DNA of 32,000 bases, taken from positions 4,830,001 to 4,862,000 of the forward strand of contig OZ245049.1 in the NCBI GenBank assembly GCA_965224465.1, written 5' to 3'. Of this stretch, positions 1-32,000 are shown piece by piece. The position numbers and the translations under genes were made by a program. The notes beneath the pieces are model-generated. The model was given only the letters and a program-made list of their open reading frames with translations, ran no database searches and was not told the DNA's origin. Source of the stretch: Flavobacteriaceae bacterium. GTDB taxonomy: Bacteria; Bacteroidota; Bacteroidia; Flavobacteriales; Flavobacteriaceae. Positions within the stretch are counted from its first letter, which is position 1. Every line of letters begins with the position of its first letter.

Positions 1-1
1 G

Positions 2-2218
2 CAGGAACTAGGAATACCTACGGGTGATTTATCTTGGAAAAAAGGACCTTGTCGTTTTTGTGGGGTAGGTTGTGGGATATTGGTAGGCGTAGAAAATGGA
101 AAAGCAGTGGCTGTAAAAGGGGATCCTAATTCTTCTGTAAATAAAGGGTTGCTTTGTGTAAAAGGATACCATCAAGCGATGTGCATTCAGGCAAAAGATA
201 GGTTGGAATATGCCTTAGTAAAAAAGAATGGTAAATATGTAAAAACTTCCTTAAGTGAAGCGTTAGATTTAGTGGCAAGTAAAATGAAATCTACCATTGA
301 AAAATATGGAAAAGATTCGGTAGCGATGTACACCTCTGGTCAGTCGACCATTCCAGAAGGGTATGTAGCTTCTAAATTGATGAAAGGTGCCATTGGAACC
401 AATAACTTAGATTGCAATGCACGTTTGTGTATGGCAAGTGCGGTGACAGGATTTCTAACTACTTTTGGAGCTGATGAGCCGATGGGTTGTTACGAAGATA
501 TAGATCATGCAGATTATTTTATTACATGGGGAAATAATATGGCAGAAATGCATCCCGTGTTGTTCTCTCGTATGTTAGAGCAAAAAAATAATAGAGGTGC
601 TAAAATTATAGATTTTGCTACCAGAACTACGCGTTCCAGTATGGCGTCTAATAAATCAATACTCTTTGAACCTCAGACGGATTTAGCAGTGGCAAATGCT
701 ATTTGTTATGAAATTATCAATAACGGATGGGTCAATAAAAAGTTTGTAGAAGATCATACAAATTTTCTAAAAGGAAAAACAAATATAGGCTACGGTTTAG
801 AAGATCATTTTAGCTTTAAAGACAAAGCAACTAAAATTAGTTTTGAGGATTATAAATTATTTTTAGAAGATTATACTCCAGAAATAGTTTCAAAATACTC
901 AAAAGTTTCCGTAAAAGATATTAAGTATTTAGCAACAATCTACGGAGATCCTAATAAGAAAGTTGTTTCCTACTGGTGTATGGGAATGAATCAACATACA
1001 CGTGGTACTTGGATAAATAATTTGGTGTACAATATTCATTTATTAACAGGGAAGATTTCACAACCGGGGAATGGCCCATTCTCTTTAACGGGACAACCAT
1101 CCGCCTGTGGAACGGCACGTGAAGTAGGAACATTCACTCATAAGTTACCAAAAGGAGTGGTAATGAAAGAAAAACACCGTCGTTTGGCAGCAAAAATTTG
1201 GAAAGTACCTTACGAAAACATTTCACCAAAACCTACGTACCATGCAACCGAGATGTTTAGAGCGGTAGATCGTGGAGATATCAAATTTATTTGGACTCAA
1301 GTTACAAATCCTTTAGTATCCTTACCAAAAACAAGTCGTTACCGACCTGCGATGGAAAAAGATTCTTGCTTTGTGGTAGTTTCGGATGTATTTCCAACTC
1401 CTACTACGGATGTTGCAGATGTAATTCTGCCAGCAAAATGGCATATAGAAAAAGGAGGATTGTTCGGGAATTCTGAGCGAAGAACGCAGTATTGGGAATC
1501 CATGGTGGAAGGTCCAGGAGAAACAGAAGCCGATGCTTGGATGACCATTGAAGTAGCCAGACGAATGGGCTACGGGCATTTATTTCCATACTCAAAAGAA
1601 AATCACGTAGAAGAAATATACAACGAATACCGTCAGTTTCATCAAGGGAAAAAACACGGAATGGCACCATTGGAAGTGTTGAAAAAAGAATCAGGTGTTA
1701 TTTGGCCTTATGTAGATGGTAAATCTACCCAGTGGAGGTTTAATGCAGCATACGATCCTGCATGTGATAATGGAAAAGATTTTCATTTCTATGGAAAACC
1801 AGATGGCAGAGCGGTGATTTGGCAACGTCCTTATGAGCCCGCTCCAGAAGTGCCGGATCAAGAATATCCTTTTTGGTTAAATACAGGGCGTGTAATTGAA
1901 CATTGGCATACAGGATCTATGACGCGTCGTATTCCTGTATTACACAAAGCAATGCCACATTCTTATGTGGAACTGCATCCCGATGATGCTAGGAAAATGG
2001 GAATTAGAAATGGAGAAAAAGTGAAAGTTGTTTCTCGCAGAGGTTCTTGTGTATTGCCAGCTTCTATCAACGAAAGAGGCTTGCCTACCATCGGACAAGT
2101 ATTTGTGCCCTTTTTTGATGAAAATATGCTGATTAACGATGTGACTTTGGATGCTTTTTGTCCAATTTCAAAAGAACCAGACTATAAAAAATGTGCAGTT
2201 AAAATAGAGAAAGTTTAA
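2..2218 (+). CDS. napA: Periplasmic nitrate reductase catalytic subunit NapA (Mo-bisPGD oxidoreductase); 5' end lies outside the window
   Basis: The frame is open from nt 2. Upstream of the tracked TTG the same frame reads QELGIPTGDLSWKKGPCRFCGVGCGILVGVENGK, which is the N-terminal CxxCxxxC 4Fe-4S motif of Nap/Fdh-type enzymes. It is followed by GDPNSSVNKGLLCVKGY. Length exceeds 710 aa and a NapB-like gene lies directly downstream. Confidence 0.9.
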   Translation, partial: QELGIPTGDLSWKKGPCRFCGVGCGILVGVENGKAVAVKGDPNSSVNKGLLCVKGYHQAMCIQAKDRLEYALVKKNGKYVKTSLSEALDLVASKMKSTIEKYGKDSVAMYTSGQSTIPEGYVASKLMKGAIGTNNLDCNARLCMASAVTGFLTTFGADEPMGCYEDIDHADYFITWGNNMAEMHPVLFSRMLEQKNNRGAKIIDFATRTTRSSMASNKSILFEPQTDLAVANAICYEIINNGWVNKKFVEDHTNFLKGKTNIGYGLEDHFSFKDKATKISFEDYKLFLEDYTPEIVSKYSKVSVKDIKYLATIYGDPNKKVVSYWCMGMNQHTRGTWINNLVYNIHLLTGKISQPGNGPFSLTGQPSACGTAREVGTFTHKLPKGVVMKEKHRRLAAKIWKVPYENISPKPTYHATEMFRAVDRGDIKFIWTQVTNPLVSLPKTSRYRPAMEKDSCFVVVSDVFPTPTTDVADVILPAKWHIEKGGLFGNSERRTQYWESMVEGPGETEADAWMTIEVARRMGYGHLFPYSKENHVEEIYNEYRQFHQGKKHGMAPLEVLKKESGVIWPYVDGKSTQWRFNAAYDPACDNGKDFHFYGKPDGRAVIWQRPYEPAPEVPDQEYPFWLNTGRVIEHWHTGSMTRRIPVLHKAMPHSYVELHPDDARKMGIRNGEKVKVVSRRGSCVLPASINERGLPTIGQVFVPFFDENMLINDVTLDAFCPISKEPDYKKCAVKIEKV

Positions 2219-2284
2219 ACAAAGTTATTGGTGCTAAATAAAAGTGGAATTAGTTTAGTAACCCTGATTTTAAAAAAAGAAAAG

Positions 2285-2956
2285 ATGAAGCGATTATTTT
2301 TTATTGGATTATTCACTTTGTTAGTGGTTGCTACCATTTTTGTATGGTCTAAAAGCTATTATACCTCACAAGAAGAGGCTTTTGTAGCGCTACCAATAGA
2401 AGTTGGAAAAGCAATATTAACAGAGGAACTAGGTGTGTTTCAACGATCTGAATTTGCCAATGATTACACAGAAATGAATGTGAATTTTAAAGGAGGAAGG
2501 TCCTTAAAAGAGTACTATAAAAATCGTGCCTTTCATGGTGCACCTCCTATCATTCCGCATCCAATTTCTAAAGATGGAATTATTGGAGATAAAGCCTGCT
2601 TAAAATGCCATGAGAACGGTGGTTATGTAAGTAAATTTAATGCCTTTGCTCCTGTAGTTCCTCACCCAGAAAAAGTAAACTGTAGACAGTGCCATGTCAC
2701 ACAAAATACCAATGGATTGTTTGTTGCCGAGAACGCACTTTTGTATACAAGACCTGCTGTTGGAAATGAGGCCTTTGTTGGAGGTCCTCCTATTATTCCT
2801 CACCAAATACAATTGCACGAAAATTGTTTGGCTTGCCATGCTGGACCAGCAGCTCCTAAGGAAATAAGAGTAAGTCATCCTGAACGATCTAATTGTCGCC
2901 AATGTCACGTGCTTAATAATAAATCAATGCCGGATATTGGTAGTTTTTCACGATAA
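2285..2956 (+). CDS. napB: NapB-like c-type cytochrome, tandem duplication (four CxxCH haem sites)
   Basis: Signal/TM segment after MKRLFFIGLF (internal ATG at 2285 preferred over the 2228 start). Two repeats of the NapB signature: PPIIPH followed by CLKCH...CRQCH, then PPIIPH followed by CLACH...CRQCH. Confidence 0.75.
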   Translation: MKRLFFIGLFTLLVVATIFVWSKSYYTSQEEAFVALPIEVGKAILTEELGVFQRSEFANDYTEMNVNFKGGRSLKEYYKNRAFHGAPPIIPHPISKDGIIGDKACLKCHENGGYVSKFNAFAPVVPHPEKVNCRQCHVTQNTNGLFVAENALLYTRPAVGNEAFVGGPPIIPHQIQLHENCLACHAGPAAPKEIRVSHPERSNCRQCHVLNNKSMPDIGSFSR

Positions 2957-2958
2957 AT

Positions 2959-3594
2959 ATGATACAAATGATACTAAATAATAGCGTAAAAATGTTGGGC
3001 ATTGTCCTTTGTATATCGATGTTTTCGTGCAAAGGAGATCCAGCACATACAACATACCATACTGTTCAAGATAAAATAGAGGCAGAAAGTGTTGCATATA
3101 AAGGTGATTTAAGTTCTGAAATTTACAATGAAACAATCAAAACTATTCTTGTGACAGAAGGTGAATTTGAGTTTTTAATTCCAGAAAGAAAGCATCAAAT
3201 TACTTCTTTTAATTGTACAGAGTGCCATAGCGAACCTTTGAATAGCTTGAAAGAAAAGCAAATAGGGAAAAAAGCCCATTGGAATATTAAATTGATACAT
3301 GCAGATTCCAAAACGATGAATTGTGCTACGTGCCATACAGGAAACGATATGGATAATTTGCACAGTTTAACCAACCAAAAAATAGATTTTAATTATAGCT
3401 ATAAATTGTGTAGTCAATGTCACCAACGCGAGTTTAAAGACTGGAAGGGTGGCGCACATGGAAAGCAATTGGGAGGCTGGGCGCCACCACGACTTTCCAA
3501 TACTTGTGTGAATTGTCACAATCCGCATATACCTGCCTTTGAGAAACGATGGCCTGTAAGATATAATACGCAAAAAGTTGCTGAAAGAAAGTAA
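2959..3594 (+). CDS. Tetra-haem cytochrome c (c3/NrfB-like), probable lipoprotein
   Basis: Four CxxCH motifs (CTECH, CATCH, CSQCH, CVNCH). N-terminal signal with a lipobox-like MFSC. Lies 2 nt after the napB-like stop. Confidence 0.7.
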   Translation: MIQMILNNSVKMLGIVLCISMFSCKGDPAHTTYHTVQDKIEAESVAYKGDLSSEIYNETIKTILVTEGEFEFLIPERKHQITSFNCTECHSEPLNSLKEKQIGKKAHWNIKLIHADSKTMNCATCHTGNDMDNLHSLTNQKIDFNYSYKLCSQCHQREFKDWKGGAHGKQLGGWAPPRLSNTCVNCHNPHIPAFEKRWPVRYNTQKVAERK

Positions 3595-3604
3595 AACAAT
3601 AACA

Positions 3605-4654
3605 ATGAGTGATACGAAAAAAAAATGGTTTTCGCTGAATTTGAATCGTAGTAAATCTAGCGCATCTTGTTCTTGTGAAAAAAACGAAACGAAAGAAAAC
3701 TGTAAGTCAAATGATGGATACAGCCAAGTACTGGATGTAGCGATGAGTAGACGGTCAGCATTTAAAAAATTGACCGCAGGTTTATTAATCGGTGCTGCTG
3801 CCGTGAGTTCGTCTTGTAGTGTGACTAAAAGTGATGAGGGAAAAGAAATGTCTCAGATAGAATGGGACGAATATTTTAAAGGGAATTATAAATTAATGAC
3901 CGATGAAGATAAAAAAAACACCGTCGAAAGGTTGACCCGTTCGTATGAACTGCGTACAGGTAAATACCTAGACTTGTCTTCTAAAGAAGCCAATGAGGAT
4001 GTTTTATTTGGCTATGCATTTAATATTTCCAAATGTCAGGGGTATATGGATTGTGTAAATGCGTGTGTAGAAGAAAATAATCAGGACCGCGCTAGTCAAA
4101 TGCAATATATCCGTATTCATGAAATGAAAGACGGTAAAGGATTTAATTTTGAAGAGGCAGATGATAATTACTATCACGAGGTGCCTGCCAAAGGTCATTT
4201 TTATTTGGGAACTCAATGTTTTCATTGTGACAATCCGCCATGTGTCGAAGTATGTCCCGTACAAGCCACTTGGAAGGAGAAAGATGGGATTGTAGTAATT
4301 GATTATGACTGGTGTGTAGGATGTAGATATTGCATGGCTGCTTGCCCGTATGATGGTCGTCGCTTTAATTGGAAAACACCACAAGTTCCAGAAGCTGAGG
4401 TGAACAAAAAACAACATTATTTAGGAAATAGATTGCGCAAAAAAGGGGTGATGGAAAAATGTACTTTCTGTATCCAACGGACTCGAGAAGGGCAAAATCC
4501 TGCATGTGTTGAAGCGTGTCCAACCGGGGCGAGAACTTTTGGAAACTTGCTAGATCCTAAGAGCAATATTCGATGGATTTTAGAACATAAAAAAGTGTTT
4601 AGGCTAAAAGAAGATTTGGGAACAGAACCTAAATTTTGGTATTATATGGATTGA
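3605..4654 (+). CDS. Tat-exported 4Fe-4S dicluster protein (NrfC/DmsB/PsrB-like electron-transfer subunit)
   Basis: Twin-arginine signal MSRRSAFKKLTAGLLIGAAAV; an alternative start at ATG 3743 would place it at the N-terminus. Several Cys clusters, for example CQGYMDCVNAC, CFHCDNPPCVEVCP, CVGCRYCMAACP and CTFCIQR...CVEACP. Confidence 0.8.
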   Translation: MSDTKKKWFSLNLNRSKSSASCSCEKNETKENCKSNDGYSQVLDVAMSRRSAFKKLTAGLLIGAAAVSSSCSVTKSDEGKEMSQIEWDEYFKGNYKLMTDEDKKNTVERLTRSYELRTGKYLDLSSKEANEDVLFGYAFNISKCQGYMDCVNACVEENNQDRASQMQYIRIHEMKDGKGFNFEEADDNYYHEVPAKGHFYLGTQCFHCDNPPCVEVCPVQATWKEKDGIVVIDYDWCVGCRYCMAACPYDGRRFNWKTPQVPEAEVNKKQHYLGNRLRKKGVMEKCTFCIQRTREGQNPACVEACPTGARTFGNLLDPKSNIRWILEHKKVFRLKEDLGTEPKFWYYMD

Positions 4655-4915
4655 TCGCTGTTAGGTTTTTTTCGATGCTCGTATTAAAAGGATCGCTTTT
4701 TTGTTTTAAACGGCTCTTATGTAGGGATCAAAGGAATGGAATAATTAGAAATAAAGACTGGTTTTTAAAACAGTTAAAATGAATAGTAATATTTGCGTGA
4801 AGGGATTGTAAGGTAGTCCAAAGAGTGTTGTTTGTAATCAAAAGCAAATGCGAACCGGAAACCATTTCCTTCTTTTTTTGATAGATAAAAAAGAACACGC
4901 CCAAATAAGTATAAA

Positions 4916-6136
4916 ATGAGAATATTAAAAGTTTTTGGTAGTTTAGTAAAAGACGGTTTTGTTGAGGTAACTCATGGAGATAGGAACTATCATATTTGGA
5001 TGGCAGTACTTACTTTTTTAATGCTTTTTGGAATGTATAATTACTCCATTCAGTTAGAAGAAGGATTAAGTGCTACAGGTATGACGGACAGAGTGAGCTG
5101 GGGCTTGTATATCTCTAATTTTACTTTTTTAGTAGGAGTGGCTGCTGCAGCTGTAATGTTGGTAATGCCTACATATGTACTAAAAGATGTAGATTTTAAA
5201 CAAGCTGTCTTAATAGGGGAGGGCTTGGCGGTAGCAGCTTTATGTATGTGTTTGGCCTTTGTAGTTGCCGACATGGGTGGACCTGCAAGATTGTGGCATA
5301 TGTTGCCAGGAATAGGCGTGTTTAATTTCCCGAATTCTATGTTGACATGGGATGTATTGGTGTTAAATGGTTATTTGTTAATTAATATTACGGTGCCATT
5401 GTACATATTGATAATGCGTTACCAAGGAAAAGTACCGAATCCAAAAGTGTATATCCCAGGGGTGTTTTTATCTGTATTTTGGGCTGTAGGAATTCACATG
5501 GTAACAGCGTTTTTATACCAAGGATTACAAGCCCGTCCATTTTGGAATAATGCCTTGTTAGGGCCTCGTTTTTTGGCTTCTGCTTTTGCAGCTGGTCCCG
5601 CATTAATTATTTTGGTATTGGCAATTATTAGAAAGTTTACCGATTTTAAAATAGAAGATAAAACGATAAAAAAAATCAGTTTAATTGTAACTGTTGCAGC
5701 TCAGATTAACTTAATAATGTTGGTGTCTGAATTGTTTAAAGAGTTTTATGCGCCTACACATCATAGTATTAGTGCTGTGTATTTGTTTTTTGGGATAGGT
5801 GATAAAACAGCTTTGTTGCCGTGGATATGGACTTCCATTAGTTTGAATGTAGTGGCTACTATTGCCTTGACATTTAATAAAATACGTACTAATTTTAAGT
5901 TGTTGTATGTTATCTGTGTAATGCTGTTTGTTGCTATTTGGATCGAAAAAGGTTTTGGCTTAATTGTACCTGGATTTATTCCTGGACCATGGGGTAAAAT
6001 AGCAGAATATACTCCTAGTATGGTGGAGATTTTTGTAACATTAGGAATTTGGGCTATGGGGGCTTTTATATTTACAGTATTGGCAAAAACAGGAATTGCT
6101 GTAGAATTAGATCGCTTAAAATATAAGGGGAAATAA
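4916..6136 (+). CDS. NrfD/PsrC-like polytopic membrane quinol-interacting subunit
   Basis: 406 aa, highly hydrophobic with about 8-10 predicted TM stretches. Sits after the FeS subunit, as in NrfCD/PsrBC/ActBC modules. Confidence 0.7.
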   Translation: MRILKVFGSLVKDGFVEVTHGDRNYHIWMAVLTFLMLFGMYNYSIQLEEGLSATGMTDRVSWGLYISNFTFLVGVAAAAVMLVMPTYVLKDVDFKQAVLIGEGLAVAALCMCLAFVVADMGGPARLWHMLPGIGVFNFPNSMLTWDVLVLNGYLLINITVPLYILIMRYQGKVPNPKVYIPGVFLSVFWAVGIHMVTAFLYQGLQARPFWNNALLGPRFLASAFAAGPALIILVLAIIRKFTDFKIEDKTIKKISLIVTVAAQINLIMLVSELFKEFYAPTHHSISAVYLFFGIGDKTALLPWIWTSISLNVVATIALTFNKIRTNFKLLYVICVMLFVAIWIEKGFGLIVPGFIPGPWGKIAEYTPSMVEIFVTLGIWAMGAFIFTVLAKTGIAVELDRLKYKGK

Positions 6137-6229
6137 GTGTTTTTTTAACTTTAAAAATAGACTTCAATAATATTTACATTCGTTATTTGTGTTGATTTAA
6201 AGATGCTTACGGAATGTGAGTGCTTTGAA

Positions 6230-6346
6230 TTGCTTGAAAATTTATAAAAGTTGAATACTTTTTTTAAAAAAACAACACATACCCCGAAACTATGATAGAC
6301 ATAACGGAAATAATGTCAAGTTTAGGGAGTTTATTGATGATATATG
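6230..6346 (+). repeat. Island repeat family A, copy 1 (contains the ACGGAAATAATGTCAAGTTT core)
   Basis: By eye it aligns along about 115 nt with 12690-12806 (ttgcttgaaaattta...gtcaagttt.g.gagtttattgatgatata). Its core is shared with 14500-14540 and 16513-16553. Confidence 0.8.
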
Positions 6347-6458
6347 GGGGTTGGGTTTCATTAGATAAGCTCATCTAAATTTTAATACATTTCAAAAGGA
6401 AATAGATAATAGCTGAAATTTTTCTAACACACCTTGATAGAAAATGGAGTTGAATTGC

Positions 6459-6466
6459 TACATTTG
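6459..6466 (+). promoter_or_regulatory. Possible Bacteroidota -7 promoter box (TACATTTG = TAnnTTTG) for the 6485-9314 operon
   Basis: Matches the TAnnTTTG consensus 19 nt upstream of ATG 6485. No clean -33 TTTG was seen. Confidence 0.25.
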
Positions 6467-6484
6467 TGAAAATCATATAGAAAA

Positions 6485-7360
6485 ATGACATTAAAAGAAA
6501 GAAATATCAATAATAAAATGAGAAGTTATTCTTCGATATTTTCTAGCACTTCTTTTTCTAAATTATTAAAAGAAGATGATTTTTCATTTATTAACTCTAA
6601 AATATCCCGTTATGATATCCCCAAAATAGGTGTGAAAATTCATACTTACACAGATTATATCAAATACACATATAATGAATTAAGGAAACAATACCGTAAT
6701 GAATATATTTATAAAAACACATTTATTAACGAAATATTAATCAATGATTATGGTGTAAAAGATACTATTGTTATCAATGAATTTCGTGTAGGTAATTCTA
6801 TTGCAGACCTTGTTATGTTTAATGGAACAAGTAAAGCCTTTGAAATTAAAACTGAACTCGACACAGATAAACGCCTAAGTGGTCAGTTACTAGATTATAA
6901 AAAAGCATTTAAAGAATGTTATATTGTTACTCACGAATCGCTTACTGCTAAATATTTAAAAGAAGATAACTCTATCGGTATTATTGAATTAATTGAAACC
7001 CCAAGAGGATTGAAAATGCAAGAAGTAAGACCCGCAATAGAGAATGAAGAAGTGGATTCTGAAACGATAATGCGTTGCCTTAGAACCAACGAGTACAAAA
7101 GTATTGTAAAGAAACACTACAATGAATTACCTGAAATGACTAGTTTTAATATGTTTAATATTTGTAAAGAATTATTGTTTCAAATTCCTAATGACATTCT
7201 CAATCTATTATTTATTGGGCAGTTAAAATTAAGAAAATCCAATACATCTAAAATAAATACACACCTTAAAGAATTGAGACAAATAGGTATTGCTTTAAAT
7301 TTAGATGCTAAACTATCTGGGCAATTAATTAATAAACTCAATACAACTATTAAATTATAA
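6485..7360 (+). CDS. sce7726-family-like protein with a PD-(D/E)xK nuclease-type motif
   Basis: YRNEYIYKNTFINEIL...INEFRVGNSIADLVMFNGTSKAFEIKTELD gives an E...D...ExK arrangement. The overall pattern matches my recollection of the sce7726 family, which normally pairs with sce7725. The next ORF begins 4 nt later. Confidence 0.65.
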   Translation: MTLKERNINNKMRSYSSIFSSTSFSKLLKEDDFSFINSKISRYDIPKIGVKIHTYTDYIKYTYNELRKQYRNEYIYKNTFINEILINDYGVKDTIVINEFRVGNSIADLVMFNGTSKAFEIKTELDTDKRLSGQLLDYKKAFKECYIVTHESLTAKYLKEDNSIGIIELIETPRGLKMQEVRPAIENEEVDSETIMRCLRTNEYKSIVKKHYNELPEMTSFNMFNICKELLFQIPNDILNLLFIGQLKLRKSNTSKINTHLKELRQIGIALNLDAKLSGQLINKLNTTIKL

Positions 7361-7364
7361 TATT

Positions 7365-8285
7365 ATGTATTATCCATATCTTAGAGGACGACAATTTGAG
7401 TTAATTGCTTTACGAGAGTACGCTTTAATCAGAGGTGAAAATAATAATGTTATACCTATAATAGAGCCTGTTAAAAAAACGTTTAACAGTTTAAAATTGG
7501 CTATTCCCAAATTTATAGAAGGGAATATGAGATTTGCATTGATACTAAACCCGCAGGTTGGAGAAATTAAAAATTTTAAAACTATTGTTACTGAATTACA
7601 AGAGCAATTAGCAGATAAATCTAAATGGATTCCTGCATTTATTGTTACAACCAATATTGATTTAATAAATAAAGAAATTGAGAGCAATAATTATACTGAA
7701 GTTATGATTATTTGTTCGGATAGAGCTGATACAACGAGTGCTGGTTTTTTAGAATTTATATCTGATAAAAGAATAAAATATGTTGTTTCTAAAGAGAACA
7801 GAACTTTAAAAAGAAAATTAAAAGGAAAAGATGTTATTAGGCTAGATGATAGTTTTAACTCACAAAAAAGGAATAAAGATTTTTTATCCATAAGTGAAGA
7901 AAAGTTTACGGAAGAGCATTTGTTTTATAAAGATGATAATTATGCGGGTTTTTCGGACTATACTGCTCTTATCAGTGATTTTATAGAGGGAGGTGGAGCA
8001 CCATATGCTGTTGCCATTCACTTGACCTATCAAAAGGATAGTGAAGATATTTGGATTCGTCATTTTACATCTATTAGCAATGATGATATTGCAAATATTC
8101 AAGGAAAGTTTGCAGAGGCTGTAAGAAAAGCAGTTAATTTTATTGATACAGAGTCATTAGATACGGAAGCAACAAAAGAATTGAAAAATTATTATGTTGA
8201 AGAGAAGTATCCTGGGCTTGGAATGGTAAAAAAAATTTCAATTAAAAACCACTTAGAATTAATCAACAAAGTAATTTCAAAATAG
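7365..8285 (+). CDS. sce7725 / Beta-protein family member (phage P4 beta-like)
   Basis: The N-terminus MYYPYLRGRQFELIALRE...VIPIIEPV is the characteristic start of the Pfam Beta_protein / sce7725 family. Tightly spaced between both neighbours. Confidence 0.65.
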   Translation: MYYPYLRGRQFELIALREYALIRGENNNVIPIIEPVKKTFNSLKLAIPKFIEGNMRFALILNPQVGEIKNFKTIVTELQEQLADKSKWIPAFIVTTNIDLINKEIESNNYTEVMIICSDRADTTSAGFLEFISDKRIKYVVSKENRTLKRKLKGKDVIRLDDSFNSQKRNKDFLSISEEKFTEEHLFYKDDNYAGFSDYTALISDFIEGGGAPYAVAIHLTYQKDSEDIWIRHFTSISNDDIANIQGKFAEAVRKAVNFIDTESLDTEATKELKNYYVEEKYPGLGMVKKISIKNHLELINKVISK

Positions 8286-8288
8286 TAT

Positions 8289-9314
8289 ATGAAAGTTTGT
8301 AAAGAATGTTTCAACGATATTGAAATTAGAAGTTTTATAGAGTTCAATTCATTAGACAAAGGAAAATGTGATTATTGTAGCAATGGCATTCATTCAGAAT
8401 TAATTGAAGTAGGAGAATTGTTAGATTTCTTCGCAGAATTTGTTGATGTTTTTGAAGAAGATCCTGATGGAAATGAAACATTAACTGAGCTTATTCAAAA
8501 AGATTGGAATTTATTTGCAGGAGAAAGTGAAGCACATGATGTTTTATCTGATATTCTATTAGCATTAGGTACTCCAATTACTTCTCCTTCTGACATTGTG
8601 AGTTATGCTACTGGAATTAATGATTGTATTTCATATTGGGATACACTAAAGGAAGAGTTGAAGTGGCGGAAAAGGTTTTTAACAAATACAGAAGAACTTG
8701 AAAACTTAGGATGGGATAGCCTTTTCAGTATTGAAAATATTTTACCTGCTAATACAACTCTTTACAGAGCAAGAGTACATCATGCAGAGCGTAAAGAACC
8801 TTACGCTACAAATGAAATGGGTTACCCTGAAAAAGAAAAAGTATCAGAAGGCAGAGCAAATCCACAAGGTATACCATACTTATATCTGAGTAAAGCTCTT
8901 AAAACTACATTGTATGAAACGCGTGTATCTTACCTTGATGAATTAAGTATTGGAGAGTTTAAGATTAAAGAGGGTGAAAATATTATTTTGGTTGATTTTA
9001 CTGAAAAATTAAATGCTTTTAAAAATATTGATAATATTAAAAATCATACAAAAGGAGTGTTACTAAAAAACAGGATAAGTAAATCACTTTCTAAGCCAAT
9101 TCGCAGGTATGATTCAAGGTTAGAATATATTCCAACCCAATTTATTTGTGAATACATTAGGTATATTACAAATGCTGATGGTATTTTATTTAATAGTTCC
9201 TTAGATTTAGTTGGAGGAGTAAATGTTGTATTATTTGAACAACATAAAGTTAAATGTGATAGCGTTGAAATGTATCGGATAAAAGATATTGACATTACAC
9301 CTGAGAAAATTTAA
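8289..9314 (+). CDS. Zn-ribbon N-terminal domain fused to a RES domain (putative NAD+-targeting effector)
   Basis: N-terminus CKECF...(18)...CDYCS, a four-Cys ribbon. RES triad in the expected order and context: TLYRARVH (R), GRANPQGIPYLYLS...TLYETRV (E), ILFNSSLD (S). Confidence 0.7.
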   Translation: MKVCKECFNDIEIRSFIEFNSLDKGKCDYCSNGIHSELIEVGELLDFFAEFVDVFEEDPDGNETLTELIQKDWNLFAGESEAHDVLSDILLALGTPITSPSDIVSYATGINDCISYWDTLKEELKWRKRFLTNTEELENLGWDSLFSIENILPANTTLYRARVHHAERKEPYATNEMGYPEKEKVSEGRANPQGIPYLYLSKALKTTLYETRVSYLDELSIGEFKIKEGENIILVDFTEKLNAFKNIDNIKNHTKGVLLKNRISKSLSKPIRRYDSRLEYIPTQFICEYIRYITNADGILFNSSLDLVGGVNVVLFEQHKVKCDSVEMYRIKDIDITPEKI

Positions 9315-9362
9315 ATTTAGGGGTTTAAGGACAAGTATCAATCACTCGTTACACCAAAGAAA

Positions 9363-9488
9363 ATGATATTTGGTAGAATTAAAATAAAACAACAAAAACC
9401 CAATCGAGTAGACGGCTCCAACTTTTCCTTTGATAAAAAAGGAGCGGAAAAACTAAAAGAAAAACTAATCGAATATAAAAAGAACTAA
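9363..9488 (+). CDS. Possible 41-aa small basic protein (MIFGRIKIKQQKPNRVDGSNFSFDKKGAEKLKEKLIEYKKN)
   Basis: ATG-to-TAA ORF below the ORF-track cutoff, same strand, 48 nt after the RES gene. No motif recognised. Confidence 0.15.
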   Translation: MIFGRIKIKQQKPNRVDGSNFSFDKKGAEKLKEKLIEYKKN

Positions 9489-9498
9489 ATGCGTTGCC

Positions 9499-10697
9499 CA
9501 ATAACTAATTGTTCCTACGGTGTAGCGTCCAGTATGAACATTCTGTTGGCTATACCGGCTCAAAAGATGATACTATGGGGATTGCGTGTTTTAATTAAGA
9601 GGCTATCGATAGTAAATGCGGAAGTGTCTTTATATTCAAACCATCTTCTAATGCATGAGACGCAAAGCAATGTCGTAGGGCATGCATTGTTATAGGCTTA
9701 TCAATACCACTTTTTTTATGTGCTTGCACAAAAGCATGAGGCACACCTCCAGAACTCATAGGCTCGCCTTTAAACCTTCCATTAAAAAGATGTATTTTAG
9801 GTTTACACATTTCAAAATACCTGCGTAGCTCCTCTAAAATTGTATTATATAAAATGGTGTACCGGTCTTTCGATCCTTTTCCCCTTATTAATTCAGACAC
9901 GCATTTTTCCATCCTTTGTTTCAATGTCATGTATTTTTAAATGTACTAGTTCAGGTCTTCGGAGCCAATCGAATACAACTAGCGAAACATGACTTTGTGC
10001 TTATGATTAATACAGCTTTCAAACAATAATTGTAACTCCTCCCGACTAATAATTAAAGGTAAACTTGGCTTTTCTTTGGGATAGGGAGTTTTCTGTGTTA
10101 AGGATACATTTTCTAGTGTTTCCTGAAAGTAGTATCGCAATCCTGTGTTTATATTAACCCAAAAGTATACCGCTATTTCAGTGGAAAAGTATACCAGTAA
10201 ATTTTTAAAAAAAACTAAAAAATCAATCATCTGATCTAGCTCCAATTCCTTGGGGTCTTTATCGTGAAAATCATACAATTTGACTAGCCCACGGACATAG
10301 TTCCGTATGGTTCGATCGGATTTATTAGCAACGATCATCCGATTTTCATAAATACGAACCAAGTTTGCTAATTCTTTTTTTACTACCTTTACTTCTGTTG
10401 TACTAAGGCTTTTTTCTTCTGTGTTTTTCATGTTATTCTGATTTTAAATGAATAACACAGAAGTTAAGGGGGCGCAACGTAAGCTACACCTGAGGTGTTT
10501 AGTGCAACAAAGTGTAAAAATAATAAGGGTTAAGTGCGAAGCCAGAAGTTGGTGTGTATTAATAAAGTCCACCAAATTTATATTTTAACGGTATAAAGAA
10601 AATAAAGGTAAAAATTGTAAATTTGGATAAGTGCTAAACTCGAAAAGTAAGTGCATTTTAATTCCTTATTATTCTTATATAAACCGTTGTAGCCAAT
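9499..10697 (-). mobile_element. Putative recombinase-bearing parent copy of the inverted-repeat-bounded island element (decayed)
   Basis: The left arm 9499-9609 (caataactaattgttcctacggtgtagcg...ggctatcga) matches the left arms at 13803 and 17568. The right end, cgttgtagccaat at 10685-10697, matches 14086-14098 and 17858-17870. The interior carries the integrase pseudogene. Confidence 0.4.
9595..10431 (-). pseudogene. Tyrosine recombinase/integrase pseudogene (three in-frame stops, 3' truncation)
   Basis: ORFs 9979-10431 (SAM-like N-domain, TIRNYVRGLVKLYDFH) and 9595-9930 (GKGSKDRYT, HALRHCFASHALEDG) are in the same frame. The 9931-9978 linker reads *LYSIGSEDLN*YI*KY. The ORF stops at LLSIAS before the expected LLGH...Y catalytic-Tyr segment. 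Confidence 0.8.
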
Positions 10698-10720
10698 TCC
10701 TACTTTTAAAGAAAAAAAAT

Positions 10721-12145
10721 ATGAAACTAAAAATTACTTTTTTATGTCTTTTAGCACTAATTCATGTTAGTTGTCAAAATAAAATTTCAGGAACTTCAGA
10801 AGAAGATTTTAAATCATCTCGAATAGAAGTGATAAAAGACTTAACATCTGAAGAACAAGAAAAGTTAGAAAAAGCATTTAGGATTGTTGCCTTATATGCA
10901 ATGGAAGAGAAATGGAATAATTCTGACAACTATATTGACAAATCTATAAACGAAATCACACTAGATATTGTAAACAATAAAACGTACAATGGCCTTGTTG
11001 ATTTTGCGGAAAATTTTCTAAAACTAGAAAATAAAGAAAAAATAAAAAAAATTGAAATGAAAATTTCAGATATAGGATTAAATAGAAAAAAGACTGATTC
11101 TATTATTAGAATACTAGAAGCTTTTAAACCTACAGGAATCAAAATCTATAAAGGAAGTTGGGATGAACCTACTGTTAGTGTTAAAATACTTAATAAAGGT
11201 AACTTAACCGAAATAACTGAATATATGTTTAATTTATGTATATACTCCATTTCTCAAAATAAAGTGATTGATGTTGTGGTGTCTGGTGGTGGTTCTGAAA
11301 AAGGAAGGTCAAAGGGAGAAGGCGATTTTTTTGCTTATGTGTCAAGGTCCTTATCTCCAATAATTGCAAAAAGTAAACGCTTAGAAAAGCAACTGAAAAA
11401 CCCTGAATATCCTATTACCAATTTACAAGAATATGACTTACGTGTAGAGGTCAGACCAAGTAAAATAGTTCTTAAAGACGGAACTAGATATGATTATCCA
11501 AAAAAGATTTTAGCTGATTATGATGCTGAAATTAAAATTTTACAAGAGCAATTAAAACAATTAAAATCTTTAGATGTGAGACTAGACGAATTATCACTTA
11601 AAGAATCAGATTCAGAAAATGAAACCGCTTATAATGAAGAGTTCTTACCATTATTAGAAAAAATAAGAAAGGTTAAAAATAATTCTGATGAAAGAGTATT
11701 AAAAATACATAAAAATCTAGCCTTCACTTTCCCCTCTAAATATGAAATTAAAAAAGAAAAAAATGGGGGAATATATATCTTTTCATTAAGTGATAGTCTA
11801 AGTTATGATATTAGTGATAAAAATCTTATTCAATATCAAATAAGAGATACTGCATATATAGAATATGAAGACAAGTATGATAAAGAGCATGGTGTACTAA
11901 ATATCTTAAAAAAAGAAAACGTATCCTACGATATTAAAGAAACTATTAACAGTTTGAAAATTGCAGGTGGCCATTATAAGTTAATTGATGCTGATGATTC
12001 AGGGTATATATACTTCCGTAGTGATTCTTACAAACTTTTACGTTATTTTAAAATAAAAGGTACTCATTATTCGTATTCTATGGATTTCAATAATTTAAAG
12101 GAATGTATCCGAGAATTTGACCGTTCAAAAGGAATGATAAAGTAA
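10721..12145 (+). CDS. Hypothetical lipoprotein with a coiled-coil-rich central region
   Basis: The internal ATG at 10721 gives MKLKITFLCLLALIHVSC (lipobox Cys). The ORF is long and uninterrupted in AT-rich DNA. No family recognised. Confidence 0.6.
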   Translation: MKLKITFLCLLALIHVSCQNKISGTSEEDFKSSRIEVIKDLTSEEQEKLEKAFRIVALYAMEEKWNNSDNYIDKSINEITLDIVNNKTYNGLVDFAENFLKLENKEKIKKIEMKISDIGLNRKKTDSIIRILEAFKPTGIKIYKGSWDEPTVSVKILNKGNLTEITEYMFNLCIYSISQNKVIDVVVSGGGSEKGRSKGEGDFFAYVSRSLSPIIAKSKRLEKQLKNPEYPITNLQEYDLRVEVRPSKIVLKDGTRYDYPKKILADYDAEIKILQEQLKQLKSLDVRLDELSLKESDSENETAYNEEFLPLLEKIRKVKNNSDERVLKIHKNLAFTFPSKYEIKKEKNGGIYIFSLSDSLSYDISDKNLIQYQIRDTAYIEYEDKYDKEHGVLNILKKENVSYDIKETINSLKIAGGHYKLIDADDSGYIYFRSDSYKLLRYFKIKGTHYSYSMDFNNLKECIREFDRSKGMIK

Positions 12146-12162
12146 TTGGCTACAATAACTAA
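12145..12162 (+). repeat. Solo left-end of the island element (ATTGGCTACAATAACTAA)
   Basis: Same sequence as 17560-17577 (tggctacaataactaa). It is the inverted partner of TTGTAGCCAAT at 10687-10697. Confidence 0.7.
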
Positions 12163-12201
12163 CTCAACTTACGCAATATTAATTTAGATTTAAGGAAATA
12201 A

Positions 12202-12526
12202 TTGTCTATATTGTTAATAACTCTGAGAAGAAAAAAGACGGATAATTTTGTTGATTTATACACCGATTATTTGATAAGTTCAAGTTCTTATACTACAGCA
12301 ACAGGAATGTCTCACTTGCTTTGCGTAAAACATGATAAAATAACAAGAGCATTGTCAACAGGTGTTTACGACAGTAAATTTCTACAGAAAACGGTAAAGC
12401 CTTATATTGAAGAATTGACTCAAGCAAAAAAAAACATTATTTTAAGTTTTGATGATTCTATACAAGAAAAACAAGATGCAAAAGAAAGTGAACTTAACAC
12501 TTGGTATTTTGACCACGTGTTTGGGA
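12202..12526 (+). pseudogene. N-terminal fragment of a DDE transposase (IS4/IS701-like)
   Basis: FVDLYTDYLISSSSYTTATGMSHLL...HDKITRALS resembles the conserved N-terminus of Bacteroidota IS701/IS4-type transposases, from memory. It has a TTG start, covers only about 108 codons and then runs into repeat sequence at about 12521. Confidence 0.4.
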
Positions 12527-12625
12527 TACTGATAAGTATTGGTCAGCAGCGTTTGGTATGCGTTTTCCATTAGTGTCTACATTTATTTTTTTGCTTATTA
12601 GCACCTACTTTTATTTAGGCGATGC
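12521..12625 (+). repeat. Right-arm segment of the island element (gatactgataagtattggtcagcagcgtttgg...)
   Basis: Aligns with 14010-14085 and 17760-17855. Diverges before the terminal gttgtagccaat. Confidence 0.65.
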
Positions 12626-12689
12626 TTCTCCAAAAATCACAGAGATTTACACCAAGACCATCGAAATGAATAATGAAAAAATTGTTGGA

Positions 12690-12806
12690 TTGCTTGAAAA
12701 TTTAAAAAATTTGAATACATTTAACAAAAAACATCACATAATCTGAAACTATTATAGATATAACGTCAAGTTTTGTGAGTTTATTGATGATATACGTGTG
12801 TTGTAA
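12690..12806 (+). repeat. Island repeat family A, copy 2
   Basis: Aligns with 6230-6346. Relative to copy 1 it lacks the 9-nt ggaaataat. Ends in gtgttgtaaaac. Confidence 0.8.
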
Positions 12807-12824
12807 AACATTAAAAACAAAAAT

Positions 12825-13082
12825 ATGAGTAAACTTAAAAATATTTTAGAAAAACAAAACCAGATTTGGGTTTTCTTAATTGGAATAATATTAATTGCAG
12901 CAGGAATTTACTTTTTTTTAGACATACAATCTAAGGAAATAGCAGGAACAGAAGTTCGTATGAAAAAAATATTTCAACTAGTCTATAACTTTGGAGGAAA
13001 ATACGCAATCCTTGCAATTTTTGAAGTTGTAGGACTTATTGCATTAATTTCGGGAATACAACAACTAAGAAATAAATTATAA
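12825..13082 (+). CDS. Small membrane protein (two predicted TM helices)
   Basis: 85 aa with hydrophobic stretches IWVFLIGIILIAAGIYFFL and YAILAIFEVVGLIALISGI. Lies 5 nt upstream of the next ORF. Confidence 0.45.
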   Translation: MSKLKNILEKQNQIWVFLIGIILIAAGIYFFLDIQSKEIAGTEVRMKKIFQLVYNFGGKYAILAIFEVVGLIALISGIQQLRNKL

Positions 13083-13087
13083 TTAAT

Positions 13088-13807
13088 ATGAGCGAAAATA
13101 TATACTACATAATAGGAGGAATTGCAGTCGTTTTTACAATTTATATAATCTTTGTGGGCACTTATGCAAGTAAAAGAAAGAAAAAACAACTAGAGAAATT
13201 CACCAGCCTTAAACCCTTAAATAGAAACGAAAAAAACACTTTAGTCTTTGGTGCAATCCTTTCTTATCATAGAGGTGAAGATATATTAGAAATAAAGCCA
13301 AAGGATTCAATTGATTTATACAAAAACGGACTTAGAGATTCTTGGGAAATAACAAGTAAAGAAGAAGCACTTGAAACAATTAATAATTTAATTTTTTTAG
13401 AAAGAAGCAAAGAATTTGATGCCTTTTTAGAACAGCCTTCTTCCGACTTAACTAAAGTGCAAAAGAATATAGCAAAAGGTTTAAAATTAGAACTAGAAGA
13501 AATACAAAAAGTAAAATCAACTTTTGCTTGGGATACTTGTAGATCTGTATCGTTAACAAAATGGTGCTTTTGGTGTGGCTATTTATCAGAACAAGAATGT
13601 TGGGAACTTATAAACAATGCCGTAAAAGTTGCTCAAAGTTTAGGTTCAAATTGGGAAAACTATACAATCTCTTTTTTACTAGGAAGAACAATGCAAGGTT
13701 TTGATTTAGAAGACATAATAATAGAATCCGAACAACTTTTAAGTGGGGTAACTTTACTTGGGAAAAAAGAAATCCTAAGTGTTTATTCAAAATTTCCTTA
13801 CAAATAA
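13088..13807 (+). CDS. DUF1266-like protein with an N-terminal TM anchor
   Basis: FAWDTCRSVSLTKWCFWCGYLSEQECWELINNAVKVAQS...FLLGR matches the AWD..R......GY.sE.E.W signature I associate with DUF1266. N-terminal TM segment YYIIGGIAVVFTIYIIFVG. Confidence 0.6.
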   Translation: MSENIYYIIGGIAVVFTIYIIFVGTYASKRKKKQLEKFTSLKPLNRNEKNTLVFGAILSYHRGEDILEIKPKDSIDLYKNGLRDSWEITSKEEALETINNLIFLERSKEFDAFLEQPSSDLTKVQKNIAKGLKLELEEIQKVKSTFAWDTCRSVSLTKWCFWCGYLSEQECWELINNAVKVAQSLGSNWENYTISFLLGRTMQGFDLEDIIIESEQLLSGVTLLGKKEILSVYSKFPYK

Positions 13808-14110
13808 CTAGGTGTTCCTACGGTGCGTAGCGCCCAGCATGAATATAATGTTGACTATACCGGCTCAAAAGATGATACTATGGGGATTGCGTTATTTAAT
13901 TATGAGGCTATCGACAAAGATCTTTATAGATAGCACCTATTTTTAGGTCATTTGCTCTCATGCTCTTTTGTGGGGATAGATTTTCACTATTTTAAGATAC
14001 GGATTATTGTTGGTCAGCAGCGTTTGGTAAGCGTTTCCCATTACGTTGGCATGTTTTTTTTTGCTTATTAGTAGCTCCTTTTATGCGTTGTAGCCAATAG
14101 GCAGGAGGTC
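13803..14110 (+). repeat. Island element, short (MITE-like) copy
   Basis: About 300 nt, collinear with 17561-17883. The left arm overlaps the TAA stop of the DUF1266 gene. The right end is gcgttgtagccaataggcaggaggtc. Confidence 0.8.
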
Positions 14111-14155
14111 TACTTCCGCTAAACAGATAGACTGTTTTTAGTTTTCCTGTCTTAC

Positions 14156-14230
14156 AATCGTTCTATGTTTTATCAACGCTAGAACGTGAATTAAACTATT
14201 TATATCGATCATTTTGGATTGTAAGTGGAT
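14156..14230 (+). repeat. REP-like dispersed repeat (cgttct...caacgctagaacgt...ctatttatatcg.tcattttggattgtaa)
   Basis: Shares sequence with 18177-18214, 21131-21280, 21901-21966 and 26300-26430. Confidence 0.7.
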
Positions 14231-14235
14231 AAACA

Positions 14236-14540
14236 AAACACCTGAAAAACGACTAAATACGCCTAAATATTCTCTGTGAAAACAACGTAATTATCTACTA
14301 TTAAAATACCACGTTTAGGATAAGAACAAGTATTCTTGTTGATATTCTGAAAAATAGAGATTAATGTATGAAAACTTTTACGAAAAATAATTAAAAGGTT
14401 AGTGTGCAAAAAGAATGTCTTTTGTATATTTGAAGGACGCTGTATACCGTATATAGCGGAATTAAAAATAAATATAATTACACCGCTATTGTTGCTGTCA
14501 CGGAAATAACGTCAAGTTTTGGCTTGTTATTGTGGATATA
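14236..14540 (+). repeat. 305-bp direct repeat B, copy 1 (ends with the family-A core)
   Basis: Near-identical by eye to 16249-16553, with scattered substitutions. Contains a TATATTTG box and hairpin-forming segments. Confidence 0.9.
14425..14432 (+). promoter_or_regulatory. TAnnTTTG -7-like box (TATATTTG) inside repeat B; conserved copy at 16447-16454
   Basis: Exact consensus match conserved in both repeat copies, followed by conserved hairpins. The distance to ATG 14702 is about 270 nt. Confidence 0.3.
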
Positions 14541-14701
14541 TCTGTTATTTGGTTCTTTTCTAGTACTATAGTGCTTCCTAGAAATAGATTTTTATAGATT
14601 TGAGCAATATGAGTAACAAAATCGAAGCACTGACACCCAACATTAGTTAAAATCAATACTACCCTTCGGTCGTACTGCTATTAGCCCTATTCTAAAAAAA
14701 A

Positions 14702-15859
14702 ATGCCATCAACAATAACAAAGTATAAGATTTTTTTAGCTTCACCAAGTGACCTTCAGGATGATAGAGCTTCTATTGACGAAGTTATAAATGAGTTAAAT
14801 TTCACATTTGGAAAGCAACACGATATTCATTTGGAACTATTAAAATGGGAAACACATTCAGCACCAGCAATTGCAATTAATCATCCTCAAGAAATTATAA
14901 ACTCTGATTTAGGAGACGACTATGATTTATTTATTGGACTTATCTGGAAAAAATTTGGAACACCAACAAAAGAAGCTGATTCTGGAACAGAGGAAGAATT
15001 TTTGAATGCATATAATCGATTTTTAGAAAATCCTAATTCACTACAGATTCTCTTTTATTTTAATAGTAAACCAGTATCTATAAGTGAGATGAATGCTGAA
15101 CAATTATTAAAAATTCAAAATTTCAAATCGGATATAGGGAAAAATAAAAAAGTTTTATATTGGGAGTATCAAGATACACAGCAATTAAATAAGTTTTTGA
15201 GAATACATATTCCTCAAAGAATATTAGAATTAAAAAAAAGTGCACAAAATAAGTTAGCTATTATAGAAAAAGATGAAGTTTTAGCAGTTGAGATATTAAG
15301 TGAAGAGTTTGGACTAATTGATTATCAAGAAATGATAGAAGATGGTTTTCGAGAATCTACAGAATCTTTGTTAAGAATTTCAAATGCTACCGAATGGATT
15401 GGCGAACAGCTGAATAAAAAAACAGCCGAGGCAAATACTATGACAGCTAATGGTAATCAACCCAGTCTCAAAACATTAAAAAATTATTTTATTAGAACTG
15501 CCAAAATAATGGATAATTATGCTAATCGTATTGAACCTGAAATTCCAATATTTCAAGAATATTTTGAAAAAGGAATAGACGCATTATCTAATGTAATTAA
15601 TATTTCAACAAACGACTTAGGTGTCGAACAGGATGAAATTGATGAAACTAAAGAATCCTTAGCAAGCCTTATCGAAGGAATATCATTTGGAATAGATAGT
15701 ATGAACAGTTTTTTACAATCGGTAAATGATCTACCAAGGATGTCTAAAGAATTAAATAAAGCTAAAACTAACGTTGGAACAAAATTAGAAGATTTATTAG
15801 ATAATTTAAGGATTAGCTTATCAATAGGAATTGAGTTAAAAAAGAGCCTTGAGGAATAA
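14702..15859 (+). CDS. DUF4062/TIR-like N-terminal domain protein with a helical C-terminal region
   Basis: The N-terminus YKIFLASPSDLQDDRASIDEVINEL ... DLFIGLIWKKFGTP...SGTEEEF matches the (V/I)F(I/L)SS..DL..ER ... G.....SGTE.E pattern recalled for DUF4062-type TIR-like domains. The C-terminal ~200 aa are rich in helix formers. Confidence 0.5.
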   Translation: MPSTITKYKIFLASPSDLQDDRASIDEVINELNFTFGKQHDIHLELLKWETHSAPAIAINHPQEIINSDLGDDYDLFIGLIWKKFGTPTKEADSGTEEEFLNAYNRFLENPNSLQILFYFNSKPVSISEMNAEQLLKIQNFKSDIGKNKKVLYWEYQDTQQLNKFLRIHIPQRILELKKSAQNKLAIIEKDEVLAVEILSEEFGLIDYQEMIEDGFRESTESLLRISNATEWIGEQLNKKTAEANTMTANGNQPSLKTLKNYFIRTAKIMDNYANRIEPEIPIFQEYFEKGIDALSNVINISTNDLGVEQDEIDETKESLASLIEGISFGIDSMNSFLQSVNDLPRMSKELNKAKTNVGTKLEDLLDNLRISLSIGIELKKSLEE

Positions 15860-16092
15860 AACTGTGCCCCTAACCCCTAGTGATTAAAATTACGTGGGGC
15901 CGTTGAATCCTACTAATTTTATCGTCTTGTTGCACTGAACGCCGTGTAATTACAAGCAATAGTTATTAAAATACCTCCTTGTGTATTTTTGGTTGTGTAA
16001 TTTGAAGACAGCCATTTTTGGATTGACTACAGCCATTTTTTTATAAAAACACTTGTTTTAAGTCCATTATTCTTTATGTTTTAGGGTAAATG

Positions 16093-16149
16093 GGTATTGC
16101 TTTCTCTTAGTTTTAAAAAACAGCACCTTCCCTTTATTTAGGGACGTAT
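16093..16149 (+). repeat. Short repeat E, copy 1 (ggtattgctttctcttagtttt...ccctttatttagggacgtat)
   Basis: Matches 18040-18094. Confidence 0.7.
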
Positions 16150-16248
16150 TTTACCAGTTCGTAAACTTCAAATAAACTCACAAAAGCTTTCCAATTCCTT
16201 CTCTGTACACCTCTAAAAACGTCGTAAAAACATTCTTAAGGAGCTAGT

Positions 16249-16553
16249 AAACACCTGAAAATTACTAAATACGCCTAAATATTCTCTGTGAAAACAACGT
16301 AATTACCTAATATTAAAATACCTCGTTTAGTATAAAAATAGGTACTCTTGTTGATATTATGAAAAACAGAGATTAATGGTTGAAAACTTTTACGAAAAAC
16401 AATTAAAAGGTTAGTGTGCGAAAAGGATGTCTTTTGTATATTTGAAGGACGCTGTATACTGTATATAGCGGATTTTTTAAATAAATATAATTACACCGCT
16501 ATTGTAGCTATTACGGAAATAACGTCAAGTTTTGGCTTGTTATTGTGAATATA
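16249..16553 (+). repeat. 305-bp direct repeat B, copy 2
   Basis: See 14236-14540. Here it points into the 3' end of the convergent antitoxin gene. Confidence 0.9.
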
Positions 16554-16598
16554 GAGGTGTTGTACCCCGTTGGAATAGAGATGGTGAAATGGCGATTT

Positions 16599-17096
16599 CT
16601 ATATTCCTAATTCCATTATTTTCTTCGAAAGTTCTTCTTTTTTACGATTGTCTATAGAATCACACACTCGAATATAATAAGATAAAATATCTTTATTATT
16701 AATACTCATCTTGATTAATCTTCCACTAGTCAGAGATGTTACTCCATCATTTTCAATATTAGAGATTGTATTTTTACTAAAACCTAATATGACACTTAAT
16801 GTTGATGCAGCAATATGATATTTTTCCCTAAAACTAATAATTTCATTTGGAGCAGCAGCCCCTTTGGCTATAAGATAAGAACTCTTTAGTTTTTTCATAT
16901 TACGACTAACTTGACCCTTAGTGTAATACTCAACTTTACTTTGTCTATTGATCATACCAGTATCTTCATCAACATCATAGTCTAAATAATACACTTCCTT
17001 ATATGTTAACTTAATACCTTTGAACGTTTTTTCTACAGTTCGTTGTAATTCATCGGTAGGTTTATTCTCTCTTGTTAATATTTTTTTTGTTTCCAT
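16599..17096 (-). CDS. XRE-type HTH protein, MqsA-like antitoxin candidate
   Basis: C-terminal HTH REKYHIAASTLSVILGFSKNTISNIENDG. Located 4 nt downstream of the toxin-like ORF, in toxin-first order as in mqsRA. Confidence 0.55.
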   Translation of the reverse strand: METKKILTRENKPTDELQRTVEKTFKGIKLTYKEVYYLDYDVDEDTGMINRQSKVEYYTKGQVSRNMKKLKSSYLIAKGAAAPNEIISFREKYHIAASTLSVILGFSKNTISNIENDGVTSLTSGRLIKMSINNKDILSYYIRVCDSIDNRKKEELSKKIMELGI

Positions 17097-17100
17097 AATT

Positions 17101-17481
17101 TTAATTTTTAAATGGTTGACTCATTGGGTAATCAGGTATATGGTTTGAGAATATTAGAATTTGTAAGCCATTAACTTCAAGTCCATATTTCAAATAAACT
17201 TCAACCTTAGCATTTCCGACAAATACACGAAAAGCACAAACATTAAAATCACCTCCGCCAGATGGGGCAATACCTCTGTAATAATTTTCAGGTGTTAAAT
17301 TTAGAATTGCATATTCTATGTCATCCTCATTTATATCATAATCGAGCATTAATTCCTCTAACTCAGAATTCGCTTTTCTTGTGAAAGTTATATCTACGCC
17401 CTCAGAAATTCTCTTTTTTGTCTCTGCTAGAAATTCCTGTATTATTTTAATATTGTCAATCGTGTCTGGTAATATTATCAT
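17101..17481 (-). CDS. MqsR-like toxin candidate
   Basis: The internal ATG at 17481 (MIILPDT) is preferred over the tracked start. Small protein with LNLTPENYYRG...VCAFRVFVGNAKVEVYLKYGL...ILIFSNH, which resembles the MqsR family layout from memory. Confidence 0.45.
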   Translation of the reverse strand: MIILPDTIDNIKIIQEFLAETKKRISEGVDITFTRKANSELEELMLDYDINEDDIEYAILNLTPENYYRGIAPSGGGDFNVCAFRVFVGNAKVEVYLKYGLEVNGLQILIFSNHIPDYPMSQPFKN

Positions 17482-17560
17482 AGATGTAATTATATAGCTT
17501 ATGCAAATATACATAAAACACCTACTAATTCCCAATAATTGGGTAAGAAATACAATAGCT

Positions 17561-17883
17561 GGCTACAATAACTAAGTGTTCCTACGGTGCGTAGCGCCCA
17601 GTATGAACATCCTGTTGACTATACCCGCTCAAAATCTATTACTATGAGTATTGCGTATTTTAATTAAGAGGCTATCGACAAAGATCTTTATAGATAGCAC
17701 CTATTTTTAGGTCATTTGCTCTCGCGCTCTTTCATAGGAATTGGTTTGTACTGTTTTTCGATACTGATAAGTATTGGTCAGCAGCGTTTTGGCATGCGTT
17801 TTCCTTTAAGGGGCTACATTTATTTTTTTTGTTCGGTTATTAGTACATGCTTTTATTCGTTGTAACCAATAGGCAGGAGGTCA
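17561..17883 (+). repeat. Island element, short (MITE-like) copy
   Basis: ggctacaataactaagtgttcctacggtgcgtagcg ... ttattcgttgtaaccaataggcaggaggtc. Collinear with 13803-14110. The termini are inverted repeats of each other (ggctacaa / ttgtaacc). Confidence 0.8.
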
Positions 17884-18039
17884 GCAAGCTATAAGCGGGT
17901 TTTGTACCCAATAAATTGTTCGATGTTTATAACTTAAAAAGGAGGAGGTTTTCAATTAAAACAGAATTATATTCTATTGGTATTAACAACCTTTGTCCTC
18001 CTTTTATTTCCTGAATTTAATGTTTTACTAACTTAGGTT

Positions 18040-18094
18040 GGTATTGCTTTCTCTTAGTTTAAAAAAATATCTCTTCCCTTATTTAGGGACGTAT
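18040..18094 (+). repeat. Short repeat E, copy 2
   Basis: Matches 16093-16149. Confidence 0.7.
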
Positions 18095-18107
18095 AAGCGA
18101 ATAGATT

Positions 18108-18149
18108 GAAAAAACAAAAGATAGCCACAATGGCTATCTTTTGTTTTAA
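18108..18149. terminator. Bidirectional rho-independent terminator
   Basis: Perfect 13-bp stem, caaaagatagcca (18115-18127) with tggctatcttttg (18131-18143), and a 3-nt loop. An A-run lies on the left and a T-rich run on the right. About 75 nt past the alpha-galactosidase stop. Confidence 0.75.
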
Positions 18150-18176
18150 ATAAGAATGAGACCTAAAGTAATACCA

Positions 18177-18214
18177 AACTATTTATATCGTTGGTTTTGG
18201 ATTGTAATTGATAT
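18177..18214 (+). repeat. REP-like dispersed repeat (short form)
   Basis: aactatttatatcgttggttttggattgtaattgatat. Abuts the stop codon of the minus-strand gene at 18218. Confidence 0.65.
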
Positions 18215-18217
18215 AAG

Positions 18218-19456
18218 TTATTTAGGACTCTTAGTTTTTGCTTCTTGAAAAGGATTAAAATTATTAGAAGTTCCTTTGAATTTCAACACTATTACAGCAT
18301 GGTTTGGAATGGTAAAAGTGATTTTTTCAGCTGTTTTTTTAGCGTATTTTTTATCCGTCCATTGGTTTTCTATAGTATAACCAGCGCTTGCTTGCATTCC
18401 TATATCTTTGATGTCAAAAGTAAAGCTAGCTGTTTTATTTGAACGATTTAGTAGAGCCACAGCTACTTTTCCACTCATGGTATGCAAAAGAGGTTTAGCC
18501 CATAGTTCCACACTGTCGGTTTTTATCAATCTACGTGCTTGATAGCCCAATGCGTCTTGATTGATGGAAATAAGTTTTTTATTGGTTAAAATATCAATTG
18601 TCTGTTGCGACATTGCACTCAAATCATTTCCCGCTAATAAAGGAGAATTCATCATGCACCACATGCTAAAATGTGCTTTATCTTCGTCCAATGTCATTCC
18701 GCGTCCTACTTGTAACATGTCCATGTCGTTTACATGTCCAGGAGAAGAATACATCCATAAATCTGCATTTAAATCTATAATGTCTAGGATGGATTGGAAT
18801 TCGTTCGTGATATCTCCAGATATTCTCCATGAATCAGCAATTGGGAGTGCCCATTTACCAGGGAATTCCCATCTACAGATATTATAAATGGCAGTGGGTT
18901 TAATTTCGTGAATTAATTTCCCAATGTTGGTGTAACTGGTTTGCTCATCCAGTCCAAGCCATTCACCTCCACACCAATCTATTTTTAAAAAATCATAATT
19001 CCATGTTTTTAAAAACAAAGAGATGTCTTTTTGTTCGTGTCCATACATTCCAGATCCTACACTAATAGGGTCTTTGTCCCAACGGGAACCACAAGTATTG
19101 ATTCCTCCATCGGAGTATATTCCTGCTTTTAATCCTTTTGAATGTATGTAGTCTGAGAGGCTACGCATTCCAGAAGGAAATCGTGTTTTATGTGAAAGTA
19201 AATTACCGATACTGTCTCTTCCTCCAAAAAAACCATCATCTATATTAATAAAACTATAACCCGCATCTTTCATTCCAGAAGAGACCATAAAATCTGCTTG
19301 TTTTTTAATGATGTCTTCATTGATCTTTGTATGGTAGTTATTCCAACTTGCCCAACCCATTAATGGAGTCTTTGGTTTTGAAACATTGTTTTCTGTTACT
19401 GGTTCTGAACAGGAATAACAAATGTAAATCAGCAATAGACAGGTGATTTTTTTCAT
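18218..19456 (-). CDS. Alpha-galactosidase, glycoside hydrolase family 27, lipoprotein
   Basis: PLMGWASWNNY...FINIDDGFF...DFLKIDWCGG motifs are typical of GH27 melibiases. Signal MKKITCLLLIYICYSC. Confidence 0.85.
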   Translation of the reverse strand: MKKITCLLLIYICYSCSEPVTENNVSKPKTPLMGWASWNNYHTKINEDIIKKQADFMVSSGMKDAGYSFINIDDGFFGGRDSIGNLLSHKTRFPSGMRSLSDYIHSKGLKAGIYSDGGINTCGSRWDKDPISVGSGMYGHEQKDISLFLKTWNYDFLKIDWCGGEWLGLDEQTSYTNIGKLIHEIKPTAIYNICRWEFPGKWALPIADSWRISGDITNEFQSILDIIDLNADLWMYSSPGHVNDMDMLQVGRGMTLDEDKAHFSMWCMMNSPLLAGNDLSAMSQQTIDILTNKKLISINQDALGYQARRLIKTDSVELWAKPLLHTMSGKVAVALLNRSNKTASFTFDIKDIGMQASAGYTIENQWTDKKYAKKTAEKITFTIPNHAVIVLKFKGTSNNFNPFQEAKTKSPK

Positions 19457-19532
19457 GATGTGTTTGAGTTTTAATAAACGTTAAAAATACGTTTAAATTT
19501 TTGTTTTTTGAAGAGAAACATAAGGTTTATGT

Positions 19533-19567
19533 AAAAAAAAGGTGCAAAATCATGAACTGATTGCACC
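19533..19567 (-). terminator. Rho-independent terminator of the permease gene
   Basis: The minus strand reads ggtgcaa-(13 nt)-ttgcacc followed by TTTTTTTT, 26 nt after the stop at 19593. Confidence 0.65.
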
Positions 19568-19592
19568 TTAAGATCCTTTAAATAGATAGTTT

Positions 19593-20783
19593 TTATCGCT
19601 TTAATCCTTTAGATTTATTAGGTAGCACTAAGTTTAGAATTACCCCTACAACAGAAGCCAATCCAATACCTGCTAAAGAGAAGCTTCCATGAGAAAATTT
19701 TGCTCCACCAATACCAATAGTTAAAATAATGGATACGATAATCTGATTTCTAGAATTATTAAAATCGGTTTTTGCATCTATCAATGTCTTGATTCCAATA
19801 CTGGCAATCATTCCAAAGAGTAGAAGCATAATGCCTCCTAAAACAGCTTTCGGGATGGTTTTTAATAAAGCACTTACTTTTCCTATTAAAGAAAATACAA
19901 TGGCGGAAACTGCTGCAATTCTCAAAACTCTAGGGTCTACAATTTTAGTCAATGCAATAGCTCCAGTAACTTCTGAATAGGTGGTATTAGGCGGGCCTCC
20001 TAGAAAACCAGCAAAGGCAGTTGCAACACCGTCTCCTAATAATGTTCTATGCAATCCTGGATCCTTGACAAAATTTTTCTCAGCAACCCCTCCAATAGCA
20101 TACATATCTCCAATATGTTCAATAATAGGTGCAATGGCTACGGGAATCATATAGAGAATAGCTCCCCAATTAAATTCTGGACGTGTAAATTTTGGCAACG
20201 CAAACCAGGCAGCTTCTCTTACAGAACTAAAATCTACGAATCCCCAAATAATGGAGATGGTATACCCTACGATGATCCCAATAAAAATAGGAATTAGTTT
20301 CATCATTCCTTTTCCATAGCTGATAATAATAATGGCTGTAATTAAGACAGACAGCGCAATCATCCAATTGGTGGAAGCCATTTTTACACCAACTTTTGCT
20401 AATGATAATCCAATAATCATGATTACAGGCCCTACAACTACAGCGGGGAATATTTTTTCAATAATTCGGAGTCCCCAAAGTTTGATAATTCCTGAAGCAA
20501 TTCCATAGACAATTCCTACAGCTATCAGCCCTCCAAGTGTTCCTGGGTAGCCATACAGTTTAGTTGCCGCGACTATAGGTGCGATAAAAGCAAAGCTACT
20601 CCCTAAAAAAACGGGCACTTTCCCTTTGGTAATAAGATGGAAAATTAGAGTTCCTACACCCGCGGTAAATAAAGCGACGGCAGGATCAATATCAATTAAT
20701 AGTGGAACGAGTACCGTAGCACCAAAGGCGACAAATAAAAATTGTACACCAATAATAATTCTTTTGGTTAAGTTGGTTTGCAT
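19593..20783 (-). CDS. NCS2-family uracil/xanthine permease
   Basis: About 12 TM segments. [29 protein letters not shown] and [18 protein letters not shown] motifs are typical of UraA/PyrP-type permeases. Start moved to the internal ATG at 20783. Confidence 0.85.
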
Positions 20784-20975
20784 TTTGATGATTTTGTATG
20801 ATATTATACAAAGATACACCCTGATAGTTAGAGGTACAAAAGAAAGGTGTGAATTTTAGCGAATAAAGGAATGTTGATTTAGACAAAAGGAAACAAAAAA
20901 ATAGTAGGAAGTGCATCTTATTTTTGAGAAATCACACATCCTGCGCGTTGGTTTTTAGTGAATTATGTCCGTAAA

Positions 20976-21080
20976 ACTTCCAAATGACTGTATAGGAAGA
21001 ACGTTTTATTTTTTGATTTATCTAGCTGGAAATCTAAGGATACCCTTAGCTACCGTTCTGTTTTTTAAGAATGATAAAAC
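20976..21080 (+). repeat. REP-like dispersed repeat, divergent copy
   Basis: cttccaaatgactg...tctagctgg...cccttagctaccgttctg parallels 21131-21225. Confidence 0.5.
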
Positions 21081-21130
21081 GAAAAAAGCTTGATTTACAA
21101 CAGTCATTTGGATGTGTTTTTGGTCTAATA

Positions 21131-21280
21131 CATTTCCAAGTGACGTTTTAGAAATGGAATTATTTTTTGTTTTAGCTAGGTAAAAATGGAAGGATAACCA
21201 TAGCTATCGTTCTATTTTTTAACAACGCTAGAATGTAAAACAAACTATTTATATCGGTCATTTTGGATTGTAATTGGTAT
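21131..21280 (+). repeat. REP-like dispersed repeat, full-length copy
   Basis: catttccaagtgacgttttagaaatggaattattttttgttttagctagg...ccatagctatcgttct...caacgctagaatgt...ctatttatatcggtcattttggattgtaattggtat. Confidence 0.8.
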
Positions 21281-21289
21281 AGATGGGTG

Positions 21290-21478
21290 TTAATTGTCTT
21301 TCACTCCTAATCTTGTTAATATTTTTTCTAACATACACCAGTTGGTAAATGCATATTGTAATAAGTTGGCGCCTACAAACCCTGCGAGCCACAACCAATT
21401 TTGATGTACGTAGATACTTAATAATACACTTGACAGGATAAAAACACCTGCAATTCCTTTGATTAAACGTTGTTTCAT
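21290..21478 (-). CDS. DUF2892 (YgaP-like) small membrane protein
   Basis: 62 aa. [15 protein letters not shown]...[19 protein letters not shown] fits the two-TM DUF2892 pattern, from memory. Confidence 0.55.
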
Positions 21479-21496
21479 TATTTTTCGGTCTTTAAA

Positions 21497-21802
21497 TTAG
21501 ATAAATTTTTCTATTGGCAATACAATTGCTTTTACAGGGTTGTTGGTTCTGTATTCAGTATTGTACTGTTTTAAACTTTTTAGCATGGTGTCTATTTTTT
21601 CTTCCGTTGAAAATGTAAAGTATAGTTTGGAATTTAAGCTATCTCTTTGGGGAGAAAACCAATTCTCACTCATGTTTTTTATAGGAGAAAATTTACGTCC
21701 TTGAATGTTTGAAGTACTGTAGATGTCAATTTGAGATTTCTTAAAAAGGGTGTAAATGTCTTTTTCAAATTCAGTGACGGTAGTGATGACTAATAGTTTC
21801 AT
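21497..21802 (-). CDS. Hypothetical protein, possible P-II/DUF3240-like ferredoxin fold
   Basis: 101 aa with two beta-alpha-beta-like halves (KLLVITTV..EKDIYTLFKK; KLYFTFS..KIDTMLKSLK). Downstream of the RND operon. Weak assignment. Confidence 0.4.
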   Translation of the reverse strand: MKLLVITTVTEFEKDIYTLFKKSQIDIYSTSNIQGRKFSPIKNMSENWFSPQRDSLNSKLYFTFSTEEKIDTMLKSLKQYNTEYRTNNPVKAIVLPIEKFI

Positions 21803-21834
21803 AATTTGAGATTTTTAAGATGAGTATATGAACT

Positions 21835-21869
21835 CCCTATAAAAATGTATGGTCATATTTTTTATAGGG
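21835..21869. repeat. 11-bp-stem inverted repeat (ccctataaaaa / tttttataggg)
   Basis: Perfect stem with a 13-nt loop, between the RND gene 3' region and the 21802 start. No trailing T-run on the minus strand. Confidence 0.5.
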
Positions 21870-21900
21870 TGTTCACATGTTGTTTGATAGTTGCATCAAA

Positions 21901-21966
21901 CATATTTCCAAGTGACGGTTTAGAAATGGAATTATTTATATCCGTCATTTTGGATTGTAATTGGTG
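21901..21966 (+). repeat. REP-like dispersed repeat, internally deleted copy
   Basis: catatttccaagtgacggtttagaaatggaattatttatatccgtcattttggattgtaattggtg. Ends 1 nt from the RND stop codon. Confidence 0.75.
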
Positions 21967-24900
21967 TTAATTGTTTGGGTACTTATGTTTTTCTGTCATG
22001 TAATATACCAGCGGAACTACTAATAATGTCAATATCGTAGATACAATGGTTCCTCCCATTAAGGAAATAGCAAGTCCTTGAAAAATAGGGTCAAATAGAA
22101 TAACAAATGCACCTATTACTACGGTTCCAGCTGTTAATAAGATAGGCACTGTTCGTACGGCTCCTGCTTCTATTACAGCTTGTTTTATGGGGATTCCATC
22201 ATCTAAACGGAGTTCGATAAAATCAATTAACAATACCGAGTTTCGTACCATTATTCCTGCCAATGCGATCATTCCAATCATGGAGGTTGCAGTAAAAAAT
22301 GCACCCATAATCCAGTGTCCTAAGATAATTCCTATCATCGATAAAGGAACAGCTACAAGCATTACTAAAGGAGCTTTGAAGTTTTGAAACCAACCTACAA
22401 TAAGGATGTAAATCACTAAAATTGCAATCCCAAAAGCGGCTCCTAAATCTCTAAATACTTCGTACGTTATTTGCCATTCTCCATCCCATTTTACGGTGTA
22501 TTGATCTTCGTATTCTGGTTGTTTATTAAATTCTTCTTGCAAGATGTATCCTGTTGGCATGTCAATTTCTGACAGTCTGTCTGACATGTTTAATATTCCA
22601 TACACAGGGCTTTCTAACACTCCAGCCATATCTGCCAATACATACACCACTCGTTTTTGATTTTTATGGTAGATGGCTTTTTTTCGTATTGATTCTTCGA
22701 TGTTAACGAGGTCTCCAATAGGAATTGACATACCGTTTTTTGAAATAATTTTTAGGTTTTTCAAATCTTGTATAGAGGATTTTTCTTTTTCATCCAAACT
22801 CAAAACAATTCCAATTTGTTGATTGGCAGTTTCCTTGTAAATAGTTGATATAGGCATTTCTGACAATGCCATTTTTAATGTTTTTACAATCTGAATAGGG
22901 GCAATGCCATAGCGCATTGCTTTTTCTTTGTCTATTTTAAAGTTGTATTCAATTTGGTCGGCTTCCACCATCCAATCTACATCTACAATATCTGGTGTAG
23001 ATTTGAGTATGGATTCCAATTGTTTGGCAATAGCCATTTGTCCTTTGTAATCAGGGCCATAAACTTCTGCTACAATAGTTGATAATACGGGAGGTCCTGG
23101 AGGAACTTCTACTAATTTCACATTGGCATTGTAGCGATTTCCAATTTCTTGTATGTCGGCTCTTAGTTTTTTAGCAATAGCATGGCTTTGCTCACTTCGG
23201 AGTTCTTTGTCTATTAAATTTACCTGAATATCTGCCATATTCGAGCCACCTCGTAAGTCATAATGACGTACCAATCCATTAAAAGTAATAGGAGCAGAGG
23301 TGCCAATATAACTTTGATGATTGTCTACTTCTGGGCGTTGCGAAAGGTAATAGGCTATTTCTCTAGTCACAGCAGCGGTGCGTTCTAAGGTTGTTCCTTC
23401 TGGCATGTCTATGACTATTTGGAACTCGTTTTTGTTATCAAAAGGCAGCATTTTTACGGCTACTGATTTGGTAAAAAACAATGTCATAAAAAGAAGTAAT
23501 GTTCCAAAAGTAATTCCTAAAAATAGCCATCTTTTTTTACGGTTTTCTAACAAAGGTTTTTCCATTTTGTTGTAAATCCTATAAATCAAAGTGGTTTCCA
23601 ATCCTTTTACTTTCTTTGCATCTTGTTTGTCTTTTTCTTTTAATAAATGCACGCCTAAATACGGTGTAATAGTCAAGGCTACAAATAAGGATAATATCAT
23701 AGCAATAGACGCTCCGATAGGCATGGGACTCATATAAGGCCCCATTAAACCAGATACAAATGCCATTGGCAATACAGAAGCAATTACGGTGAAAGTTGCG
23801 AGTATTGTTGGGTTTCCAACTTCGTTGATAGCATAGAGTGCAGCCTGTTTAAAAGGCAGGCGTTTCATTTTAAAATGACGATGCATGTTTTCGGCAATAA
23901 TAATGGAGTCGTCTACAACAATTCCAGTTACAAATACCAATGCAAAAAGTGTAATTCTATTCAATGTGTAATCTAGCATATAATAGCTAAATAAGGTCAA
24001 AGCAAAGGTGATAGGAACGGAAAGGAATACGACCAATCCTCCGCGCCATCCCATAGCCAACATAACTACGATGGTAACGGCAATAATAGAACCGAATAAG
24101 TGCAATAGTAATTCAGACACTTTATGAGAAGCTGTTTCTCCATAGTTTCTTGTAACGGAAACATGCACTTCGTTTGGAATTAATGTTTGTTTTAAATGTT
24201 CAACTTTGGCAAGGATAATTTCGGATATTTTCATGGCATCTGCCCCTTTTCGTTTTGCAATGGATAGGGTTATAGCAGGATAATCACCTTTAAATTTACT
24301 TGAATTTTTATGAGCCTTTCCATAGCCAAACGATACATAGTTTTTTGGGATTTCAGGGCCGTCTATTACAGAAGCTACTTGCTTTAAGTAAATAGGATGG
24401 TTTTTATGAATGCCAATCACAAGGTTTTCTACATCTTCTATAGTGGCTAAAAAATCACCTGTGTTTACAAGATATTCAGTATCGTTATTATTGAAACTAC
24501 CTGCTGTTTGTTGAGCGTTGTTGGCTTGTATTTTTTGACTGATGCTTAAAAAATCAACACCGCTTTCTGCCATTTTAGCTTTGTCTAGTACTACACGAAA
24601 TTGTTGATTTCGACCCCCAATAGTTTTAGTGATCGCTACATCATTTATCTTTTCAATTTCTGTGCGTAGTTCTTGCGCTATTTTTTTTAGTTGATAGTCG
24701 TCATAAGTTTCACTCCACAAGGTGAGTCCCAACATTGGTACATCATCTATTGCACGTGTTTTTATCAATGGAAGTGAAACACCTTGAGGCATTTGATCCA
24801 TGTTTTTCATGATTTCGTTGTACAATTTCACGAAAGAACGTTCAATGTCTTCACCTACATAAAATTGAACAATGATGATGGCTTGTTCGTTCATAGAGGT

Positions 24901-25161
24901 AGAATACACATATTCTACACCTTTGATATTGGAAACTATTTTTTCCAATGGTTTGATAATTCGGGACTCAACTTCTTTAGGGCTCGCACCAGGATAGCGA
25001 ACAAAAATATCTGCTATGGGCACGTCTATTTGTGGTTCTTCTTCTCTAGGAATTAAAAATGAAGTATAAATTCCTATGGCTAAAAACATAACCATTAATA
25101 ACACGGTTAGTTTTGAGTTCATAAATATTTTGGCGATGCTGCCTGCTAAACCTTCTTTCAT
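21967..25161 (-). CDS. RND-family efflux transporter permease (AcrB/CzcA superfamily)
   Basis: 1064 aa with 12-TM / two-large-loop RND architecture. Follows MFP and OMP genes. Confidence 0.9.
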   Translation of the reverse strand: MKEGLAGSIAKIFMNSKLTVLLMVMFLAIGIYTSFLIPREEEPQIDVPIADIFVRYPGASPKEVESRIIKPLEKIVSNIKGVEYVYSTSMNEQAIIIVQFYVGEDIERSFVKLYNEIMKNMDQMPQGVSLPLIKTRAIDDVPMLGLTLWSETYDDYQLKKIAQELRTEIEKINDVAITKTIGGRNQQFRVVLDKAKMAESGVDFLSISQKIQANNAQQTAGSFNNNDTEYLVNTGDFLATIEDVENLVIGIHKNHPIYLKQVASVIDGPEIPKNYVSFGYGKAHKNSSKFKGDYPAITLSIAKRKGADAMKISEIILAKVEHLKQTLIPNEVHVSVTRNYGETASHKVSELLLHLFGSIIAVTIVVMLAMGWRGGLVVFLSVPITFALTLFSYYMLDYTLNRITLFALVFVTGIVVDDSIIIAENMHRHFKMKRLPFKQAALYAINEVGNPTILATFTVIASVLPMAFVSGLMGPYMSPMPIGASIAMILSLFVALTITPYLGVHLLKEKDKQDAKKVKGLETTLIYRIYNKMEKPLLENRKKRWLFLGITFGTLLLFMTLFFTKSVAVKMLPFDNKNEFQIVIDMPEGTTLERTAAVTREIAYYLSQRPEVDNHQSYIGTSAPITFNGLVRHYDLRGGSNMADIQVNLIDKELRSEQSHAIAKKLRADIQEIGNRYNANVKLVEVPPGPPVLSTIVAEVYGPDYKGQMAIAKQLESILKSTPDIVDVDWMVEADQIEYNFKIDKEKAMRYGIAPIQIVKTLKMALSEMPISTIYKETANQQIGIVLSLDEKEKSSIQDLKNLKIISKNGMSIPIGDLVNIEESIRKKAIYHKNQKRVVYVLADMAGVLESPVYGILNMSDRLSEIDMPTGYILQEEFNKQPEYEDQYTVKWDGEWQITYEVFRDLGAAFGIAILVIYILIVGWFQNFKAPLVMLVAVPLSMIGIILGHWIMGAFFTATSMIGMIALAGIMVRNSVLLIDFIELRLDDGIPIKQAVIEAGAVRTVPILLTAGTVVIGAFVILFDPIFQGLAISLMGGTIVSTILTLLVVPLVYYMTEKHKYPNN

Positions 25162-25165
25162 AATG

Positions 25166-26248
25166 TTAATTTTTTATTTGAAGCTTTACGCCGTTTGTTA
25201 ATGGAGATTGAGACCAGAGCACATACGTTTCTCCTTCACTAAGTCCTGCTAGTATTTGGATATGATCACCATAGGTTCTTCCTACACGCAACCATCTCAA
25301 CAAAGCAATATTGTTTTTATTTACCGTGTAAACCCCTACTAATTCTCCTTTTTTTATCAAGGCACTTATTGGAATTAGCAGTGGTTTTTTTATCGTGTTA
25401 TTTGATGTAATTGGAAATTGTACGGAGGCATACATTCCAGATAATATGTGCTCTTTGGAAGTTTCTAGTTGTATTTTCACCAAGTATTGCCCTCCGGTGT
25501 TTATAGAGGAGCTACTTATTTCACTTACCCATCCCTTAATAATGGTGTTTGTAGATTTTAGAAGTATATCAACCTTCATGTTTTTTGAAATTCTTCCAAT
25601 AATATTTTCTGAAACCATGGTGTTTACCTCGTGTTTTGATCCTTGTTCCAAGCTGATAAGTGGACTTCCTGGGCGAGCCATATCACCTTTTTTTACATAA
25701 CTATTTGTGATCACTCCTGAAAAAGGAGCTCTAATGTTTGTATAGGAAAGCAACGCATTTACTTCGTTTTTTCTTGCTTTAGCAGCTACTAATTGCGCTT
25801 TTGACATTGTGTATTGTGCTGTAATGTCGTCCATTTCTTTTTGTGAAGCACTGTTACTTTCAAAGAGTACTTTATATCTATGGTAGTTTGTCTCTGTGTT
25901 TTTTAGCGCTGCGGAGGCTTCTATAATACCCGCAGATACTTGGGCGTTTTTGGCGTTAATATCACTGCTGTTTATTTGGATTAAGAGTTGTCCCTTTTTG
26001 ACTTTATCTCCTACTTTTACATTGATTTTGTTTACAAATCCCATCATTCTGGTACTAATATTGGCGCTGTTGACAGCAGCCATTTTTCCCGTACTACTCG
26101 TGAATTCTTGAGTAGTATTTGTATTGACCGATGCAATTGTAGCTGGAATGCTCACTTGTTTTTTGTCTTTATGCTCGGTTTCTTTACTCGTGCAGCTACT
26201 TATTGTTGTTAAAAGTGATAGGAGTATTATATAGATGCTGTTTTTCAT
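25166..26248 (-). CDS. RND efflux periplasmic adaptor (MFP/HlyD family), lipoprotein
   Basis: Signal LLTTISSC. Lipoyl-like VKVGDKVKKGQLLIQIN and a coiled-coil hairpin region. Lies 4 nt upstream of the RND permease. Confidence 0.85.
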   Translation of the reverse strand: MKNSIYIILLSLLTTISSCTSKETEHKDKKQVSIPATIASVNTNTTQEFTSSTGKMAAVNSANISTRMMGFVNKINVKVGDKVKKGQLLIQINSSDINAKNAQVSAGIIEASAALKNTETNYHRYKVLFESNSASQKEMDDITAQYTMSKAQLVAAKARKNEVNALLSYTNIRAPFSGVITNSYVKKGDMARPGSPLISLEQGSKHEVNTMVSENIIGRISKNMKVDILLKSTNTIIKGWVSEISSSSINTGGQYLVKIQLETSKEHILSGMYASVQFPITSNNTIKKPLLIPISALIKKGELVGVYTVNKNNIALLRWLRVGRTYGDHIQILAGLSEGETYVLWSQSPLTNGVKLQIKN

Positions 26249-26299
26249 GGTTTTATGTTTTTATACTGATATAATTAAGAGTTGAAATTTTATACGGCA

Positions 26300-26430
26300 A
26301 GAAATGGAATTATTTTTTGTTTTAGCTAGGCGGAAAATGGGTTGATAACCGTAGCTATCGTTCTGTTTTTCAACAACGCTAGAACGTAAAACAACTATTT
26401 ATAGCTATCATTTTGGGTTGTAATTGGTAT
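26300..26430 (+). repeat. REP-like dispersed repeat, full-length copy overlapping the TolC gene 3' end
   Basis: gaaatggaattattttttgttttagctaggcgg...ccgtagctatcgttctg...caacgctagaacgt...ctatttatagctatcattttgggttgtaattggtat. Confidence 0.8.
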
Positions 26431-27751
26431 TACTTAAAAATAATAGGCTTGCTTGTGCATAATTATATTGAAATACTGTTTGATAGTATTCTAGTTGTTT
26501 TTGTGAATATTGCGTTTCAGAGAATAATAAATCTGTGGTTTTTTCAAGTCCTTGTTTATAACGATTTACCCGAATTCGAAGTGCTTCTTTGGATTGCTTC
26601 ATCGCTAATTGTGTTAGTTTTAATTGGTTTTTTGCATCTTTTAAGTTCCTGATTGCTTTTTGTAAGGCCATCTTACTTTCTGTTTTGTACTGTTCGTAAT
26701 TAAGTAAGGATTTATCGTGTGTTGCTTTGCTCTTTTTAATTTTCCCTAGCCGTTTATTTCCATTAAAAACATTCCAAGATAGTTGTGCTCCAATTAGATA
26801 GCCTTTCGCTGTTGTTCCTAGAAAATTACCGTCGTGTAGTTCGTAATTTCCAAAGGCATTAAGTCTTGGTAAAAAGCTCATTTTAGCTGCTTTATAAAGA
26901 TAAGAATAAGCTTCGTTAGTTTTTTTTAGAGCTTGTAAATCTGAACGGTTTTCAGAAAATGAACTGTTGTATAAATCATTGTTTTCTACAGCGGCTAATT
27001 TGTCAATTGGTAGGTATACTGTATTGCTAACCTTTCCCATAAGTAGTGATATGCCATCGGAGAGGTTGTGAATATTACTTTGGGCAAGTTGCAGCCTGTT
27101 TTTTACTTCAGTTAGTCTTACTTTTACAGCCAAAACATCCGATCTCTGTAGCAGGCCTTGTTTGAAACTACGCGTTGCTAAAAGGTTGTTTTCTTGTGCT
27201 GTTTTTAACGAAACCTCAAGGACTTCAGTGGTTTTATATGCCAGTTGTAGTAGCATGTAAGCCTTGTAGGTTTGAAGATCTAATTGCTCTTTGGTGCGTG
27301 TGGCTTGTAGTTGATAGGCTTGTACTGTGGCTTTTGCTGCCTTTCTGTTGTACAATCCATCTAAATTTATAAGAGGTTGTTGTATTTCAATTCTTGTTGA
27401 GAAATGATCAATTGGTGCAGGGTCGTTTAGTATTGCTGGATTGAAATCGTTTTGAGTTAGTATTTCCTGATTCAATTTTGATCCAAATGCCATCATGGGA
27501 TTTGTGGTGGTGATTCCTGTATAAGAGATGGATATATCAGGAAGGAAAAGACTGTTACTTTGAATTACATCGGCGGTTGCTATTTCTATAGTTGCTTCAG
27601 AAATTTTGAGTTTGTAATTGTGAGTTGAAACAGTTGTTTTAAAATCCGCATAAGTGAGTGGCGTAGTTTGTCCAAAGCTTAGGGTACTTACAAAAAGTAA
27701 AAGGGTGACAATTACAATTGATTTTGTTTTGTGAGAGAAAAGTTTGTCCAT
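26408..27751 (-). CDS. TolC-family outer membrane efflux protein
   Basis: About 447 aa from the internal ATG at 27751 (MDKLFSHKTKSIVIVTLLLFVSTLSFGQ signal). Repeated coiled-coil/beta pattern. First gene of the OMP-MFP-RND operon. Confidence 0.8.
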   Translation of the reverse strand: MDKLFSHKTKSIVIVTLLLFVSTLSFGQTTPLTYADFKTTVSTHNYKLKISEATIEIATADVIQSNSLFLPDISISYTGITTTNPMMAFGSKLNQEILTQNDFNPAILNDPAPIDHFSTRIEIQQPLINLDGLYNRKAAKATVQAYQLQATRTKEQLDLQTYKAYMLLQLAYKTTEVLEVSLKTAQENNLLATRSFKQGLLQRSDVLAVKVRLTEVKNRLQLAQSNIHNLSDGISLLMGKVSNTVYLPIDKLAAVENNDLYNSSFSENRSDLQALKKTNEAYSYLYKAAKMSFLPRLNAFGNYELHDGNFLGTTAKGYLIGAQLSWNVFNGNKRLGKIKKSKATHDKSLLNYEQYKTESKMALQKAIRNLKDAKNQLKLTQLAMKQSKEALRIRVNRYKQGLEKTTDLLFSETQYSQKQLEYYQTVFQYNYAQASLLFLSNTNYNPK

Positions 27752-27851
27752 GAAATTTGCGTTTATGTTTTTTGCAAATGTACATGGCATGATTTGGTAT
27801 GGACGTAACAATTGTTACTGCGCTTAAAATAGTTGTTATAAGGGGATAAAA

Positions 27852-29622
27852 AAATCCACTTATAAATAGGGCTTGCTGATTTTATAAGCGATTAACTAAA
27901 CTTCAGATTAGATATATATCTATTTTCATGATAATAACCACTTCTATTAAAAAAACAGAAGAACTTATTTGATTCATTTTTTGAACAAATACTATTTTTA
28001 TTCCTTTTTTAAAAAAGGCATAAAAAATAGCATATAGATCTGCTATTTTTAATAAAGTTACTAGATTCATTACAAAGAAAATTGCACCAATCCAGCTTTG
28101 TGAGGTGTCGTTTGTTTTGGCTTTTATATTGCTTAGTCCGTATCCATTTTTAGCTTGCCCAAATTTTCCTTCGATTAGATTTCTTTGGTTTCGCTCTTTC
28201 TTTAGTTTTCGTCTCTGATACGCATTGAGCTCTTGTTTTGGTGGACGCCCTAAAGGTTTTCCTACAATACGAATCTCTCTTTCTTTAAGCCACTTCCTGT
28301 TCTTTCTATTCAGATAAATACGATCTGCCAATAACAATTCTGGATAATTACCAAAGGTAGTTTTGTAGGTTTCTATCTGGAGTTCTAAGTCTATGGATTC
28401 ATTAAAATTATCCCAACTGATGTGTTCTACACGACTCATTCCGTCTACTTCGCTTCCGCTTATTTTTGCGCCAAACTCTGTTCTTGCATTGTCTTTTCCT
28501 CTTGCTATGGGACGTACGTAAGGCTGATAGATATTAACAACTCTGTCTTTTACGCTATGTACTTTTTGATCATACATGAATTGCTGTTGCTCATAAAGAA
28601 GTTGTACAACCCAGTATATTTTCTGATCTCGTTTAGAAATTGGAAACCTAAATGGATAAGCATCTTTTAAATCGGGAAATACTCCTACTGATTGTCCTTG
28701 TTTTCTTTGAGCTTCGATCTGATCTAAAAGTGATTCGATATAACTGATATTACGTTTTAAATAACCTAACTGTTTTCGAATAAATTTACGAATTACTTTT
28801 TGCGACTTTCTTCTGTTTTTTGAAAAGTTTAAGTATTCTGTCCTAGCTATTCTACGGTAATCACGTGGCTTTTTATCCAAACCAGCTTCTTTGTATAATA
28901 AATCAATAATCCGCTCACTCTCTTTTCTTGCTCCATTTAACAATCCTGCATCAGTAGGAAATGCTATTTTCTGATTCGCTACGGTGGCATCAATTTTTAG
29001 TGTGCCTTTGTTTTGAGAAGTATCATTCTTATTTTTACTAATGTTCTTCTTTTTATCAGGTTTTAATTCATCTGCTCTTTCTATAACAAGTGCATTCCAT
29101 GCTTCAAAATTACTTGCACCCATTCGCTTACGAATATCAACAAAAACTGTAGGATGGAAGGGTGGTTTTGTTTGGAAATTTCTCAAACCACAAAAATATT
29201 GAAGATAGATGTTTTCACTAATCATAGCAACAGTTCCCCTGTCATCTAAATTTAATTTATGTTTTACAATTAGTGCACCAATAACCATACGAACATCTAT
29301 ACTCTCTCTACCAGAGCTAGAATTAAGCTCTTTTGAATATACAGATGCTAAAGCATCCCAAGGGATCACTTTAGCTAATTTTACCCAACGATTTTCTTTT
29401 GATAATTCCTGATCAAATGGATGAGAGAATCCTAATAAAGTTAACTGATTTGAAGGCGTATATTTTACCATAAGTGCACAAGTTTATTACCTAAAGATAC
29501 GAAAACATACGCACTTATCAAAAAAAATAAAGCACAAAATACAAGTTAATATTCTGATAATCAAATATGTAAGTTGTGTTTAGTTGAAAATCAGCAAACC
29601 CTAAATATATATAAGTGGATTT
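27852..29622 (-). mobile_element. IS5-family insertion sequence (about 1.77 kb) with imperfect ~45-bp terminal inverted repeats
   Basis: Left end aaatccacttataaatagggcttgctgatttt. The reverse complement of the right end is aaatccacttatatatatttagggtttgctgatttt. AAAA flanks both ends (27848-27851 and 29623-29626) and is a possible 4-bp target duplication. Confidence 0.8.
27903..29471 (-). CDS. IS5-family DDE transposase
   Basis: 522 aa. The N-terminus YTPSNQLTLLGFSHPFDQELSKENRWVKLAKVIPWDALASVY...IDVRMVIGALIVKHKLNLDDRGTV is typical of Bacteroidota IS5-type transposases. The ORF looks intact. Confidence 0.85.
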   Translation of the reverse strand: MVKYTPSNQLTLLGFSHPFDQELSKENRWVKLAKVIPWDALASVYSKELNSSSGRESIDVRMVIGALIVKHKLNLDDRGTVAMISENIYLQYFCGLRNFQTKPPFHPTVFVDIRKRMGASNFEAWNALVIERADELKPDKKKNISKNKNDTSQNKGTLKIDATVANQKIAFPTDAGLLNGARKESERIIDLLYKEAGLDKKPRDYRRIARTEYLNFSKNRRKSQKVIRKFIRKQLGYLKRNISYIESLLDQIEAQRKQGQSVGVFPDLKDAYPFRFPISKRDQKIYWVVQLLYEQQQFMYDQKVHSVKDRVVNIYQPYVRPIARGKDNARTEFGAKISGSEVDGMSRVEHISWDNFNESIDLELQIETYKTTFGNYPELLLADRIYLNRKNRKWLKEREIRIVGKPLGRPPKQELNAYQRRKLKKERNQRNLIEGKFGQAKNGYGLSNIKAKTNDTSQSWIGAIFFVMNLVTLLKIADLYAIFYAFFKKGIKIVFVQKMNQISSSVFLIEVVIIMKIDIYLI

Positions 29623-29645
29623 AAAATACGGTTTGTTACGATTGG

Positions 29646-30503
29646 TTAATTCCCTATTTCGGTATCTTTTAATTTTTCATCTACAATTGTAGAATTATGG
29701 AGTTTTACAGGGTTTTTATTCTTTTTCATTTTTAAGTTGAGGAATTCAACGAGTAGTGAAAAGAAAATGGCAAAATATAAGTAGCCCTTTGGAATGGCTT
29801 CTACTGCCATGTCTCCAAACAATTTAAAATGTGCCAAATGTGATCCTTCTGCTAATAACATCACACCTATCAAAATTAAAAAAGATAAACCAAGAATTTG
29901 AATGGTAGGGTGGTCGTTTACAAATTTACTTACAGGTCCTGCAAAAGCCATCATAATAATCACGGAGATAATGATAGAAACAACCATAATTAACATACCT
30001 CCATCATAGCCAAAACCAGCGGGTGGATTTTCCAAACTTACCAGTCCTATAGCGGTTAAAATACTGTCAAAAGAAAACACAATATTTAACAAGGATATTT
30101 GAATGATCGCTTTGGTTAAAGTATTGGTAGATTTTCCTTTCCCTGCTTCTTCCTCGCCTTCTAGTTTGTGATGAATTTCTGTCACAGCTTTGTATAGTAA
30201 AAATAATCCACCTCCAAAAACAATAAGGCTTTGTCCAGTGATGCTTACCTCTAGCCAAGACCATTCTATGTGGAGTAAAACTCCTTGTAGTTTTAAAACC
30301 CATGTAATTCCGAACAGTAATACAATACGAAATACCATGGCTAAAATAAGTCCGACATTTCGTGCCTTTGGTTGGTCTTCTGGTTTTAGTTTATTGGAAA
30401 CAATAGAAATAAATACAATATTATCTATACCTAAAACAATTTCCAGAAAAGTTAAGGTAAGTAGTGCTATCCAGGCATCTGGTTGTGTTAGAATTTCTAG
30501 CAT
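29646..30503 (-). CDS. TerC-family integral membrane protein
   Basis: LLTLTFLEIVLGIDNIVFISIV and the second FSFDSILTAIG repeat are characteristic of TerC/YoaE proteins. Confidence 0.85.
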   Translation of the reverse strand: MLEILTQPDAWIALLTLTFLEIVLGIDNIVFISIVSNKLKPEDQPKARNVGLILAMVFRIVLLFGITWVLKLQGVLLHIEWSWLEVSITGQSLIVFGGGLFLLYKAVTEIHHKLEGEEEAGKGKSTNTLTKAIIQISLLNIVFSFDSILTAIGLVSLENPPAGFGYDGGMLIMVVSIIISVIIMMAFAGPVSKFVNDHPTIQILGLSFLILIGVMLLAEGSHLAHFKLFGDMAVEAIPKGYLYFAIFFSLLVEFLNLKMKKNKNPVKLHNSTIVDEKLKDTEIGN

Positions 30504-30886
30504 TAGTTGGTGGTTTTTATTAAAGTTCCTTTTTGTTTGTAGTTAGATTTCCCAATGGTAGCTTCAAAATCATAGGATTTCTCTTTAATGTCTGTAATTT
30601 TAATATGGATGGGGTCTTTGTCTAATTCTGTTTTTGGATGGAGCATCTTTAACGTGTATTTGAAAGGCGTTTCCCAGTGTATTATTAGCGTGTCGACGCG
30701 TTTTTCGTAGCGTTCAATTTGTAGACTATCTATACGTTGGATATGTGTTATACTGTATCCTTTTTCTGCAGGAATCTCAAAATTTCCAGTTTTAAATCGG
30801 TCAGGGCTTAGCTCTTTATTTGTGCAATTAATAAAAAGTACTAGAATTAAGCTGCTTAGCAGGTATCTGTTTTTGTGTGTTCTCAT
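30503..30886 (-). CDS. Hypothetical lipoprotein
   Basis: Signal MRTHKNRYLLSSLILVLFINC. The stop overlaps the TerC start (TAATG), suggesting translational coupling. Confidence 0.55.
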   Translation of the reverse strand: MRTHKNRYLLSSLILVLFINCTNKELSPDRFKTGNFEIPAEKGYSITHIQRIDSLQIERYEKRVDTLIIHWETPFKYTLKMLHPKTELDKDPIHIKITDIKEKSYDFEATIGKSNYKQKGTLIKTTN

Positions 30887-30935
30887 AGTTCAACAAAAAT
30901 ATAAAAATAAATAGTTTTTTGATGGAGATTTACTA

Positions 30936-31316
30936 TTATTTTAAGATCCATTCTTTTCCAGCTTGAATGGAGTGAAATGTTTTTGTGCTAAATATTTTTT
31001 TTGTTCTTTCTACTATAAAAGGAATTGTTATTTGACTTGGTTCATGCATGATTACAGCAAATCTGAAATTCATAAAATAGTTGGGTTGTGAATTCAGATA
31101 TGTAACAAGTTTTTCGATGTCACTTTTCAAGTTGATTGTTAAATGTGCATTGTTAAAATTTAAAATGGCTCCAATGGTTCTTTTTTTTAGATTGCCATTT
31201 TTTATGGCGAGTTCCCAGGAGTCTATGAGCTGGTCTACCGTAAAATTACCAATATGTGTTTTTATGAGTAAAAGCTGTTCATACGCAACAATGTTTTCGT
31301 AAGTAATACGGTTCAT
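30936..31316 (-). CDS. Hypothetical protein
   Basis: 126-aa ORF with no recognised motif, co-directional with its neighbours. Confidence 0.45.
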   Translation of the reverse strand: MNRITYENIVAYEQLLLIKTHIGNFTVDQLIDSWELAIKNGNLKKRTIGAILNFNNAHLTINLKSDIEKLVTYLNSQPNYFMNFRFAVIMHEPSQITIPFIVERTKKIFSTKTFHSIQAGKEWILK

Positions 31317-31380
31317 GGCATAGTCTTAAGGGTTTCAAAACGTAAATGTAAATTCCTTTTATATGCTTTCAAATTTTTTC

Positions 31381-31421
31381 AAAAAAAACCGCTTTATTTT
31401 TAAATAAAGCGGCTTTTTTTT
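31381..31421 (-). terminator. Rho-independent terminator downstream of purB (hairpin is symmetric, could act on both strands)
   Basis: ccgctttattt (31389-31399) pairs with aaataaagcgg (31402-31412). Flanked by A8 on the left and T9 on the right. About 16 nt after the purB stop. Confidence 0.8.
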
Positions 31422-31436
31422 GACTGATTTTTAAGT

Positions 31437-32000
<564 letters not shown>

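Follow-up and report, generated by a model that had tools for sequence, protein, structure and literature searches.

Why does a stretch of DNA immediately downstream of the nap operon in the genome of this Lutibacter-like marine member of the Flavobacteriaceae carry unrelated genes separated by copies of the same few repeats? Here, we analysed a window of 32 kb, that is, the whole stretch of DNA under study, in which the island occupies positions 6137-18217 (features lie on the forward strand unless stated otherwise). The G+C content of the island is 0.301, compared with 0.370 in the left flank and 0.343 in the right flank, which bears out the earlier note's description of an AT-rich region of 12 kb. 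The windowed G+C and codon-usage check proposed in that note also separated the island from its flanks: G+C differed in 500-nt windows (p = 1.6e-6, Mann-Whitney), GC3 was 0.16-0.23 in island genes vs 0.23-0.32 in flank genes, and coding density was 71% vs 90-94%. The note had described core metabolic genes on either side. However, GH27 and the permease gene are not adjacent to nap in three other Lutibacter-type genomes, so the right flank is not syntenic across the genus and its status as conserved core is unsupported.

The genes that the note had listed were largely present. The first cargo is a three-gene candidate defence operon (6485-9314, identified by family profiles; PADLOC PDLC02989) made up of sce7726 (6485-7360; NCBIfam sce7726_fam, 170 bits), sce7725 (7365-8285; NCBIfam sce7725_fam, 304 bits) and a RES-domain gene (8289-9314; Pfam RES, 1.2e-14). 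It is followed by an orphan lipoprotein of 504 aa (10631-12145) and by an 85-aa membrane protein with a DUF1266 protein (12825-13807; the latter at 13088-13807, Pfam DUF1266, 2.6e-24); both genes of the supposed DUF1266 pair exist, but only one protein has the domain. A DUF4062 protein (14702-15859; Pfam DUF4062, 8.8e-7) matches the N-terminal part of the defence candidate PDC-S60 (PADLOC PDLC05050, 9.1e-51). The last cargo is a pair on the reverse strand (16599-17535), previously read as MqsRA-like. Its MqsA-like HTH antitoxin (16599-17096) was weakly matched by TIGR03830 (4.2e-8, under the curated cut-off), while the upstream partner proposed as MqsR-like (17101-17535) had no family match in the profile searches. 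The integrase pseudogene and the transposase fragment were found, but they are not units as had been claimed, being insertion debris within the joints between cassettes, and the transposase fragment is IS701 debris.

The two repeat families are real, and their copies are 71-95% identical. The "caataactaa" element (L) lies directly after the stop codon of a cargo and the "family A" element (A) directly ahead of the next cargo, and the two are the 5' and 3' ends of one inter-cassette joint. L copies were found at 9494-9609, 13796-14110 and 17561-17882, together with a 16-nt start at 12148, and A copies at 6225-6358, 12685-12808, 14236-14552 and 16249-16567. The order in the window is A-cargo-L, and no A or L was found away from cargo boundaries in the 32 kb; across five contigs, all copies likewise lie at cargo boundaries in a single orientation and in this order. 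The earlier claim that each unit is bracketed by A upstream and "caataactaa" downstream holds cleanly in three units only, namely sce7726-RES, the membrane protein with DUF1266, and the MqsA pair. The lipoprotein has no A upstream, where an IS91-type remnant has replaced it, and the DUF4062 cassette closes with a different, compact site instead of L. A is placed 14-233 nt 5' of the start codon in nearly every cargo examined, and it probably supplies a promoter. A third repeat, X, occurs inside the island and is also dispersed outside it and in contig L008.

In the proposed layout, a joint would open on a cassette-specific N6-AA(C/T/G) box at the R'' position and run on into the conserved sequence of L, AACTAAGTGTTCCTACGG... 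Its 3' end would be the conserved sequence of A, ...ATAACGTCAAGTTTTGG..GATATAnnnGT, with GTT-N6 directly after it at the R' position. The first A, a long form just after the nap cluster (6225-6358), ends in an R'-like GTTGGGTTT (6350-6358), and since no L lies ahead of it, it marks the start of the array. L copy 1 (9494-9609), truncated at 112 nt, begins with TTGCCCAAT at the R'' position, followed by AACTAAT. Ahead of the lipoprotein, a region 5' of a recombinase gene (10432-10612), conserved with L008 in sequence comparison, carries TAGTGCAAC (10500-10508), the inverse of GTTGCACTG at 15929, and then an attC-like 5' half, AAAG-TGTAAAAATAATAAGGG; the fold of this region is not significant (z -0.9). 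The joint after the lipoprotein (12148-12808) is damaged and contains, in order, an L start, GGCTACAAT-AACTAA (12148-12163), an N-terminal fragment of an IS701 transposase (listed at 12202-12573, reaching about 12526 in the joint), the R tail of an L-M-R (12525-12614) and a long A ending in GTTGTAAAA (12685-12808). The next joint (13796-14552) is complete, with an L-M-R (13796-14110) carrying CCTTACAAAT at the R'' position and an internal constant box GTTGTAGCC at 14087-14095, an X fragment (14157-14228) and a Y-A (14236-14552) ending in GTTATTTGG. The compact site of the DUF4062 cassette is a degenerate attC-like copy (15866-15937) with homologous sites in L008 and L012, laid out as GCCCCTAAC, CCCT, a hairpin (AGTGATTAAAATTACGTGGGG...CTACTAATTTTATCGT), CTT and GTTGCACTG. 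The second Y-A copy (16249-16567), 91% identical to 14236-14540, ends in GTTGTACCC (16559-16567), and the last L-M-R (17561-17882) carries GGCTACAAT at the R'' position and an internal box GTTGTAACC at 17859-17867, with no A downstream. The eroded array end (17883-18217) holds TTGTACCC at 17902, a fragment of repeat W (18040-18094), a terminator-like palindrome (18111-18147) and, directly against the stop codon of GH27, an X fragment (18165-18220).

The integron rule for cassette ends requires the GTT-N6 that opens a cassette to be the reverse complement of the N6-AAC that closes it. The match was 9/9 for the L012 148-aa and L011 226-aa cassettes, and 6/6 for the L008 404-aa cassette, the L012 DUF262-like pair, the L012 307-aa cassette and a 209-aa cassette. 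Non-cognate pairs gave a mean of 2.2, with 0/90 perfect (permutation p about 1e-4), and the internal GTTGTAGCC box showed no covariation with the L start. The cassettes in the window reached 5, 4, 3 and 2 of 6. The best is the MqsA-pair cassette, in which GGCTACAAT of the last L-M-R is 5/6 complementary to GTTGTACCC; the sce cassette is weak, with 3/6 for TTGCCCAAT and 8/9 for an alternative box AAACCCAAT at 9396-9404, and at 2/6 complementarity is absent from the DUF4062 cassette.

A and L also stand on either side of unrelated cargo in L009 and L011 (MAG NORP167), L012, L008 and L010. L012 is an array of four cassettes, and it is 95.6% identical to L011 over 1790 nt (joint plus cassette). 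The slot ahead of the 209-aa cassette holds different genes in these two contigs, and their homology stops at the end of A and resumes at the start of L, so one cassette has been replaced cleanly. Moreover, an A-like sequence occupies the same post-nap place in L007, a 95% relative. These observations, along with the inverse-complementary ends, support the earlier reading that cassettes have been gained and lost at a hotspot. The 209-aa cargo was also found in co-directional arrays of Maribacter (L014) and a MAG (L015), whose intergenic repeats are ordinary attC hairpins of 120-190 nt and obey the same end rule: seven matches are perfect (9/9), and an unbiased scan returned ten cassette-flanking pairs. 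L014 also contains an IS110-family transposase; within this family, members of the IS1111-attC group insert into integron attC sites. In L016, a homologue of the 209-aa gene lies in a co-directional region with just a single cassette that obeys the rule, indicating that not every context of this gene is a cassette array.

Most of the L014 and L015 repeats fold well (z about -3.6 to -4.0). In contrast, the joints of the window fold no better than shuffles (L-M-R, z -0.7; Y-A, z -1.7; a chimera of L start and A end, z 0 to -1.4). The compact site folds as a textbook attC in its L008 copy (z -3.5), compared with z -0.3 for the window copy. Compact attC hairpins coexist with the joints inside the A...L arrays of L008 and of L011 (8066-8215, z -3.1), and share with A the closing motif GATATATGGGT|GTT.

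No integron integrase was found in the 32-kb window, nor in view near any related array. The tyrosine-recombinase pseudogene (9595-10431, reverse strand) has three in-frame stops and has lost its 3' end, with no catalytic Tyr region. It is 75% identical in amino acids to P0121, a protein encoded in L008 directly ahead of an IS91 transposase (NF033538, 130 + 261 bits), and it is the remnant of an IS91-type unit of recombinase and IS91 transposase. This family was rejected as an integron integrase, as P0121 reached 165.7 bits on TIGR02249, for which the cut-off is 265. The transposase-distal end of such a unit remains at 15930-16172, which is 69% identical to L008 12278-12573 (after the IS91 transposase stop codon), contains repeat W at 16093-16149 and starts directly after CTTG (15926-15929), a known IS91 target. 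The unit resembles IS91-family elements with an extra tyrosine-recombinase gene in its recombinase and in the end at CTTG, but only these two remnants are kept. It fills the place of a cassette between GTTGCACTG and TAGTGCAAC, beside attC-like sequence, and is a passenger of the array, not its explanation.

Taken together, these results make it likely that the island is a sedentary, eroding chromosomal array of integron-type cassettes without an integrase, which in IntegronFinder terms is a CALIN, a cluster of attC-like sites lacking an integron integrase. One cassette would be a cargo plus the joint that follows it, and the N6 after GTT would belong to the next cassette, whose own R'' box it matches as the inverse complement. 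As in integrons, cassettes may have been excised as circles and inserted at G|TT of the R' box; the tyrosine recombinase responsible would be encoded elsewhere or have been lost in the meantime. Decay would account for joints swollen to 0.5-1.1 kb by fossil pieces and without attC hairpin folding, for the IS91-type unit with its Xer/IntI-like recombinase reduced to two remnants, for the joint interrupted by IS701 and for the partial end complementarity. Several features count against this reading: the lack of an integron integrase and of significant joint folds, the weak or absent end complementarity of the sce and DUF4062 cassettes, an array that closes with an L-M-R without A, which a simple integron model does not predict, an L...A joint 5-10 times the known attC length, and the L016 region.

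One alternative is a plain defence or accessory island located at a hotspot of recombination, in which the repeats are dispersed MITE- or REP-like elements and IS debris without any site-specific role. Its cargo would turn over through IS activity and through homologous recombination of one repeat with another. The truly dispersed X repeat, the IS701 and IS91 remnants, the lack of significant folds and the short terminal inverted boxes of L-M-R (GGCTACAAT and GTTGTAGCC) all fit, and the length and similarity of the repeats would suffice for such recombination. However, dispersed elements do not match the strict placement of A and L at cargo boundaries; MITE ends are identical in all copies, whereas the outer-edge boxes here vary per cassette and are complementary within it, and the internal box does not follow the L start. 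We regard this explanation as unlikely. A further alternative is that small integrative elements accreted in tandem, or that rolling-circle co-mobilisation of the IS91/ISCR kind took place; the L...A spacers would then be what was left once each unit's own recombinase or transposase had decayed. IS91/ISCR elements mobilise adjacent DNA, an IS91 end adjoins CTTG, every spacer of L011 and L012 has an integrase fragment and the window has a near full-length pseudogene. Yet the same 28 integrase residues recur at the same position in every L011 and L012 spacer, indicating that they were copied along with the spacer and did not decay independently; no remains of integrase or transposase coding sequence were found in L, M, R or Y, and the cassette-specific inverse boxes are left unexplained, which makes accretion very improbable.

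Arrays like rAID-1 of gut Bacteroidales, in which a Xer-like, non-IntI tyrosine recombinase would assemble short low-GC genes that run in one direction with conserved motifs between them, "reminiscent of integrons" (Ross et al., bioRxiv 10.1101/471110; PMC12247911), share the phylum, this layout and conflict-related cargo with the island. The candidate enzyme would be that of the IS91-type unit: one recombinase family, remnant or intact, lies inside arrays of three genomes, always opposite to the cassettes, and the P0121-type score is just under the Xer and integron-integrase cut-offs; the Maribacter array also holds a PoNi immunity gene. To count as rAID-1, however, an array must have at its 5' end an intact XerD-like recombinase that shares at least 44% identity with BF9343_RS08045, and no intact recombinase stands at the 5' end of this or any array seen. 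The L008 recombinase precedes an IS91 transposase and so looks like part of an insertion sequence, and the window cargo consists of phage-defence and toxin-antitoxin genes with no recognisable immunity genes, compared with the T6SS immunity genes of rAID-1. This origin is also unlikely.

The integron-type array that we favour resembles sedentary integrons and CALINs (PMC9024848; PMC8618304) in its co-oriented cassettes, cassette-specific GTT-N6/N6-AAC inverse pair, low G+C, insertion sequences lodged in joints and assembly breaks at joints. Its joints are mutually similar, as are attC sites within one sedentary array (PMC8618304). Defence and toxin-antitoxin cassettes are abundant in sedentary integrons (bioRxiv 10.1101/2024.07.02.601686), and the cargo here would likewise be conflict genes (sce7726/sce7725/RES, DUF4062/PDC-S60-like and the reverse-oriented toxin-antitoxin-like pair) with orphan membrane proteins and lipoproteins. 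It differs in that no IntI is in view, that the 3' module A is promoter-like before nearly every cargo, and that the host is a member of the Flavobacteriaceae; for Bacteroidetes, IntegronFinder 2.0 had as of 2022 reported only In0 (integrase-only) elements and one complete integron (PMC9024848). Most joints are composites of 0.5-1.1 kb (L-M-R, X fragment, integrase fragment, Y-A) without significant fold, instead of hairpins of 57-141 nt, and this sets the island apart as a variant of integron arrays. The toxin-antitoxin-like pair would stabilise the array, and present-day change probably proceeds mainly through homologous recombination, with the 0.3-kb repeats (82-91% identical) as partners.

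The island (window 6137-18217) differed clearly from both flanks in composition. Its G+C content was 30.1%, against 37.0% in the left flank and 34.3% in the right (Mann-Whitney p = 1.6e-6, 500-nt windows), third-position G+C was 0.16-0.23 in its genes against 0.23-0.32 in flanking genes, and its coding fraction was 71% compared with 90-94% in the flanks. Windowed and third-position G+C thus set the island apart as AT-rich, as an earlier note had claimed, and the flanks carry the genes named there: on the left a nap cluster (napA, a NapB-like cytochrome, a multihaem cytochrome, an Fe-S protein and an NrfD-type membrane subunit), and on the right a GH27 alpha-galactosidase and a xanthine/uracil permease. 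The right flank further includes an RND efflux operon, an intact transposase, TerC and adenylosuccinate lyase. Near-perfect intergenic palindromes at gene ends (18111-18147, 21826-21878, 27995-28026 and 31379-31423) are probably intrinsic terminators.

Between these flanks lies a modular array with conflict-type cargo, a reverse-oriented toxin-antitoxin-like pair included. We identified sce7726 and sce7725 (both exceeding NCBIfam cut-offs), a RES domain protein (Pfam, 1.2e-14), a tyrosine-recombinase pseudogene (9595-10431, minus strand) with three in-frame stops and without the catalytic-tyrosine region, a 504-aa lipoprotein, a 123-aa N-terminal fragment of an IS701 transposase, an 85-aa membrane protein with a DUF1266 protein, a DUF4062 protein matching the N-terminus of the PADLOC candidate PDC-S60, and an MqsA-like HTH protein with an upstream partner. 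The genes listed in the earlier note were therefore present, except that there is one DUF1266 protein rather than a pair and that the supposed MqsR-like partner matched nothing in Pfam, NCBIfam, PADLOC or PDB; the MqsA-like protein itself reached 33 bits on the MqsA model, below the cut-off of 61.8, so the two do not form an MqsRA pair in which both partners reach family thresholds. The integrase and transposase, which had been counted among the cassette units, turned out not to be units.

NrfD homologues were 88% identical in Lutibacter species and 95% identical on L007, a 5.6-kb metagenome contig; judged by these homologues, the host is a Lutibacter-like member of the Flavobacteriaceae. The nap cluster was kept in L. 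profundi, L. agarilyticus and a TARA contig, where it is followed by an acyltransferase, a peptidase M42 and DUF4294, with or without RNase T, DUF294 and WYL, and GH27 was absent 3′ of nap in all three. Since the cluster is kept, the following genes differ and GH27 is never there, the left boundary is firm, and the right flank is not a conserved neighbour of nap across the genus. The expectation of syntenic flanks in relatives was thus borne out on the nap side and not on the GH27 side of these three Lutibacter-type loci. An intact DDE transposase of 522 aa (DUF772 and DDE_Tnp_1_2; 27903-29471, minus strand) stands between the RND efflux operon and TerC, and it may mark a rearrangement point explaining the non-syntenic right flank relative to other Lutibacter genomes.

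Both proposed repeat families were located in the island, L ("caataactaa") at the 5′ end and A at the 3′ end of the joints that space the cassettes. L occurs at 9494-9609 (only 112 nt), 13796-14110 and 17561-17882, with its first 16 nt again at 12148, and A at 6225-6358, 12685-12808, 14236-14552 and 16249-16567, of which 14236-14540 and 16249-16553 are 91% identical. Every copy of A has a sharp end and lies 14-233 nt 5′ of the cargo start codon, and every L starts no more than a few bases from a cargo stop codon. Bracketing by a left-hand A and a right-hand L, proposed for each unit, holds for the sce operon, the membrane protein-DUF1266 cassette and the MqsA-like pair. Exceptions are the lipoprotein, which has no A, and the DUF4062 cassette, which ends in a different site. 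The L...A joints span 0.5-1.1 kb with an identical set of fossil pieces in every copy, and the one 3′ of the lipoprotein is broken by the IS701 fragment, which gave no tblastn match to the IS4/IS701-type transposase of the related contig L008 and is not a copy of it. On L007, the sequence directly 3′ of the NrfD stop codon was alignable though diverged, and an A-like sequence before the contig end carries a nearly identical terminal box (CTTGGGTTG versus GTTGGGTTT).

In integrons, a GTTRRRY-type box at the cassette start is complementary to the RYYYAAC-type box opening the cassette's own attC. We read the A...L arrays at fixed positions: at the A end the six bases that follow GTT, and at the L start the six that precede AA(C/T/G). 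Complementarity was 6/6 for the 404-aa cassette of L008, for the DUF262-like pair and the 307-aa cassette of the ENA contig L012, and for a cassette encoding a 209-aa membrane protein, and 9/9 for the 148-aa cassette of L012 and the 226-aa cassette of L011 (from the MAG NORP167). It was weakest in the window's own cassettes, the strongest evidence coming from the related contigs: 5/6 for the MqsA-like pair, 4/6 for the membrane protein-DUF1266 cassette, 3/6 for the sce operon (an alternative box at 9396-9404 gave 8/9) and 2/6 for the DUF4062 cassette. Non-cognate pairs averaged 2.2 matches with none of 90 perfect, and shuffling the partners attained the observed total in about one of 10,000 trials (permutation p about 1e-4). 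The cassettes thus carry specific inverse core sites at their ends, as in integron arrays and CALINs (clusters of attC sites without an integron integrase), and this cognate complementarity at fixed positions indicates that L is the R''/L'' end and A the L'/R' end of an element in the attC position.

The same boundary sequences were common to units across genomes. A one-genome-per-species scan with the A pattern found two Flavobacteriaceae MAG contigs, and one of them, L009, extended as L011 (GCA_002400885.1), has the window's architecture with different cargo, in the order A, 212-aa gene, 226-aa gene, L-M, a fragment of the dispersed repeat X, a 28-residue integrase fragment, A, the 209-aa membrane protein and L. 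L012 encodes an identical 209-aa protein and holds at least five cassettes with joints between them, three of which are the same long L...A composites. L011 and L012 were 95.6% identical over 1790 nt (joint, 209-aa cassette and next L), and the slot 5′ of this stretch holds the 212- and 226-aa genes in L011, according to its gene order, and a 307-aa gene in L012. Homology is lost at the A end and regained at the L start; read from this alignment, the difference is a cassette replacement between relatives, and cassette content here varies with breakpoints at the joints, as it does in CALINs. Homologues of the 209-aa protein (76-85% identity) were found in Maribacter, Tenacibaculum, Aequorivita, Dokdonia and others; for many, the contig was under 3 kb. 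By blastn, L008 contains repeat A, repeat X and the stretch 15872-16172 again; its 404-aa cargo showed no similarity to the DUF4062 protein and was rejected as a homologue.

Two further arrays with 209-aa homologues consist of co-directional short genes of 100-300 codons, 17 in L014 (Maribacter sp. JBDVOT010000234.1, 1-13600; GCA_039968975.1) and 12 in L015 (MAG JASFZG010000203.1, 500-9400; GCA_046055745.1), with PoNi, DUF6090, DUF4279 and UDG among them; the PoNi immunity gene lies in L014, where an IS110-family transposase is also inserted against the direction of the array. Their intergenic repeats of 120-190 nt have N6-AAC just past the stop codon, an imperfect palindrome and GTT-N6 at the end, and four of the five sites folded gave z of -3.6 to -4.0. 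The 209-aa cassette is preceded by a GTT-N6 and followed by an N6-AAC that are exact reverse complements of each other (GTTGTAGTG and CACTACAAC); a first pass over both arrays gave seven perfect 9/9 matches, and an unbiased scan ten cassette-flanking pairs. Arrays of this type seem little documented in Flavobacteriaceae. In the complete Tenacibaculum sp. genome (L013, OZ038525.1, 6200-10750; GCA_964036645.1), a short array of small unannotated genes ends in two genes preceded by a 49-nt repeat ending in TTTGTAG and followed by an 83-nt repeat starting with AATAACTAAGTCTTC, the L core; this downstream repeat opens with AATAACTAAGT, as L does. A 21-nt tandem repeat in 12 copies occupies 6862-7218 of L013. 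L016 (CANMFM010000010.1) has 25 of 25 genes on one strand over more than 20 kb, including beta-lactamase-fold proteins, AraC regulators, DUF3885, a ParE toxin and a 209-aa homologue; it was rejected as a clean array, as only one gene (18399-18917) lies between a perfect GTT-N6/N6-AAC pair. Judged from such termini, arrays of Lutibacter-like bacteria, Maribacter and other Flavobacteriaceae follow the cassette rule.

An attC site is an imperfect hairpin of about 57-141 nt that combines R and L boxes with an unpaired spacer and extrahelical bases. The site 3′ of the DUF4062 gene (15866-15937) is of this compact kind though degenerate (z -0.3); its L008 homologue has the textbook fold with bulged bases (z -3.5), and a compact site in L011 gave z -3.1. 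The compact sites also resemble the joint ends: the L start TAAGTGTTC..CGG is similar to their 5′ arm TATAAGTAAT.GCGG, the A end TATACGAGTGTTG to their 3′ arm TATACGAGACCGTTG, and a compact 150-nt hairpin in L011 terminates in GATATATGGGT|GTT, as A does. The stretch 15872-16172 is not a pure IS91 end, because its first 60 nt are the compact attC-like hairpin, found in L008 and L012 too, and the IS end starts after CTTG. An IS91-type unit remnant (15930-16172) begins directly past this CTTG, and the unit's other end (9610-10568, with the recombinase pseudogene) finishes in TAGTGCAAC, followed by an attC-like 5′ half; TAGTGCAAC (10500-10508) is the inverse of GTTGCACTG at 15929. With inverse boxes beside attC-like sequence at its ends, the unit sits in a cassette slot. 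In the window, L008 and L012, the unit with IS91 and recombinase starts at G|TT of a compact attC-like hairpin, which is also an IS91 CTTG target, and L012 holds an internally deleted 250-nt mini-version (7372-7626).

Repeat X (about 155 nt, with an internal palindrome) occurs at 20965-21290, 21885-21990 and 26290-26445, in pieces at 14150-14240 and 18160-18225, and at 11203-11370 in L008, where a copy splits the IS91 transposase gene; two copies are tandem at 20978-21281. Its conserved end (...GGTCATTTTGGATTGTAATTGGT) abuts the stop codons of the minus-strand genes for GH27, a YgaP-like protein, AcrB and an outer-membrane efflux protein. Repeat X looks like a MITE- or REP-type element landing at gene ends and is no part of the cassette system.

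Several simpler accounts of the repeats were weighed against the attC-position reading. L was rejected as the 3′ tail of the recombinase gene, since the HMM alignment ends near 9597 and no integrase signal was seen in L, M, R or Y. L-M-R as a self-contained attC or MITE was rejected on two grounds: its right box GTTGTAGCC stays fixed although the L start changes, and, like Y-A and a chimera of L start and A end, it folded no better than shuffled sequence. Further R'-like boxes in the joints, GTTGTAGCC at 14087 and ATTGTAGC ahead of A, are constant and show no covariation with the cassette. A target-site-duplication model would draw on TTGTACCC, present at the start of the MqsA-like cassette (16559-16567) and 20 nt past its L-M-R (17902-17909), where about 0.005 exact 8-mers of this kind are expected in the stretch; no other cassette has such a direct repeat, and the model was rejected. 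The L pattern had no match in genome, viral and metagenome collections, nor had A in viral and metagenome collections, nor L-M-R in plasmids by blastn. Rfam, which holds no attC family, gave nothing relevant at gathering and E-value thresholds, nor did a tRNA scan, indicating that group II intron remnants and a tRNA attachment site are both absent.

Among known systems, the closest kinds are sedentary chromosomal integrons and CALINs (PMC9024848; PMC8618304; bioRxiv 10.1101/2024.07.02.601686) and the rAID-1 arrays of Bacteroidales (bioRxiv 10.1101/471110; PMC12247911). The island array probably works like the former, but most joints lack the attC hairpin and the integrase is missing. A complete integron needs an adjacent intI, whose product is a tyrosine recombinase that has the additional domain specific to IntI and scores at or above the family cut-off, while the sole recombinase in the 32 kb is the pseudogene; no integron integrase was found in the window or within view of the related arrays, the complete Tenacibaculum region included, where no recombinase lies within 10 kb of the array. 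The pseudogene's intact homologue in L008 (P0121, 304 aa, 75% identity, with an IS91-family transposase directly 3′) is Xer/IntI-like and scored 202.5 bits against a cut-off of 220, and 165.7 against 265 on TIGR02249, the latter in two stretches; a tblastn search of plasmids with the recombinase gave only generic recombinases (33-34% identity). The rAID-1 arrays share phylum and layout with the island, including at least two co-directional low-G+C downstream genes and conserved intergenic motifs, but are defined by a 5′ XerD-like recombinase (at least 44% identity to BF9343_RS08045), and here no intact recombinase opens the array, nap's NrfD gene abutting the first A. Integrons are on record in Bacteroidota (PMC8618304), though integron-type arrays were very rare in Bacteroidetes as of 2022 (IntegronFinder 2.0; PMC9024848). 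We consider it unlikely that Flavobacteriaceae have an integron-like system of their own, with kilobase-scale composite joints, A as a promoter for each cassette and a non-canonical Xer/IntI-like recombinase, for which the enzyme in the IS91-type cassette may be an example; if true, such a system would be mechanistically akin to the rAID arrays of Bacteroidales.

Under the attC-position reading, cassettes would move as circles through tyrosine-recombinase crossover at G|TT, with a predicted circle junction of ...GATATAnnnGTG|TT-N6, and the recombinase would be encoded elsewhere or have since been lost. Foreign pieces may have entered an ancestral attC loop and then spread by cassette duplication or gene conversion, giving the long joints, in which A would provide the promoter. 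The window's array would now be mostly inert, changing via homologous recombination between repeats.

Because assemblies break at A and L, these repeats can serve as probes for finding more cassettes. With their phage-defence, toxin-antitoxin and immunity-type genes, the Flavobacteriaceae arrays form a 'biobank' like the recently described Vibrio integrons. Their swollen joints, which grade from hairpins that look functional to composites of kilobase size, form a natural series that could reveal how attC sites tolerate insertions, how arrays die and whether joints can also act as promoters, and the arrays offer a tractable relative for studying the assembly of gut Bacteroidales rAID arrays.

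Follow-up and report, generated by a model that had tools for sequence, protein, structure and literature searches.

Do three closely packed genes in a low-GC island of a Flavobacteriaceae genome form an anti-phage system, and to which known systems would they be related? All three are intact and lie on the + strand of the window (the whole 32,000-nt stretch of DNA that was analysed), at positions 6485-7360 (gene 1, 291 aa, sce7726 family), 7365-8285 (gene 2, 306 aa, sce7725 family) and 8289-9314 (gene 3, 341 aa, RES domain). The gaps of 4 nt and 3 nt between them agree with the same-strand operon of the original prediction, and there is no additional small ORF inside it. GC content across the triad is 0.27-0.31 versus 0.35-0.38 in the flanking oxidoreductase operon; the region at 11-12.5 kb is equally AT-rich.

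To establish how widely the arrangement is shared, we surveyed loci in genomes, metagenomes, plasmids and viral contigs. All three genes occur in the same order in 69 of 80 genome loci, most exceptions being contig ends, and in 63 of the 64 evaluable metagenome loci, so the arrangement recurs far beyond chance, and the cross-genome co-occurrence on which the original prediction depended is strong. The genome loci come from at least five phyla (Bacteroidota, Bacillota, Actinomycetota, Pseudomonadota, Cloacimonadota and others). The triad was also present in 13/15 plasmid records with an sce7725 hit, in 23/32 viral-contig loci, in prophages, and on an integrative mobilizable element of P. aeruginosa (PMC9394441). 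In nearly all of the 69 triads the genes overlap or are separated by gaps of <30 nt, and the three genes co-diverge (pairwise identity matrices, r = 0.95-0.97; Mantel test, 0/999). The triad is a real, widely conserved three-gene operon. With two peptide patterns, which give a lower bound, at least 341 confirmed relatives were detected among 185,579 species genomes. Relatives with 81-92% identity are Flavobacteriales/Polaribacter-like. No recurring fourth gene was found among 84 nearest-neighbour proteins. The neighbours in other genomes include integrases, restriction-modification genes, GmrSD and transposases; because many others are housekeeping genes, the defence-island signal is only moderate. 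Searches of the accessible literature returned passing annotations only and no description of the triad as a system.

Gene 1 matched the NCBIfam sce7726 profile (NF033832) over aa 71-251 with 170.5 bits (E 3.5e-50; curated cutoff, 70 bits), which confirmed the proposed family. It also matched the PADLOC model cll (PDLC02989, E 1.1e-20), belongs with phage P4 cII to phrog_984, and was aligned to P4 cII by both BLASTP (7e-14) and hhalign (96.7%). Judged from these comparisons, gene 1 is homologous to P4 cII, which RefSeq itself labels 'sce7726 family protein'. The AF2 model (pLDDT 82.7) consists of an N-terminal helical region, a central PD-(D/E)xK-like core and a C-terminal helical region. The predicted nuclease-like core (aa 95-182; positions 6767-7030, + strand), supported by AF2 secondary structure, Foldseek and conservation, runs in the order three strands, helix, strand, helix and two strands, and holds E99, D108, E120-x-K122 and D126. 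Across 100 diverse relatives, P4-type cII included, E99, D108 and E120-x-K122 are 98-100% conserved (99-100% for D108 and E120-x-K122), and in the model D108 lies on strand 2 and E120-x-K122 on strand 3, as in a PD-(D/E)xK motif, whose D...(D/E)xK residues occupy successive strands of an alpha-beta-beta-beta-alpha-beta core. The top Foldseek match was 3dnx (E 1.3e-3, prob 1.0, TM 0.28/0.50), followed by weaker matches (E>0.1) to SfsA, McrC, Cas4 and NucS, all of which we take to be PD-(D/E)xK folds; the family profile had no significant match among PDB sequences. From the model, gene 1 is predicted to adopt a nuclease fold and to retain its E-D-ExK site intact, as had been read from its motifs.

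Gene 2, which begins MYYPYLRGRQFELIALRE...IPIIEPV, matched NCBIfam sce7725 (NF033831) over aa 2-303 with 304.3 bits (E 1.3e-90; curated cutoff, 60 bits). Its assignment to Beta_protein/sce7725 held for sce7725 and failed for Pfam Beta_protein (PF14350; gathering threshold, 27 bits), to which there was no match at E<=0.1 and on which P4 beta itself scores 191 bits; only remote homology connects the two. Gene 2 falls into phrog_34524 and P4 beta into a different PHROG, and no PADLOC model matched gene 2 at E<=0.1. In profile-profile comparison by hhalign, gene 2 aligned with Beta_protein over 256-269 columns (score 46.6-47.0, E 1.1e-5 to 1.3e-5, probability 81-82%), far above the controls (ten shuffled, one reversed and four unrelated), which scored 12-24 over <=36 columns. 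When single sequences of gene 2 and P4 beta were compared by hhalign, the N-terminal motif alone was recovered (4.9% probability). On the profile evidence, gene 2 and P4 Beta are remotely related over their full length, at the level of a superfamily relation and not of family membership. The AF2 model (pLDDT 84.6, pTM 0.86) retrieved only TIM barrels by Foldseek (TM about 0.4), so that a TIM-barrel-like alpha/beta fold is predicted. The protein has about 20 invariant polar residues, and its family profile had no significant match in the PDB. A protein of Gordonia phage Powerball (A0A5J6TRS2) was also matched by Foldseek (E 4.7e-8); it cannot be linked to Beta_protein because P4 beta and gene 2 both miss Powerball by tblastn.

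These two relationships connect the operon to the gop-beta-cII locus of phage P4, listed as gop_beta_cll in DefenseFinder/PADLOC and a validated defence system since 2022, which protects against lambda and P1 and whose Gop is toxic without Beta (PMC9122126); its cell death is triggered by orf184, a phage accessory protein (10.1101/2023.04.06.535777). The sce7725/sce7726 pair had been described as lacking an assigned function, which does not hold, because P4 cII is itself an sce7726 protein and two of the three gop-beta-cII genes thus have their counterparts in the pair. The likeness includes membership of gene 1 in the family of P4 cII, the remote full-length relationship of gene 2 to Beta, the pairing of a beta-like with an sce7726 gene in both branches, and a three-gene module on mobile elements in both. 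The two modules differ in several respects: the triad has no gop homologue, its third gene being a 341-aa RES enzyme in place of the 133-aa Gop; gene 2 fails Pfam Beta_protein and every PADLOC model, whereas the cII component does match PADLOC; and the triad runs cII-like, beta-like, effector with all genes co-directional, whereas P4 and five plasmid loci have gop followed by beta, with cII convergent to them. A relationship of Gop to RES was considered and rejected, gene 3 being unrelated to Gop, as was a RES-like nature of the proteins in the gop position on Beta_protein plasmids, which had no Pfam hits.

Gene 3 was analysed as the candidate effector. It combines a four-Cys zinc ribbon (C4, C7, C27 and C30; positions 8298-8378, + strand), a HEPN/RES N-terminal domain 1 (NTD1)-like region (aa 23-134; 8355-8690, + strand) and a RES domain (aa 158-320; 8760-9248, + strand). 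Pfam RES (PF08808) scored 55.1 bits (E 1.2e-14; gathering threshold, 23.2 bits), and R160/R162, R189 (GRANP), Y199, E210, Y280, Q284 and S303 are invariant across triad and stand-alone forms. In 86 relatives, R189, E210, S303 and the four cysteines are conserved in 94-100% (the cysteines in 94-99%), in alignment A3 of gene 3 the cysteines are invariant, and both the ribbon and a RES domain with its R, E and S residues were recovered as originally described. The match to PF18870 (HEPN_RES_NTD1) was sub-threshold (hmmscan, 18.5 bits, E 0.0027; gathering threshold, 27.4 bits); a precomputed PF18870 hit is on record for seven close homologues, and a protein to which the region can be aligned has a significant one (34.5 bits, 3.1e-8). 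Over aa 1-321, gene 3 was aligned by hhalign to a stand-alone NTD1-RES protein from a Bacillus plasmid (99.85%, E 8e-31). Stand-alone relatives carry the ribbon too, which removes the earlier idea that it is a particular fusion of the triad operon. A search of the PDB with the family profile gave no significant match, solved RES toxins included.

The effector type had been regarded as uncharacterised; NTD1+RES proteins have since become the aRES anti-phage system. In a January 2026 preprint, Osterman et al. (bioRxiv 10.64898/2026.01.28.702374) described aRES as stand-alone genes only, whose products convert NAD+ to Nam and ADPR-1''-phosphate with growth arrest, the tested proteins acting alone; the detection rule was RES with a PF18870 N-terminal domain, 300-600 aa and hhsearch probability >80%. 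Gene 3 is aRES-like in its predicted NTD + RES architecture (PF18870 being sub-threshold by hmmscan), in its length, which falls within that range, in the shared invariant RES residues, and in its full-length homology to the stand-alone plasmid protein, which has significant PF18870 and RES hits. It differs in being strictly operonic with two conserved partners, starting 3 nt after gene 2, and the tested aRES proteins (from E. coli, Klebsiella and Enterobacter) all come from outside its clade. The aRES catalogue lists the triad-bearing strains Humibacter albus DSM 18994, Flavobacterium xinjiangense CGMCC 1.2749 and Rhizobium phaseoli R723, indicating that the partner genes were probably overlooked, and the triad clade is probably already counted within that catalogue. 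As the tested proteins work alone, RES activity in itself does not require partners. By homology and analogy, gene 3 is a candidate NAD+ phosphorylase of the aRES-like kind, and we predict it to be the effector of the operon.

Among other NAD+-depleting defences, the SIR2- or TIR-based systems (e.g. DSR, Thoeris) would share with the triad an infection-triggered destruction of NAD+ that leads to growth arrest, but their catalytic fold is unrelated and they yield ADPR, as opposed to the ADPR-1''-P predicted for the triad. A SIR2_2 protein adjoins the sce7726/sce7725 pair in one prophage locus (L097). SIR2 as a recurrent alternative effector was rejected after a metagenome scan seeded on the branch of that locus returned 80 loci, with 63 RES triads and no further SIR2.

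Since the triad joins an aRES-type toxin to relatives of gop-beta-cII, it is most likely a variation on known phage-defence systems rather than a system of a new kind, and the comparison supports, by analogy, the defence and NAD+-depletion reading of the original prediction. We consider it probable that the operon is an anti-phage abortive-infection module in which a RES NAD+ phosphorylase is controlled by the beta/cII-like pair; these functions, including what gene 1 and gene 2 each do, we infer from the characterised relatives. Gene 3, once activated, would phosphorolyse NAD+ to nicotinamide and ADPR-1''-phosphate, and infected cells would stop growing as a result. The conserved core would consist of genes 1 and 2, as counterparts of P4 cII and Beta: gene 2 may silence the effector as long as the cell is uninfected, much as Beta restrains the toxic Gop, and gene 1 may sense or cut invading nucleic acid, acting as trigger input or as a second effector. 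The parallel with a Gop/Beta toxin-antitoxin pair draws on a remote homology, and the effector of that pair, the 133-aa Gop, is not related to RES.

The triad could instead be an addiction (toxin-antitoxin-like) module that mainly stabilises the plasmid, integrative element or prophage carrying it, with the RES protein as toxin, sce7725 with or without sce7726 as antidote, and no dedicated anti-phage role, which we regard as unlikely. RES domains are the classic toxins of RES-Xre pairs, gop/beta was first read as a toxin-antitoxin-like pair (PMC9122126), and the triad is common on the mobile elements listed above, with a recombinase adjoining it here. Gene 3 shares with the RES-Xre toxins (PrsT/MbcT/ParT/NatT type) the RES catalytic domain, and the characterised members have the NAD+-directed toxicity that is predicted for it. 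In contrast to those pairs, the module has three genes, no Xre/DUF2384-type antitoxin adjoins it, neither gene 1 nor gene 2 matched an HTH or antitoxin domain, and the downstream neighbour of gene 3 is a recombinase remnant; gene 3 also has a roughly 150-aa N-terminal extension of zinc ribbon and NTD1, and none of the solved RES toxins matched it significantly in sequence. Moreover, anti-phage activity was measured for homologues of both halves of the triad, and many chromosomal copies adjoin housekeeping genes. Addiction and anti-phage roles are not mutually exclusive.

It is quite unlikely, in our assessment, that the transcript holds two independent systems, with the pair as a complete nuclease-based system and gene 3 as an autonomous aRES that is merely co-transcribed. 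The solitary action of the tested aRES proteins would fit, as would the full-length gene 3-like plasmid proteins, about half of which (14/27) have no sce7725 nearby. There are also pair-only sce7726/sce7725 loci in prophages and other elements (L094, L095, L110, L116, L126, L197 and L025), so the pair is maintained in places where RES is lacking and may by itself make up a complete system. Against this, the genes keep one order, one strand and overlap-level spacing from phylum to phylum, all three co-diverge, random defence-island neighbours are not conserved in such a manner, and in the loci where gene 3 is damaged (L047, L077 and L040) the decay extends across the whole locus.

Some RES toxins, such as ParT, ADP-ribosylate a protein rather than deplete NAD+. 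A chemistry of this kind, with a macromolecular target as for ParT with phosphoribosyl-pyrophosphate synthetase in place of bulk NAD+ phosphorolysis, is improbable for gene 3: RES belongs to the ADP-ribosyltransferase superfamily and ParT (6d0i) was the sole solved structure that the RES-only profile touched, non-significantly (E 2.2) and aligned at GRxN...E, but gene 3 is homologous over its full length to NTD1-RES proteins, whose architecture in aRES gives ADPR-1P and depletes NAD+, and at NCBI the homologues of gene 3 are named 'RES family NAD+ phosphorylase'.

A more speculative extension of the abortive-infection reading, to which we give little weight, is that the sce7726/sce7725 pair serves as a portable sensor-regulator chassis for interchangeable effectors, with the TIM-barrel-like sce7725 protein as an enzyme whose reaction produces or removes a small molecule gating the effector. 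The effectors would mostly be aRES-type RES proteins, but also membrane-type Gop, unknown proteins of 340-350 aa, possibly SIR2 or GNAT, or none; the small molecule would perhaps be NAD-derived, and sce7725 would not be a simple binding antitoxin. If true, gop-beta-cII and a large part of aRES would be united under one previously unrecognised control mechanism.

The survey places a large cross-phylum clade of aRES-like enzymes in a locked operon with Beta/cII relatives, which suggests several testable hypotheses: that the pair provides the RES effector with its control or sensing, that Beta neutralises different effectors in different systems, and that the conserved nuclease-fold protein participates in triggering. 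Stand-alone and operonic forms, possibly regulated very differently, can be lumped together when a catalogue relies on domain content, and the triad merits a dedicated detection rule in tools that annotate defence systems.

In the window, the immediate downstream neighbour of the triad is a tyrosine recombinase split into two ORFs (9595-10431, - strand; Phage_integrase 2e-14 and Phage_int_SAM_4 8.5e-5 on separate ORFs), which is probably a pseudogene. The low-GC island also holds transposase fragments and a DUF4062 gene, and the locus is most likely a self-contained module carried on mobile DNA. Scans of 6000-9700 found 29 sigma-70 promoter-like sites, no better than shuffles (22.7 +/- 4.9), and one intrinsic terminator (1.1 in shuffles), which was uninformative. 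Read from the sequence, TACATTTG (6459-6466, + strand), 18 nt upstream of the gene 1 ATG, is a candidate Bacteroidota-type -7 promoter box, presumably following the consensus TAnnTTTG. Repeat elements without assigned strand, defined from repeat families and blastn self-search, flank the operon. They had no Rfam family match, were absent from all 209 other loci examined, and were rejected as recombinase remnants by the self-search. The upstream element (6225-6355; families D4/D5/D10) fills much of the 348-nt intergenic region before gene 1 and has related copies at 12685-12805, 14466-14551 and 16479-16564, and the downstream element (9499-9609; families D9+D3) has copies with 88-96% identity at 13802-13914 and 17566-17678.

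The three genes lie on the plus strand as intact ORFs of 291 aa (gene 1, sce7726/P4 cII-like, 6485-7360), 306 aa (gene 2, sce7725, 7365-8285) and 341 aa (gene 3, RES, 8289-9314). The gaps of 4 nt between genes 1 and 2 and 3 nt between genes 2 and 3, as named in the original prediction, were borne out by the ORF coordinates, and all motifs quoted there were found in the three ORFs. The GC content is 0.27-0.31 over these genes versus 0.35-0.38 in the operon upstream of the island, which encodes molybdopterin oxidoreductase, cytochrome c, 4Fe-4S and NrfD proteins (80-6136). A candidate -7 box, TACATTTG, which we take to fit the Bacteroidota -7 box consensus, is located on the plus strand at 6459-6466, 18 nt 5' of the gene 1 ATG; a scan for sigma-70 promoters and terminators around the three genes performed no better than on shuffled sequence.

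The distribution of the three genes was profiled across genomes, plasmids, viral contigs and metagenomes (loci with L-numbers below). The species-genome search returned at least 341 confirmed relatives, and the best 80 loci, with 36-81% identity and from at least five phyla, were examined. All three genes in identical order and strand (hereafter, the triad) were detected in 69 of the 80, with one gene split or truncated in three of these (L043, L047 and L077). Four other loci carried genes 2 and 3 with gene 1 past the contig end, four were cut by a contig end and one was degenerate; only L025 and L079 had room for gene 3 but lacked it. Triads were also present in 63 of 64 evaluable loci from a metagenome scan seeded on divergent members, and in 23 of 32 loci on viral or prophage contigs. 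On plasmids, the RES gene was directly 3' in 13 of the 15 records with a sce7725 match, and RefSeq labels the plasmid triads as sce7726, sce7725 and "RES family NAD+ phosphorylase". The spacing within the triad was at the level of overlap almost everywhere, and the pairwise-identity matrices of the three proteins were highly correlated (r = 0.95-0.97, Mantel 0/999). No recurrent fourth gene was found among the 84 nearest neighbours, which included integrases (4), ResIII (3), GmrSD (2), type I R-M subunits, HNH proteins and transposases, and also AlaRS and CTP synthase. The RES, sce7725 and sce7726 genes have appeared, uncommented, on a P. aeruginosa integrative mobilizable element (PMC9394441), and no description of the three-gene architecture as a system was found in the literature searched.

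Gene 3 matched Pfam RES (1.2e-14, aa 158-320), with a below-threshold match to HEPN_RES_NTD1 (E 0.0027, aa 23-134). Across 86 gene 3 sequences, C4, C7, C27, C30, R160, R162, R189, Y199, E210, Y280, Q284 and S303 were conserved at 94-100%. A stand-alone Bacillus tropicus plasmid protein, flanked on either side by opposite-strand genes, had significant matches to both NTD1 (3.1e-8) and RES (2.2e-16); its alignment with the gene 3 family spanned residues 1-321 (E 8e-31) and took in the CxxC...CxxC ribbon. The RES match and this full-length alignment argue that gene 3 has the architecture defining aRES. Those defence proteins combine the N-terminal domain PF18870 (NTD1) with RES in 300-600 aa and protect E. 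coli, with growth arrest (bioRxiv 10.64898/2026.01.28.702374); NTD1-RES fusions, "some with a further N-terminal Zn ribbon", were already reported in Anantharaman et al. 2013 (PMC3710099). The aRES preprint described them as stand-alone and compiled its catalogue from domain content alone. Its Table S2 includes Humibacter albus DSM 18994, Flavobacterium xinjiangense CGMCC 1.2749 and Rhizobium phaseoli R723, and the triad is present in all three strains (L053, L008 and L211, respectively). The genes catalogued from these strains are probably gene 3 of their triads, and operonic forms have probably been pooled with stand-alone ones in the catalogue.

Gene 1 matched NCBIfam sce7726 (E 3.5e-50) and the PADLOC model "cll" (1.1e-20), and it shares phrog_984 with P4 cII, a protein that RefSeq itself names "sce7726 family protein". 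The two were also linked by BLASTP (7e-14) and by profile comparison (96.7% probability). The AlphaFold2 model of gene 1 (pLDDT 82.7) comprised a helical N-terminus, a three-strand/helix/strand core (aa 95-182) and a helical C-terminus, with D108 on the second and E120-x-K122 on the third strand of the core. The top Foldseek match in the PDB was 3dnx (E 1.3e-3, probability 1.0); SfsA, McrC, Cas4 and NucS came next with weak matches, and we take all of these to be PD-(D/E)xK folds. Across 100 diverse relatives, among them P4-type cII proteins and loci without RES, E99, D108, E120, K122 and D126 were conserved at 98-100%. The invariant E-D-ExK residues, together with moderate evidence from the fold, suggest that the gene 1 product is likely a catalytically competent nuclease-like protein. 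All listed homologues of gene 1 carried the precomputed Pfam accession PF26915.1, apparently a more recent Pfam family for proteins of the sce7726 type.

The predicted family assignments to sce7726, sce7725 and RES were supported by NCBIfam and Pfam, but the placement of gene 2 in Pfam Beta_protein (PF14350) was not. Gene 2 matched NCBIfam sce7725 (1.3e-90) and phrog_34524, with no match in Pfam, Beta_protein included, or among the PADLOC models. P4 Beta matched Beta_protein (4e-56) and phrog_9159, and pairwise BLASTP between it and gene 2 returned nothing. A sce7725 profile built from 79-102 diverse proteins could be aligned along 256-269 columns with a profile of six Beta_protein members (E 1.1e-5 to 1.3e-5, probability 81-82%), while the controls (ten column-shuffled, one reversed and four unrelated families) scored 12-24, with no alignment longer than 36 columns. 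The Beta_protein genes of P4 and of five plasmid loci each had a convergent sce7726 gene as their partner. The controlled profile alignment and the shared sce7726 pairing indicate that sce7725 is a remote relative of Beta outside the Pfam family. The confident AlphaFold2 model of gene 2 (pLDDT 84.6, pTM 0.86) matched TIM-barrel enzymes only (GH84, FabK, class II aldolases and TrpA), at a modest TM of ~0.4. About 20 polar residues, including R7, E12, E34, N62, D198, H219, H233, K248, K289 and H296, were conserved at ≥96% in 102 sequences, and judging from the predicted secondary structure they appear to lie mostly at the C-terminal strand ends, the place of TIM-barrel active sites. Among the viral structures of BFVD, the model came closest to A0A5J6TRS2, an uncharacterised protein of 379 aa from Gordonia phage Powerball (E 4.7e-8, TM 0.66).

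RES is by far the commonest partner of the sce7726-sce7725 pair in the sce7725 branch, and the third position varies in the remainder. RES-less pairs were found beside cI-like repressors (HTH + Peptidase_S24) in prophages (L094 and L095) and in other elements (viral contigs L110, L116 and L126, and L197), as well as in L025; an integrase or cI-like repressor adjoins several of them. The occurrence of RES-less loci in several elements indicates that the pair can persist alone. In an Enterococcus faecium plasmid (p114-2, L087 3306-5513), a GNAT acetyltransferase replaced RES after sce7725, which was preceded by a 229-aa protein without a match to the sce7726 profile. Defence-like genes followed other RES-less pairs, namely DUF6119 and an AAA_21 ATPase (L079 2767-6096), and a putative 492-aa P-loop ATPase and a 280-aa protein (L112/L113 7009-9322). 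In a prophage (L097/L098, IMGVR_UViG_2870098142_000001, 5323-6939), a 538-aa SIR2_2 protein (8e-24) was encoded 113 nt 5' of a RES-less pair on the same strand and may be an alternative NADase effector; this linkage was seen once and did not recur in the metagenome scan. Loci of the Beta_protein branch had either Gop or unrelated 160-350-aa proteins without a family match in the gop position. The variation in the third position (Gop, RES, GNAT or none) argues that the pair is the conserved core. A reverse transcriptase gene (RVT_1, 2.2e-11) was observed two genes 5' of the Beta_protein/sce7726 locus of a Neorhizobium plasmid (L082 1435-2682).

With moderate confidence, we interpret the triad as a mobile abortive-infection module in which a RES effector is under cII-like/Beta-like control. 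Gene 3 is the predicted NAD+-phosphorolysing effector, based on its homology to the aRES architecture and its intact catalytic residues, and the cII-like/Beta-like pair would supply the control. By analogy with the Beta-Gop pair, and on remote homology, the gene 2 protein would restrain the effector, and the gene 1 protein may sense or attack nucleic acid, as its fold and invariant site suggest. The gop-beta-cII system of phage P4 confers protection on E. coli against lambda and P1, with Gop being toxic without Beta (PMC9122126), and its cell-death activity is triggered by the phage accessory gene orf184 (10.1101/2023.04.06.535777). An addiction module is a rather unlikely alternative. Slightly less probable is that two independent systems share one transcript. 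Each half is known alone, as pair-only loci and as stand-alone aRES, which weakens a strict mutual need of the parts, but their separate existence leaves the fixed order, spacing and co-divergence unexplained. ParT-like protein ADP-ribosylation by gene 3 is improbable; the chemistry reported for aRES converts NAD+ to nicotinamide and ADPR-1''-P (aRES preprint). The triad, originally predicted as a candidate uncharacterised system, is a variant joining two known defence systems, with an effector class characterised in 2026, and not a categorically new system. It shows that aRES also has an operonic form, very common but unrecognised, and offers a tractable setting for the enigmatic Beta and cII proteins.

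The triad is the first in a low-GC island of ~6.2 to 17.9 kb (repeat-bearing part 6225-17882), with housekeeping genes again from 18.2 kb and no tRNA found by the search. It is followed by a tyrosine recombinase, probably pseudogenised, that is split into two minus-strand ORFs (9595-10431), with its catalytic part at 9595-9930 and its SAM-like N-terminal part at 9979-10431, then on the plus strand by a 504-aa ORF without a Pfam match (10631-12145) and a DDE_5 transposase fragment (12202-12573), and by a DUF1266 gene. Next is a plus-strand gene for a 385-aa DUF4062 protein (14702-15859, N-terminal PF13271, 8.8e-7). In the abstract of a September 2026 preprint, DUF4062 is renamed "NIR", an NADase domain of bacterial immunity, and this would be a second candidate NAD+-targeting defence gene of the island. 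Two adjacent minus-strand genes (16599-17535), one with a weak HTH_3 match and the other with none, have island repeats on both sides and are possibly a further cassette.

Two repeat elements are confined to the island, with cargo genes between their copies in a cassette-like manner. One, of ~111 nt, is present in three copies (9499-9609, 13802-13914 and 17566-17678; 88-96% identical), two of which are extended to ~310 nt and contain an internal palindrome of 28 nt. The other, of 60-130 nt, is present in four (6225-6355, 12685-12805, 14466-14551 and 16479-16564). The 306-nt segment at 14246-14551 has a second copy at 16258-16564. None of the 209 other loci fetched contained the repeats, and no Rfam family matched them. 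The triad has one copy of each repeat at its sides and so resembles a single cassette in an array bounded by repeats; for the island, possible explanations are an array resembling an integron or dif modules, or a MITE family. An intact IS with a DDE_Tnp_1 transposase is located further downstream (27903-29471).

Follow-up and report, generated by a model that had tools for sequence, protein, structure and literature searches.

A repeated non-coding unit in a Flavobacteriaceae chromosome is probably a spacer module of integron-like cassette arrays

Our analysis suggests that a repeated unit of about 285 nt in a Flavobacteriaceae chromosome is probably the conserved non-coding tail piece, or spacer module, of one family of gene cassettes in an integron-like or rAID-like array. 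On its own, the unit would be a passive spacer rather than a new kind of mobile element. This reading is built on the position and boundaries of the unit, a census of its copies, the identity of the recombinase beside one of them, and the observation that the unit neither folds nor codes for a protein. A sequence-only reading had taken the short copies for MITE-like deletion derivatives of a recombinase-bearing parent; three of the outcomes which it had itself named as speaking against this were found.

The sequence studied, here called the window, comprises 32,000 nt (bases 4,830,001-4,862,000 of contig OZ245049.1, assembly GCA_965224465.1, Flavobacteriaceae bacterium) of a chromosome of 5.24 Mb with 33.6% G+C. 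The array lies between a molybdopterin oxidoreductase / NrfD operon, which ends at 6136, and an alpha-galactosidase gene (18218-19456, minus strand). In a relative (G002) the sequence behind the nrfD-like gene is not related to that of the window, but the contig ends after 930 nt. About five cassettes are present, carrying three genes including RES, a 474-aa lipoprotein-like protein, a small membrane protein with a DUF1266 protein, a DUF4062 / PDC-S60-like protein, and an HTH pair. The features are as follows, a slash within a sequence marking the edge of a box or the crossover point:

6225-6340, plus strand: array start, with a relic of the last codons of the Xer-like recombinase and an attI-like core (..ACGGAAATAATGTCAAGTTT..GATATATGGGGG), G6340 before TT (repeat families D13, D6, D7)
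6341-9403, plus strand: cassette 1, start box TTGGGTTTCAT, end box AAACCCAA, three ORFs (domain and defence-model matches)
6485-7360, plus strand: cassette 1 ORF 1, PADLOC PDLC02989 (1e-20)
7365-8285, plus strand: cassette 1 ORF 2
8289-9314, plus strand: cassette 1 ORF 3, RES with HEPN/RES N-terminal domain
9404-9501, no strand assigned: inferred spacer piece, begins TCGAGTAGACGGCTCCAAC, ends G9493/TTGCCCAA
9502-9609, plus strand: repeat copy 1, left arm only (unit positions 1 to about 112; family D4, alignment of copies)
9610-10508, minus strand: IS91-family remnant, integrase pseudogene 9610-10431, 5' end of the element G/TTGCACTAAAC at 10508
10687-12155, plus strand: cassette 2, perfect 11-nt boxes TTGTAGCCAAT (10687-10697) and ATTGGCTACAA (12145-12155), ORF 10721-12145
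12156-12614, plus strand: repeat copy 4, disrupted; unit start 12156-12161, insertion sequence 12162-12526, right part 12526-12614 (families D11, D12, D16)
12615-12800, plus strand: recombinase 3'-end relic and attI-like core ending GATATACGTGTG before TT at 12801
12801-13804, plus strand: cassette 3, 85-aa membrane protein 12825-13082 and DUF1266 protein 13088-13807
13805-14087, plus strand: repeat copy 2, complete, TAACTAGGTG...TTTTATGCG, then TT at 14088 (family D2)
14088-14544, plus strand: spacer remainder after copy 2 (families D1, D3, D5, D7)
15876-15989, minus strand: IS91-family antisense 3'-terminal hairpin piece, abutting the end box (..GTGCCCCTAA) of the DUF4062 / PDC-S60-like cassette
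16560-17569, plus strand: last cassette, with minus-strand ORFs 16599-17096 (HTH) and 17101-17535, end box CTGGCTACAA
17570-17859, plus strand: repeat copy 3, complete (family D2), followed by TTGTAACCAATAGGCAGGAGGTC (17860-17882) as the array end

In the arrangement that we propose, a cassette is a variable stretch that opens with TT and six further bases (TT+N6) right after a G and closes with their reverse complement (N6'+AA). The unit starts at the next base after this end box (TAACTAAGTG...), its full form continues via further modules to an attI-like core ending in G, and at that G the next cassette starts. The Xer-like recombinase of the arrays would move cassettes at G/TT. The unit has neither transposition machinery nor ends of its own. 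It would be copied when this recombinase moves or duplicates cassettes together with their spacers, and local duplication or gene conversion within arrays may have spread it additionally. The unit may be functionally neutral, or would at most provide a stop codon and a 3' hairpin for cassette transcripts.

The left arm of about 110 nt was recovered at the three sites reported earlier (9502-9609, 13805-13914 and 17570-17678; 88-90% alike), and the two short copies were likewise confirmed as units of about 285 nt (13805-14087 and 17570-17859; family D2, 86%). The right terminus is complete in the short copies, but copy 1 has just 13 nt of the unit on this side (CGTTGTAGCCAAT, 10685-10697). Its arms had been said to enclose a recombinase; the stretch 9610-10684 is without any homology to the unit. 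Of the inverted pair TTGTAGCCAAT/ATTGGCTACAA that had been described as the termini, the plus-strand member stands as reported at 10687, 14088 and 17860, but the minus-strand member occurs at 12145 only. A 9/11 version of the latter is found at 17562, and the left edges of copies 1 and 2 (GCGTTGCCCAA, TTCCTTACAAA) differ from the pair. The fourth copy had been overlooked; it was entered six bases in by a DDE_5 insertion sequence, of which the left 365 nt are present (12162-12526) and the rest is cut off. Four fuller copies of this insertion sequence (94%) are located at genome positions 2641474, 3652088, 4408926 and 4437152.

Around these copies the spacers are modular. The stop codon of the second ORF in cassette 3 is the first TAA of repeat copy 2, and behind this copy follow a 70-nt piece that occurs only beside the repeat (14088-14156), the right half of a 160-nt MITE (14157-14231), and a module of about 300 nt with the attI-like core at its end (14246-14544, G14544/TT), a second copy of which occupies 16258-16559. 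The attI-like core recurs in the window at 6290-6340, 12744-12800, 14490-14544 and 16503-16559. The spacer piece behind cassette 1 opens with TCGAGTAGACGGCTCCAAC, which is identical to the antisense 3' terminus of a group II intron at other cassette ends; about 20 nt of such an intron end are left in the window (9404-9424); for the whole stretch 9404-9501 no other copy was found. As to the cargo, the three-gene cassette (6485-9314) is a candidate defence or toxin module, as judged from its model and domain matches. The DUF4062 protein (ORF 14702-15859) matches the PADLOC candidate system PDC-S60 with 9e-51, over its first 246 residues only and to a model of 906 positions.

A BLASTN run established that further copies exist in the genome. 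We obtained 41 BLAST matches to the unit with 74-88% identity, far above chance, and about 57 loci when fragments are counted, most of them lined up in one direction, with 13 loci at 1.18-1.235 Mb and five at 1.023-1.032 Mb as examples. While the left edge is constant, the right end varies: about 17 loci extend to unit position ~310, about 15 end at 268-289, eight end at 183-252, and about 15 consist of the left arm alone and stop before 160. Orientation follows the leading strand in 43 of the 57 loci (GC skew places the origin near 2.96 Mb). All copies lie within arrays, and an attI-like core on the same strand is located within 5 kb of 22 of the 57 loci, compared with 1.4 expected. Within the genus, each of the other four genomes contains the unit, whereas 36 genomes from other genera lack it. 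A species-representative collection gave one match, a Flavobacteriaceae MAG, and searches of a metagenome collection and of phage records gave none. In a tree of the unit copies, array labels change 22 times compared with 29.5 times after shuffling (0 of 200 shuffles as low), and well-supported sisters from different arrays, with different upstream cassettes, also occur. Unit copies have therefore spread both locally and between arrays.

The edges of the unit are explained by the cassette boxes. Every aligned copy starts at one base, (A)ATAACTAAGTGTTC, and the preceding 10-20 nt are private to each copy; the left flank thus differs at every copy, and the earlier claim of a conserved left terminus fails. 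The private sequence has its reverse complement 0.5-3.5 kb upstream, directly after the G that closes a recognisable spacer, as in GATATACGGGTG/TTGGCAGTAAT ... ACTACTGCCAA/TAAC. An exact 10-mer partner (G+TT+N7) was found for 9 of 45 copies, compared with a mean of 0.56 and a maximum of 4 for swapped boxes and with 0 in a downstream control; the remaining copies need mismatches or have no partner. The perfect pair in the window (10687 and 12145) brackets the ORF 10721-12145 and no repeat copy. Since the inverted 11-mers pair across the genes between units, they bracket cassettes, as in integrons, and not the units. What had been seen as the inverted termini of an element are in fact matched cassette boxes (G/TT+N6 ... 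N6'+AA/) around inter-unit genes; the boxes belong to the cassette flanks, and the interior of the unit has no pairing partner. Consistent with a tail position, 39 of 51 copies are closely preceded by the stop codon of a same-strand ORF of at least 60 codons, at a distance of a few to about 37 nt and mostly of 10-17 nt. In the 1.21-Mb array, neighbouring spacers share a block of about 690 nt, from AA/TAAC to GGATATAGAGGTG/, which is 94-96% identical between them, while the flanking sequence on either side is unrelated. This block opens with the unit and finishes with the attI-like core at the G/ crossover point, and the cassettes to its left and right are unrelated.

The decayed tyrosine recombinase gene in copy 1 was borne out (minus strand 9610-10431, Pfam Phage_integrase 1.8e-14). 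It contains three in-frame stops and is cut at about residue 269. Read through the stops, it has 234 homologues of 290-304 aa at E<=1e-10, the best of them 75% identical, and in every context read the integrase homologue is directly followed by a Zn_Tnp_IS91/Y2_Tnp gene. This order, with an integrase gene ahead of a Y2 (HUH) transposase gene, is presumably that of the IS91-family elements of the ISfinder description. Such an element of 2,473 nt is defined by two near-identical copies on different contigs (L020 114-2586, L021 103-2575); it runs from G/TTGCACTAAAC to ...CGCTAAGTGTTAA, and its 5' end is shared with window position 10508. Its ends are themselves cassette-like, with start box G/TTGCACTAAAC, matched end box GTTCAGTGCAA and a hairpin site ending CTAAGTG/TT. 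Homology of the pseudogene to a close relative breaks off exactly at 9610, where it abuts the left arm of the unit. The Y2 HUH transposase (Zn_Tnp_IS91 + Y2_Tnp) is missing from 9610-10508, and this stretch is therefore the remnant of an IS91-family element, dead in contrast to such elements, having lost the transposase gene as well as the integrase C-terminus and with its reading frame interrupted. In the whole genome only fragments of this integrase and of the Y2 transposase were found, and no intact copy of either. From these comparisons, we see the recombinase beside copy 1 as a passenger: it is the integrase of an IS91-family element, which apparently fell into the spacer and was then truncated together with part of the unit.

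Inside the pseudogene, at 10140-10200, about 75 nt with the direct repeat GGTATACTTTT stand in place of the normal coding sequence, and the translated piece recurs at genome positions 1173736, 2160224 and 5113813 (77-84% over 23-26 residues). It is probably a small repeat inserted in the integrase gene.

That the unit is a MITE-like deletion derivative of a tyrosine-recombinase element, with copy 1 as its decayed full-length copy, appears to us highly improbable. Like MITEs the unit is short, non-coding and multi-copy, integrase remnants lie antisense and downstream of it in at least five loci of three genomes (the window, genome positions 1207693 and 311783, and two relatives), and a tblastn alignment of an intact homologue extends slightly into the left arm. 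A single chance insertion of the integrase does not fully explain these recurrent remnants. However, no two loci share the unit position at which unit and integrase join, integrases of this family are encoded by the leading gene of IS91-type elements whose ends (G/TTGCACTAAAC ... CGCTAAGTG) are unrelated to the unit, and the so-called termini are cassette boxes. Neither the genome, nor 200 genomes of the family, nor pattern scans yielded a copy whose arms enclose an intact recombinase, and no autonomous parent with common ends was seen. The short copies had also been thought to keep a relic of an integrase C-terminus. We compared a profile of 115 integrase C-termini with six-frame translations of 41 copies and of shuffled sequences: the profile separates copy 1 (45.5 bits) from all others (best 8.4; best shuffle 7.1), and no frame of the unit beats shuffled sequence. 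A blastx lead to such a relic (HVMGNACQNAADQYL..., E about 2-9) was dropped, as was the idea that the unit is the end of an IS91-type element, in view of its lack of similarity to four such elements. In contrast to MITEs, the unit has no target duplication, and with its left flank varying per copy it has no terminal inverted repeats of its own; its right end is variable, and its loci are bound to arrays instead of dispersed over unrelated sites. A true MITE adjoins it, 160 nt long with 12-nt inverted ends (ATACCAAATACA...TGTAATTGGTAT) and about 480 BLAST hits genome-wide. The main rival to the spacer module is a non-autonomous site-specific insertion element at the end-box junction, in one orientation, similar to group IIC-attC introns or IS1111-attC elements, which target integron attC sites. 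It stays the main rival because the junction draws group II introns, IS91-type ends and the DDE_5 insertion sequence; on balance we consider it unlikely. All copies share one sharp left edge, the orientation relative to the cassettes is uniform, and the loci with the left arm alone would fit as well. Group II introns are inserted in antisense at precisely the point where cassette end boxes finish (Rfam RF02001, 126 bits), with a filled/empty pair at genome positions 3107647 (intron 3107648-3109504, L026) and 3097569 that differs by 1,857 nt with 100% identical flanks. Antisense IS91-type 3' ends abut cassette ends 12 times in the genome, including window 15876-15989. Against an insertion element, the right edge is not fixed, the conserved block continues to the next G/ point where neighbours were compared, and copies are confined to arrays. 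Empty sites were looked for, and no filled/empty pair, that is, the same cassette with and without the unit at paralogous cassette ends, was found. Furthermore, no gene product that could move the unit was identified. The resident introns sit at the junction where the unit starts, but the unit has no significant similarity to them: a derivative of the resident group II intron was rejected although GCCCAGCATG is common to both, as local alignment is at shuffle level and Rfam gave no intron match. A group II intron at a cassette end box was also seen from genome position 526795 onward.

It had been proposed alternatively that the repeats are long attC-like sites separating cassettes. The positional part of this proposal stands, the unit being found exactly between cassettes; the structural part does not. 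The unit opens right behind an end box, and at 17 loci its last letters are ..TTATTCG/TT, but the boxes belong to the cassette flanks. The single strand of an integron attC folds into an imperfect hairpin of 57-141 nt, while the unit of about 285 nt is unfolded: as single-stranded DNA the whole unit gave z values of +0.98 and +0.42, the left arm -0.44 and the right end +0.65 and +0.28. By comparison, two other spacer types of this genome form clear hairpins beside G/TT (z -2.9 to -3.9). A giant attC hairpin was rejected, and because it does not fold, the unit cannot be the folded recombination site itself. It is also quite improbable that the unit works as an RNA or encodes a peptide, be it as a 3' hairpin that ends or stabilises transcripts, as a small RNA or through a 35-codon ORF. 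The first 45 nt can be drawn as a 15-bp hairpin, better as sense RNA with G-U pairs and located in copy 2 at 13814-13849, that pairs in 86% of cells compared with 23-49% for slid partners, and the unit provides stop codons in all three frames. However, the covariation of this hairpin is at shuffle level (0.137 versus 0.135), RNAalifold gave no consensus structure of the unit, and the Rfam search had no match even at E<=10, so that a structured RNA was rejected. A small protein was likewise rejected: of 40 copies, 8 keep the 35-codon ORF open, 13 are without its ATG and 18 have it shortened, and its peptide has no real homologue among 1.8 billion representatives. The Bacteroidetes-type promoter TAnnTTTG is found in just 10 of 40 copies.

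The recombinase of the arrays is a different enzyme from the one beside copy 1. An intact Xer-like recombinase of 378 aa is encoded at genome positions 523973-525109 and is followed by the same attI-like core and by cassettes. In the window, 12615-12731 is a 39-codon relic with 33 of 39 residues identical to its C-terminus, and about 35 such 3'-end relics are present genome-wide. The enzyme was placed in the Xer/IntI group and is 33% identical to the IS91-borne integrase. Integron integrases have an extra domain; against their model TIGR02249 both recombinases match in two stretches and stay below the cut-off of 265 bits, the Xer-like enzyme with 180 bits and the other with 166. In a separate region (683238-742107) we observed nine tyrosine recombinase genes in one direction, spaced by about 7.5 kb.

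Our literature search found no paper on such arrays in Flavobacteriia, and the nearest described system is rAID-1 of Bacteroidales. There, small genes of diverse conflict types stand in a row behind an XerD-like recombinase, which lies on their 5' side and reads in the same direction; the intergenic sequences are repetitive, and for membership the recombinase has to share 44% identity or more with B. fragilis BF9343_RS08045 (Ross et al. 2019, bioRxiv 10.1101/471110). We liken our arrays to rAID-1 by gene order and not by recombinase identity: both belong to Bacteroidota, repetitive sequences lie between the genes here too, and the order of intact recombinase and cassettes is seen at 523973-525162. 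The window holds 3'-end relics of the recombinase only (6225-6340 and 12615-12800). Further differences are the other class (Flavobacteriia), the marine organism, and the matched cassette boxes with a spacer of 300-700 nt, which are absent from the published description, where motifs are given.

Compared with sedentary chromosomal integrons and CALINs, the cassettes look similarly promoterless, each start is the reverse complement of the cassette's own end, the crossover is at G/TT, and group II introns insert at the site. The repeat family is homogenised within arrays, and the repeats of Vibrio cholerae likewise are a homogeneous attC family. The differences lie in the recombinase with its two-piece match below the cut-off, in the unit, which is two to five times longer than any attC and unfolded, and in the attI-like cores, which are repeated between cassettes instead of occurring once. 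A more speculative idea, which we hold to be rather doubtful, is that the arrays of these Flavobacteria could be a gene-capture platform distinct from integrons. Recombination would use a core in double-stranded form that derives from the recombinase gene's 3' end, long unfoldable spacers being tolerated for this reason. The platform might also be evolutionarily tied to, or even mobilised by, IS91-type rolling-circle elements, which carry a related integrase (33% identical) and show the same end grammar (G/TT start box, matched end box, hairpin, G/TT).

As a marker, the unit labels about 57 cassette ends in this genome, with boundaries to the base. An integron-like system with unfolding spacers of 300-700 nt is unexpected from integron biology, and since the arrays carry defence- or toxin-type genes (RES, DUF4062 / PDC-S60-like, DUF1266), these findings bear on gene collection by marine Flavobacteria.

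Some further repeats were noted. Pieces of the 160-nt MITE lie in the window at 14157-14231, 18140-18214, 21029-21280, 21896-21967 and 26300-26430; the repeat families D3, D5, D9, D14 and D18 are such pieces, and in a close relative (L018) this MITE splits the IS91-type transposase gene. Near genome position 1190403, one type of spacer carries CACTAGGGCTAA...TTAGCCCTAGTG, a perfect stem of 12 bp, right in front of G/TT (z -3.5), and a decayed copy of it, with the G/TT lost, is present in the window at 14625-14690.
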